This document shows, one piece after another, positions 1 through 64,000 of a DNA stretch of 64,000 bases; positions within the stretch are counted from its first letter, which is position 1; every line of letters starts with the position of its first letter. The stretch is from a virus (Duplodnaviria > Heunggongvirae > Uroviricota > Caudoviricetes). The notes beneath the pieces are model-generated. The model was not told where the DNA came from. It searched no databases and saw nothing but the letters and a program-made list of their open reading frames with translations. Where the stretch lies: IMG/VR virus record IMGVR_UViG_2913147268_000005; one strand, written 5' to 3'. Made by a program: the position numbers and the translations under genes.

Positions 1-377
1 CGCTGTTCCGGGACGCTTACCATCTGGCGGGAATTGAGATGCCGGATTTGCATCGCGGGGATGACTGGTGGCGTCACGGCCAGAATCTCTATCTTGACAA
101 TATGGAGGCAACGGGTTTTTACCGTGTCCCACTGACAGAGGCGCAGCCTGGCGACGTGCTGCTGTGCTGTTTTGGTTCATCGGTGCCGAATCATGCCGCC
201 ATTTACTGTGGCGACGGCGAGCTGCTGCACCATATTCCTGAACAACTGAGTAAACGAGAGAGGTACACCGACAAATGGCAGCGACGCACACACTCCCTCT
301 GGCGTCACCGGGCATGGCACGCATCTGCCTTTACGGGGATTTGCAACGATTTGGTCGCCGTATCGACCTTCGTGTGA
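1..377 (+). CDS. lambda-like tail assembly protein K, C-terminal part (5' end outside window)
   Basis: Translation ...GFYRVPLTEAQPGDVLLCCFGSSVPNHAAIYCGDGELLHH resembles the gpK NlpC/P60-type C-terminus; followed by I and J in lambda order. Confidence 0.8.
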   Translation, partial: LFRDAYHLAGIEMPDLHRGDDWWRHGQNLYLDNMEATGFYRVPLTEAQPGDVLLCCFGSSVPNHAAIYCGDGELLHHIPEQLSKRERYTDKWQRRTHSLWRHRAWHASAFTGICNDLVAVSTFV

Positions 378-922
378 AAACGGGGGCTGAAGCCATCCGG
401 GCACTGGCCACACAGCTCCCGGCGTTTCGTCAGAAACTGAGCGACGGCTGGTATCAGGTACGGATTGCCGGGCGTGATGCAGGCGAAAATGAATTATCTG
501 CCCGTCTTAATGAGCCGCTGGCAAATGGTGCCGTGATCCACATCGTGCCGCGTCTGGCGGGAGCTAAAAGTGGCGGTGTGTTTCAGGTGGTGCTTGGGGC
601 GGCGCTGATTGCGGTGGCATGGTGGAACCCTGTGGGCTGGCTGGGGGCCGCGGCTGTATCGGGCATGTATGCGGCAGGGGCCAGTATGATCCTGGGCGGA
701 GTGGCGCAGATGCTGGCACCGAAAGCCAGGACGCCCACGGCAGCCAGTACAGATAACGGCAAACAGAACACCTATTTCTCCTCACTGGATAACATGGTTG
801 CCCAGGGCAATGTTCTGCCTGTTCTGTACGGTGAAATGCGCGTGGGGTCTCGCGTGGTTTCTCAGGAGATCAGCACGGCAGACGAAGGGGACGGTGGTCA
901 GGTTGTGGTGATTGGTCGCTGA
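275..922 (+). CDS. lambda-like tail assembly protein I
   Basis: 215-aa ORF MAATHTLPLASPGMARICLYGDLQRFGRRIDL...GDGGQVVVIGR, near-identical in length and sequence to lambda gpI as recalled. Confidence 0.85.
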   Translation: MAATHTLPLASPGMARICLYGDLQRFGRRIDLRVKTGAEAIRALATQLPAFRQKLSDGWYQVRIAGRDAGENELSARLNEPLANGAVIHIVPRLAGAKSGGVFQVVLGAALIAVAWWNPVGWLGAAAVSGMYAAGASMILGGVAQMLAPKARTPTAASTDNGKQNTYFSSLDNMVAQGNVLPVLYGEMRVGSRVVSQEISTADEGDGGQVVVIGR

Positions 923-982
923 TGCAAAATGTTTTATGTGAAACCGCCTGCGGGCGGTTTTGTCATTTATGGAGCGTGAGGA

Positions 983-1745
983 ATGGGTAAAGGCAGCAGT
1001 AAGGGGCATACCCCGCGCGAAGCGAAGGACAACCTGAAGTCCACGCAGCTGCTGAGTGTGATCGATGCCATCAGCGAAGGGCCGGTTGAAGGTCCGGTGG
1101 ATGGATTAAAAAGCGTGCTGCTGAACAGTACGCCGGTGCTGGACACTGAGGGGAATACCAACATCTCCGGTGTCACGGTGGTGTTCCGGGCAGGTGAGCA
1201 GGAGCAGACACCGCCGGAGGGGTTTGAATCCTCCGGCTCCGAGACGGTGCTGGGTACGGAAGTGAAATATGACACGCCGATCACCCGCACCATTACGTCT
1301 GCAAACATCGACCGTCTGCGCTTTACCTTCGGCGTGCAGGCACTGGTGGAAACCACCTCAAAGGGGGACCGGAATCCGTCGGAAGTCCGCCTGCTGGTTC
1401 AGATCCAGCGTAATGGTGGCTGGGTGACGGAAAAAGACATCACCATTAAGGGCAAAACCACCTCGCAGTATCTGGCCTCGGTGGTGGTGGGTAACCTGCC
1501 GCCGCGCCCGTTCAATATACGGATGCGCAGGATGACGCGGGACAGCACCACAGACCAGCTGCAGAACAAAACGCTCTGGTCGTCATACACCGAAATCATC
1601 GATGTGAAACAGTGCTACCCGAACACGGCACTGGTCGGCGTGCAGGTGGATTCGGAGCAGTTCGGCAGCCAGCAGGTGAGCCGTAATTATCATCTGCGCG
1701 GGCGCATTCTGCAGGTGCCGTCGAACTATAACCCGCAGACGCGGC
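983..1745 (+). pseudogene. host-specificity tail tip protein J, N-terminal ~254 codons only
   Basis: MGKGSSKGHTPREAKDNLKSTQLL...NYNPQTRQY matches the lambda J N-terminus; similarity stops near 1745 and the frame runs into unrelated sequence. Confidence 0.85.
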
Positions 1746-2417
1746 AATACAGGCATTCTGTTCGCGGAACATTATCAGGGGCCGTATCGTCCGAAAGATG
1801 CCGGGTATGCGGCGAAGGGCAGTGCACTGAAACAGCATGTGATGGCCCCGCTGATTTCTTACTTTCGTGATGCGCGCGCGGCCCTGGGGATAACGGCAAA
1901 ACAGATTGCAGATGCCACAGGAAAGAAAAACATGGTGTCGCACTGGTTCAGTGCCAGTCAGTGGCAGCTACCGAACGAAAGCGATTATCTGAAATTACAG
2001 TCGCTGTTTGCCCGGGTGGCAGAAGAGAAACATCAGCGCGGTGAACTGGAAAAGCCCCACCACCAGCTGGTGGATACGTATACGTCACTGAACCGGCAGT
2101 ATGTGGAGCTGCAGAGTGAATATAAGCATCTGCGGCGGTATTTTGGTGTGACGGCGCAGGTGCCGTACACGGATGTGTGGACACATAAACCGGTGCAGTT
2201 CTATCCCGGGAAACATCCGTGCGAAAAACCGGCAGAAATGCTGCAGCAGATAATCAGCGCAAGCAGTCGTCCGGGTGACCTGGTTGCAGATTTTTTTATG
2301 GGCTCAGGTTCAACGGTAAAAGCGGCACTGGCGCTCGGGCGTCGTGCGATTGGCGTTGAGCTGGAGACCGGACGTTTTGAGCAGACAGTCAGGGAAGTTC
2401 AGGGTTTAATCGTTTGA
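1746..2417 (+). pseudogene. phage DNA methyltransferase (N6-adenine/N4-cytosine family), 3' portion lacking the N-terminal catalytic motif
   Basis: Open frame from the J junction; C-terminal AdoMet motif DLVADFFMGSGSTVKAALALGRRAIGVELE; no DPPY-type motif present. Confidence 0.6.
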
Positions 2418-2466
2418 AACGGATGAGATTGCAGAATTAATTACGCACCATTATTATTCTGCTCCC

Positions 2467-2542
2467 GGCCCTTTAGCTCAGTGGTGAGAGCGAGCGACTC
2501 ATAATCGCCAGGTCGCTGGTTCAAATCCAGCAAGGGCCACCA
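2467..2542 (+). tRNA. tRNA-Ile2 (anticodon CAU, lysidine type; elongator Met not excluded)
   Basis: 76-nt cloverleaf-compatible sequence GGCCCTTTAGCTCAG...CTCATAA...GGGCCACCA, close to E. coli ileX/ileY as recalled; encoded 3' CCA. Confidence 0.85.
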
Positions 2543-2642
2543 TCACAAACCGCCATTAGCTTATCAGGAAGAGCAGACGACACGATAACAGGGTTGTTGG
2601 TGCGGGGGCGGGTCCCCGATGGCGGTCCATTATCGGTATTCA

Positions 2643-2719
2643 GCGTTGTTAGCTCAGCCGGACAGAGCAATTGCCTTCTAAGCAATCGGTCACTGGTTCG
2701 AATCCAGTACAGCGCGCCA
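2643..2719 (+). tRNA. tRNA-Arg (anticodon UCU)
   Basis: 77-nt GCGTTGTTAGCTCAG...CCTTCTAAG...CAGCGCGCCA; anticodon loop CU-UCU-AA; phage argN/argO-like. Confidence 0.85.
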
Positions 2720-2826
2720 TATTCATTCTTCCAGATTCCTTCCGGCAGAGCCTTATACTGAAATATACCTGGCTCAGGATATTGTTGAAAATATTATATG
2801 TTTGTCAAAAATAAAAGTTCTGTTAA

Positions 2827-3183
2827 GTGTTGATTGAGTGTTTGTTATACGGTCTAATGGTTTTTTCAGCATTAAATATTTATCATTCATATGGTGTGGG
2901 TAGAGTGAATATTGATGAGGCGTCGGGGTGTTTCATCCTTAGGCAGCGTATTGATATAGTCAATGCAGCACGAGCAAAGGCCTTCAGCCGTTTGACAGTT
3001 TTGTTCTGTACTCCTGATCGTCTTTCGGGAAGAGACGTTATTATTCTGAATAGTGATGCTATACAGAGGGTTTGCGATGAGTTCATGGTGGCTAATTCAG
3101 AATTATTTACTCTTGTTCAGGAGTACAACAGAATAGCCAGGACCTGTGGTATGGATGAACTTCGGATTACTCATCTGGGGTAG
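2827..3183 (+). CDS. hypothetical protein in AT-rich moron locus
   Basis: 118-aa ORF, AT-rich, no homology recognised; followed by a terminator. Confidence 0.35.
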   Translation: MLIECLLYGLMVFSALNIYHSYGVGRVNIDEASGCFILRQRIDIVNAARAKAFSRLTVLFCTPDRLSGRDVIILNSDAIQRVCDEFMVANSELFTLVQEYNRIARTCGMDELRITHLG

Positions 3184-3574
3184 ATACATATCTGGATTAT
3201 CACCGGTTACGGTAAAAAGTGATTGCTTACTGTTTTTGTGAATGGCATTGCTGCAGCCGGATAATGTCAGTGCTGGCTGACGGTGTGCTGGTGGCGGGTG
3301 TGGTGGTTGTTGCTTTCCCGTTGCTGAAAAAGAAAACGCCAGACTGTTAGCCGGGTATCAGTTAGCGGGAGAAATTTTTAAATACTTCACAATTCAGGCG
3401 GTTGATTGTTGTCTGGTTTGCGGGGAGTTTGTTAAAAGAAACTGGCATGGTGAATCCCCCTGTGCGGAGGGGCAATCAGCGAGTAGGTATATGGGATAAT
3501 CGCGGATTCAGGTGCTGGTACTGAATTCACCGGGAGGCACCCGGCACCATGCAATGGCACATAGCGCCACTCTC

Positions 3575-3605
3575 CAGCCCCTCTCCGGAGGGGCTGTTTA
3601 TATTG
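3575..3605 (+). terminator. rho-independent terminator
   Basis: 9-bp stem CAGCCCCTC/GAGGGGCTG with tccg loop followed by TTTATATTGATTTT. Confidence 0.6.
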
Positions 3606-3630
3606 ATTTTGTCAGATGTGAGTAAACTCC

Positions 3631-3966
3631 TTATGGACTTTGTTGTTTTAGTCCATAAGGACATATTTGCAGAGTGCAACGGTTATTAAAGCATTCATTC
3701 AATACGTTATCTGTATTTGTAGGGCATTCCTGGCTGTTTTTGATTAAATTCCAGAATGTTTTATTGAATGGTACTACGTTGTAAATGGTTACAGGTAGCA
3801 CTTTGTTATTGAGCATGATGCCTGTGTGAGTCAGTGTAAATATACTTTCAGGAGGTAAGAAAGCATCCGATTGATACCAGATTATTAATTTTATTTTACT
3901 CCATATGACTGAAAAAGATATTCCGCATGATGGCTGGATAACTGTATCAATCACAATCCACTTCAT
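3631..3966 (-). CDS. hypothetical protein in AT-rich moron locus
   Basis: 111-aa ORF, AT-rich; 3' end overlaps a 10-bp inverted repeat CCTTATGGAC/GTCCATAAGG. Confidence 0.3.
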
Positions 3967-4211
3967 TTAGTTTCCTTGTTTATGCCTTGCTGGTGATGTT
4001 CTGAAAAGTATAAATGATATTTTTGATTGTAAACCATAGAGCAGAATTATTTTTCTGATGTTGTTTATTGTTTATTTAAATGCAGGGTGGTTTATATCTC
4101 GTCTTGTAGTTTATCCATGCATATCTGCTTGATGATGAGGTTTTTATTTAAGGTATGGTTTTGTGTTTTTTCTGTATTACATGTCAGGTATTTTAAAGAA
4201 TCATTTTTCAG

Positions 4212-4700
4212 ATGGTGGAAAGAACCATGGCATTTAAACACTATGATGTTGTCAGGGCGGCGTCGCCGTCAGATCTTGCGGAAAAGCTGACACATAAACT
4301 GAAAGAGGGCTGGCAGCCGTTTGGTAGTCCGGTGGCCATAACCCCTTATACCCTGATGCAGGCGATTGCAGCAGAAGGTGATGTGGTCGTCAGTGGTGCA
4401 ACTGAGCCGGAGTGGTACTACGTCATCGTACTGGCCGGGCAATCCAATGCCATGGCTTACGGTGAAGGGCTTCCGCTTCCGGATTCATACGATGCGCCCC
4501 ATCCGCGCATTAAGCAACTGGCCCGTCGTAACACAGTGACTCCCGGTGGTGAAGTATGCGTATTTAACGACATCATTCCTGCTGACCATTGTCTGCATGA
4601 TGTTCAGGATATGAGTACGATTAACCATCCCCGGGCTGACCTGAGCAAAGGGCAGTACGGCTGTGTCGGACAGGGCTTACATATTGCCAAAAAACTGCTT
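4212..4700 (+). pseudogene. nanS: nanS-p (prophage sialate O-acetylesterase) 5' fragment: DUF1737 plus start of SASA/SGNH domain
   Basis: MAFKHYDVVRAASPSDLAEKL... and VLAGQSNAMAYGEGLPLPDSYDAPHPRIKQLARR match the intact copy at 22243; homology stops after ~163 codons. Confidence 0.75.
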
Positions 4701-5334
4701 CCGTGCATTTTTGGTAATATCCGTCAGCGTCAGCGCATTCAGCCCCAGTGTCAGACTGTCTTTTATGACCTGGAATGCCGGGCCAGCCACTCCATTCAGT
4801 TTCGGAGTAACCGTGGCACTGCCGGCGGTGAACACCAGCTCCAGCGTCTGCCAGTCGTTACTGTAATTCCCGAACTCGCCCAACTTTGTGTTTCCTGCTT
4901 TCTTGTGATGCATCAGATTCAGTTTGCCGTCTGTGGTCTGGGTGAAGAACGACATCAGGAACGGGTTACCAGTCCCGGTCATCGCCACGACGTCAGGTAA
5001 CGCTACATCGGTATACAGATAAATTCCCAGACCGAACTGATTGTTGGTCAGTGCGCCTGACAGTCGAAACTTACAGCTCAGTCTGCCACCCCGTGTCAGC
5101 AGGGAGACTGCGTCATCCACCGGGCGCGTCAGGGACCAGGCTTTATTGCTCTGCTTGGTGATCTTAAATACACCATCTGACAACTGAATTCCGCCATTCT
5201 TAATGCTCCAGCCCTGCGCAGCAGCATCTCCGGCTGTCGGCAACAGGGAGATTGTGCGTACGGATGCATCTTCAGACGGCCCCGATGGCGTGTCGCCGCC
5301 GGGCGAGGGTTTGATTTCCGGTGCCTTACCACTA
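4677..5334 (-). pseudogene. nanS: nanS-p 3' fragment (C-terminal domain), inverted relative to the 5' fragment
   Basis: Minus-strand ORF begins SGKAPEIKPSPGGDTPSGP (same motif that ends the 22243 copy) and matches the 41309-41950 copy. Confidence 0.7.
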
Positions 5335-5388
5335 GTCATCGGGCATTATCTGAACATAAAACACTATCAATAAGTTGGAGTCATTACC
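5335..5388 (-). mobile_element. IS1 terminal stub (54 bp)
   Basis: Reverse complement reads GGTAATGACTCCAACTTATTGATAGTGTTTTATGTTCAGATAATGCCCGATGAC, the IS1 terminus as recalled; no further IS1 sequence. Confidence 0.8.
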
Positions 5389-5393
5389 CAAAA

Positions 5394-5804
5394 ATGCACG
5401 CAAAAGAAGAAGGTATCATCAGAGCACTGAAAGAAATTTCAAAGACAGAAAACGAAGTAGCGAAAAAAGCCATAGCAAATAATCATATGGACGTCGCAAC
5501 CCACACACTGATAGTCGCAAGAGTCACGGCAGAAGCAGCCGAAATTATCGCAAAACAGGATGCTGAACTGGCGGTTCTCAGAACACAACCAGTCACCGGA
5601 CTGGATTTGTCTAACACCGGACGCCTTATTTACACAATTGGCTCGGAGCTACAGCGATACACCATTATCGCCGGGTTACAGGATAAATACCTGATCACTC
5701 CTCACCCCATAAGGGAATCAGAAATTCTGACAAATCTCCGCCTGATAGAGCGCTCTCAAGTCGCATTCATTGATGACGCACAGTGCACCGTATTTAACGC
5801 ATAG
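5394..5804 (+). CDS. hypothetical protein, possibly 5'-truncated by the IS1 stub
   Basis: 136-aa ORF starting 3 nt after the IS1 end; frame stays open upstream through the stub. Confidence 0.4.
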   Translation: MHAKEEGIIRALKEISKTENEVAKKAIANNHMDVATHTLIVARVTAEAAEIIAKQDAELAVLRTQPVTGLDLSNTGRLIYTIGSELQRYTIIAGLQDKYLITPHPIRESEILTNLRLIERSQVAFIDDAQCTVFNA

Positions 5805-5827
5805 AGTTACTGGACAAAGGGGGCGCA

Positions 5828-6031
5828 ATGGCAATTAAGCATTTTCCCGTCGTTCGCTTTACCTCCAGAGGGCGCGAATACGAGGTCGACGAACGCCTGA
5901 TTACCACTATCGACAAACATCGTTCGGAAAAGGATGCACACCACATCTACCTCACTGACGGCACTTACTTCTGCGCCACTAATGTGGCGCGGGTAAACCT
6001 TATCCGACAGGTACAGGAGCCACGCAGATGA
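5828..6031 (+). CDS. hypothetical small early protein
   Basis: 67-aa ORF; stop overlaps the next start. Confidence 0.4.
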   Translation: MAIKHFPVVRFTSRGREYEVDERLITTIDKHRSEKDAHHIYLTDGTYFCATNVARVNLIRQVQEPRR

Positions 6032-6294
6032 CCATTCTGGACTACATCGCTACTCATCCGGGGTGTAGCGGCGGAGAGATCGCCGCAGCACTGAATACTC
6101 CAACCACAGCCATTAATGCTGAGTTACGCCAACTTTGGCGCGGCGGCTTAGTCATCAGAACAAACCGCAGCACAGGTGGTCGCGCTCGCAAAACTGGAGG
6201 CCAGGCTTCTTACCACGTAAACCCGATGCCGTTCGGGTGTAGCAATCCACTTACTCACATGTTTAACCAGCTACTGAAGGAAGCCAGAACATGA
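6028..6294 (+). CDS. putative winged-helix DNA-binding protein
   Basis: 88-aa ORF MTILDYIATHPGCSGGEIAAALNTPTTAINAELRQLWRGGLV, HTH-like; translationally coupled to neighbours. Confidence 0.45.
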   Translation: MTILDYIATHPGCSGGEIAAALNTPTTAINAELRQLWRGGLVIRTNRSTGGRARKTGGQASYHVNPMPFGCSNPLTHMFNQLLKEART

Positions 6295-6590
6295 GCACCA
6301 TCAACCACCAGAAGCTACGCGAACTGGCATTTGCCCTGCAACGAATGGCAACACCTCAAAAATTACTGGCATTTCGCGCAATGCTCTCGCCGTCTGCTGC
6401 GCTGGCATTGCTGGATGAGCTGGAGCACGCCAGAACCACGGCTCCTGCCATTCGCCTGACGCTCCATCATGAAATCGCTGATTTCTGCGCGACATTGGAG
6501 GTGCCAGGCGAACCGGAAACGCCGGAAGCAATACAGCAAGAGCTGCTGCAACGTATTGACAAGGTTTTTGATTTTTTTCTGAACCAGTAA
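6291..6590 (+). CDS. hypothetical early protein
   Basis: 99-aa ORF, coupled start/stop overlap. Confidence 0.4.
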   Translation: MSTINHQKLRELAFALQRMATPQKLLAFRAMLSPSAALALLDELEHARTTAPAIRLTLHHEIADFCATLEVPGEPETPEAIQQELLQRIDKVFDFFLNQ

Positions 6591-6711
6591 GAAACCAGAG
6601 CATGCACACACAAAAAAACCGCTTGCCATGCCGCAATCAGTCAGGTTACATTTCCGCTGCACCTCATAAAACGGGTGCCGGGTTTCGCAGCCTGCTGACT
6701 ACACAAGCGCA

Positions 6712-6734
6712 CAACCGCGCCAGCGGTTTTTTTG
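6712..6734 (+). terminator. rho-independent terminator
   Basis: ACCGCGCCAGCGGT hairpin followed by TTTTTTT. Confidence 0.55.
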
Positions 6735-6912
6735 TGCGTACTGTATTGCCACGTTTTTTTCGCGTCAGAATTATGGCGGGGCGTACGGGGCCGACTTCGG
6801 TCGGGCCGGGTTCTTGTGTAGCCGGTACTGCGAACCTCGTACGTCTCGCCACCCACAGTTTCGCAGCTCTGGATGGTGAGTTTTCACAACTTACTACACA
6901 AGGGGCCACACC

Positions 6913-7143
6913 ATGGCAAACCGCAAACAGCACCGCGCTATCGCGGAGCGTCGTCACATCCAGACTGAAATCAACCGCAGACTTTCCCGCGCATCACGCG
7001 TCGCGCAAATCATGCACATCAATATGCTGCATGAGCGCAGCCACGCACTATCAAACATTTATTCCGCCTCTGTTTTCAGCTATCTGGCGGATGATCTGCA
7101 CGAGCTTCAACAGCTCATCCAGCAGCAAAACAAACTCCATTAA
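6913..7143 (+). CDS. hypothetical basic protein
   Basis: 76-aa ORF with AAGGGG SD 8 nt upstream. Confidence 0.4.
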   Translation: MANRKQHRAIAERRHIQTEINRRLSRASRVAQIMHINMLHERSHALSNIYSASVFSYLADDLHELQQLIQQQNKLH

Positions 7144-7215
7144 TTCCTGTTCCGGGCCTTTCCTGCACCTTGCGGCGGGAGGCCTTCGCACATCTGTAAC
7201 AAGAGGATTGCCGCA

Positions 7216-7581
7216 ATGATTCTCGCCAACGACTTTCTTGAATACCTGCTCAATACAGAACGTGATCTTGCCGCTCGCGTGCGTGATCGTTATGACATGT
7301 ACCTGAAATCCCTGCCTGTACCGCAGCTCGCTGACGGAAAGATTGTTATTGATGGTCGCTACATGATTGACAGCCACGAGGGAAATTACAGGCTTTACCG
7401 CATTGAAGGTGGCACCCCGTCCGTTATTGGCATTTACCAGCGCCCATCCTCTGCAATCGTCGATGTGATTGCCGACAGCATCCGCATCACACATCGCCAT
7501 GCCGACACAGAAGACACCGTGCTGGAAATTCAGCGGCTGGCTACAGTCTGCCGCGACACCCTGAATGGCATGACGAAGTAA
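7216..7581 (+). CDS. hypothetical protein upstream of replicase
   Basis: 121-aa ORF immediately 5' of gpA-like gene. Confidence 0.4.
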   Translation: MILANDFLEYLLNTERDLAARVRDRYDMYLKSLPVPQLADGKIVIDGRYMIDSHEGNYRLYRIEGGTPSVIGIYQRPSSAIVDVIADSIRITHRHADTEDTVLEIQRLATVCRDTLNGMTK

Positions 7582-7587
7582 ATCACT

Positions 7588-10410
7588 ATGACGGCAGAGT
7601 ACCTCAGGGACTGGCAACAACCGCGCCACGCAGTGGGGCGTGAAGGAACGGGGATCCCCGCTCCTGAATCCGCGCTTTCCTCCTGGCTGGATGCCTACCG
7701 GGCAGAGAACGAGCGCCGCCAGGAAATGGCTGATGCGGCGTTCTCAGCCACGCCGCTGGGCAACCTGATTAATAAAAGCCTGGACGCACAGGAAAAACAG
7801 GACAAAACCATCACACTGGCAGGAGACGCCAGAAAACAGGCACGTGGCGCGGTGGATGAAGCCATGGCCTCGCTGCGCCTGCTGCCGTCCTATCTGCGCG
7901 ATCCGCTTATTCGCCACCTCTCCTTCCTGCGCAAAAAACAGGAAGCCGATCGCCGGAAAGGCAAAAAGAGCTGGCAGGCGGAACGCTATGCACGCGGAAC
8001 CCTGCGCAAAATATTCGAACGTCTGGATAGCACTGACGGACGCTGGCTGACACCGGGTTATCGCTCCCTTGCCGGACGCGAACGCCTGGACGATTTGCTT
8101 TACCTGCCGCAGCTCAACAAACACCAGATACAGACGCTGGCCACCATGACGGCGGCGATGTTCAGCAGCACCTTCGAAAAACTCTGCGATGGCTTTGGCG
8201 CGACCGATGGCGAGCTGACCATGGATGTAACCCTGAAGGCGTATCAGATGCTGGCCCGCATGGCGTTACACCTGCACGCCATGCCTCCACATTATGACGC
8301 ACTGACAACAGACAAAGACCGGAGGAACGAACCGGACACGGAGCTGCTGCCGGGCGCAATCCTTCGCCTGACCTGTGCGGAATGGTGGAAACGCAAACTG
8401 TGGCTGTTACGTTGCGAGTGGAGAGAAGAACAACTCCGCGCCGCCTGTCTGGTTTCCAGAAAAACATCACCCTATCTGAGCCAGGACGCGTTAAGCGAGT
8501 TTCGCGCACAGCGCGAGAAAACACGCGATTTCCTGAAAAGTTTCATGCTGGAAAATGAAGACGGGTTCACGATTGATCTCGAGACAGTGTATTACGCGGG
8601 AGTAAGTAACCCGGTTCACCGTAAGGCAGAAATGATGGCCACCATGAAGGGACTGGAACTTCTGGCCGAAGCCCGTGGCGACAAAGCGGTGTTTCTGACT
8701 GTCACCTGCCCGTCAAAATACCACGCCACAACGGAGAACGGTCATCCGAATCCCAAATGGAACGGGGCCACAATGCGCGACTCCAGCGATTACCTGGTTA
8801 ACACGTTTTTTGCGGCGGTCCGCAAAAAACTGAACCGCGACGGCCTGCGCTGGTATGGCATCCGCACGGTGGAGCCTCATCATGACGGCACCGTGCACTG
8901 GCATATGATGGTCTTTGCACATCCGGAAGAAATCGACACCATTGTGTCCCATACCCGCGATATTGCCATTCAGGAAGACCGCCACGAGCTGGGCAATGAT
9001 ATTACTCCGCGCTTTAAGGTGGAGTATGTCGACGGCTCAAAAGGCACGCCAACCAGCTACATCGCCACCTACATCGGAAAGAACCTGGACAGCCGCGCCG
9101 TGGATGGCATCGACCCGAAAACGGGCAAGCCACGCGTGGACCACGAAACCGGAAAATCAATGGCCGAGAGCGTGGAGCGCGCCATCGGCTGGGCGCGCCT
9201 TCACCGGGTCCGTCAGTTCCAGTTCTTTGGCATCCCCTCCCGTCAGGTGTGGCGTGAACTGCGCCGCCTTGCCAGCCAGATGGCACGCAATCCGGAAGGC
9301 CCGCAACGGCTGAAAGATGATGCAATGGATGCGGTACTCGCTGCCGCCGATGCCGGGTGTTTTGCCACCTACATTGAAAAACAGGGTGGCGTGCTTGTTC
9401 CACGCAAGGACTACCTGATTCGCACCGCCTACGACCTCGCAGATGAGCTGAACGATTACGGCGAACAGAGCGTACAGATTTACGGGATCTGGTCACCACT
9501 CATCGGGGAATCCTCCCGTGTGTGCACGCATCCGGATAACTGGAAGCTGGTAAGACGTAAACCGGAAGCGGAAGACAGCGCCCGCGAAAATGGTTTTGAC
9601 CTTCAGGGCGGCCCTGCCGCCCCTTGGACTCGTGGCAATAACTGTCCCCGTGTACAGGAAACGGACAACAACGGGACAGAACAGCCGGAAGAACGGCCAG
9701 CACCGTGGCCGCAGCTCCCTGACGGCGTTGAAGTGAACGAATGGATGCGCTCACTGAAACGACACGAACGCCGGGCGCTGATGCGTTCGCTTCGTGACAA
9801 ACAGGCAAAAAACAGCAGCGATGAAATGCAGAGCTGGACACAGAGCCGCAAACAGCAGCGGCCTTTGCCTGATAACCACGAATTACTCGCTAAAGAATGG
9901 CGGGAGTCTGCTGAATCTCTCGGCCTGCATATCGGTGAACAACAGATGCAGCACCTGTTACGGGGCGGCAGTCTGTACGTTGACGGCAGCATCATTGCAC
10001 CGCAGGGATTTGAAATTGTACGCAAACCGGATACCCGCCCGGACAGCCGAATCACGCAGCTCTGGCAGCGCCTGAGCCGTAATCATGGCGTAAGCAGCAC
10101 GGAGATCCGCCATAACCCGGTCGCCAGCTATCTGGCACAGCTGGGGGCATCAGACCCTGAAGCCGCCGCACGCCTGGCATCCACACTTCAGCAGGGCCAG
10201 AACACCATGAAAACACCCGTTACCGTGCTTTCTGACATGCTGCGCGCCATCCGCGACGCAGAGCACGCACAGAGAATCAGTGAAACCACTGAACGCGCCA
10301 GCCGCAAAGCAGACCTGCTGCGGGGTGGCCTGACCAGTGGAAACAAAAAACAGACAGAAACGGGACTTACGAATCCCGTAAATGAGCAAAAAACGCGCAG
10401 CGATATATGA
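7588..10410 (+). CDS. P2 gpA-family rolling-circle replication initiation endonuclease
   Basis: 940-aa ORF with HUH-type motif GTVHWHMMVF and P2 A-like central region; position before the A-to-Q hotspot. Confidence 0.8.
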   Translation: MTAEYLRDWQQPRHAVGREGTGIPAPESALSSWLDAYRAENERRQEMADAAFSATPLGNLINKSLDAQEKQDKTITLAGDARKQARGAVDEAMASLRLLPSYLRDPLIRHLSFLRKKQEADRRKGKKSWQAERYARGTLRKIFERLDSTDGRWLTPGYRSLAGRERLDDLLYLPQLNKHQIQTLATMTAAMFSSTFEKLCDGFGATDGELTMDVTLKAYQMLARMALHLHAMPPHYDALTTDKDRRNEPDTELLPGAILRLTCAEWWKRKLWLLRCEWREEQLRAACLVSRKTSPYLSQDALSEFRAQREKTRDFLKSFMLENEDGFTIDLETVYYAGVSNPVHRKAEMMATMKGLELLAEARGDKAVFLTVTCPSKYHATTENGHPNPKWNGATMRDSSDYLVNTFFAAVRKKLNRDGLRWYGIRTVEPHHDGTVHWHMMVFAHPEEIDTIVSHTRDIAIQEDRHELGNDITPRFKVEYVDGSKGTPTSYIATYIGKNLDSRAVDGIDPKTGKPRVDHETGKSMAESVERAIGWARLHRVRQFQFFGIPSRQVWRELRRLASQMARNPEGPQRLKDDAMDAVLAAADAGCFATYIEKQGGVLVPRKDYLIRTAYDLADELNDYGEQSVQIYGIWSPLIGESSRVCTHPDNWKLVRRKPEAEDSARENGFDLQGGPAAPWTRGNNCPRVQETDNNGTEQPEERPAPWPQLPDGVEVNEWMRSLKRHERRALMRSLRDKQAKNSSDEMQSWTQSRKQQRPLPDNHELLAKEWRESAESLGLHIGEQQMQHLLRGGSLYVDGSIIAPQGFEIVRKPDTRPDSRITQLWQRLSRNHGVSSTEIRHNPVASYLAQLGASDPEAAARLASTLQQGQNTMKTPVTVLSDMLRAIRDAEHAQRISETTERASRKADLLRGGLTSGNKKQTETGLTNPVNEQKTRSDI

Positions 10411-10458
10411 AGCGCGCACAAAACAGGCAAAAACGGGATTTCAGAATCCCGTAAACGA
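10358..10458. promoter_or_regulatory. two 28-bp palindrome-containing direct repeats (parC-like centromere/operator)
   Basis: AAACGGGACTTACGAATCCCGTAAATGA at 10358 and AAACGGGATTTCAGAATCCCGTAAACGA at 10431, each with the ACGGGA...TCCCGT inverted repeat, just upstream of parM. Confidence 0.55.
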
Positions 10459-10486
10459 TTAATTAATCAACATAAGGAAAAGCGAC

Positions 10487-11446
10487 ATGAAAATTTGTAT
10501 CGACGACGGCTCCACCAACATCAAGCTGGCATGGACTGAGAATGGCGAACGCCGCAACGCCATCAGCCCGAACAGCTTCAAGTCGGAATGGTCTGCGCCG
10601 TTCGGTGGCATGCAGCCCGCGAACTACATGCTTGATGGCGTGCGCTATGGTTTTGATCCGGTTAGCGATCGCTTTGTCCAGACGACCGACACGCAATACC
10701 AGTACAGCGATGTGAATGTAATCGCCATTCATCACGCGCTGGTCAAATCAGGCATCACGCCACAGGAGGTGGATGTGGTTGTCACCCTGCCACTGAGCGA
10801 GTATTTCGACACAAACGCACAGCCGGACATGGCCAACATCAACCGCAAAAAAGCGAACGTTATGCGCCCGGTGGAATACCAGAACGGCGAAGCATTCACT
10901 ATCCGTAACGTGCGGGTTATGCCTGAATCCATTCCGGCTGGCTTTAAAGCACTGGCTGACATGAGTCCGTTTGAATCCCTGCTGATTGTGGATTTAGGCG
11001 GAACCACGCTGGATGTGGCAAAGGTTCAAGGGCAACTGGCAGGTATCAGCCAGGTGTTTTGCGATCCACACGTAGGCGTTTCCCTGATGGCCGATGCCGT
11101 ACTGTCGGTGATGGCCACTAACGGTATGCGCACCAGTCACCACATCGCCAATACCATTATCGAACATCGCCATGATGAAGCCTGGCTGCGCCAGCACATC
11201 CACAATGACGCGCATTACGCCAGCCTGATGGCGGTTATTCGTGAAAAGGAAGAAACACTGAAACAACGCGTGATCCGCGCGCTGGCGGTTTTTTCGGGTT
11301 ACGGGCGGGTGATGGTTGTCGGTGGAGGGGCGGAGATTGTGGCACCCGCTATCCGCGAAGTCTGCGGAGTTAATGCGACTTTCATCGCGGACGGGGTGCC
11401 ACAGTTTGCTCTGGTTAATGGGCTGTACGCAATGGACAAGGAGTAA
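10487..11446 (+). CDS. parM: actin-like plasmid segregation ATPase ParM/StbA
   Basis: N-terminus MKICIDDGSTNIKLAW...ISPNSFK and overall match to R1 ParM as recalled. Confidence 0.85.
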   Translation: MKICIDDGSTNIKLAWTENGERRNAISPNSFKSEWSAPFGGMQPANYMLDGVRYGFDPVSDRFVQTTDTQYQYSDVNVIAIHHALVKSGITPQEVDVVVTLPLSEYFDTNAQPDMANINRKKANVMRPVEYQNGEAFTIRNVRVMPESIPAGFKALADMSPFESLLIVDLGGTTLDVAKVQGQLAGISQVFCDPHVGVSLMADAVLSVMATNGMRTSHHIANTIIEHRHDEAWLRQHIHNDAHYASLMAVIREKEETLKQRVIRALAVFSGYGRVMVVGGGAEIVAPAIREVCGVNATFIADGVPQFALVNGLYAMDKE

Positions 11447-11450
11447 ACCA

Positions 11451-11765
11451 ATGACGACACCAACCAGACGGATAAGTTTCTATCTGAAGCCCGCCGCCGT
11501 CAAGAGTGAACAGGAGGCGTGCAATTACCTCGATAGCCTGCCAGCCTCCGAACGCAGCCGCGCGCAACGCGCGGCCTTTCTGGCTGGGCTAGCGCTCATA
11601 AAGCGCAACCCAGCATTTGCCTACTGGATGGCCGAATGGCCAGAGGACAACCTCCCCTTCAATACCGTTAGCATCAAGGAAACATACCAGGATAATCAGC
11701 CTAGCGGAGTTGAATGCAATTTTTATAAAATAAAAAAGAATATTCAGACCTTATTCCCAGAATAA
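11451..11765 (+). CDS. parR: ParR-like centromere-binding adaptor
   Basis: ISFYLKPAAVKSEQEACNYLDSLPASERSRAQRAAFLAGLAL parallels R1 ParR IAFKLNPDV...DSIPQGERSRLNRAALTAGLAL. Confidence 0.7.
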   Translation: MTTPTRRISFYLKPAAVKSEQEACNYLDSLPASERSRAQRAAFLAGLALIKRNPAFAYWMAEWPEDNLPFNTVSIKETYQDNQPSGVECNFYKIKKNIQTLFPE

Positions 11766-11848
11766 TCTGATAATTGTATGTGAACTAATAAAATACAGAC
11801 CAACACATCATTCTGGCACCCTTGCTAACAGGGTGCCAATGTTTCAAA

Positions 11849-12691
11849 TCATGATGAAATTGCCGAAGTTTTTTTATCGTGCTGAAGTACCGCAAATGCC
11901 ATTAAAACCTCAAGAGAATAGCGGCGATAATACTTAACAAAACCATAATAAAATACTCGGGATGCAGCAATACAAAACAAGAGAAGAAAACAAAAAGGTA
12001 ACAGTCTGATATTTATATCTATTAAAAAGGATAGAAGGAGCAGGAACATAAGCAACCAGACTGAAGCGAGAAAAACAAATGTAATGTTTCTACAAAAACC
12101 ATACAAAGCAACATAGTTTTGCATTTTCACCTGATGATTTTTAGAATGTTCATACACATAATGATAAGCAAGGCGAAAAAGATCGCCCCTCAAGCCCTTA
12201 CGTCGATATAGCGTAGATACAGAAAAAACATTTATATAACCATCTCGTATTTGCGGCCAAAAGACTTTAATAAGTATAGAATGCAGTGTGGTTTTATGAT
12301 GTTCTGCTTTATCAAAAGCTGATACAGGAAATAAAAAAACTCCACGAATAAAATTAACTATACTGAACTTAGTATTATGTCGTTTTATTTTCAGGGAGCT
12401 TCTTTTAGAAAACAGATAAATTGAAGGATACCCAAGTTTACTGTTCATGTATTTTTCAATTAAACAGGATGATAGAATAGATATGAAGTGACCTGAAATA
12501 TATGATAGAACGATTAATACCACATATATAAATACACTTATTATTTCTTTATATTTCAGGATATGGTTAAGAATACCTTCTATATAAACAGGGTTAATTT
12601 CAATAGAAAACAAAAAAAGGATAAACAGGAATAACCCACCTGGAATTAGATAGCCCAAAAAGTCATAAAATGAAAACGGATTCTGTGTCAC
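11849..12691 (-). CDS. hypothetical polytopic membrane protein (hotspot cargo gene B)
   Basis: 280-aa ORF, GTG start preceded by AGGGGGAA SD; at least 5 hydrophobic TM-like segments; AT-rich. Confidence 0.7.
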   Translation of the reverse strand: MTQNPFSFYDFLGYLIPGGLFLFILFLFSIEINPVYIEGILNHILKYKEIISVFIYVVLIVLSYISGHFISILSSCLIEKYMNSKLGYPSIYLFSKRSSLKIKRHNTKFSIVNFIRGVFLFPVSAFDKAEHHKTTLHSILIKVFWPQIRDGYINVFSVSTLYRRKGLRGDLFRLAYHYVYEHSKNHQVKMQNYVALYGFCRNITFVFLASVWLLMFLLLLSFLIDINIRLLPFCFLLLFCIAASRVFYYGFVKYYRRYSLEVLMAFAVLQHDKKTSAISS

Positions 12692-12730
12692 ACTTCCCCC
12701 TGTGTTACTTGTAAATTAAAGGGTAAAACA

Positions 12731-13228
12731 TTATTTGTTTTTCCGTAAAGGATTAGCTTTCCATCTTCTTACTAACCATTCGAATTCTTGATATGTAGTA
12801 TCCGAATTAATGCTTTCTCTGATTGCTTTAATTAATGGCTCGGCAATATCATATGTCTCTACAACTGTTGTGTAAGATGTTCTTTTTATCATTTTTTCAT
12901 CATAAATACCTTCACGAATACTTACAGCAACTCGCTCGTAAAAATTTAAAATATATTGAAATTTTCGACGCTCGGCCATTTCTTCATCTGTTATTATGCA
13001 ACCATCACAAGGAAAAACATAAGAACGAAATGATTTGCCTGAACGATGCACTTGTTTCAGGGTATGCAATGACTCTATATATTGCATATCTTGCCGACTC
13101 TCAAAAAGAAAGTTGGCCGTTTGAGTTTTTTTTGCGGTACGCACATTGTAGATAATGGTTCCAATGGCAACCAAAACGCCAAGCAGAACAATAGCATTGC
13201 TGATGATTTGTAGTGTTATTGGGTTCAT
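12731..13228 (-). CDS. hypothetical membrane-anchored protein (hotspot cargo gene A)
   Basis: 165-aa ORF; N-terminal TM helix ITLQIISNAIVLLGVLVAIGTIIY then soluble domain; 39 bp upstream of gene B; AT-rich. Confidence 0.7.
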   Translation of the reverse strand: MNPITLQIISNAIVLLGVLVAIGTIIYNVRTAKKTQTANFLFESRQDMQYIESLHTLKQVHRSGKSFRSYVFPCDGCIITDEEMAERRKFQYILNFYERVAVSIREGIYDEKMIKRTSYTTVVETYDIAEPLIKAIRESINSDTTYQEFEWLVRRWKANPLRKNK

Positions 13229-13245
13229 CCTATTTCATCCATAAA

Positions 13246-13273
13246 AAAGGCGGGGAGCAAATCCCCGCCTCAT
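13246..13273 (-). terminator. rho-independent terminator just upstream of gene A
   Basis: Minus-strand hairpin AGGCGGGGA-tttgc-TCCCCGCCT followed by TTTTTT; preceded by an 11-codon ORF MKKMYDEFDGF. Confidence 0.55.
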
Positions 13274-13425
13274 TAGAGGTCAACGTAGCTTAGAAACCAT
13301 CAAATTCATCATACATTTTTTTCATATCAACCCCCTCATAGAAATCATAACCACGTTTTGTGGTTTTTGTGACGTATAAACTACATCAAAGGCAAGCCAC
13401 GGTCAAATATATAGGCATGCTTACC

Positions 13426-13452
13426 TGCACAAAAGTGCACAAATTTGCACAA
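13426..13452. repeat. three direct TGCACAA repeats at ~10-11 bp spacing (candidate operator)
   Basis: TGCACAAAAGTGCACAAATTTGCACAA; a fourth TGCACAAAAAAA near 13520. Confidence 0.5.
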
Positions 13453-13823
13453 TTTTTTTGAACGACTTTTTACCCTTCCGGCCCGCATGGCGGCTGGATC
13501 CGTCAAGGATCCGTGCGTGCACAAAAAAACGCGCTTTTTCTGCGCGCAGGTGACGGGGGAACAGCCCGCGTTTCAGGGGGTAAATAGCATTCCCTGAACG
13601 ATGTCGCAGAGACACAACAGAATGGCCATATTTCTCACGCTGAGCATGAAAAAGGCGTGAGGGCTTTTGATTTGATGGGGTGAAAGGTAAGGCCGTCAAA
13701 ATCGCACTGAGGCAGCGAGAACATGCAGTCAACGCGGTGGAATTGCGTAAGAGTCTGACCGTCGATGGTGGCGATAAACTGGAAGGCGTCGTGAAATTAT
13801 CTGATTGATACAGGAGCTGGAGA

Positions 13824-13852
13824 GCCGGGGCATAAATTTTTTATGCCCCGGC
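13824..13852. terminator. perfect palindrome, probable bidirectional terminator
   Basis: GCCGGGGCATAAA-TTT-TTTATGCCCCGGC. Confidence 0.5.
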
Positions 13853-13951
13853 GAAGCAGCAGACAAGCGAAGCGCGTCAGCGATACGGCACCTTGCCGAC
13901 CATACTTCATAAGTGCAAAATACGAGCAAAGAAATCAATGGAGGCTGTCTT

Positions 13952-14476
13952 ATGGTCATTAATTACAAGCAGTTAAGAGAAAAACGGGAGCAGGTAAAGG
14001 AGAGCTTTCGCCGCAATGAAGATCTGACCCCGCTTGTACGCCTTGCCCAGGGCATTGTTGATGCTTATGAAATCTCGCTGGAGCTGCCATCACAGACCTG
14101 GACAGATAGCGACGGTAATCGCCAGCATTACGTTTCATGCGGACTGGAAGCAGCCGAAGGATTTCGCAGAATGCCTTTATCCCAGATCCCTGCCGCTACC
14201 CCCAAAGCACGGGGCAGCAATGATGAGCGAAAACTGACTTTTAGTATTGAAACGGTGGTTGACGACACACCTGGCGAAGTCGCGTTCGTGCACACTCCTG
14301 TTTCGATCGCAATGTATAACGATGAAATACAGGTTCGCGTTAATAATAATATCGTGCCACTTAAAGAAGGTAATTCACCCTACACCACCGTTTGTGAAGC
14401 CATTCAATATTACGTTCTCTCTGAAATTGATAATCTCAAGCCTGACGGCACCCAGAAAATGGTTCAACTCTGGTAA
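13952..14476 (+). CDS. hypothetical protein (hotspot cargo)
   Basis: 174-aa ORF from ATG with GGAGG SD 7 nt upstream; no homology recognised. Confidence 0.55.
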   Translation: MVINYKQLREKREQVKESFRRNEDLTPLVRLAQGIVDAYEISLELPSQTWTDSDGNRQHYVSCGLEAAEGFRRMPLSQIPAATPKARGSNDERKLTFSIETVVDDTPGEVAFVHTPVSIAMYNDEIQVRVNNNIVPLKEGNSPYTTVCEAIQYYVLSEIDNLKPDGTQKMVQLW

Positions 14477-14477
14477 A

Positions 14478-14512
14478 AAGGACAGCCCCATCACGGGGCT
14501 GTTTTTTCATCA
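14478..14512. terminator. bidirectional terminator between convergent genes
   Basis: CAGCCCCATCACGGGGCTG hairpin flanked by A-run and T-run. Confidence 0.6.
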
Positions 14513-15537
14513 AGAAGAGCATAAGAGTTAAAACGGATCACCTCTTCGCCAAGCCAGTCATTGATGTGCTTCATAGCCTCCATAACGGGCATCAGCTCGT
14601 TAATTGCGTAAACCCGCGCTGCCTTCTCCACATCGCCAAACGCACTTTTTTCGCCCGGCATCGCCCCCATCAGTTGCGGCGGAACGCGGTGCGCAGCCAG
14701 CACATCATCACGGGATGCCGCCTTAACATTCATGAATTCATCTTTTGCGGTGATCTGCTGGAACGGCAAAATTTGCACCCCCTCTTTGCCCCCGTTGGGC
14801 GCATGAATGAGCACGTTTTTAAACGCACCACCACCACGTGCCCCCTGTAGCGTTTCTTTCAGGGAGTCCATGCTTTCGCGGTTTACCTGCGCTGCACCGA
14901 TGTAGATGATGCACCCGGCGTGGGATCCGTTGTCGTAGTACAGTTTTCTGAACATGTCCGCCGAATGAGAAAGGCTGGCCGAGAGTAATGCGCCAAGATA
15001 TTCCGGCATGCCGTAGATTTCCTGGTTAATATCCGGATTCATCAGGTGGCACACTTTGCCAGGACGAAACTGAAACGCGTCCTTGCCATCCTGCACATAC
15101 CACCATGATTCAAGATCGCTTCCGCGTCGCATGTATTTCGCCAGGGCGTGCCGTAATTTAAGCGGTTCGCCGAGCATATTGCTTCGAAGCTCAAGGAATG
15201 CGTTACCGAACACAAACCAGTCCAGCGCCAGCGCCGAGAAATCCTGCCGGGAAAGCAGCGGGTGCGGGATGTAGCAACCGAGTAATACATTGCGCTTAAA
15301 GTAAAGCGCAGACTGATGCCAGGACGTTTGCCGGGCTGCTCTTGCCAGACCGTACCAGTCCACCGGGGTTTCATACCACCGCCCGTTATCAGCACAGTAC
15401 ATATTGTCCAGCAGGTCATGCCCGGTCAGGCGATAAGGACCATCAAATGTGAATGCACTGAGCGATGATTCTTTCCTGAGCGCATCAGCGAGATCAATGC
15501 GTGAACTCATGCGCACTTTTTTATTTTTTCTGCTCAT
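14491..15537 (-). CDS. P2 gpQ-like portal protein
   Basis: 348-aa ORF; P2-type Q-P (minus) / O-N-M-L (plus) divergent arrangement. Confidence 0.75.
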   Translation of the reverse strand: MSRKNKKVRMSSRIDLADALRKESSLSAFTFDGPYRLTGHDLLDNMYCADNGRWYETPVDWYGLARAARQTSWHQSALYFKRNVLLGCYIPHPLLSRQDFSALALDWFVFGNAFLELRSNMLGEPLKLRHALAKYMRRGSDLESWWYVQDGKDAFQFRPGKVCHLMNPDINQEIYGMPEYLGALLSASLSHSADMFRKLYYDNGSHAGCIIYIGAAQVNRESMDSLKETLQGARGGGAFKNVLIHAPNGGKEGVQILPFQQITAKDEFMNVKAASRDDVLAAHRVPPQLMGAMPGEKSAFGDVEKAARVYAINELMPVMEAMKHINDWLGEEVIRFNSYALLDEKTAP

Positions 15538-17288
15538 CAGAACTCCATAACCATGAAACGCTCGTTTTCTCCTTCGCCGCCAATTGGTTCGTTAATGACA
15601 GCAAGCATGGTTGCCCACGCAAGGTCGCCGTGGCTGATCCCCCTCGCGCGGTCCGTTTCGTAAGTGATAAAGCCGCCCGGTGTTTTCACCTTACGCACGG
15701 CGTTAAAGGCCGCGACCAGCTCGCGTTCGGCGCGATCGTATTCCCACCGCCCGGCACGCATTATTTGCAGCATTTTCAGTACCAGCGACCGTTTTGATGA
15801 CAGCGTGAAGGTGTACGGAATAGCAGCAGGGAAAAACCGCTTCACTATCTGATAAACAGCCTCCCCGTTCCCGCCCGTCACATCAATGCCGATGTGTTCC
15901 ACGTTGTAGCGACACGTGAACTCTTCAATGACTCTGGCCTGTTCTTCAAACTCCAGCCCCTGAACGCGTCGCGTCTCCACCGTTCGAAAACGGCCGCCAG
16001 GAACAGCCGGAGGAACCACCACGGACACAGCGCCGCTGTCGCCGTTGCCACTACTGCCGTTTGCGTCATACCCAATCCATACCGGACGATTCCCCATCGG
16101 GCGGGGAGCAAAAGGTTTCCAGTCTTTCCAGTCGTCGTATCCGTCAACACCGCAGCCAATCAGGATATTCAGGTTAAATGCCGATTCCCCTTCGCGGACA
16201 AACTCACACATATAGAGATTGAGGAACTCGTCTTCGGTGTTTTCATCACGAATTTCGTCGATATCGGTGTGTTTCCAGCCGTGATTAACCACATCTTCCA
16301 GCGTGACAATTTGCCGCCACGTCCGGTCAGGGCAGATAAGCCCATTATGCAGCGTTTTCCAGTCCACAGAAAAACGCTGGCGTTTATGCGAGGCCTTTTT
16401 CTCGTTCCAGCGGTCGCCGTTCCAGTAGGCGTATGCCTCGTGCGTTTCGGTGGATGGCGTGGAGAAGTAGGTGCGCCGCAGTCCGCTGAGGGTTGCCATA
16501 GCGCCAGCCACCTTGCGCAGTTCAGCAAAGCGACTGACCCAGAAAAATTCATCAAAATAAAAATTGCCCGTATAGGACTGTGCCGACGCAGCAGAAGTGC
16601 CGAGAAAATGCAGCTCTGCGCCGTTGGAGAGGATGATTTTATCGCCCCCTTTCAGCTCCACATCAACTTCAGCCGCGGCCTTCTGAATAATGCTTTTAAA
16701 CTGGAACGCCTGACGACGCGACGCAGACAAAAAAATCTGGTTACGCTGGTAAGGTTGCGCCACATCGTCACGCAGCGCCATCAGCAGTGCTTCCTGTGCA
16801 AAATACCAGGTCGCCCCAATCTGTCGGGATTTCAGGATCATCCTGTTACGTATCCCGGCTTCCCTGCAAAGGGTCAGGGAGTCAAACCAGCCCCGCTGAT
16901 GCCACTCCAGCCTGCTGATGATTTTTTCCCGCAGTGCGGCAATCTGTTCCGGCGTGAAATGATTTTTGAGTTTTTTCGCCCGGCCTTTCTTTCCTGCGGC
17001 CATCACATCCGGCTGGCCATCATGCAGCTTTTTAAGCTGCCGGGTCAGCAGGTCTATTTCCTTAAAGTCACCGCCTGTTTTATTCTGTTTTTCAGTAAGC
17101 TGGATGAGGCGCGCATCGATGGACTGCGTGACACGCTGCACGGGTGGCGTTTCATCCCACTGGTCACGTTTTTTCCACGCATAAATCGTGTTCGGGTTTA
17201 TTCCCATCAGACGTGATATTTCTGCGGGCGGATAACCCTGCCAGTAAAGTTGCCGCGCACGCTGGCGCACAAAAGCGTCCTGAATCAT
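15537..17288 (-). CDS. P2 gpP-like terminase ATPase (large) subunit
   Basis: 583-aa ORF, N-terminus MIQDAFVRQRARQLYWQGYPPAEISRLMGINPNTIYAWKKR, size and position as P2 P. Confidence 0.8.
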   Translation of the reverse strand: MIQDAFVRQRARQLYWQGYPPAEISRLMGINPNTIYAWKKRDQWDETPPVQRVTQSIDARLIQLTEKQNKTGGDFKEIDLLTRQLKKLHDGQPDVMAAGKKGRAKKLKNHFTPEQIAALREKIISRLEWHQRGWFDSLTLCREAGIRNRMILKSRQIGATWYFAQEALLMALRDDVAQPYQRNQIFLSASRRQAFQFKSIIQKAAAEVDVELKGGDKIILSNGAELHFLGTSAASAQSYTGNFYFDEFFWVSRFAELRKVAGAMATLSGLRRTYFSTPSTETHEAYAYWNGDRWNEKKASHKRQRFSVDWKTLHNGLICPDRTWRQIVTLEDVVNHGWKHTDIDEIRDENTEDEFLNLYMCEFVREGESAFNLNILIGCGVDGYDDWKDWKPFAPRPMGNRPVWIGYDANGSSGNGDSGAVSVVVPPAVPGGRFRTVETRRVQGLEFEEQARVIEEFTCRYNVEHIGIDVTGGNGEAVYQIVKRFFPAAIPYTFTLSSKRSLVLKMLQIMRAGRWEYDRAERELVAAFNAVRKVKTPGGFITYETDRARGISHGDLAWATMLAVINEPIGGEGENERFMVMEF

Positions 17289-17442
17289 TGCTCCCCCTGA
17301 GTAATTACAGGAAGATTACCCGCGCGCGAAACTGTTCTCCTTAACCCTCTGTTCTGACTGTTTTCTTACAACAAAAGCCCTTTGTATCAGCCTGTTACGC
17401 TTTGCCATCATGACTGAAGAACCAGTCAGAGGGGCAAAAACT

Positions 17443-18279
17443 ATGGCTAATGAAAAAAAGACATCCCGCAAAAAGTTTCGCGTGGCTGTCTCCGGATCAA
17501 CTGTTGATGGCCGTGAAATCAGTCCGGTGCATCTGCGTGAAGCCGCCGAGAACTTCAACCCGGATGTTTACGCTGCCCGCGTGAACGTTGAGCACTATCT
17601 CTCGCCATGTCCGTCAAGCGAATTTTCCGCAATGGGCGATGTCACCGCACTGAGTACGGAAGACATTACGGAAGGTCCGCTGGCCGGACGTACTGCGCTG
17701 TATGCAGAAATCGAACCGACCGAGCGCATGAAGCAGCTTGTCGCTGACGGCAAGAAAATCTATTCCAGTATCGAACTGCACCCGCAGTTCTCCGTTAACG
17801 GGCGCGCCTATCTGGTCGGGCTGGCGATGACCGACACCCCGGCAAGCCTGGGCACTGAGCGCCTGAAATTCACGGCACAGCAACGTCAGGCGGTGATGAC
17901 GTTCAACAGTATCCAGGGTGAAGCACCGCTTATCTCCGAAGCCATCGAGTCTGAAATCATCGAAATGGCAGAACAACGCCAGGAAGAAGGCACCCAGTGG
18001 TTTAACCGCGTAATGGGGATTATTGGTCGTGGCCGCAAAGCGGATGACGCCAGTTTCTCCCGAATTCAGGAAGCGGTGGAAGGCGTTGCAACGTCACAGG
18101 CCGACATTATCGACCGTTTTAATGTGCTGGAAACCCGCCATCAGCAGGACCGCCAGAAAATCACGTCACTGACCACAGAGCTGACAGCATTGAAGGAAAA
18201 ACTGCGCACGCAGGACGGCGATCCGCAGAACCGCTTCACCGCAACGGGCGCAGCCTCCGACCAGCTGGCTGACTTCTGA
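17443..18279 (+). CDS. P2 gpO-like capsid scaffolding protein
   Basis: Start MANEKKTSRKKFRVAVSGSTVDGREIS parallels P2 O MAKKVSKFFRIGVEGDTCDGRVIS as recalled. Confidence 0.75.
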   Translation: MANEKKTSRKKFRVAVSGSTVDGREISPVHLREAAENFNPDVYAARVNVEHYLSPCPSSEFSAMGDVTALSTEDITEGPLAGRTALYAEIEPTERMKQLVADGKKIYSSIELHPQFSVNGRAYLVGLAMTDTPASLGTERLKFTAQQRQAVMTFNSIQGEAPLISEAIESEIIEMAEQRQEEGTQWFNRVMGIIGRGRKADDASFSRIQEAVEGVATSQADIIDRFNVLETRHQQDRQKITSLTTELTALKEKLRTQDGDPQNRFTATGAASDQLADF

Positions 18280-18302
18280 TAAGACAAAGGAGCAAATTTT
18301 TT

Positions 18303-19355
18303 ATGAATCTGGTGATGTCAGATATTACCCGCAACAAGCTGGGTTGCTATATGGCGCAGCAGGCGTCGCTTAACAATATCCCGGTATCTGCACTGGTATC
18401 GCGATTTACCGTGGAACCCGCGGTGCAGCAGCGTTTTGAAAACGCCTCAAAGGAAAGTACCGAATTTACGAAAAGAATTAACGTGATCGGCGTGACCGAC
18501 CAGAAAGGCGAAAAAATCCTCCTGGACACCACCGGGCCAATTGCGCGCACGAATAGCAGTTATGACGGCATCAAACGCCGTAACCCGAATAACGTGATCG
18601 ATATGAAGTCTCGTCAGTACCAGTGCGAACAGGTGAACTACGATACCTTTATTTCGTACCCACAGCTTGATACCTGGGCGGCCCACAGCGATTTTCAGTC
18701 CCGTATCAGTACACAGATCGCCCGGCAGGTAGCGCTTGATCGCATCATGATTGGCTTTAACGGCACATCCCACGCCTACGAGTCTGATTTTCACACCAAC
18801 AAGCTGCTTCAGGACGTTAACGTGGGCTGGCTGGAGCACATCAGAACCGATGCCAGCGAGCGCGTAATGAATGACGTGACGCTGACCTCCCGCAACATGG
18901 ACAACACTGTGGCGCACGCGGGTAAGTATGCGAATGCCGATGCTCTGGTACAGGATGCGCGCTCATCCCTGCTGGATGAATGGCACAAGGAAGCTGACGA
19001 CCTCGCGGTGATTATGGGGCGCAACCTGTTTAACTCGCTGCGTCTGCCCGTGCTGAACAGCATCAGCGGCCAGAATCCCAATGCGGAATTACTTGCCGGG
19101 CAGCTCATCCTGTCATCGCGCACCATTGGCGGGCTGGGCGTGTTCCTTGCGCCGTTCTTCCCGGATGCAACGATGCTTATCACCTCGTTCAACAACCTGT
19201 CGATTTACTGGCAGAAAGGTTCAATGCGTCGCCTGATGAAAGACGAGCCGGAATACAACCGCATCGCCACCTACCAGTCCATCAATGACGCTTATGTCGT
19301 TGAAGACTATGGCAAGTGCGCGATGGTCACTGGCCTGAAGTTCGCCGACAGCTAA
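18303..19355 (+). CDS. P2 gpN-like major capsid protein
   Basis: 350-aa ORF with AAGGAG SD; shared blocks KFTVEP, DVNVGWL, DALVQDA, FFPDATMLIT, NLSIYW, YVVEDYG with P2 N. Confidence 0.8.
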   Translation: MNLVMSDITRNKLGCYMAQQASLNNIPVSALVSRFTVEPAVQQRFENASKESTEFTKRINVIGVTDQKGEKILLDTTGPIARTNSSYDGIKRRNPNNVIDMKSRQYQCEQVNYDTFISYPQLDTWAAHSDFQSRISTQIARQVALDRIMIGFNGTSHAYESDFHTNKLLQDVNVGWLEHIRTDASERVMNDVTLTSRNMDNTVAHAGKYANADALVQDARSSLLDEWHKEADDLAVIMGRNLFNSLRLPVLNSISGQNPNAELLAGQLILSSRTIGGLGVFLAPFFPDATMLITSFNNLSIYWQKGSMRRLMKDEPEYNRIATYQSINDAYVVEDYGKCAMVTGLKFADS

Positions 19356-19400
19356 TCAACTCACGGCGGGCATCATGCCCGCCTGTAACGGAGAGAAAAA

Positions 19401-20201
19401 ATGATTACTCCTGCACAACAACACTGGCAGAACGTGATGGCACAGCGCGCAGGCCGGGCGAATGAAGGTGTGGACCACGCCGCGTGTACCGCGCATGAAG
19501 AGGTGCTGTATCGTCTGCGTCTGGCACAGGCCAGGCTAAAGGCCATACAGGCCAGAAGCGCGAAAGCCGCCATCAAAAAAGAGTTGTTGCCGGACTTTTC
19601 CGGCTGGATTGAGGGAACGCTGGAGGCTGACGGCGGGCAACAGGACGAAGTAATTGCCACGCTGATGGTGTGGGCGATTGACTGCGGCGATCTTCCGCTG
19701 GCGCTGCGTATTGGTGCATATGTGGTCCGTCACAACCTCATCATGCCGGATAACTTTGGCCGTACTGCTGCCACGGTACTGACCGAAGAAATCTGCAACC
19801 CGGTACTGACGCAGGCTGGGACGGATGCCGACGCGGATTTATCCGCCTTTATCGAACCACTGGACACACTTTGGGAAATTATCGCCAACCAGGACATGCC
19901 GGACGAAGTGCGCGCCAAATTATGCAAGGCGTGTGCCTTTGCCCGTCGTGGCCTGACCGATGCAGACAACATGGCCTCATCACTGAAGCTGCTGCGCGAA
20001 GCGATGCACCTGAACCCGAACGCAGGTGTGAAACGCGAGATTGCAACCCTTTCCCGCGCCCTGAAAAAAGCCGATTCCGCAGCCGAACCAGAAGACGCCA
20101 GCGCACAGCAGGCGCAGGACGAAAGCAGCAAAAGTAAAAAGACAACGCGGAAGCCTGCAACACGAAAAACCACCGCGACGCAGAAGGCAAAGCGCGGTTA
20201 A
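19401..20201 (+). CDS. P2 gpM-like terminase small/endonuclease subunit
   Basis: 266-aa ORF in the P2 M position. Confidence 0.65.
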   Translation: MITPAQQHWQNVMAQRAGRANEGVDHAACTAHEEVLYRLRLAQARLKAIQARSAKAAIKKELLPDFSGWIEGTLEADGGQQDEVIATLMVWAIDCGDLPLALRIGAYVVRHNLIMPDNFGRTAATVLTEEICNPVLTQAGTDADADLSAFIEPLDTLWEIIANQDMPDEVRAKLCKACAFARRGLTDADNMASSLKLLREAMHLNPNAGVKREIATLSRALKKADSAAEPEDASAQQAQDESSKSKKTTRKPATRKTTATQKAKRG

Positions 20202-20293
20202 CGACTGACCCCGTCAGCGGGCGGCGTGCGCGGTGTTCCGGTTTGACTCCGTGACCGTTTACACCGCGCACCCACCGCCCGATTTTTTCAGGA

Positions 20294-20797
20294 GTGAACC
20301 CCATGAGTATGGTTGCCAGAACTAACCCCGGCCCCGCAGAGGACGACATCACCGACACCGATGATGGCGATACCCGTATTTCAGCGGGTGCATTCTGGCC
20401 GGATATTGTGCTGCGCGAGCTGCGTCTGGCGGTACGACTGCCGGGCCGCGTGACCACCTCCCGCCTGCTGCATACCGCCACCGGGGCCATAGCACACGTT
20501 ACCCGCGAGCTGGAAGCATGGCAGCAGGAACAACAGGCGGCTGGCTATCAGACGCTGGCCGATGTTCCGGCCCCTGTAATTAACGGAGAAAGCGTCAATC
20601 TCTGGCACTGGCGCAATGCTGTTTATACCGCCACACGCGCCCTGATTCTGGAGCGTTACCGCGATGCGGACACAACGGACAAGGGCGACCGCCGGGCGGA
20701 CGCACTGGATATACAGACATCGGATTTGTGGCGCGATGTGAGCTGGGCCATCTCTGACATTCTGGGACGACCGCGAATGTTTGCGGAGCTGTGCTGA
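20294..20797 (+). CDS. P2 gpL-like head completion protein
   Basis: 167-aa ORF in the P2 L position. Confidence 0.6.
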   Translation: MNPMSMVARTNPGPAEDDITDTDDGDTRISAGAFWPDIVLRELRLAVRLPGRVTTSRLLHTATGAIAHVTRELEAWQQEQQAAGYQTLADVPAPVINGESVNLWHWRNAVYTATRALILERYRDADTTDKGDRRADALDIQTSDLWRDVSWAISDILGRPRMFAELC

Positions 20798-20997
20798 TGA
20801 AAGTGAAGGCACTGGAAGGCGACACCGTGGATTCGCTCTGTTTCCGGTACTACGGCACGACACAGGGCGTCACCGAAAAGGTGCTGGATGCCAACCCCGG
20901 ACTCTGTCAGCAGGTATTTCTGGACGCCGGGCAGGAAGTGGAGATGCCGGAGCCGGAGAAGAAGAAACGAGAAATGATTCAGTTGTGGGGGGAGTAG
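20791..20997 (+). CDS. P2 gpX-like tail protein
   Basis: 68-aa ORF MLMKVKALEGDTVDSLCFRYYGTTQG in the P2 X position. Confidence 0.6.
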   Translation: MLMKVKALEGDTVDSLCFRYYGTTQGVTEKVLDANPGLCQQVFLDAGQEVEMPEPEKKKREMIQLWGE

Positions 20998-20999
20998 CA

Positions 21000-21323
21000 G
21001 TGAGCACCATTCAAACAGGGATCACAGAGCAGGTTATTGCGTGGCTCTTTGACCACCTGCCAACGGTGTATGCAGTAGGCGCGGCGGTCAGCATTTCCGC
21101 GCTGATGAGTCTTTATGACGGACGAACACTGGTTCAGACCGTAACGGGATCGCTGGCGTGCGGCGTTCTTGCCATGGCCGTGGCCGGGTCGCTGCGCTTC
21201 TTCGGGATCCCTGAGGATGCAGTGACGTTTTTTGGTGCCTCAATCGGTTTTATGGGCGCAGAGAAAGCACGCGACAAGGTTATTGCAATATTTGATCGCA
21301 GGGTGAAGGAGAGGAACGAATGA
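21000..21323 (+). CDS. holin
   Basis: GTG-initiated ~107-aa ORF with hydrophobic segments, directly before the endolysin. Confidence 0.6.
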   Translation: MSTIQTGITEQVIAWLFDHLPTVYAVGAAVSISALMSLYDGRTLVQTVTGSLACGVLAMAVAGSLRFFGIPEDAVTFFGASIGFMGAEKARDKVIAIFDRRVKERNE

Positions 21324-21712
21324 GCAACACATTTAAATTCAGCAGCCGGAGCGAAAAGAATTTGCAGGGTGTAAATCCTGATCTGGTGAAAGTGACCCGA
21401 CGGGCGCTGGAAATCTCGGAAGTGGATTTTGGTATCACCGAAGGATTGCGCAGTCGTTATCGTCAGAAGCAGCTCGTGACCACAGGCAAGAGCCAGACCA
21501 TGAACAGTCGCCATCTCACAGGGCATGCCGTGGATGTTGTGGCTTATGTCGGCAACCAGGTGTCATGGGAATGGCCGCTGTACGAAAAAATCGCAGCAGC
21601 ATTCAGACAGGCCAGCCAGGAACTGAATATTCCGGTGGAATGGGGCGGCGACTGGAAGACCCTGAAAGACGGACCGCATTTTCAGTTACCACACGGAGCC
21701 TATCCGGCATGA
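21320..21712 (+). CDS. endolysin, M15-type L-alanyl-D-glutamate peptidase
   Basis: 130 aa; motifs SRHLTGHAVDV and WGGDW typical of zinc D-Ala-D-Ala carboxypeptidase-fold endolysins. Confidence 0.7.
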   Translation: MSNTFKFSSRSEKNLQGVNPDLVKVTRRALEISEVDFGITEGLRSRYRQKQLVTTGKSQTMNSRHLTGHAVDVVAYVGNQVSWEWPLYEKIAAAFRQASQELNIPVEWGGDWKTLKDGPHFQLPHGAYPA

Positions 21713-22104
21713 AGCTCTGGCCCACGCTTGGCGTCGCTTTCCTTCTGATTACATCCATGCGTCTGTCGTGGTCGCTGGGCCGGGAGAACGCCAGAAACGA
21801 AGCGCAGGCCAGCACCCTGAAAAGTACCGTCGACACACTGAATATCATCAGCGCCGGGGTACAGGATATGCAGCAGGTGCTGGCTCAGCTCCGCGCGGAA
21901 AATCAGCAACGCAATCAGGACGGAGAGGTAAGACGTGAACAGCTACGCAACGATATTGCAAAAGATGAATGCGCCCACGCTTTGCCTGACGCTCGTTTTA
22001 CTGACAGGTTGCGCAGGCACGCAGAACGCGCCAGGGCCAGCGCCGTCAGTCCGGCTTATACCGCAGACGCTGACCATGCCGGTAACGCCTCCCCCCTTCC
22101 CTGA
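21709..22104 (+). CDS. i-spanin (Rz/LysB-like)
   Basis: N-terminal TM MKLWPTLGVAFLLITSM then coiled-coil region; contains the embedded o-spanin. Confidence 0.65.
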   Translation: MKLWPTLGVAFLLITSMRLSWSLGRENARNEAQASTLKSTVDTLNIISAGVQDMQQVLAQLRAENQQRNQDGEVRREQLRNDIAKDECAHALPDARFTDRLRRHAERARASAVSPAYTADADHAGNASPLP

Positions 22105-22246
22105 CCCACCCACATGGGGAAACCTCGGAATATGGGGCGACCGCCTTCTGGATGCACTGGAAACCTGTAACGCGGATAAACGGGCCATTGCTGAACTGGA
22201 TAAGAGAATAGCCGAACTGACACACCAGACGGGAGTAACACAATGA
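21935..22246 (+). CDS. o-spanin lipoprotein (Rz1/LysC-like)
   Basis: Lipobox LTLVLLTGC and proline-rich body; embedded in the i-spanin gene in another frame. Confidence 0.65.
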   Translation: MNSYATILQKMNAPTLCLTLVLLTGCAGTQNAPGPAPSVRLIPQTLTMPVTPPPFPDPPTWGNLGIWGDRLLDALETCNADKRAIAELDKRIAELTHQTGVTQ

Positions 22247-23487
22247 CCAGTAAGAACTTTGCACTGATTACAGCCATGACACAGGCTGAACTGACTCAAA
22301 AGGTGAATGAACATCTTGCGAAAGGGTGGCATCTTCAGGGGGAGACGCGGGTTGCCTACGAACCCGGCACCCCGTGGTATCTAATGCAGGCAATGGTGGC
22401 CGATGGCACTACAGACATCTCACCTGATTCCCCCCAGCACGGCAGCGTGCCGGAGTGGTATTACGTGGTGGTACTTGCTGGTCAATCCAATGCCATGTCA
22501 TATGGTGAGGGAATGCCGCTGCCGGATTCTTACGATGCGCCCCACCCACGCATTAAGCAACTGGCCCGTCGCAACACAGTGACTCCCGGTGGTAAAGCAT
22601 GCGCATTTAACGACATCATTCCGGCAGACCACTGCCTGCATGATGTTCAGGATATGAGCGCACTGAATCACCCGAATGCAGACCTGAGCAAAGGGCAGTA
22701 TGGCTGTGTCGGACAGGGCTTGCATATTGCCAAACGCCTGTTGCCTTACATTCCACAGAATGCCGGGATTTTACTGGTTCCATGCTGTCGTGGTGGTTCG
22801 GCATTCACCCAGGGCGCGGAGGGGACATTCAGCGAGTCCACAGGAGCCAGTCAGGATTCGGCTCGCTGGGGTGTGGGTAAACCTTTATATCAGGACCTGA
22901 TTTTGCGCACGAAGGCCGCATTGCAGAAAAACCCAAAAAACATGCTGCTGGCCGTATGCTGGATGCAGGGCGAATTTGACATGAGCGCCGCTACGTACTC
23001 ACAGCAACCTCCGCTGTTTACGGCCATGCTGAAACAGTTTCGTGCGGACATTACCGAGTTTAACACGCAGTGTCATGGAGGCAGAGCGGCAAGTGTGCCA
23101 TGGATTTGTGGTGACACGACGTATTACTGGAAAAACACCTACGGCACGCAGTACGACACCATTTACGGGGCGTACAAAAACAGGGAGAGCGACAACGTTT
23201 TCTTTGTGCCGTTCCTGACCGATGGTAGTGGCAACAATACCTCCACCAACGCACCAACGGAAGATCCGGATGCTGCAAGTGAGGGATATTACGGTTCGGC
23301 ATCCCGAACGAACAAAAACTGGGTATCATCAAATCGCCAGACGCATTTCAGCTCATGGGCGCGTCGTGGCATTATTCCCGATCGTATGGCAACCGCTATT
23401 CTGAACGTAGCCGGTCGCACCTTAGCCTTCATCAGTGGTAAGGCACCGGAAATCAAACCCTCGCCCGGCGGCGACACGCCATCGGGG
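22243..23487 (+). CDS. nanS: nanS-p prophage sialate O-acetylesterase (DUF1737 + SASA domain), C-terminal domain missing
   Basis: GQSNAM SGNH motif; start overlaps the o-spanin stop (ATGA); homology ends at KAPEIKPSPGGDTPSGP; ORF then reads through to 23706 as junk. Confidence 0.8.
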
Positions 23488-23757
23488 CCCGGTGACCAGA
23501 CCGAACAGATTGGACACCGTCAGCGACGGTCTGGCACTGCTGCCCTTCCCGCTCATCTCAAAACCGCTGCCGTCAATCGGGTATGCCTGATATTGCCGCC
23601 CCTGCCAGGTGACCGGCTCCCCTTTTTCATTCAGCTCATTACAGAAAAAATACCGCTCACCGCCCTGTACCGTCAGGTCGATTTCCCAGAGTACCACCCG
23701 CGGTGACTGCTCTGACTTAACCGACTCGTTCAGACTTTCTTCGCGAATATCCTGCAT
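23488..23757 (-). pseudogene. lambda gpL minor tail protein, N-terminal ~90 codons only
   Basis: MQDIREESLNESVKSEQSPRVVLWEIDLTVQGGERYFFCNELNEKGEPVTWQGRQYQ matches the lambda L N-terminus; stops at the nanS junction. Confidence 0.8.
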
Positions 23758-24098
23758 CAGTTCACCACCTGCTCAATCGTACAACTGAAATCACTGTGCC
23801 TGGCGTTATCTGTGACGCTCCACTCCCGGCACACCACCCTCACCGTCAGGTTATGTTTCGGCGGTCGCCACAAAAAGGCACGGTAACCACCATGCCACGA
23901 TAAAAATTCATCCAGCCAGCGCCGGGTTGGTTCATCCGTCACCCGGAACACCGCCTGAAACGTCTTCAGTCTGGCATTAAGTCCCGTCGGTCGGCGCTGT
24001 TCATAACCGTCACCAAACCGAACCCTCACCACCGACGGTTTCTCACTCACCTGCATCCCTTCACGCGGGACCAGATGCAGCGTTTTTATCTCAGCCAC
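23757..24098 (-). CDS. lambda gpM-like minor tail protein
   Basis: 113-aa ORF between H and L. Confidence 0.7.
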   Translation of the reverse strand: MAEIKTLHLVPREGMQVSEKPSVVRVRFGDGYEQRRPTGLNARLKTFQAVFRVTDEPTRRWLDEFLSWHGGYRAFLWRPPKHNLTVRVVCREWSVTDNARHSDFSCTIEQVVN

Positions 24099-43345: not shown

Positions 43346-43910
43346 CTGCCGGGCGCACCTTCGGCTCCCGGCTGCCTGGCGGCATCCGGTCGTCAGGCCC
43401 GACTCCGACAGGCAGCTGCTGGCGCACCTGCCAGTCTCCGCCGAACCCGCTGGCGCGGTTTCGGGCTGTTGCTACGGTCCGATGCGTGAAAACCCCTGGC
43501 TTGCAGCGACCGTTCCGGTCGCGCCGCCTCTGTCGCGCCGTGACCTGCGCTCCCGGCATCCCGGCAAAAGGCGCCGGGATGTAAGGCGCAACGCCGTTTC
43601 GCAAACCGCGCTTCACGTCGTTGCGGCGGGTCCCTGCCCGTTGTTCTTTGACATATTAGGGGCTATTCCATTTCATCGTCCAACAAAATGGGTGCAGTAC
43701 ATGGTGGTTAATGAAAATTAACTTACTACGGGGCTATCTTCTTTCTGCCACACAACACGGCAACAAACCACCTTCACGTCATGAGGCAGAAAGCCTCAAG
43801 CGCCGGGCACATCATAGCCCATATACCTGCACGCTGACCACACTCACTTTCCCTGAAAATAATCCGCTCATTCAGACCGTTCACGGGAAATCCGTGTGAT
43901 TGTTGCCGCA

Positions 43911-44630
43911 TCACGCTGCCTCCCGGAGTTTGTTCGGCACCATCCACCGCTCCATCTCACGAACAGCATGACCGACCACCCTTGCCGCCATACCAGCCTC
44001 TGCGATGACCTGCCAGAATGGCATATCCTGCCACTGCCAGCGTTCCATTCCGGCCAGTGACGGAAAACGCTCGCCCCACTGCCAGAACAGGGTTTCCAGG
44101 TCATGCTCTGCCACCCGGTCACTCCAGCGTGCATACCAGCTTCCGACTGTTTCCGGCGAATGGAATGCCAGTTCGATTTCAGCCTGAGCGACCAGCGCCT
44201 GGTACGCACGGGCTTTCTGCTCTGCCTCCCTCGCCTGCTGGCGGCTGTACTTCTGCATGACCAGCGCGGATTTATGGCGACTGCGTTCCCTGACACGAAA
44301 CCGCACCGACGGGAACAAGCGTTCTGCTGCATCGCCTGGAAGGGGAAGGAGGCAAACCTCGCCCTGTGTTTCAATCAGCACATCGATGGCATACAGCCAC
44401 TGAAGACGGTTGCCGTGCAGTTCTTCTGCGGTCAGGGACGGCATGAAAAATCGCAGGTCAGACAGCGATATCCTGCGGCTTCCGTTCAGACAGCGGAAAA
44501 ACGCCCCCGCATACGGATATTCAGCCAGCGTGTTACCCTGATGGCGGCGTTTTTCGGTCTCCGCCACCGCCCGCCATGCGGCCTGTTGCTCTGTGCTGAG
44601 AGGAACCAGTGCCTGTGAACGTGCGCTCAT
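43911..44630 (-). CDS. psiA: plasmid SOS inhibition protein PsiA
   Basis: 239-aa ORF downstream of psiB in F-like leading-region order. Confidence 0.7.
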
Positions 44631-45064
44631 GCCTGACTTCCTTCCGCCATCAGGATATGGATGATGTCACTGACGCTGTACCCCTGCGCGTCCAGTGACG
44701 CCGCCAGTGCCAGTGAATGGCTGACAGCTTCCGGTGCAAACCGCCGCTGTACCTGAACCACCGCAAACGGCTCACCACCGGCATTCACCAGAACCAGCAC
44801 CCAGACCTGAGAGACATCGCCCGGTGAACATAACGCCAGGTGAAAACGTTCGTGGGCAGGCGTGAAACGGACCTGGACGGGGAAAAAGCCGCCAAACTCG
44901 CTGCCGTACTCGCCGTTCATCGTCCAGTTATCCGGCGCATCCTGCTCCCGCATCACGGCGTGAGTCAGCTCACGGCGTTCATCACTTCCGGCAGCCCGGA
45001 TATCTTCATATTCCTGTGTGTTCATGGTCTGTAATACATTCAGGGTCAGTTCAGTTTTCATCAC
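44627..45064 (-). CDS. psiB: plasmid SOS inhibition protein PsiB
   Basis: [39 protein letters not shown]...[59 protein letters not shown], near-identical to F PsiB as recalled. Confidence 0.9.
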
Positions 45065-45340
45065 GGTATCTCCCTTGCTGCCGCCCCGTCTCCGGCGGGG
45101 CGGTGTGGTTGTTCATCAGGCGGCATCAGCCAGGTTATCGGTGCGTTCAGTGGCATCCGTCTGTGGGCGTGGTGCACACATCCAGCCTGGAACCCAGCGG
45201 TTGTCTTTCATATGGTGCTCTGCATGTTCAGCCGCATCACCTTTCTTCATCTTCTCCGCGTCCCGTGCGGCACCGGACAGCCCTGCCTTATTCAGGGCTG
45301 CGATAATCTGCGGCGGACGTTCGCGCGTCGGGCACCTCTC

Positions 45341-48506
<3,166 letters not shown>

Positions 48507-48559
48507 GGCACTGTTGCAAATAGTCGGTGGTGATAAACTTATCATCCCCTTTTGCTGAT
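48507..48559 (+). mobile_element. IS26 terminal fragment (~53 bp)
   Basis: GGCACTGTTGCAAATAGTCGGTGGTGATAAACTTATCATCCCCTTTTGCTGAT. Confidence 0.8.
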
Positions 48560-48842
48560 ATCTGAGTGCACTGCCACACAAGTGGCAGGTGTAGTGAGCA
48601 TAAGGTGCGGCCTGTACAGTACGGGCGCCCGTCAGACGTCCGTTGCTATCAAGAGCGAGAAAGGATTTTGCGTACATAGTATATGTTCCTTACCGTCAGA
48701 CGACACGCAGGCAACAGCCGTCCCGGTACGGGCAGCGTGGTCAGGTGTGAATGGCGGTTTCAGTTCAGTCTCATAAGGGAAAATCAGTGTGGTGGCCATG
48801 AACACGTCATCACACTGAAGTCAGATAACTCGTCTGTCTGGC

Positions 48843-49448
48843 TCAGCCACGACTGCAGCCAAAGTTGCGCTCACCGGTGCAGTGAGCTTTGGTATGCTCC
48901 TTCGCCAGATAGTCAGCACGTTCCAGCACTTGCTGAAAGCCGGTGTCATCATTACGCGCCAGCCACACCGCCGGCCAGGCCGGAAAATGCACCAGCGTGG
49001 CATGGCATCCGGCATCCACCCCCAGGGCACTGCACCAGGCCTGTTCAATCATTCCGGCCAGTGATCCCGGAGCGCGGTAATCACCGGCACGACACCAGGT
49101 ATCCCGGTTGACCAGCAGCATCAGATGATAGTGTTTTTTACCTTTGCACTCCCCAAACTCCCGGGCCCAGACGTAATGCAGAGTGGTGGGATGCACGCGT
49201 TTACCTTCCCGATGCTTACGTTTCTGGTAAGCGTCGATTCGGGCTTTCAGGGCATTGATGAAGCGGGATATCACAGCTGCGTCCGTTGCTGCCGGTACAT
49301 CCGGGAAACGCAGGTCAACCCGCAATGCCGTCAGGCGGGGATGAACATTCAGTGCGTGCCGCACCGTCTCACGAATACGTTGCTGCCAGAAGGGGTTGTA
49401 TTTGTAGGTCATGGTTAAATCTCCGTATGGTTCATACGGAATAGCCAC
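48843..49448 (-). CDS. inovirus Gp2-family (YagK/YfjJ-like) protein
   Basis: 201-aa ORF; family call from memory of CP4-type island proteins. Confidence 0.4.
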   Translation of the reverse strand: MAIPYEPYGDLTMTYKYNPFWQQRIRETVRHALNVHPRLTALRVDLRFPDVPAATDAAVISRFINALKARIDAYQKRKHREGKRVHPTTLHYVWAREFGECKGKKHYHLMLLVNRDTWCRAGDYRAPGSLAGMIEQAWCSALGVDAGCHATLVHFPAWPAVWLARNDDTGFQQVLERADYLAKEHTKAHCTGERNFGCSRG

Positions 49449-49608
49449 GTCGTAAAAAATGCGCAGAGTCCCTGAAGTGACCTCCGGCAGGGCACTGTCT
49501 CAGGCACTCTGTGATAACCCGAACGGTCGTCTCCGGACTGACGGTTGAATTTTCAGCGTTGTTTTTTTAATGTAAAAAACCGGTTACGGGTAAGGCTGTG
49601 AGGAGGGA

Positions 49609-49812
49609 GTGATGGTGATACGCAAAAAGAAGTGCAGGGACTGTGGAAACGCGATTACTCATAATACAGTGTGTTGCCCGTATTGTGGTTCTGTCGACCC
49701 CTTCGGCTATTACCGGAATACAGACCGTATCGTTACCATACTGCTGGCACTGATTATTGTGGTCCTGCTGACTACTGTCAGCGTCAGTGTGTATATACTG
49801 TGTAGCTGGTGA
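49609..49812 (+). CDS. small zinc-ribbon membrane protein
   Basis: CRDCGN...CCPYCGS followed by a TM segment. Confidence 0.3.
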   Translation: MMVIRKKKCRDCGNAITHNTVCCPYCGSVDPFGYYRNTDRIVTILLALIIVVLLTTVSVSVYILCSW

Positions 49813-50991
49813 GATAACGGTTCATGTATCCCCTGAGCTGACAGTGTACCGGGTATATTAAGCGTAACCGACAGGTTCTCCTTCATACCATATTAAATTT
49901 TTCCAGGTATTGCCGCTGCCTTATTTCGTCCCATACAGGAAAACTCGTCTGGGTTTCTGACAAATACGCGAAACTCACAGCCCCTCAATATCAACCACAC
50001 GCCGTAAGCCGGTAATACCTGAAAATCAGTCTATTACCGCCCGCGCCTCCGTTACCGAACGCTCAGGTGACAAGACTGAAGCCAGCACGCACTCGTAAAA
50101 TTTGCGGTCAGTTCTGCCAGCCGGTTGTCAACGGCAGAGTTAAAGGCTTCCAGCTCCGCAAGGGTAAGTTTATAACGCGTGTGGGAATTCACTTTTCCCG
50201 CGTCTCCTGACGTATTACGGGCTGCCACTTACCTGGTGTCCCGCAATACAGCCTTAGTGTTCCGTTATCGGGGATCCGGACGCACCGCAACAACCGGGGA
50301 AGTATTTCTGGTTAGAGCAGTGTCAAGAGGGATTTCTCAGCCCCTCACTCACCGGCTCAGTCTCAGGGCAGGAGCATTAATACGCTCAGTTCATGTCTTA
50401 TACAGGAATGGGCATAGGGGGAGCTGGCGTGTCACTGCTGATTTTACGCATCAGCGTTCATGTATTTGCACTCTGATACAGAATGCTTCACAGCGCTCTG
50501 TTACCGGAGAGATTTACTCTCTTAGGTTATTCTGGCAAATCCTTTACGTTACTCTCTGATGACTTCTTATATTTATAATACCAATCAGACAACCTTATCC
50601 CATCGGTGATATCAGTCTCCTGCTCGCCAGGAACGGGCTGACTCACTGTAACCACCTCCGAAAACAACTCTGCAATTATCAGAACGCCTGCTTCTCTCCC
50701 TGTCCTCACGAAAACTATCCCCTCTTTATCGCGCGTGCGTGCGGAAGCATCTTTTCGCACCCCCGTTACTTTATTCGTACCCCTTATAATGGGGTGTTAG
50801 CCAGCCAGACCCGGCATGATTACTGCCCCCAGTCGTCCATGATCCGGGGGGTGATGTCACCGGGTCTGGTGGGGCGCTGGTAACCGCTAATAGGGGTCAG
50901 GTCAGGCACTTTTGCCGGGACCGTCTGTAACGTGGATGCCGGTACCTGCTCCCCGTGGTTATCTGCTTAACCCATATACAAGGGAGACAGA

Positions 50992-52188
50992 ATGACCGAA
51001 TCCAGCGATTACGAATCCGTCCAGGTCTTTATCGGCGTTGATGTCGGTAAAGATACGCATCACGCTGTAGCCATTAATCGTTCAGGTAAACGCCTGTTCG
51101 ATAAAGCATTACCCAACGACGAAAACAAACTCAGGTCGCTAATATCTGACCTGAAACAACATGGTCAGATACTGCTGGTTGTTGATCAGCCAGCTACCAT
51201 CGGTGCGTTACCTGTCGCCGTTGCCCGCTCAGAAGGAGTCCTTGTCGGATACCTCCCTGGACTGGCCATGCGCCGCATAGCCGACTTACACGCCGGTGAA
51301 GCTAAAACTGATGCTCGTGACGCTGCCATCATTGCCGAAGCTGCCCGTACCCTGCCTCACGCGCTACGCACGCTGAAACTGGCTGACGAGCAAATCGCCG
51401 AACTCTCCATGCTCTGCGGCTTCGATGATGATCTTGCCGCACAGACAACGCAGGCCAGCAACCGTATCCGCGGCCTTCTGACCCAGATACATCCGGCACT
51501 GGAGCGCGTTCTCGGTCCGAGACTTGATCACCCGGCGGTACTCGATCTTCTCCAGCGATATCCCTCACCAGAAAAACTCGCTTCGCTGGGTGAGAAGAAG
51601 CTGGCAGCCCAGCTCTGCAAACTTGCGCCTCGTCTGGGTAAACGCCTTGCAGCAGACATAGCTCAGGCACTGGCCGAACAAACCGTCGTCGTTCCCGGCA
51701 CGAATGCCGCTGCCGTAGTACTGCCACGTCTGGCACTCCAGCTCATCACGCTGCGTAAGCAAAGAGACGAGGTGGCGCTTGCGGTAGAACAGCGAGTTCT
51801 TGCTCACCCTCTTTACCCGGTCCTGACCAGTATGCCCGGAGTCGGTGTCAGGACCGCAGCCAGACTCCTCACCGAGGTCGCCTGCCGCGCCTTCGCCTCT
51901 GTCGCACATCTCGCTGCTTATGCTGGCCTTGCGCCGGTAACTCGGCGATCCGGCTCGTCAATACGCGGTGAGCATCCCTCGCGACGGGGTAATAAAGCTC
52001 TCAAACGGGCGTTGTTCCTGTCGGCCTTCGCCGCGCTCAGGGATCCGCTCTCCAGGGCTTACTACACCCGCAAAATGAGTCAGGGAAAACGACACAATCA
52101 GGCGCTTATCGCCCTGGCGAGACGACGCTGCGACGTTCTGTTCGCCATGATGCGCGACGGGACTTTTTATACCCCGCAGGCGTCATAA
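50992..52188 (+). mobile_element. IS110-family transposase
   Basis: 398-aa ORF, N-terminal VFIGVDVGKDTHHAVAIN (DEDD/RuvC-like) and C-terminal MPGVGVRTAARLLTEV. Confidence 0.8.
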
Positions 52189-52383
52189 CATGCTTGACAA
52201 CTTAATAGGGGCACCCCCCGGGATTCCGCTACGGCTCTGCCATCGCAATCCCCCCGTTTATCTCCGGACAGCCAGATTCCCGATTATTTTTTACGTTTCT
52301 CCCCGGTTGTTATGCCGGTGAAGGTGGCGCGCTGTTTTCATGACCACACCGGCTGGTTTAACAACATCCGGAGGAACATTCTC

Positions 52384-52590
52384 ATGGCTACCCCAGTTTC
52401 GCTGATGGATGACCAGATGGTCGACATGGCGTTTATCACTCAACTGACCGGCTTAACCGATAAGTGGTTTTACAAACTCATCAAAGTTGGGGGCTTTCCT
52501 GCCCCCATCAAAATGGGGCGCAGCTCCCGCTGGCTGAAAAGTGAAGTGGAAGCCTGGCTGCAGGCGCGTATTGCACAGTCCCGTCCGTAA
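52384..52590 (+). CDS. alpA: AlpA-family phage/island transcriptional regulator
   Basis: MATPVSLMDDQMVDMAFITQLTGLTDKWFYKLIKVGGFPAPIKMGRSSRWLKSEVEAWL. Confidence 0.7.
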   Translation: MATPVSLMDDQMVDMAFITQLTGLTDKWFYKLIKVGGFPAPIKMGRSSRWLKSEVEAWLQARIAQSRP

Positions 52591-52668
52591 TTTTTAACCA
52601 CTAACCCTTCGCCCAAAGCAGACGCAATCTCCGGCCTGCCGGCGGCGCTCTGCTGCCTGTTATCCCCC

Positions 52669-53286
52669 GTGAGGAATATGAAAATGAAACAACAGTATCA
52701 GACCCGTTACGAGCTGCTCCATGAAAACTACCAGAAATGGCTGACCGGCTTCACCCGGCACGCCGTATCATGGGGCGTGTGTCATCCGAATATCTACTAT
52801 TTCCATAATCTGACGCCCGGGTGGGTGTCATTCAATGGCGAAAAACCGGAGATTGCCATCGTTCCCCAGAGTCTGCACCGGCTGATTTATGGTCCGGACA
52901 AACGGAGCTCCCCGTCCCTGGATGATGATCTGGTGGTGAATTTATGCACCAGCGAACACCTGCTGGTTCATCATCCGATGCTGGAAGGGATCCTGCTGTC
53001 TGAATGTGAGCGCCTGAAGCAACATTCTCTGGCAAACAAACTGATCAGCCTCTTCCGTCAGTTTGGCGGCACGGAGTTACGTCTCAAACTGGTCTGGCTC
53101 TGCTGGCTTGACTTAATGACCGGAAACAGCCTTGACGACTGGACGAAAAACCTGAAACACAAATCAGAAAAAGATCTGGAGCAATGGATCATTGCACGTC
53201 AGGGTCAGAGTGAACCACTGACAAATCTGATGGATCAGTACGTGCTTATGGCATACCGTACATCGGTTGATGCCGCTCACAGTTGA
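52669..53286 (+). CDS. hypothetical protein downstream of alpA
   Basis: 205-aa ORF. Confidence 0.4.
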   Translation: MRNMKMKQQYQTRYELLHENYQKWLTGFTRHAVSWGVCHPNIYYFHNLTPGWVSFNGEKPEIAIVPQSLHRLIYGPDKRSSPSLDDDLVVNLCTSEHLLVHHPMLEGILLSECERLKQHSLANKLISLFRQFGGTELRLKLVWLCWLDLMTGNSLDDWTKNLKHKSEKDLEQWIIARQGQSEPLTNLMDQYVLMAYRTSVDAAHS

Positions 53287-54245
53287 TGTCTGATAACCAC
53301 AGGGCTGGCAGCAGAAAACCAGCCCTGTGGTAAAATACAGTAATAGCGGCGTACATCAGGCACGCCGCTCACTCGTCCACAGATCATATACGTCATTATA
53401 CTGCGCGATAACGGAGGGCTTCAGCACCCGGTCATTTCTGAGCGGGTATGAATACCATTGATGATGCGAAGCAGCCACGGGCAGAAACGTTCTTCACAAC
53501 CAGGTGCCTCCATCTTCACTGCAGGCTGAATGTGCCGGCTTGTTATCCACCAGAAATGGTATGCTCCGGTACATGCATACCCCGGAGACTATAAACGCAC
53601 TGAATCATAGCCTCCCACCTCAGCAGGAGGCAGTCAGCTTTCAGGCGGAAAAACGTTGCAGTTAAAGATCGTGAGAATCGCTGTTTCGTTGCATAGCAAC
53701 CCGAACAGTTGTAGTTGAAACATTTTACCTGCATCAGCACATGGTCAGGCGCCGTCTGTATGGCGTGGAATACTGATGTTTCGGCTGATGGCAAGCCTCA
53801 TTCTCTGTGGAAACAGGGGCGCGCATTAGCTTCTCAACCAGAGAGTGTCACAAAGACAAATATTGCTGAAAATCGCATTCATCGTTCAGGCGTGAATGCC
53901 CGGAGACAAAAGCCGCTGTCCGCACAGCCCCCCTCTGATCTGAACAAAAAGCATACACACAACAGGCTCACCTGACCCCGAAAAACCATAACTTCAGCAA
54001 TACCAGTGACACCAGCACGTTACCTCAGTGCCACATCTTCAGACCGCGATCAATCTGAAATGTGACTATCGGGGCAATATCCCAGTTTTGTGGTACACGA
54101 TAACCAGAAAACATCCCCTGAACCGCCAGCCAGAAAGACCGGCCACAAAAGGGTTAAGCTGAAATCGTTTATGGATTACATCGACATATGCCTGGCAGAG
54201 AATGTCCGGAATGACGAGGTTATCTTTGCGGAGATTAAGGCAATG

Positions 54246-55166
<921 letters not shown>

Positions 55167-55593
55167 GACGGTTCCGGATTATACGGTGAAGGTGAGAAAG
55201 TGGTTTTGTGTGATGTGTGACGAAGATTATGAGGGGGAAAAGTGCTGCCCACGCTGCGGTACCGGGGTATACAGCAGGGCGTGGGGGCGGCAGGAGGTGC
55301 CGTCGGAAGATGCCAGGGCTGATAATCCGTTACAGAGGCTGTAATGGTTGCCTCCGGAGCAGTTTGCGGTGATGCCTTTCCCGGGAATGGATTGCCAGTG
55401 CGGGGACTGTGGAGCTTAATTCCGGTGTTGGTGGCCTTTCCATTGATTTTATGCCAACAGCCCCCTGTGACTGACAGGCTGCCTCGTCATTCCATTCGTA
55501 TCTCCAGTAACAGGGGGTTGTATTGTATTTTATTGTACCGGTTCAGGTGTGCGTTTCCCGGCGCGTCTGCACCGGCTTAACCAAATTCAACAG

Positions 55594-55603
55594 NNNNNNN
55601 NNN
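55594..55603. other. assembly gap (10 N)
   Basis: N run. Confidence 1.
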
Positions 55604-56745
55604 GTAAGCGTACAGCCTGAACCGTCTGGTCAGAATCTGACGAATTAGACAAAGTGGTGTCCACCAAATAAGTAGTGGGAACCAAAGTGTCAGATATGCA
55701 GAAAAATGTGACTCCCGGCAGGCGAAAAGGCTGCCCTAATTATCCTCCCGAATTTAAACAGCTGCTCGTTGCTGCCTCCTGTGAACCCGGGATATCCATC
55801 TCAAAACTTGCTCTTGAAAATGGCATTAACGCCAATCTGTTGTTCAAATGGCGACAACAATGGCGCGAGGGAAAGCTGCTATTACCTTCTTCAGAGAGCC
55901 CCCAGCTACTTCCTGTGACTCTCGATGCAGCTGCCGAACAGCCAGAATCGCTCGCAGAGGACCCGGAAACCCTCAGTATCAGCTGTGAGGTAACGTTCCG
56001 GCACGGGACGCTCCGCTTCAATGGCAATGTCAGCGAAAAGCTCCTGACTCTGCTGATACAGGAACTGAAGCGATGATCCCGTTACCTTCCGGGACCAAAA
56101 TTTGGCTGGTTGCCGGTATCACCGATATGAGAAATGGCTTCAACGGCCTGGCTGCGAAAGTACAAACGGCGCTGAAAGACGATCCCATGTCCGGCCATGT
56201 TTTCATTTTCCGGGGCCGCAGCGGCAGTCAGGTTAAACTGCTGTGGTCCACCGGTAACGGACTGTGCCTCCTGACCAAACGGCTGGAGCGTGGGCGCTTC
56301 GCCTGGCCGTCAGCCCGTGATGGCAAAGTGTTCCTTACGCAGGCGCAGCTGGCGATGCTGCTGGAAGGTATCGACTGGCGACAGCCCAAGCGGCTGCTGA
56401 CCTCCCTGACCATGCTGTAAATCTCTTTATCCTGGTTGTCACAGAATAAGCCCGGTAAAATACGGGCTTATGAACGACATCTCTTCTGACGACATCTTCC
56501 TGCTAAAACAGCGCCTGGCCGAACAGGAAGCGCTGATCCACGCCCTGCAGGAAAAGCTGAGCAACCGGGAGCGCGAAATAGACCATCTGCAGGCGCAGCT
56601 GGATAAACTCCGCCGGATGAACTTCGGCAGTCGTTCCGAAAAAGTCTCCCGCCGTATCGCACAAATGGAAGCCGATCTGAACCGGCTTCAGAAAGAGAGC
56701 GATACGCTGACTGGTAGGGTGTATGACCCGGCAGTACAGCGTCCG
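55604..56745 (+). mobile_element. IS66-family element 5' part: IRL, orfA (55675-56076), orfB (56073-56420), orfC 5' portion
   Basis: Begins GTAAGCGTACAGCCTGAACC; orfB MIPLPSGTKIWLVAGITDMRNGFNGLAAKVQ; orfC stops matching at ~56745. Confidence 0.85.
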
Positions 56746-56857
56746 TTGCCAAAGCAGATGGGCCTGAGGTTTGCTTGTGACCCCAACGCATGAGCAGATG
56801 GCTGGTGGGTGCCCCTAACACCCACCAGCCGCCCATTTACCACAAATAAAAAAGCCT

Positions 56858-57052
56858 TCACTGCGGAAGGCGTCTGTAACAACCGAACTGATAGTCTGCC
56901 AGACCCGCCATAACCAGCTGGGTCAGTATTAACTGGCAGCGTTCGCGTGAAAGGTAAGTATTCTGCGCAATCTCCCCGGCTGTCGCCGGTTCGGTGACGC
57001 TTAATTCATTAAACACCACTCTGGCGGTTTCTGTCATATCCTGCTGTTTCAG
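56858..57052 (-). CDS. hypothetical small phage protein
   Basis: ~64 aa from MLKQQDMTETARVVFNELSVTEPATAGEIA. Confidence 0.35.
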   Translation of the reverse strand: MKQQDMTETARVVFNELSVTEPATAGEIAQNTYLSRERCQLILTQLVMAGLADYQFGCYRRLPQ

Positions 57053-57281
57053 CATGTCTTTTTCCCTTTTCCGGTTAACGTGACACACCAATAACTCTTG
57101 TCGAAAAAGCCAGCAAGCTGAAAGACAGGTATTCACCGCCACCAGCGCGTTTACTGTACTGACGCGATTTCAGTCATAAAAAACCCGCCAGGCGGCGGGG
57201 TGTAAAAAATCTTCTAACGTCAGGCATAAAACGCCCATCGTTAGAGCAAATTTACCACAGATTCGGGAAAAATCAACAACA

Positions 57282-58103
57282 CTATCGCGTTACCCTCTTT
57301 AACTGCCGCTCCGCCCATGCCTCTTCAATGTCAAACCGAACCACCAACGTATCGTAAAAGCGTTTCACTGATTTTTTCCACGTATCAAGCGTGATAGCAC
57401 TCGTCACTTTGCATATGGCATTAAATGCCTCCGTTGATGGTAGTCTTTCACAGCCACGACCACCACAACGCTGGCAGTCTCTGATAACAGGCATACCACG
57501 TTTTACCGACTCTTCACGATGAATGGCGACACCACGCCCACGGCAGTCTTTACAGGCAGTGGAAATCTCCCCCTTCCCTTTACATTCAGGACAAGAAACT
57601 TTCACCACCTCCCGAATTTTTTTCCATTCTTCCCAGTAAGACGGATACACACCTTTCGTACACTTTGCCCATACTGGCGGCTTGCCATCCGGATACTGAA
57701 CCTTGTTTGTAAAAACTTCGCCTTCAATAAATTTTTCCCCTCGGCAACAGGGGCACTGCTTTTTACTCGCTGCGCTGCGGGCATAATCCTCAAAAGCGTA
57801 CGAAGCCATAATGCGCATCACTACCGGTTTTATTTCTGCCGGAAGTTTTCTCAACGCCGCCACACGATCGCACCGACTGAGTGCATAATCTGCCAGTAAT
57901 TCTGTTGCCCGCGCCCTGTCATTCATACTGATGCCCATTTTCCCCAGGAACGCAGAAAACCCCATCTCAGCCCGATTCTGTGTCATGCCCTGCGCGGCCA
58001 TCACATCAGTGATACTCAGCGCATCTTTCGACGTTGAGGCCGATGCATCAGTCAGGCCGGGGGATTTTGGGGAGTAGTATTTCGGTAAATCTTCCAGTTT
58101 CAT
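57282..58103 (-). CDS. Q-type late antiterminator (QuuQ-like), Cys-rich
   Basis: 273 aa; four CxxC-type motifs (CPCCRGEKF, CPECKGKGE, CKDCRGRG, CQRCGGRG); immediately downstream of rusA. Confidence 0.5.
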   Translation of the reverse strand: MKLEDLPKYYSPKSPGLTDASASTSKDALSITDVMAAQGMTQNRAEMGFSAFLGKMGISMNDRARATELLADYALSRCDRVAALRKLPAEIKPVVMRIMASYAFEDYARSAASKKQCPCCRGEKFIEGEVFTNKVQYPDGKPPVWAKCTKGVYPSYWEEWKKIREVVKVSCPECKGKGEISTACKDCRGRGVAIHREESVKRGMPVIRDCQRCGGRGCERLPSTEAFNAICKVTSAITLDTWKKSVKRFYDTLVVRFDIEEAWAERQLKRVTR

Positions 58104-58480
58104 TTTTTGACCTGCTCTTCATGCATTATGGGGTAAATCTTCACCCCCAGACGTCCACCAGATACTGGCTGACCACGAACGATATTGATTTCATCAAACT
58201 GCTCATCGTCCATTAGCAACCCCGCATGCGTCAGCGCATCCAGCGGCGCTTTCAGAATATTGTCCAGATCACGGCGGCGCTTATCCGGTGGTTCTGCAAT
58301 AATTTTTATTGCCAACCTTCCGGACAGGCTTAATTTCAGCCGCTGCTGGCGAACAATAAGCGCCACTGCCCGGCGATAACGCTCCCCGGCTTTTGATACA
58401 AAATATGTGCTGCCACGACGACGCCAGTAAGTGTTCACCGTTGGCGGGTAAGGCAAAACAAATTCTATGCGTTCAGTCAT
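58100..58480 (-). CDS. rusA: RusA Holliday-junction resolvase
   Basis: MTERIEFVLPYPPTVNTYWRRRGSTYFVSKAGERYRR...RRRDLDNILKAPLDALTHAGLLMDDEQ. Confidence 0.85.
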   Translation of the reverse strand: MTERIEFVLPYPPTVNTYWRRRGSTYFVSKAGERYRRAVALIVRQQRLKLSLSGRLAIKIIAEPPDKRRRDLDNILKAPLDALTHAGLLMDDEQFDEINIVRGQPVSGGRLGVKIYPIMHEEQVKK

Positions 58481-59536
58481 TTATGCTTTCCACTTCAGAA
58501 CACCCGAATTTCTCGCGTGCATTAAAAAACGAATCAGCAACAACAGCTGGCTGCCGTGTTTTTCTTCAAAATCTTTTACCCCGGCGTGTAGTTCGCTATG
58601 GCATTTACGGCACAGCGGAATAACAAACAAATCATCAGCCTTTGTTCCCATCCCTCCCAGTCCATGACCAATGATGTGATGCGGATCATCTGCCTGATTG
58701 CCACACGTCATGCATTTCTGCGTTTTTACCCAACGCGTGTATACAGGCATCTCTTCCCGTTGTGATTTCTGGCGCTGGAGATACTGAGCCGGTGACTCCG
58801 GATCAACGGCAATGCTGACCACCGTCTTTTCCTGTGGCGGGTTTTGCTGGTGGGCGTGAGGCAGCGGCGCAAGATTTTTTGTGCGCTGCTTCAGTATGCT
58901 GGTGGCGGTCTGCTCTCCCGGTACGATGTCGCTTTCACGGTACATTGAGCGGATTTTTTCCGCACGCAACCCCAGCGAACGACGTAATACCGCTTCCGGT
59001 AGCGCGTCCGCCACCTGATTGCGGACCGCCCACCAGGATAATTCAGCCAGCGATAATTCCCGTTCCTGCGAGCCATTCATTGCATGGCGTATGACGTCAA
59101 TCATCCATGCAAACAGGTTTTGGTGAGCAAGTTGCCCGAGTGATTCGGAGGTCTGGTCGCGCAGCTGGTTGTCGCAGTGCCAGCACAACACCATTGCGCC
59201 GGTACCATAACGGTGAATGACGGTTTCACTGTGGTGATAATCGCCGTGTGGCCACTGGCAGGATTTAACATGGCGCAGTAACCAGTCAGACAATGCGCCA
59301 GCGCCACCAGCAGCACGAATCACTCGTTCGTCGCTGAAAAATGGCAGTAATGATTTATCCTCCGCCAGCGGCTGGCGAACGGCAGGAACGACCCCGGACG
59401 GCAGATTACGCATGCTTTTCGGTTCCGGCTCCACCAGTACCCGGGTATTGTGGAATACCGGCATGGATTCACGGCCCGGCTTAACGATCACCAGCCCGAG
59501 TTCCGGTACCAGAACAGGTCGAAGTAATACCCGCAC
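58481..59536 (-). CDS. DUF968 (YdfU-like) protein with HNH-like C-terminus
   Basis: 351 aa; C-terminal CMTCGNQADDPHHIIGHGLGGMGTKADDLFVIPLCRKCHSELH. Confidence 0.55.
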   Translation of the reverse strand: MRVLLRPVLVPELGLVIVKPGRESMPVFHNTRVLVEPEPKSMRNLPSGVVPAVRQPLAEDKSLLPFFSDERVIRAAGGAGALSDWLLRHVKSCQWPHGDYHHSETVIHRYGTGAMVLCWHCDNQLRDQTSESLGQLAHQNLFAWMIDVIRHAMNGSQERELSLAELSWWAVRNQVADALPEAVLRRSLGLRAEKIRSMYRESDIVPGEQTATSILKQRTKNLAPLPHAHQQNPPQEKTVVSIAVDPESPAQYLQRQKSQREEMPVYTRWVKTQKCMTCGNQADDPHHIIGHGLGGMGTKADDLFVIPLCRKCHSELHAGVKDFEEKHGSQLLLLIRFLMHARNSGVLKWKA

Positions 59537-59537
59537 G

Positions 59538-59810
59538 TTACCTCCAGATGCGTTGCTGGAATGTGCGGGACGGACGCGGTGGGCGTTCAGAGTAAGGAAG
59601 CCTGACGGAGATTATCCAGTGACGATAATCGAGGCTGAGGGCTTTCTTAATCTCGTATCCGCGTCTGCGGTAGTTATGAATTAGCCATTCGGCCTGTTCT
59701 TCAGTACATGGTGGGTGTTGGTACCAGTCGGTTTTAAATGCGTGTGAACGCCGCCCATGCCGGATGGCAAGGTCGGTATCAGAATTGTGAAATTTGGTTT
59801 TGTGCGCCAT
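59538..59810 (-). CDS. hypothetical protein (Rem-like by position)
   Basis: 90-aa ORF between DUF968 gene and hokD. Confidence 0.3.
   Translation of the reverse strand: MAHKTKFHNSDTDLAIRHGRRSHAFKTDWYQHPPCTEEQAEWLIHNYRRRGYEIKKALSLDYRHWIISVRLPYSERPPRPSRTFQQRIWR

Positions 59811-64000: not shown

What the first reader, a model, noticed from the sequence alone, without database searches (positions are those of the whole stretch)
2723..4211. AT-rich moron locus between phage tRNAs and nanS-p (the stx-equivalent slot) with uncharacterised ORFs
In Stx phages the order is methylase/Q - tRNAs - stxAB - nanS-p - lysis. Here the same slot holds ~1.5 kb of AT-rich DNA with a 118-aa plus-strand ORF (2827-3183) followed by a strong terminator, a 111-aa minus-strand ORF (3631-3966) and a possible 28-codon hydrophobic peptide (MSVLADGVLVAGVVVVAFPLLKKKTPDC, about 3264-3350). 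No Stx-like sequence is present. Cargo in this slot is expressed from the late promoter and is often virulence- or defence-related.
Basis: partly seen in the sequence, partly recalled or inferred. Interest (0 to 1): 0.6.

Follow-up and report, generated by a model that had tools for sequence, protein, structure and literature searches.

The report
Prophage cargo slot: iraL plus STnc100
This AT-rich stretch is a real accessory-gene slot of an E. coli lambdoid prophage, but its main contents are already known (the RpoS-stabilising gene iraL and the small RNA STnc100); only two small genes in it have no known function.

Summary
The ORFs, the AT-richness and the flanking tRNAs and nanS-p are all present. 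The "strong terminator" after the 118-aa ORF is not.

The 111-aa minus-strand ORF is IraL. It is 111/111 identical to the CFT073 protein shown experimentally to bind RssB and stabilise sigma-S. [quoted passage not shown]

The 28-codon peptide is the C-terminal part of a 43-aa DUF3927 (P1 TciB-like) membrane peptide.

The 118-aa ORF is a real gene, but its conserved core starts at GTG 2905 (92 aa). dN/dS is 0.27 in frame and about 1 off frame. The model is a helical hairpin. It has no known relatives and was unannotated in all 29 sampled full-length RefSeq rows.

I surveyed 80 related prophage contigs. STnc100 is an invariant pivot. Upstream cargo is ORF92+DUF3927, TerB+DUF3927, stx1AB or nothing. 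Downstream minus-strand cargo is iraL, AgvB or nothing. So the "stx-equivalent slot" reading holds, "uncharacterised" is only partly right, and iraL uses its own promoter rather than the late promoter.

The block is 100% identical to many ST131 genomes. Mostly already known; low interest.

The parts
2467..2542 (+). phage tRNA with CAT anticodon (ARAGORN: Met; RefSeq annotates the identical gene as tRNA-Ile, i.e. ileZ-like)
2643..2719 (+). phage tRNA-Arg (TCT); left border of cargo position A
2905..3183 (+). ORF92. It is a small cytoplasmic helical-hairpin protein of unknown function.
   Evidence: phrog_2873 E 1.2e-69. Comparison with the 68%-identical homologue in L009 shows no indels, the same stop, and dN/dS 0.27 in frame against 1.18 and 0.88 off frame. 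The upstream extension is not kept in frame in homologues. AF2 pLDDT 84.6, helices 3-35 and 50-81. No PDB, Pfam, NCBIfam or PADLOC match.
3219..3350 (+). It has one hydrophobic helix (VLADGVLVAGVVVVAFPLL) followed by KKK. It is P1 TciB-like.
   Evidence: Pfam PF13064 E 9.6e-27, 93 bits against cutoff 25. phrog_1470 'TciB-like'. RefSeq WP_023142244.1.
3416..3605 (+). STnc100 sRNA gene (PasD / EcOnc27 relatives); the invariant pivot of the slot
   Evidence: RF02076 132.4 bits, E 4e-30, model 1-206. Present in 79 of 79 evaluable related loci. Zero differences from CFT073.
3575..3596 (+). intrinsic terminator hairpin plus T-run, the 3' end of STnc100; iraL converges on it from the other side
   Evidence: Rfam structure line
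3631..3966 (-). iraL: RssB anti-adaptor of the IraM family (111 aa)
   Evidence: NCBIfam NF007393 162 bits against cutoff 121. 111/111 identical to CFT073 C_RS06710 = c1429 = IraL. 62% identical to K-12 IraM. PDB 8TWD IraM E 9e-32.
3967..4035 (-). iraL 5'UTR (3967-3999, SD AAGGAA), transcription start at 3999, and the sigma-70 promoter region (TATACT at 4007-4012, TTTACA at 4028-4033)
   Evidence: [quoted passage not shown] The hexamers were read directly from the sequence. There are 3 SNPs against CFT073 here, at 3969, 4000 and 4027.
4036..4226 (.). AT-rich (about 31% GC) spacer between the iraL promoter and the nanS-p start
4227..4704 (+). 5' part of nanS-p (DUF1737 + SASA carbohydrate esterase); right border of the slot. 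It is cut at 4704 in this window.

Best explanation
The region is the accessory ('moron') slot between the phage tRNAs and nanS-p in the late region of a lambdoid prophage of the ST131/CFT073 type. It holds two independent cargo positions on either side of a conserved sRNA gene.

Position B (between STnc100 and nanS-p, minus strand) holds iraL.
- iraL is transcribed against the late operon from its own sigma-70 promoter, so it is made in the lysogen.
[quoted passage not shown] This was shown in CFT073 for the identical protein and is inferred here.

The pivot is STnc100.
- It is an Hfq-associated prophage sRNA (the family is shown; its targets here are unknown).
- Its strong terminator probably also insulates nanS-p and the lysis genes from transcription of upstream cargo in the lysogen (inferred).

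Position A (between tRNA-Arg and STnc100, plus strand) is where stx sits in toxin phages.
- It holds a real 92-aa helical-hairpin protein gene and a 43-aa DUF3927 membrane peptide.
- Both are of unknown function. They are probably co-transcribed and end at the STnc100 terminator (inferred).
For: Identity of the features:
- iraL: NCBIfam match above cutoff; 100% protein identity to CFT073 IraL; the mapped mRNA 5' end is present at 3999.
- iraL function: experiments in PMC4045071. Expression data: up in a fur mutant (PMC7157518) and at 37 C (PMC12890032; links c1429 to C_RS06710).
- STnc100: full-length Rfam hit and terminator.
- DUF3927: Pfam E 1e-26.
- ORF92: dN/dS 0.27, no indels at 68% nucleotide identity, conserved stop. 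Length-conserved relatives of 91-95 aa occur in E. coli and Citrobacter.

Modularity, from 80 related prophage contigs:
- STnc100 is present in 79 of 79 evaluable loci.
- Position A holds ORF92+DUF3927 (26 loci), DUF3927 alone (12), TerB+DUF3927 (5), stx1AB (1), or nothing (35).
- Position B holds iraL (46), AgvB on the minus strand (8), or neither (25; about half of these have a second STnc100 copy instead).

Distribution:
- The whole block is 100% identical in many ST131 genomes and 97.5% identical in CFT073.
- iraL is in 1446 of 5426 complete E. coli genomes and ORF92 is in 1186.
Against: - Nothing here measures expression or function in this strain.
- The window's iraL promoter and 5'UTR differ from CFT073 at 3969, 4000 and 4027, so expression could differ.
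- No convincing promoter was found for ORF92/DUF3927/STnc100. Only 9/12 consensus matches were seen, no more than in shuffles.
- On the minus strand the STnc100 hairpin has no U-run, so its role as the iraL terminator is unproven.
- The 43-aa DUF3927 lacks the first of the two hydrophobic helices seen in the TerB-linked 54-aa versions and may be a remnant.
- The survey is biased: it uses the 80 best matches to this nanS-p allele out of at least 596.
Confidence: 0.85

Rival explanations
1. The plus-strand genes (ORF92, DUF3927) are true late-operon cargo. They are silent in the lysogen and made only after induction, through Q-antiterminated transcription from pR', as Stx2 is. They would act during lytic growth, for example in lysis timing, membrane effects or superinfection exclusion.
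For: They have the same orientation as Q, the tRNAs, nanS-p and the lysis genes in intact copies. They occupy the stx position. No convincing promoter of their own was found. DUF3927 is a small membrane peptide.
Against: No expression data exist. The composition is moron-like. Only one deposited phage genome carries ORF92, against 22% of E. coli chromosomes, which fits a lysogen-side role at least as well. This rival is compatible with the main explanation for iraL and STnc100.
Confidence: 0.3
2. The 2827-3183 ORF is not a gene. It is a chance ORF in AT-rich spacer DNA, which would explain why RefSeq leaves it unannotated.
For: PGAP annotates nothing there in all 29 sampled full-length rows, nor in CFT073 or strain 4/1-1. 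There is no Pfam or NCBIfam family. The Shine-Dalgarno sequence is weak. The N-terminal 26 codons are not conserved in frame.
Against: In-frame dN/dS is 0.27, against 1.18 and 0.88 in the other frames. Differences by codon position are 23/22/43. There are no indels over 279 nt at 68% identity. Homologues of 91-95 aa down to about 35% identity keep the motifs AFS-L-V-TPDR and AN-EL-LV-YN. The AF2 model is confident from only 7 sequences. The ORF matches PHROG 2873.
Confidence: 0.07
3. The region is decayed, functionless intergenic or prophage-remnant DNA.
For: In this window the block is detached from Q and from the lysis genes, and nanS-p is truncated.
Against: The detachment is an artefact of how the window is put together, because the missing prophage pieces lie elsewhere in the window. 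All four features are intact and full length. iraL and STnc100 show 0 differences from CFT073 over 551 nt, while neighbouring spacers differ by 1-3%. The block is conserved in hundreds of genomes.
Confidence: 0.02
4. DUF3927 and STnc100 form a type I toxin-antitoxin-like pair, with a small hydrophobic toxic peptide controlled by the adjacent sRNA.
For: A small hydrophobic peptide gene lies next to an sRNA gene, and the two co-occur in many loci.
Against: STnc100 lies downstream on the same strand, so it is not antisense. RNAduplex of STnc100 against the DUF3927, ORF92, iraL and nanS-p initiation regions is no better than shuffles (z = 0.1-1.2). STnc100 occurs without DUF3927 in 36 of 79 evaluable loci. 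Elsewhere DUF3927 is translationally coupled to TerB.
Confidence: 0.04

Closest known systems
IraL of uropathogenic E. coli CFT073 (c1429, potB-island prophage; Hryckowian et al. 2014, PMC4045071)
   Same: The protein is identical (111/111). The flanking genes are the same: DUF3927, STnc100 and nanS-p/DUF1737. The mRNA 5' end sequence is the same at 31/32 positions. The whole module is 97.5% identical.
   Different: There are three SNPs in the promoter and 5'UTR (3969, 4000, 4027). CFT073 has three tRNAs and an IS200 upstream, and its nanS-p is a remnant.
IraM of E. coli K-12 (b1160, beside the e14 prophage; PDB 8TWD) and RssC of Salmonella
   Same: Same family (NCBIfam NF007393). 62% identity over 107 aa. 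Same target, RssB (literature).
   Different: According to PMC4045071, IraM is induced by Mg2+ starvation and contacts both RssB domains. IraL acts in log phase and contacts only the N-terminal domain. The genomic context also differs.
STnc100 (Rfam RF02076), with EcOnc27/sRNA103 downstream of stx2B and the related PasD sRNAs
   Same: Full-length match to the covariance model, with terminator. Same position, immediately downstream of the slot cargo and upstream of the sialate esterase gene (PMC12370729, PMC12711010, bioRxiv 10.64898/2026.05.13.724894).
   Different: Here iraL is inserted between the sRNA and nanS-p. The 5' (seed-side) sequence differs from the Stx-phage copies, which are 71-84% identical. 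Targets are unknown.
The stx locus of Stx-converting lambdoid phages (933W, Sp5, Stx1 phages)
   Same: Same slot and backbone: Q - (methylase) - tRNAs - cargo - STnc100 - nanS-p - lysis genes. L085 has stx1AB there, next to a nanS-p that is at least 94% identical.
   Different: No RIP or SLT_beta domain is present. The cargo here is ORF92+DUF3927, plus iraL on the other side of the sRNA.
P1 tciA-tciB (TerB + DUF3927) pair and the TerB-DUF3927 cassettes of other lambdoid prophages
   Same: DUF3927 family membership. The C-terminal half (SRIMSVLADGVLV...) is shared with the 54-aa peptides that follow TerB in L082, L089 and L090.
   Different: There is no TerB here; ORF92 takes its place. The peptide lacks the first hydrophobic helix, and there is a 35-nt gap instead of the 4-nt overlap.
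AgvB (anti-GcvB sRNA, RF02702)
   Same: It occupies the same place and strand as iraL, between STnc100 and nanS-p, converging on the STnc100 3' end (L082 5792-5853, minus strand).
   Different: It is an sRNA sponge rather than a protein gene. It is absent from the window (E-value threshold 1).

Membership tests
IraM/IraL RssB anti-adaptors | Sequence match to the curated family model above its cutoff | tested here: met
   NF007393: 162 bits against cutoff 121, residues 1-110 of 111. PDB IraM 8TWD E 9e-32.
IraM/IraL RssB anti-adaptors | Is the IraL type specifically (at least 95% identical to CFT073 iraL, per PMC4045071) rather than IraM | tested here: met
   111/111 identical to CFT073 C_RS06710 = c1429. 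Only 62% identical to K-12 IraM.
IraM/IraL RssB anti-adaptors | Own sigma-70 promoter and the mapped iraL transcription start | tested here: met
   The published 32-nt mRNA 5' end is found at 3968-3999(-) with 1 mismatch and none in shuffles. TATACT and TTTACA lie upstream (read). Promoter activity itself was not measured.
IraM/IraL RssB anti-adaptors | Binds RssB and stabilises sigma-S | not testable with these tools
   Shown for the identical protein in CFT073 (PMC4045071); inferred here.
STnc100 sRNA (RF02076) | Covariance-model score at or above the gathering score, full length | tested here: met
   132.4 bits against 47, model 1-206/206, not truncated.
STnc100 sRNA (RF02076) | Rho-independent terminator at the 3' end | tested here: met
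   3575-3596: 9-bp stem, 7 G-C pairs, T-run.
STnc100 sRNA (RF02076) | Expressed and Hfq-bound RNA | not testable with these tools
   Reported for relatives (EcOnc27/sRNA103, cited in PMC12711010; detection in OMVs, PMC12370729).
DUF3927 (PF13064; P1 TciB-like) | Pfam match above the gathering score | tested here: met
   93.2 bits against 25, E 9.6e-27. phrog_1470 E 1e-12.
DUF3927 (PF13064; P1 TciB-like) | Paired with an upstream TerB (TciA-like) gene, as in P1 and in L082/L089/L090 | tested here: not met
   No TerB is present in the window. ORF92 precedes the peptide with a 35-nt gap.
Moron (Hendrix-type accessory cassette in a lambdoid late operon) | Present or absent between backbone genes that are adjacent in related phages | tested here: met
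   10 related loci have tRNA - STnc100 - nanS-p with nothing else. Others carry different cargo.
Moron (Hendrix-type accessory cassette in a lambdoid late operon) | Base composition unlike the backbone | tested here: met
   GC 0.31-0.46 against 0.51-0.63.
Moron (Hendrix-type accessory cassette in a lambdoid late operon) | Own promoter and own terminator | tested here: inconclusive
   iraL has a promoter according to the literature, but there is no U-run after the hairpin on its strand. For ORF92/DUF3927 the terminator is that of STnc100, and no convincing promoter was found.
Shiga toxin locus | RIP (A subunit) and SLT_beta (B subunit) domains | tested here: not met
   No such Pfam hits in the window ORFs. 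They are found in L085 as a positive control.
Known anti-phage defence systems (PADLOC) | Match to any PADLOC model | tested here: not met
   0 families for ORF92, DUF3927 and IraL at E up to 0.1.

The most novel reading that the evidence does not exclude
ORF92 (2905-3183) is an overlooked, functional lysogenic-conversion or host-modulating protein.
- It is a 92-aa helical hairpin under purifying selection.
- It is present in about 22% of complete E. coli genomes, exactly where toxin phages carry stx.
- It was unannotated in all 29 sampled full-length RefSeq rows and has no known relatives.
- It may act by binding a host protein, as small anti-adaptor or anti-activator proteins do, perhaps together with the DUF3927 peptide.

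A second, linked reading is that the STnc100 gene is the fixed recombination pivot around which two cargo positions are exchanged.
Probability: 0.25. Interest if true: 0.45.

Novelty: already known. Interest (0 to 1): 0.2.

Why it matters
iraL raises RpoS during growth and is enriched in uropathogenic E. coli and Shigella. Its presence in an ST131-type prophage is relevant to stress tolerance in a pandemic lineage, but this is already published knowledge.

Two points are modestly new:
1. Anatomy. The stx slot is really two cargo positions around an invariant sRNA gene. iraL and AgvB are alternatives on one side. stx, TerB+DUF3927 and ORF92+DUF3927 are alternatives on the other.
2. Annotation. 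A 92-aa gene with a clear selection signature, found in more than a thousand complete genomes, was unannotated in every RefSeq row sampled.

Neither point changes current understanding. Both are cheap to follow up.

Tried and rejected
- Terminator after the 118-aa ORF: none found.
- Function of ORF92:
  - Pfam, NCBIfam and PADLOC gave nothing.
  - PDB by sequence profile: best E 0.41.
  - Foldseek against PDB gave only generic helical hairpins, best E 0.24. The afdb50 library was unavailable.
  - HMMER against 1.84 billion cluster representatives found only 21 proteins, all small hypotheticals.
  - tblastn of three family members against 50,697 phage records found only mEp460_ev081.
- Context of ORF92 homologues:
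  - One lineage sits after an AraC-type regulator in the same prophage slot (L009).
  - Another sits on IncF plasmids near fimbrial genes.
  - There is no consistent partner, so no functional inference was drawn.
- STnc100 pairing with local mRNAs (ORF92, DUF3927, iraL, nanS-p initiation regions): no better than shuffles. The type I TA idea was dropped.
- PhoP and Fur boxes in the iraL promoter: by eye, only a GTTTA-TT-GTTTA with the wrong spacing and an 11/19 Fur-box match. Not pursued.
- Literature on TciB and on CFT073 locus tags c1426-c1429: the searches returned noise. The CFT073 expression table skips ORF92 and DUF3927.
- 'Truncated prophage remnant' reading of the window: rejected, because the other pieces of the same prophage lie elsewhere in the window.
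Full report
**1. What is in the sequence**

- plus-strand 2827-3183 (118 aa, GTG start);
- minus-strand 3631-3966 (111 aa);
- a plus-strand ORF 3219-3350 (43 aa, GTG start) that contains the quoted 28-aa peptide from ATG 3264.

ARAGORN and Rfam find tRNA(CAT) at 2467-2542 and tRNA-Arg(TCT) at 2643-2719. A DUF1737 ORF, the N-terminus of the nanS-p esterase, starts at 4212/4227. GC falls to 0.31-0.46 over 2701-3300 and 3601-4350, against 0.51-0.63 outside.

One detail is wrong. There is no terminator after the 118-aa ORF. The pattern scan finds none between 3184 and 3574, and 3170-3270 folds no better than shuffled sequence (z = 0.12).

This is a full-length STnc100 sRNA gene at 3416-3605 (RF02076, 132.4 bits against a gathering score of 47).

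**2. The minus-strand ORF is iraL**

- It matches NCBIfam NF007393 (anti-adapter protein IraM) at 162 bits, above the cutoff of 121.
- It is 62% identical to K-12 IraM.
- It hits the solved IraM chain 8TWD.
- It is 111/111 identical to CFT073 C_RS06710 (WP_000871291.1, old tag c1429) in the potB-island prophage.

That CFT073 protein is IraL. Hryckowian et al. [quoted passage not shown]

Their 5'-RACE sequence for the iraL mRNA start is ACATCACCAGCAAGGCATAAACAAGGAAACCA. It matches the window's minus strand at 3968-3999 with one mismatch, and never matches in shuffles. This puts the transcription start at 3999. TATACT (4007-4012) and TTTACA (4028-4033) lie upstream, and an AAGGAA Shine-Dalgarno sequence lies before the ATG.

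Later papers report iraL up in a fur mutant (PMC7157518) and at 37 C against 23 C (PMC12890032).

iraL with its promoter is in 1446 of 5426 complete E. coli genomes. So this ORF is neither uncharacterised nor dependent on the late promoter, since it points against late transcription.

**3. The small peptide**

- The 43-aa ORF matches Pfam DUF3927 (E 9.6e-27) and the PHROG labelled 'TciB-like'. RefSeq annotates it.
- It has one hydrophobic helix followed by KKK.
- In other prophages of the survey, a 54-55-aa DUF3927 with two hydrophobic helices follows a TerB-domain gene with a 4-nt overlap (L082, L089, L090). This resembles P1 tciA-tciB.
- The window's version shares only the second half (SRIMSVLADGVLV...), so it may be a shortened form.
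- Its function is unknown.

**4. The 118-aa ORF is a real gene of 92 aa**

Evidence that it is coding:
- It matches PHROG 2873 (E 1e-69), but only from residue 11.
- The word-indexed search found 21 proteins, including a lineage that is 55-60% identical.
- I aligned the DNA of the window with that lineage (L009, L010, L005). The region from GTG 2905 to the stop aligns without any indel at 68% identity. The sequence upstream of 2905 needs frame-breaking gaps, or is replaced by an IS element.
- Nei-Gojobori dN/dS is 0.27 in frame (dS 1.07, dN 0.29), against 1.18 and 0.88 in the other two frames. Differences by codon position are 23, 22 and 43.
- An exhaustive HMMER search of 1.84 billion cluster representatives found only 21 proteins. 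These include 91-95-aa relatives from E. coli and Citrobacter that keep the motifs AFS-L-V-(Y/F)-TPDR and AN-EL-LV-YN.

Structure and function:
- AlphaFold2 gives a confident two-helix hairpin with a short beta turn (pLDDT 84.6, pTM 0.70).
- Foldseek against PDB returns only generic hairpins (best E 0.24).
- The sequence profile against PDB, and Pfam, NCBIfam and PADLOC, give nothing.

Distribution and annotation:
- The DNA is in 1186 of 5426 complete genomes. All 29 sampled full-length RefSeq rows show no annotated feature there.
- GenBank submitters occasionally call it 'hypothetical protein', as 92 or 108 aa.
- Only one deposited phage (mEp460_ev081) carries it.
- Homologues next to an AraC-type regulator (L009) and on IncF plasmids near fimbrial genes give no consistent functional clue.

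**5. The slot**

In intact copies the order is Q - methylase - tRNAs - this block - nanS-p - holin - lysozyme (strain 4/1-1; CFT073).

I fetched 80 IMG/VR contigs whose nanS-p N-terminus is at least 93% identical to the window's. I mapped the features by blastn and confirmed a subset with Rfam and Pfam. STnc100 is present in all 79 loci with enough upstream sequence.

| Position | Cargo | Loci |
|---|---|---|
| A: tRNA-Arg to STnc100 | ORF92 + DUF3927 | 26 |
| A | DUF3927 alone | 12 |
| A | TerB + DUF3927 | 5 |
| A | stx1A + stx1B (L085; RIP and SLT_beta domains; STnc100 79 nt after stx1B) | 1 |
| A | nothing | 35 |
| B: STnc100 to nanS-p, minus strand | iraL | 46 |
| B | AgvB sRNA | 8 |
| B | neither (about half of these have a second, 70%-identical STnc100 copy instead) | 25 |

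Two loci also carry an IS3-family insertion between two STnc100 copies.

The window's architecture is the commonest (24 loci, plus one with the IS insertion). This supports the 'stx-equivalent slot' idea directly. It also agrees with papers placing STnc100 (EcOnc27) just downstream of stx2B and placing PasD/STnc100 upstream of the sialate esterase gene (PMC12370729, PMC12711010, bioRxiv 10.64898/2026.05.13.724894).

The sample is biased towards this nanS-p allele, so the proportions are not population estimates.

Against CFT073, STnc100 and iraL show 0 differences over 551 nt. The spacers and the iraL-nanS intergenic region differ by 1-3%.

**6. How it most likely works**

Shown elsewhere and inferred here: in the lysogen, iraL is transcribed from its own promoter. 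IraL sequesters RssB, so sigma-S escapes ClpXP.

STnc100 belongs to an Hfq-associated prophage sRNA family with unknown targets in this lineage. By inference, its terminator ends the plus-strand cargo transcript and shields nanS-p and the lysis genes from it unless Q antitermination is active.

ORF92 and DUF3927 are real but of unknown role. Whether they are made in the lysogen or only after induction is open. No promoter better than chance was found. STnc100 shows no above-chance pairing with any local initiation region, so a toxin-antitoxin reading was dropped.

**7. Context caveat**

Block 1753-4704 is 100% identical to many ST131 chromosomes. The joins at 1752/1753 (tail gene J to mid-methylase) and at 4704/4705 occur in none of the 5426 complete genomes.

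Blasting the intact ST131 prophage segment (L001) against the window shows its pieces scattered and flipped:

| L001 segment | Window position |
|---|---|
| 1-4607 (Q region) | 61351-56746, reversed |
| 5031-7982 | 1753-4704 |
| 8668-9298 (nanS-p 3' part) | 5334-4704, inverted |
| 9243-10433 | 41424-40234, reversed |
| 10747-13489 | 39993-37251, reversed |

The gaps fall in repeated segments. The window therefore looks like draft contigs joined end to end, not a biological remnant. The missing Q gene and the truncated nanS-p are artefacts of that.

**8. Verdict**

The locus is an already known module (iraL, STnc100, DUF3927) shared by ST131, CFT073 and many others.

The residual new points are the unannotated 92-aa gene and the two-sided cargo architecture around STnc100.

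Noticed in passing
window 1-1752 | 1753-4704 | 4705-5334 | 5334 onward; also 37251-41424 and 56746-61351: The window is a scrambled mosaic of one ST131-type prophage. Pieces of the intact region (L001) lie at 61351-56746, 1753-4704, 5334-4704 (inverted), 41424-40234 and 39993-37251, with gaps at repeated segments. The joins at 1752/1753 and 4704/4705 are in none of the 5426 complete E. coli genomes. It looks like concatenated draft contigs.
   Followed up: partly
window 4677-5339 (-): The 220-aa minus-strand ORF with a DUF6645 hit is the C-terminal part of nanS-p lying inverted next to its own 5' part. It is 100% identical to L001 8668-9298. The 262-aa ORF 4212-5000 is a chimera that reads across the join.
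   Followed up: yes
window about 5334-5388: An isolated terminal fragment of IS1, about 55 bp, whose sequence matches the IS1 inverted-repeat end. In three ST131 genomes a whole IS1A sits next to the sequence that follows. This is typical of a contig edge.
   Followed up: partly
window 3435-3560 (-): RefSeq annotates a partial 'hypothetical protein' pseudogene on the strand opposite STnc100 in ST131 and CFT073. It lies entirely inside the sRNA gene and is probably a spurious call.
   Followed up: partly
L082 5792-5853 (-), L089 and L090 likewise; L085 3479-3538 (-): In related prophages the anti-GcvB sRNA AgvB sits exactly where iraL sits here. It is between STnc100 and nanS-p, on the minus strand, abutting the STnc100 3' end. 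iraL and AgvB look like alternative cargo at one site.
   Followed up: partly
L043 811-1001 and 1279-1488; L052 5101-5291 and 5569-5778; L025 4722-4915 and 5191-5379: Many related prophages carry two tandem STnc100 genes that are about 70% identical to each other. Both score 132-165 bits, and no ORF lies between them. In L015 and L046 an IS3-family element lies between the copies.
   Followed up: partly
L009 3969-4694 and 4784-5062; L012/L013 4501-4776: A diverged ORF92 homologue follows an AraC-type (HTH_18) regulator gene in the same prophage slot. A more distant one (91 aa) is on IncF plasmids of pig E. coli, next to fimbrial usher/subunit genes and IS elements.
   Followed up: partly
window 2467-2542: The CAT-anticodon tRNA is called Met by ARAGORN. 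RefSeq annotates the same gene as tRNA-Ile (lysidine-modified, ileZ-like), as in Stx phages.
   Followed up: no
window 5389-10410: After the IS1 fragment comes a run of small plus-strand ORFs and a 940-aa ORF (7588-10410). In ST131 genomes this stretch lies about 470 kb from the prophage and is annotated as MarR-family/hypothetical proteins. It looks like a separate integrative element or satellite and was not examined.
   Followed up: no
window 3969, 4000, 4027: Three SNPs separate this iraL promoter/5'UTR from CFT073's, one of them right next to the putative -35 hexamer. PMC4045071 mentions a -35 point mutation in the second iraL copy of ST131 strain JJ1886. Whether this is that allele was not checked.
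   Followed up: no

What the first reader, a model, noticed from the sequence alone, without database searches (positions are those of the whole stretch)
10358..11765. ParMRC-type plasmid partition module inside a P2-like phage genome
parM and a ParR homologue follow gpA directly, preceded by two 28-bp palindrome-bearing direct repeats typical of a parC centromere. Actin-type segregation is not a feature of canonical P2. With no integrase in the window, this suggests the element is maintained episomally as a phage-plasmid, or has captured a partition cassette as hotspot cargo.
Basis: partly seen in the sequence, partly recalled or inferred. Interest (0 to 1): 0.6.

Follow-up and report, generated by a model that had tools for sequence, protein, structure and literature searches.

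The report
Plasmid-type partition cassette in prophage
A complete, intact actin-type (ParM/ParR) DNA-segregation cassette sits directly after the replication gene of a P2-like (phage P88-type) prophage remnant, but it is already annotated and noted in the literature, and these phages are found integrated in the chromosome, not as plasmids.

Summary
Window 10487-11446 encodes a ParM (47% identical to R1 ParM, nucleotide-binding motifs intact). Window 11451-11765 encodes a ParR/StbB adaptor. Two 42-nt direct repeats, each with a 20-bp palindrome, lie 73 bp apart upstream of parM.

The episomal reading is not supported. Window 5334-23489 is 100% identical to a P88-like (Xuanwuvirus) prophage integrated beside dmsA in E. 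coli ST131, where integrase, C and cox are present. The window lacks them because this copy is rearranged: a truncated IS1 end and lambdoid DNA flank it. The module occurs in 1304 of 5426 complete E. coli genomes, at 1442 chromosomal and 2 plasmid places.

ParM is under purifying selection (dN/dS about 0.08). ParM relatives of 54-62% identity sit between gpA and the portal gene of P2-like prophages in Hafnia, Plesiomonas, Serratia and Enterobacter. The paired GGG-N10-CCC sites, 72-73 bp apart, recur in Hafnia and Plesiomonas.

Rousset et al. 2022 already noted that about a quarter of P2-like phages carry a putative partition system, with the same plasmid speculation. The function is untested. 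I favour a transient role on excised or replicating circular phage DNA. Novelty is low; the conserved two-site candidate centromere is the small new element.

The parts
5334..23489 (+). Block of a P88-like (Xuanwuvirus) P2-like prophage: early genes, gpA, parMR, cargo, Q, P, O, N, M, L, X and lysis genes. int/C/cox and the tail genes are missing here.
   Evidence: 100% identical over 18,156 bp to the ST131 chromosomal prophage (L003 12001-30156). 96.5-97.7% identical to phage P88.
5334..5388 (.). Truncated IS1 end forming the left junction of the prophage block
   Evidence: Sequence read. It corresponds to the end of the IS1A element annotated in L003.
7588..10410 (+). gpA replication endonuclease (940 aa). 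Its last 17 codons contain repeat 1.
   Evidence: Pfam Phage_GPA 4.9e-131
10344..10385 (.). Direct repeat 1 (42 nt) with palindrome ACGGGACT-TACG-AATCCCGT at 10360-10379; distal candidate ParR site
   Evidence: The arms are conserved and the spacer is variable among relatives. The same geometry is found in Hafnia and Plesiomonas.
10417..10458 (.). Direct repeat 2 (42 nt) with perfect 8-4-8 palindrome ACGGGATT-TCAG-AATCCCGT at 10433-10452, ending 34 nt before the parM ATG; proximal candidate ParR site
   Evidence: These two are the only copies in the complete P88 genome.
10487..11446 (+). parM, actin-like segregation ATPase (319 aa)
   Evidence: dN/dS is about 0.08.
11451..11765 (+). parR, an RHH (ribbon-helix-helix) adaptor of the StbB family (104 aa), with a conserved C-terminal KKNxxxLFPE tail
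11816..11838 (.). Hairpin GGCACCCT-N7-AGGGTGCC between convergent parR and the cargo genes; a possible end of the parMR transcript
   Evidence: Read directly from the sequence. The terminator scan did not call it.
11849..13228 (-). Variable low-GC cargo of the gpA-gpQ hotspot (280-aa membrane protein and a DUF4760 protein); not part of the partition cassette
   Evidence: GC 0.31. Pfam DUF4760 1.8e-34. Weak Csx27-like hit. The content after parR differs in P88, STEC711, TUM9757 and Chuche.

Best explanation
This is a bona fide type II (ParMRC-like) DNA-segregation cassette: ParM actin-like ATPase, ParR ribbon-helix-helix adaptor, and two palindromic ParR-site candidates upstream. It is a long-standing accessory of the P88-like (Xuanwuvirus) branch of P2-like temperate phages. 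These phages lysogenise by integration.

The cassette lies at the end of the early (cox-B-A) transcription unit, with no recognisable promoter or plus-strand terminator between gpA and parM. It is therefore most likely expressed together with gpA. On that reading it acts on the extrachromosomal circular phage genome only transiently, after infection or induction. ParR bound to the two palindromes would couple phage circles to growing ParM filaments that move or space them during gpA-driven replication, analogous to AlpC/AlpA of the integrated CGP3 prophage.

Shown here: the identity and intactness of ParM and ParR, purifying selection, conserved synteny, the conserved paired sites, and chromosomal residence. 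Inferred: ParR binding to the palindromes, co-transcription with gpA, and the lytic or transitional role.

The copy in this window sits in a rearranged, defective prophage (no int/C/cox, no P2 tail genes) and probably does nothing for a phage here.
For: Components:
- ParM domain hits and 47% identity to R1 ParM, with DDGSTNIK, DLGGTTLD and GGGAE kept.
- ParR matches PF10784. It has an N-terminal RRISFYLKP strand and a C-terminal tail aligned with the C-termini of plasmid and D6 ParRs.

Selection: parM dN/dS is about 0.08 over 28 pairs. The reading frames are intact and the protein clusters hold thousands of members.

Lineage conservation:
- ParM relatives at 54-62% identity lie between gpA and the portal gene of P2-like prophages in Hafnia, Plesiomonas (with int, C and cox), Serratia and Enterobacter.
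- Everything at 53% identity or below is on plasmids, an ICE or an integrated plasmid.

Cis sites:
- The palindrome occurs only twice in the window and only twice in the complete P88 genome.
- Among E. coli, Salmonella and E. albertii relatives the 8-bp arms are essentially invariant, while the 4-nt spacers vary.
- Hafnia and Plesiomonas have two GGG-N10-CCC sites 72-73 bp apart at -128/-55 and -131/-59 from the parM ATG, against -125/-52 here. Fewer than 1 in 10,000 shuffles give such a pair.

Integration.

Expression: no plus-strand promoter-like or terminator-like site lies between gpA and parM.

Precedent: AlpC/AlpA of the integrated prophage CGP3 is needed for efficient viral DNA replication (PMC4446434, PMC5539076).
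Against: - There are no expression or binding data. The consensus promoter scan is crude, so a ParR-autoregulated promoter between or after the palindromes (as in R1 parC) cannot be excluded.
- The site architecture is two palindromes. The ~11-bp iteron arrays seen upstream of parM in an IncF plasmid and in D6 are absent, so a canonical segrosome may not form.
- The GGG-N10-CCC motif was defined after looking at the sequences.
- A related P2-like phage (pENTAS02) lacks the cassette, so it is dispensable for this replication mode.
- What a plasmid-pushing spindle would gain a phage during a short lytic cycle is speculative.
- Rousset et al. 2022 prefer the plasmid-maintenance idea.
Confidence: 0.45

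Rival explanations
1. Facultative phage-plasmid. The cassette lets the P88-like prophage persist as a low-copy extrachromosomal circle, for example when attB is absent or occupied, with ParMRC ensuring inheritance. 2022.
For: The cassette is a complete plasmid-type partition system. The same phages also carry a hok/gef-type gene, the other stability determinant of plasmid R1. One 34.5-kb circular record of such a phage is filed as a plasmid. The plasmid-prophage D6 uses a related StbA/ParM at 48% identity.
Against: 1442 of 1444 E. coli occurrences are chromosomal. An integrase, C and cox are present in P88, the ST131 copy, TUM9757, Plesiomonas and even the 'plasmid' record. No plasmid-type replication or copy-control gene is annotated in P88, only the rolling-circle gpA. 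From established P2 biology (my knowledge), gpA belongs to the C-repressed early operon, so a repressed genome would not replicate and partition would be pointless. P2-like genomes without parMR also turn up as circular 'plasmid' records. P88-like records are about 5 of 18 Escherichia P2-like hits in PLSDB, close to their roughly one-quarter share overall.
Confidence: 0.2
2. Selfish or competitive cargo. The cassette was taken from a plasmid into the gpA-gpQ hotspot. It persists by hitch-hiking, or by interfering (through incompatibility or ParR silencing) with plasmids or superinfecting relatives that carry the same centromere. It would have no role in the phage's own DNA handling.
For: The position is in the known variable hotspot. 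The nearest non-phage relatives are plasmid ParMs at about 50% identity. The cassette is absent from a related phage and sits two ORFs away from gpA in Enterobacter.
Against: Purifying selection on parM is strong. The clade is phage-specific and has diverged to 54-62% identity while keeping its place and its paired sites. There is no hit to defence-system models. Neighbouring hotspot cargo turns over while parMR stays.
Confidence: 0.15
3. The two palindromes are not a centromere. They would be RNA hairpins (an attenuator, a processing or stability element, or minus-strand terminators), or an operator for another protein, and the true ParR sites lie elsewhere or are lost.
For: On the minus strand both palindromes score as terminator-like (hairpin plus T-run). 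The RNA of 10340-10490 folds unusually stably, z = -4.8. The architecture differs from the iteron arrays of an IncF plasmid and D6.
Against: In Plesiomonas and Hafnia only GGG/CCC plus a few flanking bases are complementary. No stable hairpin or T-run is conserved there, yet the half-site geometry, the 72-73-bp spacing and the distance to parM are. In Hafnia the pair stays next to parM although another ORF separates it from gpA. The ParR strand RR(I/V)SFYL is shared by exactly these lineages. There is no Rfam match. No other copy exists in the P88 genome.
Confidence: 0.15

Closest known systems
ParMRC (parA/stb locus) of plasmids R1/NR1
   Same: Gene order: cis site, then parM, then parR. ParM is 47% identical with all nucleotide-binding motifs. 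ParR has an N-terminal RHH strand and a C-terminal basic-N-x3-L tail. The repeats lie directly upstream of parM.
   Different: It resides in an integrating P2-like phage and follows a rolling-circle initiator gene. The cis site is two 20-bp palindromes 73 bp apart, whereas R1 parC has two sets of five 11-bp iterons flanking a promoter (R1 architecture from my knowledge; iteron arrays seen in an IncF plasmid). No promoter is recognisable. ParR is shorter (104 aa).
Escherichia phage P88 and other Xuanwuvirus (Peduoviridae) genomes
   Same: The same cassette at 96-100% DNA identity, in the same place after gpA, already annotated as ParM and partition protein.
   Different: The window's copy belongs to a rearranged, defective prophage. 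Its parR is a different allele (56% identical to the P88 allele), with only the N-terminal 18 residues, the helix region and the C-terminal tail kept.
Remark in Rousset et al. 2022 (PMC9122126) on the gpA-gpQ hotspot of P2-like phages
   Same: [quoted passage not shown] My count is 1304 of 5426 E. coli genomes.
   Different: They give no analysis of the cassette, its cis sites or its replicon location. My data argue against stable plasmid residence.
StbA-type partition module of plasmid-prophage D6
   Same: A phage-borne ParM (48% identical) followed by a ParR. The record's own note cites the P88 StbA protein.
   Different: D6 is a P1-like circular plasmid prophage and has TCTCA iterons at 11-bp spacing upstream of parM.
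AlpC/AlpA/alpS of Corynebacterium glutamicum prophage CGP3
   Same: An actin-like protein, a DNA-binding adaptor and cis sites, encoded by an integrated prophage and acting on the excised replicating viral DNA (PMC4446434, PMC5539076).
   Different: The host and phage are unrelated. Sequence relatedness of AlpC to this ParM was not tested here. This is a functional analogy only.

Membership tests
Type II (ParMRC) partition system | Actin-fold ParM ATPase with intact nucleotide-binding motifs | tested here: met
   StbA_N 2.7e-82 and ParM C-terminal domain 1.1e-68. 1.1e-92 to R1 ParM structures, with DDGSTNIK, DLGGTTLD and GGGAE aligned.
Type II (ParMRC) partition system | Small ribbon-helix-helix adaptor ParR encoded immediately downstream of parM | tested here: met
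   PF10784 7.7e-29 over residues 6-75. The N-terminus aligns with pB171 ParR 2jd3, E = 0.012. The gap between parM and parR is 4 nt.
Type II (ParMRC) partition system | ParR C-terminal tail that binds ParM | tested here: inconclusive
Binding itself is not testable here.
Type II (ParMRC) partition system | Centromere parC: an array of ParR-binding repeats upstream of parM, overlapping its promoter | tested here: inconclusive
   Two significant, conserved palindrome-bearing repeats lie upstream. There are only two sites, they are palindromic and not iterons (compare), and no promoter was detected.
Type II (ParMRC) partition system | Stabilises a low-copy extrachromosomal replicon | not testable with these tools
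   This needs a plasmid-stability assay. The location is chromosomal in 1442 of 1444 cases.
Phage-plasmid (extrachromosomal prophage) | The prophage resides as a separate replicon in lysogens | tested here: not met
   1442 chromosomal against 2 plasmid places in 5426 complete E. coli genomes. Flanking chromosomal genes dmsABC and btuC are seen.
Phage-plasmid (extrachromosomal prophage) | Plasmid-type replication or copy-control module, usually no integrase | tested here: not met
   The P88 annotation shows gpA as the only replication gene, plus an integrase. An integrase is also present in ST131, TUM9757, Plesiomonas and pZ1323PEC0009-2.
Xuanwuvirus / P88-like P2-like phage | Collinear nucleotide similarity to P88 across the early, replication and head/lysis modules | tested here: met
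   97.7% over 4.9 kb and 96.5% over 7.7 kb to NC_026014. The hits in the phage collection are assigned to Xuanwuvirus or Peduoviridae.
P2 gpA-gpQ hotspot cargo | Located between replication gene A and portal gene Q, with content varying among related phages | tested here: met
   The position is met. parMR itself is constant within P88-like phages while the genes after parR vary. It is absent in pENTAS02. The hotspot is defined in PMC9122126.

The most novel reading that the evidence does not exclude
An integrating, rolling-circle-replicating P2-like phage lineage found in about a quarter of E. coli genomes uses a plasmid-derived actin spindle with an unusual two-palindrome centromere. It would use it to position or separate its excised circular genomes during lytic growth, or alternatively to allow a conditional plasmid state. 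That would be a Gram-negative counterpart of the CGP3 AlpAC system, in a genetically tractable phage.
Probability: 0.4. Interest if true: 0.55.

Novelty: already known. Interest (0 to 1): 0.27.

Why it matters
The cassette is very common: it occurs in about 24% of complete E. coli genomes, including ST131, O157:H7, UTI89 and E2348/69-type strains. It is under strong purifying selection, yet its role in an integrating phage has not been tested in anything I could find. If it positions replicating phage DNA, it would extend cytoskeleton-driven viral DNA handling to ordinary small temperate coliphages. If it supports a conditional plasmid state, P2-like phages would have to be reconsidered as facultative phage-plasmids. 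For this particular window it is an ordinary, already annotated feature in a decayed prophage.

Tried and rejected
Distant relatives came instead from the protein search plus contig look-ups.
2. Literature searches for Xuanwuvirus/ParM, 'phage P88' + partition and Peduoviridae + ParM found nothing relevant. Two candidate papers mentioned 'ParM' only through author or species names.
3. Defence-system reading: PADLOC gave no hit for ParM or ParR. Rejected.
4. Known RNA family over 10000-12000: none.
5. Promoter upstream of parM: none by the consensus scan. I could not find a convincing -35/-10 by eye. The conserved ATTAATCAA-N-AAGGA just before the ATG in three lineages is unexplained.
6. An 11-bp phased AAAC(G/A) sub-repeat reading of the region was considered by eye. 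It is not supported well enough to claim.
7. I tried to find the source replicon of the whole window. No plasmid or complete E. coli genome holds it contiguously. The window is a mosaic.
8. One search used a pattern one base too long and found nothing. It was corrected.
9. Serratia and Enterobacter do not share the two-site architecture. They have a long composite palindrome with GGGAAC...GTTCCC outer arms and a second, different palindrome, so the 'conserved parC' claim is limited to the E. coli, Hafnia and Plesiomonas lineages.


Full report
**1. What is at the coordinates**

ORF 10487-11446(+) encodes a 319-aa protein. It matches both Pfam ParM domains: StbA_N at 2.7e-82 and the ParM C-terminal domain at 1.1e-68. 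It also matches the solved R1 ParM structures at 1.1e-92. It is 47% identical to R1 ParM over its whole length, and the phosphate-1 (DDGSTNIK), phosphate-2 (DLGGTTLD) and adenosine (GGGAE) motifs are intact.

Four bases downstream, 11451-11765(+) encodes a 104-aa protein. It matches Plasmid_stab_B/StbB (PF10784, 7.7e-29), and its N-terminus aligns with pB171 ParR (2jd3). The preceding ORF, 7588-10410, is a 940-aa gpA replication endonuclease (Phage_GPA 4.9e-131).

Upstream of parM are two direct repeats of 42 nt (10344-10385 and 10417-10458), 83% identical and 73 bp apart. Each holds an 8-4-8 palindrome, ACGGGAYT-N4-AATCCCGT. The 24-nt core occurs exactly twice in the 64-kb window with up to 3 mismatches allowed, against 0.00 expected from shuffles. 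The first repeat lies inside the last 17 codons of gpA.

**2. What element this is**

Nucleotide searches place the cassette in Escherichia phage P88 and the other Xuanwuvirus (Peduoviridae) genomes at 96-100% identity. There it is already annotated as ParM and a partition protein.

Window 5334-23489 is 100% identical over 18,156 bp to a prophage integrated next to dmsA in E. coli ST131 chromosomes. In that prophage a tyrosine integrase, the C repressor and Cox lie upstream. P88 itself has int, C and cox. Strain TUM9757 carries a related prophage integrated next to btuC.

The window has no homologue of these three proteins because this copy is rearranged:
- The block begins at a truncated IS1 end of about 55 bp (5334-5388), abutting a minus-strand DUF6645/nanS-p gene fragment.
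- To the left is lambdoid DNA: tail I/J fragments, a methylase and tRNA-Met/Arg.
- To the right the block breaks inside another nanS-p-like gene and continues into lambdoid tail and head genes on the minus strand.

The P2 tail genes are absent. The element here is a defective remnant, and 'no integrase in the window' says nothing about the lifestyle of the phage.

**3. Chromosomal or episomal**

In 5426 complete E. coli genomes the cassette is present in 1304, at 1442 places on chromosomes and 2 on plasmids.

In PLSDB it appears in seven records:
- Several records are very large (228 kb to 1.4 Mb).
- One is the IncC plasmid pC-Ec2-KPC, which has captured the whole phage genome between IS26 copies.
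- One is a 34.5-kb circle that is simply a complete phage genome with its integrase.

A complete P2-like phage genome without any parMR (pENTAS02, with integrase) is also filed as a plasmid. Such records therefore do not indicate partition-dependent maintenance. P88-type records are about 5 of the 18 Escherichia P2-like terminase hits in PLSDB. That is close to their roughly one-quarter share of P2-like phages overall, so they show no enrichment among 'plasmids'. The phage-plasmid reading is not supported, although a conditional episomal state cannot be excluded from genome records alone.

**4. Is the cassette functional and how old is it**

Pairwise Nei-Gojobori estimates for parM among eight P88-like copies give a mean dN/dS of 0.077 (28 pairs, dS up to 0.22). 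That indicates strong purifying selection.

In the phage collection this ParM clade is confined to Xuanwuvirus (95% identity or more). The next hit is the plasmid-prophage D6 at 48%. Plasmid ParMs reach 53% at most.

A search of 5.8 billion proteins found intermediates at 54-62% identity. Their contigs show that all four examined lie between gpA and the portal gene Q of P2-like prophages:
- Hafnia
- Plesiomonas, where int, C and cox are on the same contig
- Serratia
- Enterobacter

Homologues at 49-50% identity are in an ICE and an integrated plasmid. The cassette therefore forms a phage-specific clade that has kept its position while diverging substantially. It is not a recent pick-up. It is still dispensable, because pENTAS02 lacks it and in Enterobacter two ORFs separate it from gpA. 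The genes after parR differ between P88, the window/ST131, STEC711, TUM9757 and Chuche, so the variable part of the hotspot starts after parR.

**5. ParR**

The window allele is only 56% identical to the P88 allele. The first 18 residues (including the predicted DNA-reading strand RRISFYLKP), the following helix region and the C-terminal NI(Q/R)xLFPE are conserved.

To my knowledge the extreme C-terminus is the part of R1 ParR that binds ParM. This supports an intact adaptor, but it is an inference.

**6. The candidate centromere**

Among ten E. coli, E. albertii, Salmonella and phage copies the substitutions in the 196 bp upstream of parM concentrate in the two 4-nt spacers. The 8-bp arms are essentially invariant: one change in the window's repeat 1 and one in P88.

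In the complete P88 genome the palindrome occurs only at these two places, even with 3 mismatches allowed.

The architecture recurs in diverged lineages:
- Plesiomonas has two 26-nt direct repeats 72 bp apart, the first inside the end of gpA.
- Hafnia has two related elements 73 bp apart.

All six copies share cGGGa-N6-aAnCCC-N2-AAanG, with GGG and CCC 13 bp apart centre to centre. The sites lie at -125/-52 (E. coli), -131/-59 (Plesiomonas) and -128/-55 (Hafnia) from the parM ATG. In 20,000 shuffles per region such a pair arose at a frequency of 5e-5 or less. The relaxed motif was defined post hoc, so this is supportive rather than formal.

In Hafnia the pair stays with parM although an extra ORF separates it from gpA. 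RNA hairpins and minus-strand T-runs are not conserved in these lineages, which argues for protein half-sites over RNA structure. These three lineages also share the ParR strand RR(I/V)SFYL.

Serratia and Enterobacter have a different layout: a long composite palindrome whose outer arms are GGGAAC/GTTCCC, plus a second palindrome.

Compared with classical parC, this is an unusual two-site arrangement. Arrays with ~11-bp spacing were seen upstream of parM in an IncF plasmid and in D6. ParR binding to the palindromes remains untested.

**7. How it probably works**

No sigma-70-like promoter and no plus-strand terminator was detected between gpA and parM. A hairpin follows parR (11816-11838). The default inference is that parMR is the distal part of the early operon and is made together with gpA, that is, after infection or induction and not in the repressed lysogen.

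From established P2 biology (my knowledge), gpA is C-repressed and drives rolling-circle replication to monomeric circles. A repressed, non-replicating circle would gain nothing from a partition system. That makes stable plasmid maintenance mechanistically awkward.

I therefore favour a transient role: ParR bound to the two palindromes links phage circles to ParM filaments, which move or space them during replication or before integration. The precedent is AlpC/AlpA of the integrated Corynebacterium prophage CGP3, which is needed for efficient viral DNA replication (PMC4446434, PMC5539076). My confidence in this role is moderate (about 0.45). The identity of the components is near certain. The rivals are a conditional plasmid state, selfish or competitive cargo, and non-centromere palindromes; they are given with their tests in the Rival explanations section.

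**8. Novelty**

The cassette is annotated by PGAP in thousands of genomes and in the P88 RefSeq record. The D6 record cites 'phage P88 StbA protein'.

What this analysis adds:
- The replicon census argues against plasmid residence.
- There is evidence for a phage-specific ParM clade with conserved placement.
- The two-palindrome candidate centromere has a conserved geometry across three lineages.

The function remains experimentally open, which keeps a modest interest.

Noticed in passing
window 4212-5388, 22243-23706, 41309-41950: Three nanS-p-like / DUF1737-SASA / DUF6645 gene copies or fragments. Two of them sit exactly at the ends of the P88-like block, and a ~55-bp truncated IS1 end lies at 5334-5388. 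They look like the recombination or transposition junctions that scrambled the P88-like and lambdoid prophages.
   Followed up: partly
window 42503-52188: An IS-rich stretch (IS66, IS21 and IS110 family pieces, and an rve-type transposase) encloses psiB-psiA at 43911-45064. These are genes of the F-like plasmid leading region, embedded between prophage segments. No complete E. coli genome or plasmid in the collections holds the window contiguously.
   Followed up: partly
window 11849-13228 (minus strand): Low-GC (0.31) two-gene cargo right after parR: a 280-aa multi-pass membrane protein with a weak Csx27-like PADLOC hit (1.1e-5), and a DUF4760 protein. Given its place in the gpA-gpQ hotspot it is a candidate anti-phage module.
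   Followed up: no
L022 (NZ_MK439959.1, IncC plasmid pC-Ec2-KPC) 39,000-70,000 of the record: A conjugative IncC KPC plasmid carries the whole ST131-type P88-like phage genome between IS26 copies. int is adjacent to hok/ogr/D, which is an attP-type junction. This suggests that an excised circular phage genome was captured by IS26.
   Followed up: no
L001 34928-35068; L004 1291-1431; L022 41919-42059: P88-like phages also carry a hok/gef-family toxin gene near ogr. They therefore hold homologues of both classical stability loci of plasmid R1 (parMRC and hok/sok). The window's truncated copy lacks this region.
   Followed up: no
L021 (NC_015969.1, Enterobacter soli pENTAS02): A 32.6-kb record filed as a plasmid is a complete P2-like phage genome with an integrase and no parMR. 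Several 33-37-kb Arsenophonus and Zymomonas 'plasmids' also carry P2-type terminases.
   Followed up: partly
L006 (Vagococcus sp. WN89Y contig NZ_JBQPOM010000071.1): A 226-kb contig of a Firmicute assembly holds a gpA-parM region with ParM 97% identical to the E. coli-type protein. This is most likely contamination of that assembly.
   Followed up: no
window 7588-10410; L008 4946-7956: gpA is 940 aa here, with the Pfam GPA domain covering only residues 179-503. In Hafnia gpA is 835 aa and is followed by a separate 167-aa ORF before parM. The long C-terminal part of gpA has no domain assignment, and its last codons overlap the distal palindrome.
   Followed up: no
window 10457-10486; L010 6440-6468; L008 7975-8000: A short conserved string ATTAATCAA-N2-5-(A)TAAGGA immediately upstream of the parM ATG is shared by the E. 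coli, Plesiomonas and Hafnia lineages. It includes the Shine-Dalgarno sequence. The AT-rich part could be a -10 element, but it was not called by the promoter scan.
   Followed up: no
window 6913-7143: A 76-aa 'derepression protein' (PF25738, 6.3e-8) lies upstream of gpA. It is also present in P88 and Hafnia, and hints that these phages are inducible through an antirepressor.
   Followed up: no

Follow-up and report, generated by a model that had tools for sequence, protein, structure and literature searches.

A leader-preceded DUF4760 gene and a putatively Csx27-like gene stacked as separate modules in the gpA-gpQ hotspot of a P88-like prophage

Introduction

Leader-peptide attenuators and arrest peptides, represented by trpL-type attenuators, TnaC, SpeFL and short drug-sensing leaders, combine a short ORF led by a Shine-Dalgarno sequence (SD) with a terminator that gates the next gene; in arrest peptides, the conserved peptide motif lies directly before the stop codon. 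In toxin-antitoxin operons, the upstream and more highly expressed gene is separated from that of the effector. Prophages also encode small inner-membrane proteins that act alone from variable int-proximal or hotspot sites, such as the superinfection-exclusion proteins Sie2009 (lactococcal), SieA and SieB of P22 and gp15 of HK97, and the int-proximal slots of lambdoid prophages often hold conversion genes. The EP domain (PF18117) of EDS1, PAD4 and SAG101, about 230 aa long, is all-helical, rich in conserved basic residues and found alongside a lipase-like domain in an immune context.

In P2-like phages, the interval between the replication gene gpA and the portal gene gpQ was defined as a defence hotspot by Rousset et al. 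2022 (PMC9122126), who curated 169 systems in it and found three of eight tested unknown ones to be protective. New anti-phage genes have already been obtained from this hotspot. Its cargo includes systems with transmembrane (TM) effectors and is partly non-defensive, comprising for example partition systems and toxins (PMC9122126). The slot is occupied by old, tin, DUF4238, 3HP, DprA-PRTase and the 2TM-1TM-TIR system of phage AC1.

Another described membrane protein relevant here is Csx27. Csx27 is a four-TM accessory protein of type VI-B1 CRISPR-Cas; in PMC11662929 it is said to down-regulate Cas13b, and, with reference to Makarova et al. 2019, a channel for ssDNA is proposed.

Two genes in the hotspot of a P88-like prophage

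The window, a stretch of 64,000 nucleotides, carries a P88-like prophage (Xuanwuvirus, P2 family) that is integrated beside dmsA in an identical E. coli chromosome. A preliminary description had placed two minus-strand ORFs between the replicase and partition genes and portal gene Q. Both are real: gene A (12731-13228, minus strand, ATG start, 165 aa; WP_001068329.1) and gene B (11849-12691, minus strand, GTG start after AGGGGGAA, 280 aa; WP_000193205.1) are annotated identically in RefSeq. They stand, as claimed, between the replication endonuclease gpA (7588-10410) with the ParM/StbB partition pair (10487-11765) on one side and gene Q (14491-15537) on the other. The GC contents guessed by eye, about 30% against 50%, were also close to the computed ones, which are 0.349 (A) and 0.317 (B), whereas flanking phage genes have 0.53-0.58 (gpA 0.577, ParM 0.548, portal 0.529, terminase 0.541). 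The two genes have the same orientation and lie 39 bp apart. Since no terminator separates them, they are probably co-transcribed, as had been supposed.

The cassette is hotspot cargo: it lies between the replication gene and Q and is variable among relatives. Of 5426 complete E. coli genomes, 1385 have its flanks and 289 (~5%), many belonging to ST131, the complete cassette, in agreement with the earlier view of AT-rich acquired cargo. In P88 and PhiR44_2, the same slot holds other, unrelated small genes. Like the systems known from the P2 hotspot, the cassette is short, AT-rich and swappable, and TM proteins occur in some of these systems as well; the PADLOC search showed neither A nor B to resemble any of these systems in sequence. 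A search of the PADLOC-DB v2 defence models, which had been proposed as a check, gave no significant match to a known defence system for either protein, apart from a weak one to Csx27 for B. The cassette had been called undescribed. This holds for function, none being described for A or B, but not for the locus itself, which accounts for about 160 entries in Table S5 of Rousset et al. 2022 (PMC9122126); the accessions of A and B and the term 'DUF4760' are absent from the tested-systems table of that study. A role in lysis was rejected, the genes lying outside the holin/endolysin cassette and A occurring also alone in chromosomes.

Contrary to the statement that neither product could be placed in any family, both were assigned to one. 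Protein A is a full-length member of Pfam DUF4760 (PF15956; 119.3 bits for a gathering score of 25 bits, E 1.8e-34, residues 12-156 on profile positions 2-141 of 141) and of PHROG 2284 (phrog_2284), a family to which no function has been assigned. It has 111 homologs of 40-99% identity across Enterobacterales, and all 37 that were aligned match PF15956. Protein B belongs to PHROG 12528 (phrog_12528, E 1e-71), with Csx27-like matches, and to no Pfam or NCBIfam family; the NCBIfam search likewise gave no match for A and for the neighbouring 187-aa ORF. In the full-text literature, 'DUF4760' appeared solely as a passing mention in one unrelated paper.

Taken together, our results are best explained by two independently mobile single-gene modules stacked in the gpA-gpQ hotspot, here probably within one transcription unit, with A under leader-peptide attenuation and both plausibly anti-phage, a reading to which we give a probability of roughly 0.4. 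The DUF4760 module is the more interesting of the two, with its deeply conserved micro-ORF and terminator and the EP-like predicted fold of its protein.

A conserved leader mini-ORF and terminator upstream of gene A

The region upstream of A displays the layout of an attenuator: immediately ahead of the gene there is an intrinsic terminator, itself preceded by a short SD-led ORF. The mini-ORF (13290..13325, minus strand), which is unannotated, has 11 codons (MKKMYDEFDGF-stop) behind the SD GAGGGGG and lies 62 nt ahead of the start of A. Eighteen nucleotides after its stop, a terminator scan detected a hairpin (13241..13271, minus strand; GAGGCGGGGA-TTTGC-TCCCCGCCTT then T6; predicted termination at 13247-13241) with a folding energy of about -19 kcal/mol, and A starts 18 nt past the stem and 12 nt past the T-run. 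A probable promoter of the module, proposed at the level of consensus (13378..13406, minus strand; TTGACC, 17 nt spacer, TAGTTT), has a TTGAC box that lines up with identically placed TTGACT boxes ahead of DUF4760 in six other loci of our collection (L007, L008, L010, L011, L012 and L020). The scan found a second sigma-70-like match at 13373-13344 (minus strand, GTCACA-18-TATGAT). The terminator leaves no space for a promoter of DUF4760 itself, so that DUF4760 expression must come from terminator read-through.

We collected 113 DUF4760 loci, of which 22 came from species-representative genomes, 33 from metagenomes and 58 from IMG/VR. An SD-led mini-ORF of 8-16 codons ending acidic-acidic-aromatic-acidic-Gly/Trp-hydrophobic-stop is present in 103 of the 107 evaluable ones. 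The four exceptions consist of two loci with a common stop-codon variant (MKKAFDEFDGFYIMK), one IS insertion, and one peptide, MKDVIGGF, narrowly outside the pattern. The mini-ORF is retained where the proteins are only 33-50% identical (DEYEGV, DEFEGF, DEFEWV, EEFDGF, DDYEGF and DV[VI]DG[FL]), and each of these distant leaders is followed by a hairpin with an entirely different stem. Peptide variants track the protein clades, from DEFDGF to DE[FY]EG[FV] and DEFEWV, then EEFDGF, then DV[VI]DG[FL].

Variation in the six core codons is almost only synonymous among 56 unique leaders: the first Asp, Glu and Phe are encoded by GAT35/GAC21, GAA30/GAG26 and TTT39/TTC11, and the second Asp, Gly and last Phe by GAC34/GAT22, GGC25/GGT19/GGA6/GGG2 and TTC43/TTT12. 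These leaders were picked by the motif, so that non-synonymous variants are under-sampled, a bias addressed by the relaxed search of the 107 loci. This codon usage argues for selection on the peptide. The association is also exclusive to DUF4760. A DNA pattern combining the hairpin with the reverse-translated DEFDGF-stop matched 38 IMG/VR contigs, and a DUF4760 gene lies downstream in all 35 that could be evaluated. By these comparisons the leader is conserved together with DUF4760 and appears specific to it. A literature search for 'DEFDGF' returned nothing related, and neither the leader mini-ORF with its terminator nor an EP-like fold of DUF4760 is described in the searchable literature.

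As to the RNA, a hairpin with T-run, strictly defined, follows 93 of the 103 leaders. In alignment A3, pairing extends to 86.5% of hairpin cells, whereas slid controls do not exceed 67%; covariation is modest, with nine cells changed on both sides (0/500 shuffles). RNAalifold recovered from the leader alignment the terminator alone and no antiterminator. A CCTC box able to pair with the SD or with the terminator base is found in many leaders, not all, and the test for an SD/anti-SD duplex was weak (mean z -1.1). The median distance between stop and hairpin, 18 nt, is too long, so that a terminating ribosome would be unable to mask the stem directly. The A leader thus shares with known attenuators the short SD-led ORF and the gating terminator, and with arrest peptides the conserved motif directly before the stop codon; it differs from known attenuators in that no convincing conserved antiterminator helix and no runs of regulatory codons were found. 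Searching Rfam at E<=1 over 11500-14600 revealed no known riboswitch or leader, with sub-threshold chance matches to caiA and SorX. A second micro-ORF overlapping the A start (ATGGATGAA...) was discarded, its frame and stop not being conserved among loci.

We suppose that the first module, of about 0.75 kb, would be self-contained, with its promoter, mini-ORF, intrinsic terminator and DUF4760 gene. The peptide MKKMYDEFDGF would be strongly translated, whereas DUF4760, and B behind it, would be made solely via terminator read-through. The C-terminal motif is most likely that of a cis-acting leader or arrest peptide, which would make termination responsive to how the translation machinery is faring. 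The membrane-tethered DUF4760 protein with its cytoplasmic EP-like domain would then be kept low until a perturbation, such as phage takeover, permits read-through.

The mini-ORF, conserved more deeply than the protein behind it, could be a new cis-acting leader or arrest peptide or, alternatively, a micropeptide partner made in excess. In the latter case, the peptide and DUF4760 would form a real two-component system, in which DEFDGF-COOH, an acidic peptide both abundant and short-lived, binds the basic helical domain of DUF4760 and holds it inactive in the manner of an antitoxin, while the terminator sets a high ratio of peptide to protein. Shutoff of host expression by a phage would lead to loss of the peptide, leaving the membrane protein free to act. 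That the peptide sequence, and not mere presence of an ORF, is kept down to 33% protein identity is consistent with this proposal, as are the clade-specific variants, the strictly exclusive association with DUF4760, the strong SD of the mini-ORF compared with the weak one of A, the invariant basic residues R45, R68, K115 and R137 of A, and a layout that matches toxin-antitoxin operons. However, a motif directly before the stop is equally typical of cis-acting arrest peptides, and to our knowledge there is no precedent for a cytoplasmically made antitoxin or ligand of 8-13 residues. We consider such a two-component system unlikely.

Gene B, genomic contexts and possible roles

The B family is large, with 676 cluster representatives at E<=1e-3. 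At least five TM segments had been proposed for B; we found four, both by hydropathy (~8-41, 43-78 and two within 198-252) and in the AlphaFold model (helices 8-28, 50-86, 184-224 and 230-279). The hydropathy of stretch 110-126 does not reach the threshold, and the model shows this stretch as a short, broken helix. The loop between TM2 and TM3, of about 115 aa, is probably cytoplasmic. The family conserves the motifs QNPFSxYDFLGYxIPG, GHxxSxxSSxxxE, GYPS, YHYxxExxxxHxxKxQNYVALYGFxR and KFYRRxxLE, and its invariant polar residues are D10, H68, E79, H177, E181, H186, K189, N192, R201, K253 and E261.

Against the PADLOC Csx27 model, B scored E 1.1e-5, a value to be read with caution as this model has no curated cut-off and TM composition may inflate scores. 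The same model, again without curated cut-off, was matched by 25 of 31 B-family members (best E 1.3e-8), and the related tm_4 model by nine of 31. Going by these weak similarities, B probably belongs to the Csx27 superfamily as a distant member. Csx27 and B have four TM helices each; B differs by its insert of ~115 aa, probably cytoplasmic, and by the absence of cas13b or a CRISPR context, being a solo prophage gene. Here it is surrounded by phage genes for replication, partition and the portal and not by a type VI-B1 locus. The match of B to PprPIWI in PADLOC reached E 0.056. Matches to Nlp36 and, for a single family member (1/31, E 0.0013, sub-threshold), to SieB were judged not significant. 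The family profile retrieved from PDB sequences one chance match, to growth hormone (E 0.5). Neither A nor B is homologous to the superinfection-exclusion proteins Sie2009, SieA, SieB and HK97 gp15.

Elsewhere, B is a single variable gene located directly upstream of xis-int in lambdoid prophages, or between yfdR-like and PyocinActivator-family genes; the context of distant representatives comes from contigs of 1-3 kb and is uninformative. DUF4760 stands by itself in the P2-like A-Q hotspots found in Xenorhabdus, Kluyvera, Dryocola and others, and it is also present in a podovirus-like Klebsiella prophage. Single insertions of it are flanked by housekeeping genes, following astE in Rahnella and a Trp/Tyr permease in Enterobacter; no phage genes or mobile element lie near these syntenic sites. 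In all three kinds of setting, gene and leader occur as a unit.

We propose that the second module, B, a four-TM protein distantly related to Csx27 and normally solo beside xis-int of lambdoid prophages, would act independently at the inner membrane. Both A and B would be of use to the lysogen, in that superinfecting phages would be excluded or aborted at the membrane. This anti-phage role is suggested by the hotspot position and by the architecture of the two membrane proteins, and it remains plausible for both modules.

Alternatively, the two genes could serve lysogenic conversion or envelope and stress functions without being anti-phage, B being for example a membrane enzyme or channel that alters the envelope and A a stress-induced membrane protein. 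The copies of DUF4760 with leader standing alone at syntenic housekeeping sites of Rahnella and Enterobacter point in this direction; with no phage genes nearby, they are as compatible with a general function in stress or the envelope as with defence. The invariant polar residues of B (H-x3-E-x4-H, D10, E79, K253 and E261) may reflect catalysis or ion binding, and the int-proximal slots of lambdoid prophages, where B is found, are often those of conversion genes. The P2 hotspot itself carries partly non-defensive cargo (PMC9122126). On the other hand, most occurrences of A and B lie in variable regions of temperate phages, and neither shows similarity to known families of envelope-modifying enzymes. 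We regard a purely non-defensive role as distinctly unlikely.

Predicted fold of the DUF4760 protein

The architecture proposed for A proved right. Hydropathy and AlphaFold2 concur on one N-terminal TM helix (about residues 6-28) followed by a soluble domain of ~130 aa, all-helical, which is probably cytoplasmic because of the R30/K33/K34 cluster. The AlphaFold2 model has a pLDDT of 92.6. A Foldseek comparison had also been recommended; the EP domains of EDS1, PAD4 and SAG101 were the sole strong and specific fold match of the model by two methods, yet at Foldseek E values of only 0.2-1 and a sequence identity of 7-10%. According to the model, A shares the all-helical fold of the EP domain, and DUF4760 is predicted to have a fold like that of the EP domain of plant EDS1. 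Both are rich in conserved basic residues and both are found in an immune context. They differ in that the EP domain has a lipase-like domain alongside, whereas A has none, only a TM anchor preceding the helical domain of this 165-aa protein; A is moreover a solo gene without a TIR partner, and there is no detectable sequence similarity. None of 37 DUF4760 members matched PF18117 at E<=10, although HMMER filters may hide very weak matches, and the family profile found no EDS1-family chain among PDB sequences, its one match, to nopaline-binding protein (E 1.5), being due to chance. The only PADLOC match of A, PDC-S35 (E 0.014), was judged not significant.

DUF4760 could on this basis be a bacterial or phage counterpart of the EDS1/PAD4 EP domain, tethered to the inner membrane and paired with a universally co-inherited acidic micropeptide of 8-13 residues rather than with B, a reading which we hold to be quite improbable. 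The micropeptide may then be either a translation-sensing arrest peptide or a ligand or antitoxin of the EP-like domain. If this were true, we would be dealing with a minimal module of immunity or stress response that is new, and one that ties prokaryotes to a core component of plant TIR signalling. The EP fold has so far been reported as restricted to the EDS1 family, and the similarity, if real, bears on the origin of the EP domain.

Independence of A and B

The preliminary description treated A and B as one two-gene system. Among the 113 DUF4760 loci, B was found only beside copies of A at least 98.8% identical, which represent the same E. coli cassette, and in one variant pair (A 88%, B 87%) with the same arrangement and identical spacing on a 2-kb contig. 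In about 100 loci with A homologs of at most 90% identity, there is no B within 4-6 kb. Conversely, none of 67 IMG/VR phage loci with B homologs (34-47% identity) has DUF4760 within 5 kb, and no other conserved neighbour gene was seen at either set of loci. Because neither gene accompanies the other across divergent loci, these comparisons indicate that A and B are two independent accessory modules stacked here, and not a conserved two-gene system.

An obligate defence or abortive-infection system, in which A would be a small anchored sensor and B the polytopic effector, would agree with the probable co-transcription of the pair (co-orientation, 39 bp gap, no intervening terminator), with its persistence at identical spacing in the 87-88% variant, and with a hotspot known to hold systems with TM effectors (PMC9122126). 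Nevertheless, the absence of B from the ~100 loci with divergent A homologs and of A from the 67 B-homolog loci, together with the lack of a conserved neighbour of either gene elsewhere, argues against it, and the variant shares the phage backbone, so that its linkage may reflect vertical descent. Such a system is in our opinion very unlikely, even though A and B may cooperate functionally in this lineage, given that the variant has the same layout. A further proposal would relate DUF4760, as a prokaryotic or phage protein, to the EP domain and make it a membrane-tethered receptor, or a decoy or sponge, for ADP-ribose-derived or other nucleotide immune signals. It appears the most doubtful of all: against it stand the low identity, the missing PF18117 and PDB matches, the Foldseek values, the fact that all-helical bundles can converge, the solo occurrence of A without an adjacent signal-producing enzyme, and the absence from A of the lipase-like domains that in plants join the two EP domains between which the ligand site lies.

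Considering the cassette as two modules changes the experiment to be done, in that the leader with A, and B, are each to be considered singly. Phages vB_EcoM-705R2 and PV468777 carry the 1.9-kb region at 100% identity, and the 2-kb contig of the 87-88% variant carries a convergent third gene downstream of B.

Sequences around the leader and the cassette

In many other DUF4760 loci (L008, L010, L012, L013 and L020), the conserved TTGAC promoter that precedes the leader ORF is overlapped, in its spacer and -10 region, by an inverted repeat, ATTACC-N4-5-GGTAAT. This repeat is found about 170-200 nt ahead of the DUF4760 start and resembles an operator. In the window, the corresponding promoter (13378-13406) is devoid of the ATTACC/GGTAAT palindrome. 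The leader region is also a site of insertion: IS421 has inserted downstream of the mini-ORF and ahead of the start codon of DUF4760 in a number of genomes, ST131 and others (H17-H21), as in E. coli ST131 NZ_OX637964 (locus L207, ~3030-4400) and likewise in loci L074 and L243, the equivalent window position being ~13240-13300. In L243, an IMG/VR copy, IS421 extends the gap between mini-ORF and start codon to ~1.4 kb. From this arrangement, such insertions would cut A and B off from their native promoter and leader.

Further hairpins occur in and near the cassette region. A perfect 9-bp hairpin, TGGCACCCT-TGCTAAC-AGGGTGCCA (window 11814-11838), is located between the convergent stbB-like gene and B, 11 nt past the B stop codon. 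A clear T-run is absent on both strands; the hairpin may constitute a transcription stop common to the two genes. Two terminator-like hairpins on the minus strand, AACCACAAAACGTGGTT (13349-13365) and GCGCGCAGAAAAAGCGCGT followed by T7 (13529-13547), both fall in the 680-bp spacer separating the A leader from the 187-aa ORF, a stretch that carries no annotation.

Neighboring cargo and other locations of B-family genes

That ORF is a third hotspot gene (phrog_5091, WP_000236495; window 13913-14476, plus strand, RefSeq start at 13952; 174-187 aa) with no match in Pfam, PADLOC or NCBIfam; the A module lies on one side of it and the portal gene on the other. It occupies the same slot in PhiR44_2 and stands beside gpA in Trabulsiella (locus L027), in both cases independently of A and B. 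The hotspot also includes, on the plus strand, a partition pair composed of ParM and a Plasmid_stab_B (StbB-like) protein (window 10487-11765), an arrangement that, as Rousset et al. suggest, may enable certain P2-like prophages to be maintained as plasmids. The longest ORF of the StbB-like gene begins with a TTG at 11316 and overlaps parM, the RefSeq start being 11451.

Elsewhere in the same prophage, between lysis and tail genes, a 625-aa DUF6645 protein is encoded (locus L001, 30544-32421; ~window 22243-24120). This insert is unusually large for a P2-type genome and may represent further cargo.

B-family genes are moreover found in dozens of lambdoid prophages (IMG/VR contigs L133-L199), always at a single position (~5001-5860 of these contigs) that immediately precedes xis-int. 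Upstream of this position, two alternative gene sets are encountered, either yfdP/yfdQ/yfdR-like genes or a gene for a ParB-like protein.

What the first reader, a model, noticed from the sequence alone, without database searches (positions are those of the whole stretch)
13229..13545. Regulatory region upstream of the cassette: micro-ORF, terminator hairpin and TGCACAA repeats
Immediately 5' of gene A on the minus strand there is an 11-codon ORF (MKKMYDEFDGF), then a strong hairpin with T-run ending about 18 nt before the gene A start. Further upstream are three TGCACAA repeats with helical-turn spacing and a fourth copy near 13520. This could be a leader-peptide/attenuator plus an operator that keeps the cargo silent until triggered.
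Basis: seen in the sequence. Interest (0 to 1): 0.4.

Follow-up and report, generated by a model that had tools for sequence, protein, structure and literature searches.

The report
Phage cos repeats plus conserved micro-gene
The flagged stretch joins two things: repeats belonging to a P2-family prophage's DNA-packaging (cos) site, and the promoter, a conserved 11-codon gene (peptide ending DEFDGF) and a terminator that precede a DUF4760 membrane-protein gene; related micro-genes occur in many other phages and I found no description of them.

Summary
They belong to two unrelated units.

**Repeats (13426-13452, fourth copy 13518).**
- They form the exact left edge of a roughly 450-bp backbone block shared by P88-like phages, whatever cargo lies next to it.
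- P2, P4 and 186 have the same layout next to their cohesive ends: three TGCA-core repeats, then exactly 72 bp to a fourth copy.
- They are therefore packaging-site elements, not a cargo operator.

**Micro-ORF and hairpin.**
- These belong to a mobile cargo module: sigma-70 promoter, 5' stem-loop, strong ribosome-binding site, 11-codon gene, CCUC box, intrinsic terminator, then the DUF4760 gene.
- All 24 DUF4760 loci examined that are 47-100% identical to gene A carry a 9-15-codon ORF containing D-E-[FY]-[DE]-[GW]-[FLC], which ends the peptide in 23 of them.
- Sequence variation sits at third codon positions, so the peptide itself is under selection.
- The terminator is kept with different stem sequences. 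No competing antiterminator structure was found.

**Wider family.** DEFDGF-ending micro-ORFs also occur in at least 120 viral contigs, most of them without DUF4760, including lambdoid, T4-like and P88-like phages.

**Best reading.** A translated micro-gene plus a leaky terminator that sets the ratio of the two products, as in mccA-mccB. The peptide probably acts in trans. Its function is unknown.

The parts
13426..13452 (+). Three TGCACAA repeats at 10-bp spacing. They form the left edge of the conserved cos-region backbone.
   Evidence: Conservation among P88, PhiR44_2 and Shae_phiSM starts exactly here. The repeats align with the TGCAT triples of P2, P4 and 186.
13518..13524 (+). Fourth TGCACAA copy, followed by an A-run. 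It starts exactly 72 bp after the start of the third repeat.
   Evidence: The same 72-bp distance is seen in P2, P4 and 186.
13529..13547 (.). Small G+C-rich inverted repeat (ACGCGCtttttctGCGCGC) between the fourth repeat and the putative cohesive-end site.
   Evidence: P2, P4 and 186 have an inverted repeat at the same position (alignment A4).
13549..13567 (+). Putative 19-nt cohesive-end (cos) sequence GGTGACGGGGGAACAGCCC. It is assigned by position, not proven.
   Evidence: It lies where cosR lies in P2 in alignment A4. It is identical in phiT5282H. The 13/19 identity to P2 cos is not significant on its own.
13426..13872 (.). Conserved P88-lineage backbone block between the cargo hotspot and a second variable spot next to the portal gene.
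   Evidence: Alignment A1.
13378..13406 (-). Predicted sigma-70 promoter of the cargo module: TTGACC (13406-13401), 17-nt spacer, TAGTTT (13383-13378). The transcription start is predicted near 13371.
   Evidence: Read from the sequence. TTGACT-17-TA(A/G)TTT lies at the equivalent place in L025, L026, L027, L029 and L037. No transcript data were available.
13349..13365 (-). 5' stem-loop of the leader (AACCACaaaacGTGGTT).
   Evidence: Homologous leaders carry a 5' hairpin of different sequence.
13331..13337 (-). Ribosome-binding site (Shine-Dalgarno, SD) GAGGGGG of the micro-ORF.
   Evidence: A strong SD precedes the micro-ORF in the homologous loci listed.
13290..13325 (-). 11-codon micro-gene encoding MKKMYDEFDGF, plus stop codon.
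   Evidence: entropy by codon position 0.81 / 1.27 / 7.18.
13286..13299 (-). 5-bp stem that holds the stop codon in its loop.
   Evidence: Three of its 5 pairs change on both sides across the alignment, and 91.5% of cells are paired.
13275..13283 (-). Conserved UUGACCUCU box (anti-SD) that can pair with the micro-ORF's ribosome-binding site.
   Evidence: The duplex is -10 to -12.7 kcal/mol in 10 of 12 homologues. There is no covariation.
13243..13271 (-). Intrinsic terminator: 10-bp stem, 5-nt loop and a run of six T.
   Evidence: 93.5% of cells paired. Homologues have different stem sequences, including a wholly different one in Pantoea (L039).
12731..13228 (-). Gene A: a 165-aa DUF4760 protein with an N-terminal transmembrane helix and a helical domain.
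   Evidence: Pfam PF15956, E = 1.8e-34; AlphaFold2 model, mean pLDDT 92.8.
11849..12691 (-). Gene B: a 280-aa hydrophobic, probably multi-pass membrane protein. It is co-oriented with gene A but is not part of the conserved module.
   Evidence: weak Csx27 match, E = 1.1e-5; not found next to DUF4760 in any of the 25 other loci checked.

Best explanation
The 317-bp interval straddles a junction between phage backbone and cargo.

**(1) Repeats.** Positions 13426-13545 are the outer part of the cos (DNA-packaging) region of a P88-like, P2-family prophage.
- *Shown:* the three TGCACAA repeats and the fourth copy are this lineage's version of four TGCA-core repeats. Their geometry is conserved in P2, P4 and 186: 72 bp from the third to the fourth copy, and the fourth copy about 30 bp before the cohesive-end site.
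- *Inferred:* they are recognition or architectural elements for the terminase, comparable to lambda cosB.
- *Inferred:* the cargo promoter sits beside them only because the cargo hotspot abuts cos, as the old-tin promoter does in P2.

**(2) Cargo module.** Positions 13229-13425 are the 5' end of a mobile module. Its parts, in order, are a sigma-70 promoter, a 5' stem-loop, a strongly initiated 11-codon gene, a CCUC box, an intrinsic terminator and the DUF4760 gene.
- *Shown by conservation:* the micro-gene is selected for its peptide, whose C-terminus is D-E-[FY]-[DE]-[GW]-[FLC].
- *Inferred:* most transcripts stop at the terminator, giving a short, stable micro-gene mRNA. Only read-through transcripts reach DUF4760 and gene B. 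That would set a high peptide-to-DUF4760 ratio, as in mccA-mccB.
- *Inferred:* the peptide acts in trans through its acidic-aromatic C-terminal motif. DUF4760 genes appear to need it (as a regulator or antitoxin-like partner), but the peptide also works without DUF4760.
For: **Setting**
- The window is 100% identical to ST131-type E. coli prophages and to phage vB_EcoM-705R2. The gene order is repA, parM, parR, cargo, portal, terminase.
- The literature places the P2 defence hotspot between gpA and gpQ, next to cos.

**Repeats**
- Conservation among P88, PhiR44_2 and Shae_phiSM begins exactly at the first TGCACAA, whatever the cargo or its strand.
- phiT5282H, from a different genus and 74% identical overall, keeps the repeats, the fourth copy and GGTGACGGGGGAACAGCCC.
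- P2, P4 and 186 have TGCAT x3 followed by a fourth copy 72 bp later, beside their annotated cos. Alignment A4 shows all four TGCA cores invariant.
- The composite pattern is unique in the window, with 0 of 100 shuffles matching, and is present in all these phages.
- The P2 old-tin transcription start is annotated immediately outside its triple repeat.

**Micro-gene**
- The micro-ORF is present in 13 IMG/VR prophage contigs, one of them matching Citrobacter phage Shae_phiSM, and in the 21 complete DUF4760 loci from other genera, 50-88% identical.
- It is also present in a 47%-identical copy in a non-P2 prophage.
- Among 18 distinct coding sequences, entropy by codon position is 0.81 / 1.27 / 7.18.

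**Terminator and RNA**
- The terminator helix is 93.5% paired across homologues, with changed stems. The stem around the stop codon covaries. 0 of 500 shuffles reach the observed score.
- The leader fold has a z-score of -2.8.

**Wider family**
- DEFDGF* hits at least 120 viral contigs: 105 of 113 analysed lie in open frames of 40 codons or fewer, and 64 have an SD plus ATG within 21 codons.
- A reversed-peptide control gives 19 hits, 1 in a short open frame and 0 with SD plus ATG.
- Contexts include a lambdoid late-operon leader, operon ends, a P88-like hotspot with other cargo, and an annotated 21-aa CDS in T4-like phage PG7.
- Some peptides carry the motif in tandem, such as MKDEFEWCDEFDGF.

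**Precedent.** In mccA-mccB a 7-codon ORF is followed by an intrinsic terminator, giving an abundant short transcript (PMC4231749).
Against: - There are no transcript, ribosome-profiling or packaging data, so the promoter, termination efficiency and translation are all inferred.
- The exact cos cut site is not established. The 13/19 identity to P2 cos is at chance level on its own.
- The linear record of P88_4B11 starts at about window position 13471, between the triple repeat and the fourth copy. This may be an arbitrary start or a true end.
- I could not read Ziermann & Calendar 1990, so I do not know whether the TGCA repeats have been tested functionally.
- Pairing between the ribosome-binding site and the CCUC box shows no covariation: cognate pairs are no better than non-cognate ones.
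- One locus (L032) extends the peptide beyond DEFDGF. One 40%-identical homologue has a micro-ORF plus terminator but a different peptide.
- The spacing between the stop codon and the terminator is fairly constant, and a conserved stem encloses the stop codon. Both fit a cis-acting role as well as a trans-acting one.
- Nothing identifies the peptide's target.
Confidence: 0.6

Rival explanations
1. This is a cis-acting leader-peptide switch. The nascent DEFDGF peptide would stall or destabilise the ribosome at or near the stop codon in response to some signal. That would alter leader RNA folding or terminator function, so DUF4760 would be made only when triggered.
For: - The order is ORF, terminator, gene, with 14 nt between the T-run and the gene A ATG.
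- The conserved residues lie directly before the stop codon.
- The distance from stop codon to terminator is fairly constant, and a CCUC box is conserved within it.
- A covarying stem holds the stop codon in its loop.
- From memory only, not tested: short acidic nascent chains such as MgtL can destabilise ribosomes.
Against: - No structure competes with the terminator in single-sequence or alignment folds.
- Stop-codon identity varies among TAA, TGA and TAG.
- The more distant DUF4760 loci L040, L042 and L044 keep the micro-ORF but have no terminator.
- The same motif ends micro-ORFs at operon ends, followed only by a terminator, in a T4-like phage and next to a terminase gene.
- The motif also occurs in tandem within one peptide.
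Confidence: 0.2
2. The TGCACAA repeats are an operator: a phage or host regulator binds them to repress or activate the adjacent cargo promoter.
For: - The repeats are phased at 10 bp and end 19 bp upstream of the predicted -35 element.
- In P2 the old-tin promoter also abuts the equivalent repeats.
Against: - The repeats are present and unchanged next to cargo on the opposite strand, where they lie beyond those genes' terminators (P88, PhiR44_2, phiT5282H).
- They are conserved in satellite P4, which is reported to share only a cos packaging signal with P2.
- Their fixed 72-bp relation to a fourth copy next to cos points to a packaging role.
- No regulator gene travels with the cargo.
Confidence: 0.07
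3. The region encodes a small regulatory RNA: promoter, 5' hairpin, structured body and terminator. On this view the open reading frame is incidental.
For: - The predicted transcript is compact, about 130 nt, well folded and ends in a terminator.
- There is a weak, sub-threshold Rfam hit to SorX, 19.3 bits against a gathering score of 46.6.
Against: - Variation is concentrated at third codon positions.
- The peptide motif is kept where the flanking RNA is unrelated.
- A strong ribosome-binding site lies at the right spacing before the micro-ORF in the homologous loci.
Confidence: 0.05

Closest known systems
P2/P4/186 cos region, and by analogy lambda cosB with its R sites
   Same: Short repeats flank the cohesive-end site on the side away from the portal gene. 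The geometry is identical: three TGCA-core repeats, 72 bp to a fourth copy, then an A-run, a small inverted repeat and the cohesive end. The cargo hotspot and its outward promoter lie next to them, as the old-tin promoter does in P2.
   Different: The repeat is TGCACAA rather than TGCAT, and the spacing is 10+10 bp rather than 12-13+10 bp. The 19-mer differs from P2 cos at 6 of 19 positions. Terminase binding to these repeats was not shown here, and I could not check whether it is in the literature.
mccA-mccB leader of the microcin C operon (Zukher et al. 2014, PMC4231749)
   Same: A very short ORF (7 codons there, 11 here) with its own ribosome-binding site. An intrinsic terminator lies in the gap before the next gene. 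Downstream genes are reachable only by read-through. The design yields much more micro-ORF message than downstream message.
   Different: There is no evidence that the peptide is a substrate of the downstream protein. DUF4760 is a small membrane protein with no recognised enzyme domain. Whether termination depends on the ribosome is untested. The peptide motif also occurs without DUF4760.
Leader-peptide transcription attenuators (trpL type) and stop-codon arrest peptides (TnaC type)
   Same: A short ORF followed by a terminator upstream of a structural gene. The conserved residues lie next to the stop codon.
   Different: There is no alternative antiterminator helix, no run of regulatory codons and no conserved stop-codon identity. 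The motif occurs in contexts with nothing downstream to regulate.
Acidic-aromatic C-terminal tail motifs: SSB C-terminal tip ...DFDDDIPF, and clamp-binding tails such as PG7 gp43 ...SLDNMFDF
   Same: A short acidic stretch ending in a C-terminal aromatic residue. In T4-like phages the micro-ORFs lie among replication and recombination genes. The PG7 polymerase and gp55 tails are read.
   Different: The resemblance is loose and partly recalled from memory. The positions do not align fully, and no binding or modelling test was possible. This is a lead, not a classification.

Membership tests
P2-family cos (packaging) region | Lies between the replication/hotspot side and the 3' end of the portal gene Q | tested here: met
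   Gene order repA, parM, parR, cargo, conserved block, (174-aa ORF), portal, terminase. The hotspot is reported to lie next to cos.
P2-family cos (packaging) region | Flanking architecture shared with phages whose cos is annotated | tested here: met
   TGCA x3, then a fourth copy 72 bp later, then an A-run and inverted repeat, aligned with P2, P4 and 186. The composite pattern is unique in the window and present in all of these phages.
P2-family cos (packaging) region | 19-nt cohesive-end sequence related to GGCGAGGCGGGGAAAGCAC | tested here: inconclusive
   No match with 3 or fewer mismatches. GGTGACGGGGGAACAGCCC at the expected position matches 13 of 19, but 10-22 such 19-mers occur per shuffled window.
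P2-family cos (packaging) region | Cleaved by terminase and required for packaging | not testable with these tools
   This needs virion-end sequencing or packaging assays. The P88_4B11 linear record starts about 78 bp to the left of the proposed site.
Leader-peptide transcription attenuator | Short translated ORF upstream of the regulated gene | tested here: met
   An 11-codon ORF with a strong ribosome-binding site, under peptide-level selection. Translation itself was not measured.
Leader-peptide transcription attenuator | Intrinsic terminator between the leader ORF and the gene | tested here: met
   The terminator is absent in the more distant loci L040, L042 and L044.
Leader-peptide transcription attenuator | Mutually exclusive antiterminator whose formation depends on ribosome position | tested here: not met
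   Minimum-energy, centroid and alignment folds show the pairing between the ribosome-binding site and the CCUC box lying beside the terminator, not competing with it.
Leader-peptide transcription attenuator | Regulatory codons or an arrest signal tied to a specific stop codon | tested here: not met
   No codon runs were seen, and the stop codon varies among TAA, TGA and TAG.
Operator of the cargo promoter | Repeats travel with, or vary with, the promoter and cargo they control | tested here: not met
   Identical repeats lie next to unrelated cargo on either strand, and equivalent repeats occur in P4.
Operator of the cargo promoter | A cognate DNA-binding regulator | not tested
   No regulator gene lies in the cargo. 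Binding assays would be needed.
mccA-like micro-ORF/terminator ratio control | Micro-ORF with its own ribosome-binding site, followed by an intrinsic terminator before the next gene | tested here: met
.
mccA-like micro-ORF/terminator ratio control | Abundant, stable short transcript and a rare read-through transcript | not testable with these tools
   This needs Northern blotting or 3'-end mapping.
Known anti-phage defence systems (PADLOC-DB 2.0) | Gene A or gene B matches a defence-system model | tested here: not met
   Gene A matches no family. Gene B has only a weak Csx27 match, E = 1.1e-5.

The most novel reading that the evidence does not exclude
Peptides ending in DEFDGF-COOH (8-21 aa) would be a widespread and, as far as I could search, undescribed family of phage micro-proteins. 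They would act in trans through a short C-terminal motif on a conserved host or phage target. The motif resembles acidic-aromatic protein tails such as the SSB tip or clamp-binding tails. DUF4760 membrane proteins would be obligately paired with such a peptide, forming a two-part system of regulator or antitoxin plus effector that is carried as prophage cargo.
Probability: 0.3. Interest if true: 0.8.

Novelty: new variant of a known kind. Interest (0 to 1): 0.55.

Why it matters
- **Annotation gap.** A conserved 11-codon gene sits unannotated in the RefSeq E. coli record examined here, and the same cargo occurs in at least 226 complete E. coli genomes, many of them ST131. Related micro-genes occur in many phage types. 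If the peptide is functional, gene callers are missing a recurrent phage-encoded factor.
- **Handle on DUF4760.** Its strict pairing with DUF4760 offers a way into a protein family of unknown function that rides in a known defence hotspot.
- **Packaging signature.** The repeat result gives a simple sequence signature, four TGCA cores with a 72-bp gap, for locating the packaging site and the hotspot boundary in P2-family prophages and P4-like satellites. That is useful for annotating these elements and for designing cosmid or transducing-particle vectors.
- **Hotspot annotation.** Sequences at the edge of a cargo hotspot should not be read as cargo regulators without first comparing sister phages.

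Tried and rejected
**Database and literature searches that found nothing useful**
- Rfam gave only a sub-threshold SorX hit.
- PADLOC had nothing for gene A.
- P2 cos with up to 3 mismatches had no match. The 13/19 match proved non-significant on its own.
- Literature searches gave one incidental paper for DUF4760 and no relevant paper for the peptide motifs. Ziermann & Calendar 1990 is not held.
- Papers on P4 cosmids gave no dissection of cos sub-elements.
- tblastn and PHROGs with the 21-aa T4-like peptide found nothing.
- A profile search for more distant DUF4760 relatives listed only Enterobacterales.

**Ideas tested and dropped**
- *Repeats as a ParR centromere.* Rejected on recalled knowledge that P2, P4 and 186 lack ParMR, not checked here, although they share the repeats.
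- *Gene B as an obligate partner of DUF4760.* Rejected because it is absent from all 25 other loci checked.
- *Covariation between the ribosome-binding site and the CCUC box.* Not found.
- *An antiterminator.* Looked for and not found.

**Blocked or inconclusive**
- The fold search of the DUF4760 model gave no significant PDB match. The best hits were EDS1/PAD4/SAG101 C-terminal domains, TM-score normalised to query length (TMq) 0.55-0.59, E >= 0.25.
Full report
**1. Observation**

All the features are present. On the minus strand an 11-codon ORF (13325-13290, MKKMYDEFDGF) follows the ribosome-binding site GAGGGGG. A hairpin of 10 pairs, 7 of them G-C, lies at 13271-13247 and is followed by six T. 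The T-run ends 14 nt before the gene A start at 13228.

TGCACAA occurs on the + strand at 13426, 13436, 13446 and 13518. The whole 64-kb window holds 8 copies, against 14.3 expected by chance.

**2. Setting**

The window is 100% identical over 2.8 kb to prophages of ST131-type E. coli and to phage vB_EcoM-705R2. 1171 of 5426 complete E. coli genomes match part of this stretch, and 226 match at least 80% of it.

RefSeq annotation gives the gene order:
- replication endonuclease, ParM, a partition protein;
- a 280-aa hypothetical protein (minus strand) and DUF4760 (minus strand);
- a gap, a 174-aa hypothetical protein, the portal, the large terminase subunit, then GpO and the P2-family capsid protein.

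This is the cargo hotspot between gpA and gpQ, which the literature places next to cos in P2-like phages. Gene A is a clear DUF4760 protein (Pfam E = 1.8e-34). PADLOC has no model for it.

**3. The repeats belong to the phage backbone, specifically to the cos flank**

I aligned the window with P88, PhiR44_2 and Citrobacter phage Shae_phiSM. Similarity begins exactly at the first TGCACAA and runs for about 450 bp. Everything to the left of it is unrelated cargo. In P88 and PhiR44_2 that cargo is on the opposite strand and ends in its own terminator just before the repeats.

Enterobacter phage phiT5282H belongs to another genus and is 74% identical over the matching part. It still keeps the three repeats, the T-run, the fourth copy and GCGCAGGTGACGGGGGAACAGCCC.

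The right ends of P2, P4 and 186, whose cohesive ends are annotated or define the record ends, have the same design:

| Phage | Three repeats at | Fourth copy at |
|---|---|---|
| P2 (L022) | 2953, 2965, 2975 | 3047 |
| P4 (L023) | 902, 915, 925 | 997 |
| 186 (L048) | 602, 615, 625 | 697 |
| Window | 13426, 13436, 13446 | 13518 |

- The distance from the third to the fourth copy is 72 bp in all four.
- The fourth copy is followed by an A-run and a small inverted repeat.
- In P2, annotated cosR begins 29 bp after the fourth copy.
- A gap-poor alignment keeps all four TGCA cores invariant.
- The composite pattern is unique in the window (0 of 100 shuffles) and is found in every P2-family locus I hold.
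- P4 is reported to share only a cos packaging signal, about 55 bp, with P2.

I therefore read the repeats as packaging-site elements. By analogy with lambda cosB they probably bind the small terminase subunit or shape the DNA. That last step is inference.

The P2 record also annotates the old-tin mRNA starts immediately outside its triple repeat. A cargo promoter abutting the repeats is therefore the normal layout of this hotspot.

The exact cut site is unproven:
- GGTGACGGGGGAACAGCCC (13549-13567) sits where P2 cos sits.
- Its 13/19 identity to P2 cos is at chance level on its own.
- The P88_4B11 record starts at about 13471.

**4. The micro-ORF and hairpin belong to the cargo module**

An exact search for the last 21 nt of the ORF found 13 IMG/VR contigs, all with the same downstream hairpin. 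One of them (L007) matches Citrobacter phage Shae_phiSM (L004); that variant has MKKVFDEFDGF and a hairpin with a compensatory G-C to A-U change.

A profile of DUF4760 proteins recovered 24 loci from other genera, 50-88% identical. They include Xenorhabdus, Kluyvera, Enterobacter, Klebsiella, Atlantibacter, Rahnella, Franconibacter, Pantoea and Buttiauxella.
- Every complete locus has a 9-15-codon ORF with a ribosome-binding site 15-130 nt upstream of DUF4760. The ORF contains D-E-[FY]-[DE]-[GW]-[FLC], which ends the peptide in all but L032, where four more residues follow.
- So does a 47%-identical copy in a non-P2 prophage of Providencia (MVNYIRDEFEGF).
- A 40%-identical metagenomic copy has a micro-ORF plus terminator but a different peptide.
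- Among 18 distinct coding versions of the six motif codons, entropy by codon position is 0.81 / 1.27 / 7.18. That is the signature of selection on the peptide, not on the RNA.
- Gene B does not accompany DUF4760 in any of the 25 other loci checked.

**5. Leader anatomy**

Homologous loci share a promoter, TTGAC(T/C)-17-TA(A/G)TTT. The window has TTGACC-17-TAGTTT at 13406-13378. Each leader has a 5' hairpin of different sequence.

In the 12 closest homologues:
- The terminator is 93.5% paired, with altered stems.
- A 5-bp stem that places the stop codon in its loop has 3 pairs changed on both sides.
- 0 of 500 shuffles reach the observed score.
- An invariant CCUC box between the stop codon and the terminator can pair with the micro-ORF's ribosome-binding site (-10 to -12.7 kcal/mol in 10 of 12). 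Cognate pairs are no better than non-cognate ones, so this reflects a conserved sequence and not covariation.

The window's 146-nt leader folds into a 5' hairpin, the helix between the ribosome-binding site and the CCUC box, and the terminator (-39 kcal/mol, z-score -2.8). No fold offers an antiterminator. The more distant loci L040, L042 and L044 keep the micro-ORF 26-27 nt before DUF4760 with no terminator at all.

**6. The peptide motif is much wider than DUF4760**

| Scan of viral contigs | Loci hit | In open frames of 40 codons or fewer | With SD + ATG within 21 codons |
|---|---|---|---|
| Reversed-peptide control | 19 | 1 | 0 |

Only 32 of the 113 hits precede a DUF4760 gene. The others include:
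- MYDEFDGF and MKDEFEWCDEFDGF, between a Q-type antiterminator gene and the lysis genes of lambdoid prophages.
- MKDEFDGF, coupled through an ATGA overlap to the end of an operon and followed by a terminator.
- MKKKRMNDEFDGF, in a P88-like hotspot ahead of different genes.
- A 21-aa ORF ending in DEFDGF, annotated as a CDS in T4-like phage PG7 just upstream of gp47/gp46 and followed by a terminator.
- MILDEFDGF, just upstream of a primase-like gene in a 163-kb contig.

Several peptides carry the motif twice. Tandem motifs and operon-end positions argue for a peptide that acts in trans, and against a device that only regulates the next gene.

**7. Mechanism**

*Best reading (about 0.6).* The cargo promoter drives a short, structured and strongly translated micro-gene mRNA that mostly ends at the terminator. 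A minority of transcripts read through into DUF4760 and gene B. The peptide acts in trans. DUF4760 genes always have it and so probably depend on it.

- *Shown:* the anatomy, the conservation and the peptide-level selection.
- *Inferred:* promoter use, termination efficiency, and the peptide's stability and target.

*Rivals.*
- A cis-acting nascent-peptide switch (about 0.2).
- The repeats as an operator (about 0.07).
- A non-coding small RNA (about 0.05).

**8. Comparison with known systems**

- The repeats fit the P2-family cos region on location and architecture. The 19-mer and its cleavage remain open.
- The micro-ORF and terminator work like the mccA-mccB leader. Nothing suggests a peptide-modifying enzyme here.
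- The region fails the defining test of a classical attenuator, a competing antiterminator.
- Resemblance of the motif to SSB or clamp-binding tails is a lead only (PG7 gp43 ends ...SLDNMFDF and gp55 ends ...NLDFLYEADD).

**9. Novelty**

I found no paper that assigns a function to DUF4760 and none on these peptide motifs. PHROGs has no family for the 21-aa member.
- The cos-flank reading is ordinary biology, though the four-repeat, 72-bp signature is a handy marker.
- The micro-gene family is the interesting part: a new variant of a known kind, a micro-ORF plus terminator leader or phage micro-protein, with unknown function.

Noticed in passing
window 13247-13271; loci L010, L014, L017; E. coli hits H17-H19: In three complete E. 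coli genomes and three IMG/VR contigs an IS4-family element (annotated IS421) is inserted inside the terminator hairpin (GGCGGGGATTTGCTCCC|ATAAGCGCTAACTTAAGGG...). This separates the micro-ORF from DUF4760. From memory, a G-run/C-run stem is the kind of target IS186-type elements prefer.
   Followed up: partly
locus L019 (IMG/VR 3300007747_000080), about 5026: A variant has a deletion of about 90 bp that removes the three TGCACAA repeats and the -35 element. It keeps the fourth copy, the -10 region, the micro-ORF, the hairpin and DUF4760.
   Followed up: no
loci L025, L027, L029, L030, L037, about 90-130 nt upstream of the micro-ORF: In several homologous promoters the spacer and -10 region form a palindrome, ATTACC-N5-GGTAAT. 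It could be an operator. It is degenerate in the window (CTTGCCTTTGATGTAGT).
   Followed up: partly
window 12731-13228 (gene A): The AlphaFold2 model of DUF4760 is confident (pLDDT 92.8): one long N-terminal helix followed by a helical bundle. The best PDB fold matches are the helical C-terminal domains of the plant immune proteins EDS1, PAD4 and SAG101 (TM-score normalised to query length 0.55-0.59). E-values are 0.25 or worse, so this is only a hint.
   Followed up: partly
window 13873-14490: There is a second variable spot between the conserved cos block and the portal gene. The window and PhiR44_2 carry a 174-aa ORF (13952-14476, +) with no Pfam or PADLOC match. P88, Shae_phiSM and P88_4B11 lack it.
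   Followed up: partly
window 19401-20201: The terminase small-subunit gene gpM is flagged as a pseudogene ('internal stop') in the RefSeq record, which matches the window at 100% over the 2.8-kb query stretch. The ORF nevertheless reads open for 266 codons in the window. Whether this prophage can still package DNA is unclear.
   Followed up: no
window 11849-12691 (gene B): This 280-aa hydrophobic, probably multi-pass membrane protein has only a weak PADLOC match to Csx27, a type VI-B CRISPR accessory protein (E = 1.1e-5). It is found next to DUF4760 only in the E. coli cargo and in none of the 25 other loci checked.
   Followed up: partly
loci L108 (about 1774, minus strand), L127, L153: Some large lytic-phage contigs have runs of neighbouring micro-ORFs with related acidic-aromatic endings, such as MILDEFDGF followed by MPCVLDEFEGFDEHPDF. 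L127 and L153 show repeated EENWG/EEDWG-like units next to a DEFDGF ORF.
   Followed up: no
window 13497-13516: Two BamHI-type palindromes, GGATCC-GTCAA-GGATCC, lie between the triple repeat and the fourth copy. They are conserved in P88-like phages but not in phiT5282H, P2, P4 or 186.
   Followed up: no
window about 24000-37000: Beyond the P2-like head genes the window carries long minus-strand ORFs (1080, 861, 645 and 553 aa). This suggests a second, different prophage or a tail-gene block next to the P88-like element. It was not annotated here.
   Followed up: no

What the first reader, a model, noticed from the sequence alone, without database searches (positions are those of the whole stretch)
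13952..14476. Orphan 174-aa gene in the same hotspot, flanked by palindromic terminators
A plus-strand ORF with a good SD sits between the perfect palindrome at 13824-13852 and the bidirectional terminator at 14478-14512, convergent with portal gene Q. It is an insulated single-gene unit in the slot P2 uses for old. No motif recognised.
Basis: partly seen in the sequence, partly recalled or inferred. Interest (0 to 1): 0.5.

Follow-up and report, generated by a model that had tools for sequence, protein, structure and literature searches.

The report
Dispensable portal-adjacent prophage gene, function unknown
This is a real but dispensable single gene wedged between the DNA-packaging site and the portal gene of a P88-type (P2-like) E. 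coli prophage; it belongs to an uncharacterised family of small soluble phage proteins (PHROG 5091) with no recognisable fold, so it is an ordinary accessory gene ("moron") of unknown function and not a demonstrated defence gene.

Summary
A 174-aa ORF (13952-14476, +) has a GGAGG Shine-Dalgarno. It is convergent with portal gene Q and shares a true bidirectional terminator with it; Q's stop codon lies in the hairpin loop.

The interpretation needs correcting.
- The gene is not in P2's tin/old slot. That slot (gpA side of cos) holds an AT-rich membrane protein plus a DUF4760 gene here. ORF174 lies on the other side of the inferred cos, between a conserved 67-nt palindrome island and Q.
- The sub-slot is not a multi-cargo hotspot. 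In E. coli genomes sampled rows were either empty (P88 type) or ORF174-occupied (397 of 5426 genomes).
- The 13824-13852 palindrome is a backbone element, also present in phages lacking the gene, and is not a canonical terminator.
- The gene is not an orphan. It matches phrog_5091 (E 1e-67), and four P2-like lineages keep a homologue in the same cos-to-Q position, diverging in step with the portal. Remote relatives sit in moron slots of lambdoid and other prophages.
- P88 most likely lost it by deletion.

No Pfam, NCBIfam, PADLOC, PDB or BFVD relative was found, and dN/dS is about 0.06. The best guess is a self-transcribed, non-enzymatic binding protein acting in phage-phage or host conflict. 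That function is unproven.

The parts
13952..14476 (+). ORF174 coding sequence (174 aa; WP_000236495.1; family phrog_5091)
   Evidence: The ORF and its translation are, and the RefSeq CDS. It matches phrog_5091 at E 1.4e-67. Homologues are. dN/dS is 0.06. The AF2 model has pLDDT 80 and pTM 0.73.
13940..13944 (+). Shine-Dalgarno GGAGG, 7 nt before the ATG
   Evidence: Read directly from the sequence. A GGAG at the same spacing is conserved in the Salmonella homologue loci.
13893..13921 (+). Candidate sigma-70 promoter: TTGCCG, 17-nt spacer, CAAAAT (8 of 12 matches); inferred, not shown
   Evidence: A custom scan finds the same layout, TTG(C/T)C(G/T)-17-CAAAAT, 30-33 nt before the ATG in the window, L027, L011 and L029. 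The surrounding DNA in those loci is otherwise unalignable. The match falls below the 9-of-12 threshold of the standard scan.
14475..14507 (.). Bidirectional intrinsic terminator shared by ORF174 and portal Q (A-tract, 8-bp GC stem 14482-14489/14495-14502, T-tract); Q's stop codon 14491-14493 sits in the loop
   Evidence: The scan calls it terminator-like on the minus strand. It folds on both strands with z = -5.1 and -4.5.
13881..14505 (+). Roughly 625-bp presence/absence segment (promoter-like element, ORF174, terminator and the last ~5 codons of Q), missing from P88-type phages
   Evidence: Homology to P88, P884B11 and Shae_phiSM runs from 13426 to 13880/13884 and then resumes at 14510-14516. 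Sampled E. coli records show two junction spans, 611 bp or 1225 bp. GC is 47.5%, against 53-54% for Q and P.
13814..13880 (.). Conserved 67-nt island holding the 13824-13852 palindrome; left boundary of the ORF174 segment; a backbone element, not part of the gene unit
   Evidence: It is present in phages without ORF174. It is 97% identical (the 54-nt palindrome core 100% in L034) in lineages L030 and L034, whose packaging genes are about 72% identical at the DNA level. It has no U-tract.
13426..13580 (.). Inferred cos region: three TGCACAA direct repeats at 10-nt spacing (13426, 13436, 13446) and the position where the linear P884B11 record opens (13470|13471)
   Evidence: The block is conserved in E. 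coli, Salmonella and Trabulsiella P2-like prophages. The ends of the P884B11 record fall inside it. In P2, cos lies 186 bp from Q's stop. The assignment is inferred by synteny and conservation, and there is no match to P2's 19-nt cos.
14491..15537 (-). Portal gene Q, convergent neighbour
   Evidence: The protein is 98.3% identical to P88 Q except for the C-terminal tail.

Best explanation
ORF174 is a dispensable accessory gene of the moron type. It is resident at the left end of the packaged genome of a P88-like (Xuanwuvirus, P2-family) prophage, between cos and the portal gene.

It is most likely transcribed on its own from a weak sigma-70 promoter just upstream, and transcription ends at a bidirectional terminator that also ends the P-Q late operon. 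The product is a small (174 aa, pI about 5), soluble protein with no transmembrane segment or signal peptide. The model has two N-terminal helices, an antiparallel sheet of about 8 strands and a C-terminal helix. The residues conserved across the family suggest no catalytic motif.

My best guess at function is that it binds another protein rather than catalysing a reaction, and that it serves phage-phage or phage-host conflict. One version is exclusion of a competing phage from the lysogen, in the manner of single-protein excluders such as P2 Tin. The other is neutralisation of a host or rival factor during lytic growth.

Shown: the gene is real and under purifying selection; it is non-essential; its position, terminator and family membership; its independence from the neighbouring cargo.

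Inferred: the promoter, expression in the lysogen, a binding rather than enzymatic mode of action, and any role in conflict.
For: - Real gene under purifying selection.
- Dispensable: absent from P88, P884B11, Shae_phiSM, 520873 and Chuche. It is present in 397 of 5426 E. coli genomes, against 1147 records carrying the same junction backbone.
- Own terminator.
- Conserved promoter-like element in three lineages.
- Orientation: opposite to the late P-Q operon.
- Composition: GC and GC3 are lower than in the packaging genes.
- Location: inside the gpA-gpQ cos-proximal region reported as a defence hotspot (PMC9122126).
- Context of remote members (23-33% identity): always solitary, in classic moron positions of unrelated temperate phages. 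These are Q antiterminator to holin, lysis cassette to terminase, a baseplate operon, and just after gpA, followed by HicB and Phd/Fic modules.
- Not linked to the TM280/DUF4760 cargo.
- Soluble and mildly acidic across the family.
- Near-invariant residues are mostly aromatic, hydrophobic or glycine (Y39, S42, L43, L45, W50, G55, Y60, F97, T101). This suggests a binding scaffold rather than an enzyme.
Against: - No similarity to any known defence protein (PADLOC, 0 hits), to Tin or to P2 Orf91.
- The cos-to-Q sub-slot is binary rather than a rotating set of cargos.
- The gene co-diverges with the portal, which is unlike the fast swapping typical of defence cargo.
- In lambdoid and E217-like phages the homologue is co-oriented inside late operons. 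That points to lytic-cycle rather than lysogen expression and fits a phage-benefit role at least as well as host defence.
- The promoter is only an 8-of-12 match.
- No expression or phenotype data were found.
Confidence: 0.4

Rival explanations
1. Phage-benefit accessory factor used during lytic growth. In this reading the protein is a counter-defence or host-takeover inhibitor, made early by read-through of the replication operon or late, and it binds and blocks a host or rival-element protein.
For: - Homologues sit co-oriented inside late operons: first gene after antiterminator Q, after Rz/Rz1, and inside a baseplate operon with only 48- and 64-nt gaps.
- In every P2-like locus examined the gene is co-oriented with the early gpA operon.
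- It is inherited vertically with the packaging module.
- It is small, acidic, soluble and apparently motif-free, as many phage inhibitors are.
Against: - It has its own promoter-like element and terminator, and in this window minus-strand genes with their own terminator-like hairpin (13247-13271) separate it from the early operon.
- About two thirds of sister prophages, including viable P88, do without it.
- No similarity to a named anti-defence family turned up in Pfam, NCBIfam or PHROGs; a dedicated anti-defence library was not available.
Confidence: 0.25
2. Non-essential packaging- or virion-associated helper tied to cos, portal or terminase function. Examples would be a factor that modulates packaging initiation or termination, or one that resists capsid hijacking by a satellite.
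For: - Four P2-like lineages keep the gene exactly between cos and the portal.
- Its divergence parallels that of the portal and terminase.
- In lambda-type cos phages the relatives lie between the lysis genes and the small terminase subunit, where cos lies in lambda.
Against: - It is absent from viable P88 and most relatives, whose portals are 98% identical.
- The Trabulsiella homologue lies on the other side of cos, next to gpA.
- Other relatives sit between Q and holin, in a baseplate operon, or in a neighbourhood without recognisable phage genes.
- Co-divergence is equally explained by tight physical linkage.
- Genome ends are generally permissive sites for morons.
Confidence: 0.1
3. Lysogenic-conversion gene that benefits the bacterium for reasons unrelated to phages, such as stress tolerance, colonisation or virulence. 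The ST131 lineage would retain it for that reason.
For: - 282 of the 397 positive genomes carry a copy that is at least 99% identical, many of them ST131 such as EC958.
- 395 of the 397 matches span at least 80% of the gene.
- It has moron architecture.
Against: - The protein is cytoplasmic, with no signal peptide or membrane segment.
- No similarity to any virulence or metabolic family was found.
- High copy identity in ST131 is expected from clonal descent alone.
- Family members are spread over prophages of Salmonella, Edwardsiella, Morganella, Trabulsiella and an insect symbiont, with no common niche.
Confidence: 0.1
4. Decaying selfish passenger with no current function.
For: It has been lost repeatedly or at high frequency, since the empty allele is the majority. 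No function is recognisable.
Against: - dN/dS is 0.06.
- 395 of 397 E. coli copies are near full length.
- Length and motifs are conserved down to 23% identity across Enterobacterales.
Confidence: 0.05

Closest known systems
PHROG family phrog_5091 (unknown function)
   Same: The protein matches the profile end to end at E 1.4e-67 (residues 1-168 against profile positions 1-164 of 164). All 42 diverse relatives tested also match it.
   Different: Nothing differs; this is the family it belongs to. The family has no assigned function, no Pfam or NCBIfam model and no solved or annotated structure.
P2 lysogenic-conversion genes tin and old (gpA-gpQ cos-proximal region)
   Same: Like them it is a non-essential, independently terminated gene in the gpA-gpQ interval of a P2-family prophage. 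Tin is likewise a single protein without recognisable domains.
   Different: There is no sequence relationship to Tin (hhalign probability below 1%); Old was not compared. Tin and old lie on the gpA side of cos, whereas ORF174 lies on the portal side. No exclusion phenotype is known for ORF174.
Morons of temperate phages (for example lambda bor, or HK97/HK022 morons; concept recalled from Juhala, Hendrix and colleagues, not re-read here)
   Same: It is an extra gene present in some and absent from closely related genomes. It has its own terminator and a plausible own promoter, its base composition deviates somewhat, and it sits at a module boundary.
   Different: Expression from the prophage has not been shown. 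The gene has been inherited vertically with the packaging module across lineages that are about 70% identical, rather than looking like a recent insertion. The polymorphism in E. coli looks like a deletion in the P88 type.
Defence-system cargo of the P2/P4 cos-adjacent hotspots (Rousset et al. 2022, PMC9122126; PMC13586616)
   Same: It lies in the interval those studies mined, and WP_000236495 is listed 167 times in their locus table.
   Different: I found no sign that it was tested there: the accession occurs only in the locus list, although that file is truncated in storage. It has no PADLOC hit. Its sub-slot does not rotate among cargos. It is not linked to the adjacent AT-rich cargo.

Membership tests
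phrog_5091 | Significant full-length match to the family profile HMM | tested here: met
   E 1.4e-67, 227 bits, residues 1-168 against profile positions 1-164 of 164. All 42 aligned relatives also match.
Moron (autonomous accessory gene of a temperate phage) | Present in some genomes and absent from closely related ones at the same position | tested here: met
   P88, P884B11, Shae_phiSM, 520873 and Chuche lack it at an otherwise 93-95% identical junction. 397 of 5426 E. coli genomes have it, while 1147 records carry the junction backbone.
Moron (autonomous accessory gene of a temperate phage) | Own transcription terminator | tested here: met
   Canonical bidirectional hairpin with U-tract at 14475-14507. 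The Salmonella homologue has an analogous hairpin between the ORF and Q.
Moron (autonomous accessory gene of a temperate phage) | Own promoter | tested here: inconclusive
   TTGCCG-17-CAAAAT (8 of 12) at 13893-13921. The same layout is conserved in L027, L011 and L029 but not in L030. The standard scan at 9 of 12 found nothing upstream.
Moron (autonomous accessory gene of a temperate phage) | Expressed from the repressed prophage | not testable with these tools
   This needs RNA-seq or a reporter fusion in a lysogen. No literature was found.
Moron (autonomous accessory gene of a temperate phage) | Base composition different from the flanking phage genes | tested here: met
   GC is 47.4% and GC3 47.4%, against 53-54% and 59-61% for Q and P. 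The deviation is modest, far less than that of the TM280/DUF4760 cargo (32-35%).
P2-family gpA-gpQ defence-hotspot cargo (Rousset 2022) | Located between replication gene A and portal gene Q | tested here: met
   gpA is at 7588-10410, the ORF at 13952-14476 and Q at 14491-15537. The protein is listed in the paper's locus table.
P2-family gpA-gpQ defence-hotspot cargo (Rousset 2022) | Position occupied by many alternative gene sets in related phages | tested here: not met
   The cos-to-Q sub-slot is empty or ORF174-occupied. In one search, 1099 of 1147 E. coli records hold the junction in one piece, and sampled rows span 611 or 1225 bp. In 80 viral contigs, 68 were scored empty, 9 held the ORF, 2 had an intermediate spacing (one proved an empty-type scoring artefact, one is a 270-nt unrelated filler) and 1 was truncated. 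The variable cargo lies on the other side of cos.
P2-family gpA-gpQ defence-hotspot cargo (Rousset 2022) | Similarity to a known or candidate defence protein | tested here: not met
   PADLOC-DB v2: 0 families at E <= 1. There are also no Pfam or NCBIfam hits.
P2-family gpA-gpQ defence-hotspot cargo (Rousset 2022) | Confers resistance to phage infection | not testable with these tools
   This needs a plaque or efficiency-of-plating assay of a clone.
P2 Tin / P2 Orf91 homologue | Detectable sequence or profile similarity | tested here: not met
   hhalign of the 83-sequence family profile against P2 Tin gave probability 0.4%, and against Orf91 0.1%. Old was not compared.
Core structural or packaging gene of the lineage | Present in all functional members of the lineage | tested here: not met
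   It is absent from P88 and other deposited phage genomes whose portal is 98% identical.
Core structural or packaging gene of the lineage | Conserved position and co-divergence with the packaging genes | tested here: met
   The order cos, ORF, hairpin, Q is seen in the window, L011 and L029 and, as far as the cut contig shows (ORF and Q only), in L030. ORF identities of 62/60/56/77% track portal identities of 75/74/69/96%. The Trabulsiella copy is an exception.

The most novel reading that the evidence does not exclude
phrog_5091 proteins are a previously unrecognised family of single-gene effectors in inter-phage conflict, either an excluder or defence protein or an anti-defence inhibitor. 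They would have a fold not represented in the PDB or BFVD, and would be carried at cos-proximal or late-operon moron sites by P2-like, lambda-like and other temperate phages of Enterobacterales. ORF174 would be the allele fixed in the ST131-type P88-like prophage.
Probability: 0.3. Interest if true: 0.55.

Novelty: new member of a known kind. Interest (0 to 1): 0.3.

Why it matters
If the protein proves to have an exclusion or counter-defence activity, it would add a small, domain-less, structurally unassigned family to the catalogue of phage conflict genes. It is present in about 7% of complete E. coli genomes, including the pandemic ST131 lineage. It would also show that the portal side of cos in P2-like phages carries a long-resident accessory gene and not only rotating cargo. 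As it stands, it is a well-delimited hypothetical gene in an already described hotspot. It is useful as a cloning candidate but not surprising.

The side observations may interest P2-family specialists as much as the gene itself. These are a 67-nt near-invariant island that forms a mosaic junction, and a cos block built on TGCACAA repeats that is unlike P2's cos.

Tried and rejected
- Library scans of ORF174 against Pfam, NCBIfam and PADLOC gave nothing above noise. Complex1_LYR at E 0.17 is noise.
- A single-sequence PDB search hit designed helical-repeat proteins (E 2.7e-7, residues 125-168). I rejected this as spurious because the hit vanishes with the family profile, and the model shows strands plus one helix in that region.
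- A second AF2 run with 83 sequences gave the same topology and no better confidence.
- Looking for P2's cos: the 19-nt sequence has no match within 3 mismatches, and there is no BLAST similarity to the P2 cos junction. Cos was therefore inferred from conservation and from the ends of a linear phage record.
- A search for the Ogr-type late-promoter dyad TGT-N12-ACA was not enriched (10 found, 15.8 expected) and found none at the P/O promoter region, so it was uninformative.
- The idea that ORF174 works with the neighbouring TM280/DUF4760 genes was rejected. PhiR44_2 and 6 of 6 ORF-positive viral contigs with enough flank carry other cargo, and DUF4760 also occurs without the ORF.
- The idea that it pairs with the 212-aa gene downstream in lambda-type loci was rejected. 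That gene is a conserved phage gene, phrog_1924.
- The annotated 42-aa ORF upstream (13680-13808) was considered as a partner and rejected. It is probably non-coding and is present without ORF174.
- Literature searches for the accession or the PHROG number found nothing.
The narrow alignment found only two species representatives.

Full report
**What the window is**

The region is a P2-family prophage of the P88 type (genus Xuanwuvirus) in an E. coli chromosome. The 1.3 kb around the finding is 100% identical to many ST131-type genomes. It is also identical to four deposited phage records (vB_EcoM-705R2, vB_EcoM-569R5, PhiR44_2 and a P88-like ST131 prophage record).

The gene order is:
- gpA: 7588-10410
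- ParM and ParR-like: 10487-11765
- two minus-strand genes: a 280-aa multi-pass membrane protein and a DUF4760 protein, 11849-13228
- about 720 bp without a convincing gene
- the ORF in question: 13952-14476
- portal Q (14491-15537, minus), terminase P, then O, N, M and so on

**Checking the observation**

The ORF is as described. ATG is at 13952, GGAGG lies 7 nt upstream and TAA is at 14474-14476. RefSeq annotates the same CDS as a hypothetical protein.

It is a genuine gene. Full-length homologues at 96, 85-88, 79, 60-63 and 46% identity align without frame problems. dN/dS against a 97%-identical Salmonella copy is 0.06, and against more distant copies dS is saturated while dN is 0.3-0.5.

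The downstream hairpin is a textbook bidirectional terminator, with an A-tract, an 8-bp GC stem and a T-tract (z = -5.1 and -4.5). Q's TGA stop lies in the hairpin loop, so one structure ends both convergent units.

The 13824-13852 palindrome is real and very stable. It has no U-tract on either strand and was not called terminator-like.

**Where the gene really sits**

P88, P884B11, Shae_phiSM, 520873 and Chuche match the window from 13426 to about 13880 and again from about 14510. They lack everything in between. The presence/absence unit is therefore about 625 bp (13881-14505). It comprises the upstream leader, the ORF, the terminator and the last ~5 codons of Q.

The palindrome lies outside this unit, in the backbone shared by ORF-less phages.

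To the left of the unit is a block with three TGCACAA direct repeats at 10-nt spacing (13426, 13436, 13446), followed by GC-rich conserved sequence. This block recurs in Salmonella and Trabulsiella P2-like prophages whose portals are only about 70-75% identical to the window's. The linear P884B11 record opens inside it, at the equivalent of 13470|13471.

In P2 itself, cos lies 186 bp from Q's stop, and tin and old lie on the gpA side of cos. I therefore infer that 13426-13580 is cos, although it has no similarity to P2's 19-nt ends.

On that reading the tin/old-equivalent slot is 11770-13425. It holds the AT-rich TM280 and DUF4760 genes (32-35% GC against 53-58% for the backbone), and it differs in every relative examined. 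ORF174 lies on the other, portal side of cos.

**Is the cos-to-Q position a hotspot?**

It is not a hotspot in the usual sense. I used the P88 junction as a query against 5426 complete E. coli genomes. It matched 1147 records, and 1099 of them hold the junction in one piece. Every junction-spanning row among the 60 sampled spanned either about 611 bp (empty) or about 1225 bp (ORF174), with one at 1168 bp. The ORF itself is found in 397 genomes, and 395 of those matches cover at least 80% of it.

Among 80 IMG/VR contigs carrying the palindrome, 68 scored as empty, 9 held the ORF, 2 showed an intermediate spacing and 1 was truncated. Of the two intermediate ones, one proved to be an empty-type scoring artefact and the other carries an unrelated 270-nt filler.

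The ORF is not linked to the TM280/DUF4760 cargo.

**History of the gene**

Four P2-like lineages keep a homologue directly next to, and convergent with, the portal: the window, Salmonella L011, L029 and L030. Where the upstream DNA is available (the window, L011, L029), the order is cos, ORF, hairpin, Q.

| Lineage pair | ORF identity (%) | Portal identity (%) |
|---|---|---|
| window – L011 | 62.5 | 74.7 |
| window – L029 | 59.9 | 73.5 |
| window – L030 | 55.7 | 68.7 |
| L011 – L029 | 76.8 | 96.0 |
| L011 – L030 | 54.0 | 71.0 |

ORF identity follows portal identity throughout. This indicates long co-inheritance with the packaging module, with the ORF evolving faster than the portal.

P88's portal is 98.3% identical to the window's. 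Its C-terminal tail is different (TQPTS*), and its stop codon falls inside the conserved GCGCGTCAG motif. The simplest reading is that the P88-type empty allele arose by a deletion that fused a truncated Q to the backbone.

In Trabulsiella the 46% homologue lies instead just after gpA, on the other side of cos, followed by HicB-containing and Phd/Fic toxin-antitoxin modules. The gene has therefore moved within the gpA-gpQ interval at deeper evolutionary distances.

**The family**

The protein matches phrog_5091 (unknown function) end to end. An exhaustive profile search of 1.8 billion representatives found 89 proteins at E <= 0.001. Most are 155-175 aa, 23-33% identical and aligned over their full length. 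All 42 that I tested match phrog_5091, and none matches Pfam convincingly.

Every name given by a source database is 'hypothetical protein', apart from one evident mislabel. Hosts are Enterobacterales: E. coli, Salmonella, Trabulsiella, Edwardsiella, Morganella and an Erwinia-like insect symbiont.

The genomic contexts are all solitary:
- between antiterminator Q and the holin in two lambdoid lineages
- between Rz/Rz1 and the small terminase subunit in lambda-type prophages L018 and L151, with L026 apparently the same arrangement
- inside a baseplate operon of an E217-like myophage
- one neighbourhood without recognisable phage genes

These are classic moron positions.

**The protein**

Two AlphaFold2 runs agree on the fold (pLDDT 80 and 78, pTM 0.73 and 0.66). 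It has two N-terminal helices, an antiparallel sheet of about 8 strands with two long hairpins, a disordered loop at 83-89, and a C-terminal helix.

The fold searches gave the following results:
- Foldseek against the PDB and BFVD finds nothing at E <= 0.001.
- AFDB could not be searched.

The family is soluble and mildly acidic, with a median pI of 5.1. The near-invariant positions are Y39, S42, L43, L45, W50, G55, Y60, F97 and T101, plus a common 'TV.DD(S/T)P' motif. They look structural rather than catalytic. There is no relationship to P2 Tin or Orf91.

**Transcription**

The standard scan finds no promoter at 9 of 12 or better upstream of the ORF. An 8-of-12 element, TTGCCG-17-CAAAAT, lies at 13893-13921, 30 nt before the ATG. 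The same layout recurs (TTGTCT-17-CAAAAT, 33 nt before the ATG) in Salmonella lineages L011 and L029, where the surrounding DNA cannot be aligned. That conservation is the only evidence for an autonomous promoter, so it remains an inference.

**Most likely explanation and rivals**

I rate a dispensable, self-contained accessory gene whose product acts by binding in phage-phage or phage-host conflict as the most likely explanation (about 0.4 for the moron/excluder version). A lytic-cycle counter-defence or host-takeover role is the main rival (0.25), because the homologues in other phage types sit inside late operons. A non-essential packaging or virion helper (0.1), a non-phage lysogenic-conversion role (0.1) and a functionless passenger (0.05) are less likely. 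The arguments for and against each are listed with the rivals. None of these can be decided by computation with the tools at hand.

**Comparison with what is known**

The gpA-gpQ cos-proximal hotspot of P2-like phages is already described (PMC9122126; PMC13586616). This very protein appears 167 times in the locus table of the first paper. I found no sign that it was tested there, though that file is truncated in storage.

The gene is therefore a member of a known kind, an accessory gene of unknown function in a known variable region. It comes with a refinement: it occupies a stable, binary sub-slot on the portal side of cos and is inherited with the packaging module. Interest is modest at 0.3. 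It would rise to about 0.55 if a defence or anti-defence activity with a new fold were demonstrated.

Noticed in passing
window 13814-13880: This 67-nt island (the 29-nt perfect palindrome plus GCGAAGCAGCAGACAAGCGAAGCGCGTCAG) is 97% identical (the 54-nt palindrome core 100% in L034) in P2-like lineages L030 and L034. Their portal and terminase DNA is only about 72% identical to the window, and their flanks do not align. Its right edge (GCGCGTCAG|) is a mosaic junction followed by at least four unrelated sequences: the ORF174 module, a 56%-identical homologue module, P88's Q tail directly, and a 270-nt filler. It has no U-tract, so it is not a canonical terminator. Its function is unknown; it could be a protein-binding site, an RNA 3' end or a recombination site.
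   Followed up: partly
window 13426-13580: This is the probable cos of the Xuanwuvirus lineage. It has three TGCACAA direct repeats at exactly 10-nt spacing (13426, 13436, 13446; a fourth at 13518) and a GC-rich block. It is conserved in E. coli, Salmonella and Trabulsiella P2-like prophages, and the linear P884B11 record opens at 13470|13471. It has no similarity to the 19-nt cos of P2 and 186, so P4-type satellites that rely on P2's cos may not be packaged by these phages.
   Followed up: partly
window 13680-13808 (+): This 42-aa GTG-start ORF is annotated as a CDS in P88, P884B11 and PhiR44_2 but is probably not a gene. Nine of its 42 residues differ from P88 for only 11 nucleotide changes, and the Salmonella L027 copy has an internal stop.
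   Followed up: yes
window 11849-13228 (-): This is the true cargo of the tin/old-equivalent slot: a 280-aa multi-pass membrane protein (phrog_12528; weak PADLOC Csx27-like hit at E 1e-5) plus a 165-aa DUF4760 protein (phrog_2284). Both are 32-35% GC against 53-58% for the backbone, and a terminator-like hairpin follows the DUF4760 gene at 13247-13271. This pair looks a stronger candidate for recently acquired defence cargo than ORF174. It occurs independently of ORF174.
   Followed up: partly
window 10487-11765 (+): A ParM (StbA) and ParR-like (Plasmid_stab_B) partition pair lies directly after replication gene A in this integrated P2-like prophage. It is conserved in P88 and its relatives, which hints at a plasmid-like or partition-assisted stage in this lineage.
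   Followed up: no
window 14491-14510 versus L003 4452-4476: The C-terminal tail of the portal protein differs between ORF174-positive and ORF174-negative phages (…LLDEKTAP* against …LLDTQPTS*), although the rest of the protein is 98% identical. The last ~5 residues of the portal thus tolerate replacement at the indel junction.
   Followed up: yes
L009 8001-10053 (Trabulsiella guamensis P2-like prophage): Here the 46% homologue of ORF174 lies immediately after gpA, on the gpA side of cos. It is followed by a HicB-containing gene pair and a Phd/Fic module. The cos-to-Q interval in this prophage holds only a 78-aa ORF.
   Followed up: partly
L018, L026, L151 (lambda-type prophages): In three lambda-type prophages the remote ORF174 relative lies upstream of a conserved 212-aa gene (directly in L026 and L151, two small ORFs away in L018). 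That gene is phrog_1924, labelled 'minor tail protein', and it sits upstream of the small terminase subunit. This is an odd position for a tail protein, and the label may be wrong.
   Followed up: partly

What the first reader, a model, noticed from the sequence alone, without database searches (positions are those of the whole stretch)
23380..23500. Recurrent breakpoint inside nanS-p: the same motif marks three independent junctions
The nanS-p copy at 22243 loses homology right after GKAPEIKPSPGGDTPSGP, where it is fused head-to-head to a truncated lambda L gene. The fragments at 5334 and 42130 begin or end at the same motif. Three junctions at one position argue for recombination between multiple nanS-p copies, or assembly collapse of a repeat.
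Basis: partly seen in the sequence, partly recalled or inferred. Interest (0 to 1): 0.4.

Follow-up and report, generated by a model that had tools for sequence, protein, structure and literature searches.

The report
Contig ends butted together inside nanS-p
The three "breakpoints" in the prophage sialate-esterase gene nanS-p are places where a short-read assembler stopped at a repeat and the contigs were then joined end to end, so they are an assembly artefact and not a recombination hotspot.

Summary
The sequence is as described. A nanS-p-like gene (22243-23489, +) stops just after GKAPEIKPSPGGDTPSGP and abuts a 5' fragment of tail gene L (23490-23757, -). Two other nanS fragments (4704-5333 and 41435-42127, both -) start in the same linker.

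These are contig ends, not biological junctions. The window is a draft E. coli ST131-like assembly with three N gaps. It carries three nanS paralogues: one in a P2-like prophage, one in a lambdoid prophage and one in a third prophage.

Seven fragment ends, including the L end, lie exactly 56 nt from the nearest base that distinguishes one repeat copy from another. This was measured against closed genomes JJ1887 and OZ121077. Inside the window, the 630-nt fragment shares exact 56-nt terminal overlaps with the P2-type and lambdoid nanS pieces. That pattern fits a de Bruijn assembly with k-1 = 56.

Position 5334/5335-5388 is a partial IS1 end. None of 5,426 complete E. coli genomes contains any of the three junctions. 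In closed ST131 genomes each side continues intact at 100% identity.

The ends cluster at the linker because the paralogues switch there from about 70-80% to more than 99% identity. That old mosaicism is real and already visible in closed genomes.

Verdict: not a real feature; low interest.

The parts
22243..23489 (+). 5' 1,247 nt (aa 1-415 of 625) of the nanS-p-like gene of the P2-like prophage. This is the right end of contig 5334/5335-23489.
   Evidence: 100% identical to JJ1887 L002 4590-22690. Full-length gene annotated as a DUF6645 protein, followed by P2 tail genes, in JJ1887. Pfam DUF1737 + SASA.
23434..23489 (.). Terminal 56-mer of the P2 contig. It starts one base after the last P2-versus-lambdoid SNP (23433).
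   Evidence: Exact run of 56 nt against the lambdoid nanS copy, then a mismatch. The same 56-mer occurs as reverse complement at 5278-5333.
23490..23757 (-). 5' 268 nt (aa 1-89 of 232) of minor tail protein L of the lambdoid (ompW-site) prophage. This is the left end of scaffold 23490-42127.
   Evidence: 100% identical to JJ1887 L001 from 20003 on. L is full length in JJ1887. The first 56 nt (23490-23545) are identical to the L gene of the third prophage (OZ121077, L005), then a mismatch.
1753..4703 (+). Contig of the lambdoid prophage holding the methyltransferase 3' part, tRNAs, iraM and the nanS 5' 492 nt (4212-4703).
   Evidence: 100% identical to L003 24945-27895. Both ends show exact 56-nt runs against the third prophage.
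4704..5333 (-). 630-nt repeat contig covering the nanS linker and most of the C-terminal (DUF6645) domain.
   Evidence: 100% identical to L003 29212-28583 and 99% to the P2 copy. It is bounded by SNPs 28582 and 29213. Both terminal 56-mers recur at the ends of the P2 contig and of the 40234-41424 piece. Pfam DUF6645.
5334..5388 (.). 54-55 nt of the terminal inverted repeat of IS1. This is the left end of the P2 contig.
   Evidence: Annotated as IS1A, contiguous with the same P2 sequence, in closed ST131 genomes MB1159, p4A and 4993.
41309..41424 (-). 3' end of the lambdoid nanS gene. This is the right end of scaffold member 40234-41424.
   Evidence: Matches L003 30347-29157. Exact 56-nt run against the third allele.
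41425..41434 (.). 10-N scaffold gap flanked by a 103-nt duplicated overlap (41322-41424 and 41436-41538).
41435..42127 (-). Third nanS allele, from the linker to near the stop codon. Its right end at 42127 is a contig/scaffold end.
   Evidence: 693 nt identical to OZ121077 L004 6000-6692. Exact 56-nt run against the lambdoid copy from 42127 inward, then SNP 28627.
42128..43300 (.). Unrelated short pieces butted on: a Hok-like ORF, a 159-nt tail-fibre piece, an ISEc8 fragment and an IS3 fragment.
   Evidence: No closed genome joins them to nanS.
56750..64000 (-). Early region of the same lambdoid prophage, in the opposite orientation to 1753-4703. Its end lies 56 nt into the methyltransferase repeat.

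Best explanation
The junctions are boundaries between separately assembled short-read contigs and scaffolds that were written one after another without spacers.

The sequenced strain is ST131-like. It has three nanS-p paralogues: one in a P2-like prophage, one in a lambdoid prophage at ompW and one in a third lambdoid prophage. It also has two near-identical L-K-I-J tail modules.

A de Bruijn graph assembler can follow one copy only until its k-mers become identical to those of another copy. The contig then stops k-1 bases into the shared stretch. Here k-1 = 56 (shown). I infer k = 57 and a Velvet-type assembler from the minimum 10-N gaps and from a post-gap contig that lacks its 56-nt prefix.

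The nanS linker is where the P2 and lambdoid copies become identical (last SNP at L003 28582) and where the third allele starts to differ (first SNP at 28627). Three contig ends therefore fall within 68 nt of each other. The L 'truncation' is the same effect at the point where L becomes identical to the L gene of the third prophage.

No chimeric nanS-L locus exists in the cell. This last point is inferred with high confidence.
For: 1. Seven independent ends lie exactly 56 nt from the nearest copy-distinguishing base (with SNP maps):
- window 1753 (SNP 25001 minus 56)
- window 4703 (27839 plus 56)
- window 23489 (28582 plus 56)
- window 23490 (L001 20059 minus 56)
- window 41424 (29213 minus 56)
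- window 42127 (28627 minus 56)
- window 56750 (24460 plus 56)
The positions of the L end and of the two methyltransferase ends were predicted from k-1 = 56 before the comparison was made.
2. Within the window, 23434-23489 is the reverse complement of 5278-5333, and 41369-41424 equals 4704-4759. The 630-nt piece is therefore the graph node that overlaps its neighbours by exactly 56 nt.
3. The left end of the P2 contig is 54-55 nt of an IS1 terminus, a typical short-read contig end.
4. There are three N gaps. The 10-N gap is flanked by 103 nt of duplicated overlap.
5. No place in 5,426 complete E. coli genomes covers 80% or more of any of the three junction-spanning queries. The 487-aa chimeric ORF is not on record.
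6. In closed JJ1887 both flanks are 100% identical to the window and continue intact. The P2 nanS is 625 aa and is followed by tail genes. The lambdoid nanS is 617 aa. L is 232 aa and is followed by K, I and J.
7. Pieces of one prophage lie in opposite orientations at the two ends of the window, and the shared 423-nt methyltransferase segment is missing.
Against: No reads, assembly graph or assembly metadata are available, so the assembler and the concatenation step are inferred. The third prophage was modelled from another strain (OZ121077), not from this genome. The left end of the P2 contig fits k-1 = 56 only if another IS1 copy shares the first one or two flanking bases, which I did not verify. 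The reason these particular contigs sit next to each other, some in flipped orientation, is unexplained.
Confidence: 0.93

Rival explanations
1. Real recent recombination among the nanS-p paralogues: homologous exchange or inversion at the conserved linker shuffled the three prophages and left hybrid or truncated genes.
For: The paralogues share blocks that are more than 99% identical. The P2 and lambdoid copies lie in inverted orientation about 490 kb apart in closed ST131 genomes, so an inversion is mechanistically possible. The 68-nt inverted repeat flanks 23490-42059.
Against: Homologous exchange would give nanS-to-nanS hybrids. Here nanS abuts L, IS1 and a hok region with 0-2 nt of shared sequence. 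Flipping 23490-42127 still leaves an L'/linker junction. The exact 56-nt offsets at seven ends have no biological cause. The junctions are absent from 5,426 complete genomes.
Confidence: 0.03
2. Illegitimate recombination: a real deletion or inversion fused the P2 nanS to the lambdoid L by microhomology (the 'CC' at 23488-23489), producing a degraded composite prophage.
For: Two nucleotides of shared sequence lie at the junction. Prophage remnants with such scars are common. A real methyltransferase'-'nanS deletion exists in OZ121077.
Against: Both partners end exactly 56 nt inside repeats. This requires two independent coincidences at this junction alone, and the same coincidence recurs at the other ends. 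No other genome shares the scar. The rest of both prophages is present elsewhere in the same window as separate pieces.
Confidence: 0.02
3. The contig breaks are artefacts, but the neighbourhood is real. A scaffolder placed these contigs together because read pairs link them through unresolved repeat copies, so the strain may carry a real rearrangement between the nanS-bearing prophages that the assembly only hints at.
For: Adjacent pieces nearly all end in nanS. Flipping the P2 contig or the 23490-42127 scaffold would give proper 56- or 68-nt overlaps.
Against: Graph-adjacent nodes are expected to be listed together even in a wild-type arrangement. The overlaps fit the canonical loci of JJ1887 equally well. 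There are no Ns at these joins, whereas real scaffold links in this record carry Ns.
Confidence: 0.05

Closest known systems
De Bruijn graph contig termination at repeat boundaries in short-read draft assemblies (contigs overlap by k-1; partial IS ends at contig termini)
   Same: Ends lie exactly 56 nt from copy-distinguishing SNPs. There are exact 56-nt terminal overlaps between pieces, a partial IS1 terminus and N-gap scaffolding.
   Different: The contigs are abutted without any spacer, which creates false chimeric ORFs such as the 487-aa nanS-L antisense fusion. The pipeline step that did this is unknown.
NanS-p, the prophage-encoded sialate 9-O-acetylesterases of E. coli (DUF1737 + SASA + C-terminal lectin-like domain; PMC10462455)
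   Same: The full-length homologues in closed ST131 genomes have all three domains. The motif GKAPEIKPSPGGDTPSGP is the linker in front of the C-terminal domain, at aa 399 of 625 in the P2-type copy and aa 390 of 617 in the lambdoid copy. Domain-wise mosaicism is described for Stx phages in PMC10462455.
   Different: These copies sit in non-Stx prophages, one of them a P2-like phage where the gene lies between lysC and tail gene R. The window copies are only fragments because of the assembly.
Gene-conversion or mosaic tracts between prophage paralogues
   Same: The P2 and lambdoid copies are 70.6% identical, then 99.5% over 753 nt, then 71.4%. The lambdoid and third copies are 99.9%, then 79.9% over about 166 nt, then 99.6%. 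These tracts are real and present in closed genomes.
   Different: The tract borders (L003 28436, 28627, 28792, 29189) are evolutionary mosaic borders. They are not the junctions flagged in the window, which lie 56 nt away from individual SNPs.

Membership tests
Short-read de Bruijn contig boundary (assembly artefact) | Each end lies a constant k-1 bases inside a sequence that is repeated elsewhere in the genome | tested here: met
   Seven of seven testable ends give exact runs of 56 nt against the other copy.
Short-read de Bruijn contig boundary (assembly artefact) | Neighbouring graph nodes share identical k-1 terminal overlaps | tested here: met
   23434-23489 is the reverse complement of 5278-5333, and 41369-41424 equals 4704-4759.
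Short-read de Bruijn contig boundary (assembly artefact) | The junction is absent from finished genomes, while both flanks are present and intact there | tested here: met
   No place with 80% or more coverage in 5,426 genomes. The flanks are 100% identical and continuous in JJ1887.
Short-read de Bruijn contig boundary (assembly artefact) | No reads or read pairs span the junction; about 2-3x depth over the 630-nt repeat node | not testable with these tools
   No read data are available.
Homologous recombination junction between paralogues | The crossover lies inside shared identity and paralogous sequence continues on both sides | tested here: not met
   nanS is followed by L', IS1 or a hok region, with 0-2 nt shared.
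NanS-p / SASA-family prophage esterase | DUF1737 + SASA + C-terminal DUF6645 / lectin-like domain in one polypeptide | tested here: not met
   Window ORF 22243-23706 has only DUF1737 + SASA. ORF 4677-5339 has only DUF6645. The closed-genome counterparts have all three domains. I attribute the window fragments to the assembly.
Phage minor tail protein L (PF05100) | Full-length match to the L profile (about 206 positions) | tested here: not met
   Only profile positions 3-61 are present in 23490-23757. The gene is full length in JJ1887.

The most novel reading that the evidence does not exclude
The isolate really carries a rearrangement between its nanS-bearing prophages that the short-read assembly could not resolve and only hints at through the odd contig neighbourhood. 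One example would be an inversion of about 490 kb between the inverted, 99.5%-identical 753-nt nanS blocks of the P2-like and lambdoid prophages. nanS-p paralogues would then be substrates for large chromosomal inversions in ST131.
Probability: 0.04. Interest if true: 0.3.

Novelty: not a real feature. Interest (0 to 1): 0.04.

Why it matters
The main value is as a caution. Chimeric ORFs and 'recurrent breakpoints' in this record are products of contig concatenation and should not be annotated or counted as prophage recombination events.

The constant-offset test used here measures the distance from each fragment end to the nearest paralogue-distinguishing SNP. It is a quick way to recognise such artefacts without reads.

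The real biology underneath is modest and already visible in finished genomes. ST131-type strains carry several nanS-p paralogues, one of them in a P2-like phage. Their near-identical C-terminal blocks are mosaic tracts that short reads cannot resolve.

Tried and rejected
1. I looked up the exact 487-aa nanS-L-antisense fusion protein in the public gene-position collection. It is not on record, so there is no independent occurrence.
2. I considered an inversion between the 68-nt inverted repeats 23422-23489 and 42060-42127. Flipping the segment restores a plausible nanS-holin-lysis order but only moves the L'/linker junction, so I rejected it.
3. I first took 5335-5388 for a P2 or lambda regulatory sequence from memory. 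The search showed it is the IS1 terminus.
4. BLAST placed the end of the early-region piece at 56746, five bases off the prediction. Exact matching showed the true end of identity at 56750, which fits 56 nt.
5. I checked whether the prophage at window 1-1752 (K-I-J') is the third nanS carrier. In closed p4A that prophage, at ssrA, has no nanS, and the end at 1752 could not be tested for the offset.
6. I followed a strand flip of the P2 early region in closed strain 4/0. It is a real inversion that splits the prophage but does not involve nanS.
7. The left end of fragment C, right after the 10-N gap, starts on the SNP base itself and not 56 nt before it. This fits a scaffold member printed without its k-1 prefix, but that reading is an inference.

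Full report
**What is in the sequence**

ORF 22243-23706 (+) begins as a nanS-p-like protein with DUF1737 and SASA domains. It reads ...LAFISGKAPEIKPSPGGDTPSGP and then runs into unrelated residues.

On the minus strand, 23757-23490 encodes the first 89 aa of minor tail protein L (Pfam Phage_tail_L positions 3-61). M (23757-24098) and the tape-measure gene (24091-27333) lie upstream of it. The two genes converge and both lack their 3' parts, so the junction is tail-to-tail, not head-to-head.

Two more nanS pieces lie on the minus strand:
- 4704-5333/4, which holds the DUF6645 C-terminal domain and starts MTSGKAPEIKPSPGGDTPSGP.
- 41435-42127, which starts ...LAFISGKAPEIKP.

A fourth piece, 4212-4703 (+), is a nanS 5' end. 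The repeat finder reports the 68-nt inverted repeat 23422-23489 / 42060-42127 at 97% identity.

The three ends are not at one nucleotide, however. In the coordinates of a full-length copy (L003), B ends at 28638, A starts at 28583 and C starts at 28571. The window also has three runs of N: 240, 10 and 10 bases.

**Where the pieces come from**

I compared the window with complete E. coli genomes.
- Window 5389-23489 is 100% identical to the P2-like prophage between dmsA and serS of ST131 strain JJ1887. There the nanS-like gene is 625 aa, sits between lysC and the P2 tail genes, and is intact.
- Window 23490-39993 and 40234-41424 are the late region of the lambdoid prophage next to ompW in the same genome, where L is full length and followed by K, I and J.
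- Window 1753-4703 (+) and 56750-64000 (-) are other parts of that same lambdoid prophage, in opposite orientations.
- Window 4704-5333 is 100% identical to the C-terminal part of the lambdoid nanS, which is 617 aa in JJ1887.
- Window 41435-42127 is a third allele, identical over 693 nt to a prophage of closed genome OZ121077. That nanS is truly N-truncated by fusion to a methyltransferase fragment.
- Window 5334/5-5388 is the terminus of IS1, found at this site in three closed ST131 genomes.

None of the 5,426 complete genomes has a place covering 80% or more of any query that spans one of the three junctions. The chimeric 487-aa protein is not on record.

**The decisive test**

If these ends are de Bruijn graph contig ends, each should lie a constant k-1 bases inside a stretch that is identical in another copy. 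I located the copy-distinguishing bases by aligning the paralogues from the closed genomes. I then counted exact matches inward from each end.

| Fragment end | Window position | Compared with | Exact run |
|---|---|---|---|
| P2 contig end | 23489 | lambdoid copy | 56 nt |
| L end | 23490 | L gene of the third prophage | 56 nt |
| Lambdoid nanS 3' piece | 41424 | third allele | 56 nt |
| Third-allele piece | 42127 | lambdoid copy | 56 nt |
| Lambdoid contig start | 1753 | third prophage | 56 nt |
| Lambdoid contig end | 4703 | third prophage | 56 nt |
| Early-region piece | 56750 | third prophage | 56 nt |

The 630-nt piece is bounded exactly by SNPs 28582 and 29213. I predicted the positions of the L end and of the two methyltransferase ends from k-1 = 56 before making the comparisons, and all three were met to the base.

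The window also contains proof on its own. The 56-mer 23434-23489 is the reverse complement of 5278-5333, and the 56-mer 41369-41424 equals 4704-4759. The 630-nt piece is therefore the graph node that overlaps its neighbours by exactly 56 nt. Seven independent ends at the same exact offset cannot plausibly arise from recombination.

**Interpretation**

The record is a short-read draft whose contigs and scaffolds were concatenated without spacers. The overlap of 56 nt implies k = 57. The minimum-size 10-N gaps, and a post-gap contig starting exactly on a SNP base, are compatible with a Velvet-type assembler. That last point rests on my own knowledge and is not shown here.

The nanS/L 'fusion', the nanS(+)/nanS(-) join at 4703/4704, the nanS/IS1 join at 5333/5334 and the nanS/hok join at 42127/42128 are all boundaries between separate sequences.

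**Why the ends cluster at the linker**

The linker is where the paralogues change from divergent to near-identical.

| Pair | Upstream | Middle block | Downstream |
|---|---|---|---|
| P2 vs lambdoid | 70.6% up to L003 28435 | 99.5% over 28436-29188 | 71.4% |
| Lambdoid vs third | 99.9% up to 28626 | 79.9% over 28627-28792 | 99.6% |

The last P2-specific SNP (28582) and the first third-allele SNP (28627) flank the motif. Ends at plus or minus 56 nt from these two SNPs therefore fall inside it.

This mosaicism is real, lies at the boundary in front of the C-terminal lectin-like domain, and matches the domain-wise diversity described for NanS-p (PMC10462455). It is old, however, and visible in finished genomes. 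It is not a new event in this window.

**Rivals**

Homologous recombination between copies would give nanS-nanS hybrids, not nanS joined to L, IS1 or hok with 0-2 nt of shared sequence. An inversion across the 68-nt inverted repeats only moves the L' junction. Illegitimate recombination would need both partners of every junction to fall by coincidence exactly 56 nt inside repeats. A real rearrangement hidden behind the unresolved repeats cannot be excluded without reads, but nothing requires it.

**Verdict**

This is not a real feature. Interest is low. The useful outcomes are the warning about chimeric ORFs in this record and the simple constant-offset test.

Noticed in passing
window 30779-31384: Three or more tandem copies of a 162-nt (54-aa) unit, 88-94% identical, inside the 861-aa ORF 30325-32910 (-). 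That ORF is annotated as phage portal protein in JJ1887.
   Followed up: no
window 24091-27333: The tape-measure gene is intact here. In closed JJ1887 the same gene is split by ISEcp1-blaCTX-M-15. This isolate therefore lacks that chromosomal CTX-M-15 insertion, or it was assembled elsewhere.
   Followed up: partly
window 42128-43300: A patchwork of short pieces butted together: a Hok/Gef-like ORF at 42229-42417 (-), a 159-nt tail-fibre piece at 42427-42585, an ISEc8 tnpC fragment at 42585-43039, and then an IS3/IS1203 fragment. These look like further concatenated repeat contigs.
   Followed up: partly
window 47888-48506 and 56085-56704: Inverted repeats of 219 and 379 nt at 83-90% identity, about 7.6-8.4 kb apart. 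There is also a 60-nt direct repeat at 48556-48615 / 54979-55038.
   Followed up: no
window 1753-4703 (+) versus 56750-64000 (-): Two parts of the same lambdoid prophage lie in opposite orientations at the two ends of the window. The 423-nt methyltransferase segment between them (L003 24522-24944), which is shared with the third prophage, is missing.
   Followed up: yes
L002 21444-23321 (JJ1887): A full-length nanS-p-like esterase gene is carried by a P2-like prophage, between lysC and tail gene R. Its start overlaps the lysC stop (ATGA at window 22243-22246). 375 complete genomes have a place covering at least 80% of window 20800-23489.
   Followed up: partly
L004 5988-7870 (OZ121077): In this closed genome the third-type nanS is really N-terminally truncated, fused to a 459-nt 5' fragment of a DNA methyltransferase gene. 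This is a true deletion scar.
   Followed up: partly
L007 (closed strain 4/0, NZ_CP023849 947-989 kb): The P2-like prophage is split. Its tail module sits next to serS and its int/early/head module next to dmsA, with aroA...dmsABC between them. Sibling isolates have the prophage in one piece. This is a real inversion that does not involve nanS.
   Followed up: partly
window 39994-40233, 41425-41434, 55594-55603: Runs of 240, 10 and 10 N. The 10-N gap at 41425 is flanked by 103 nt of duplicated sequence, meaning overlapping contig ends were left unmerged.
   Followed up: yes
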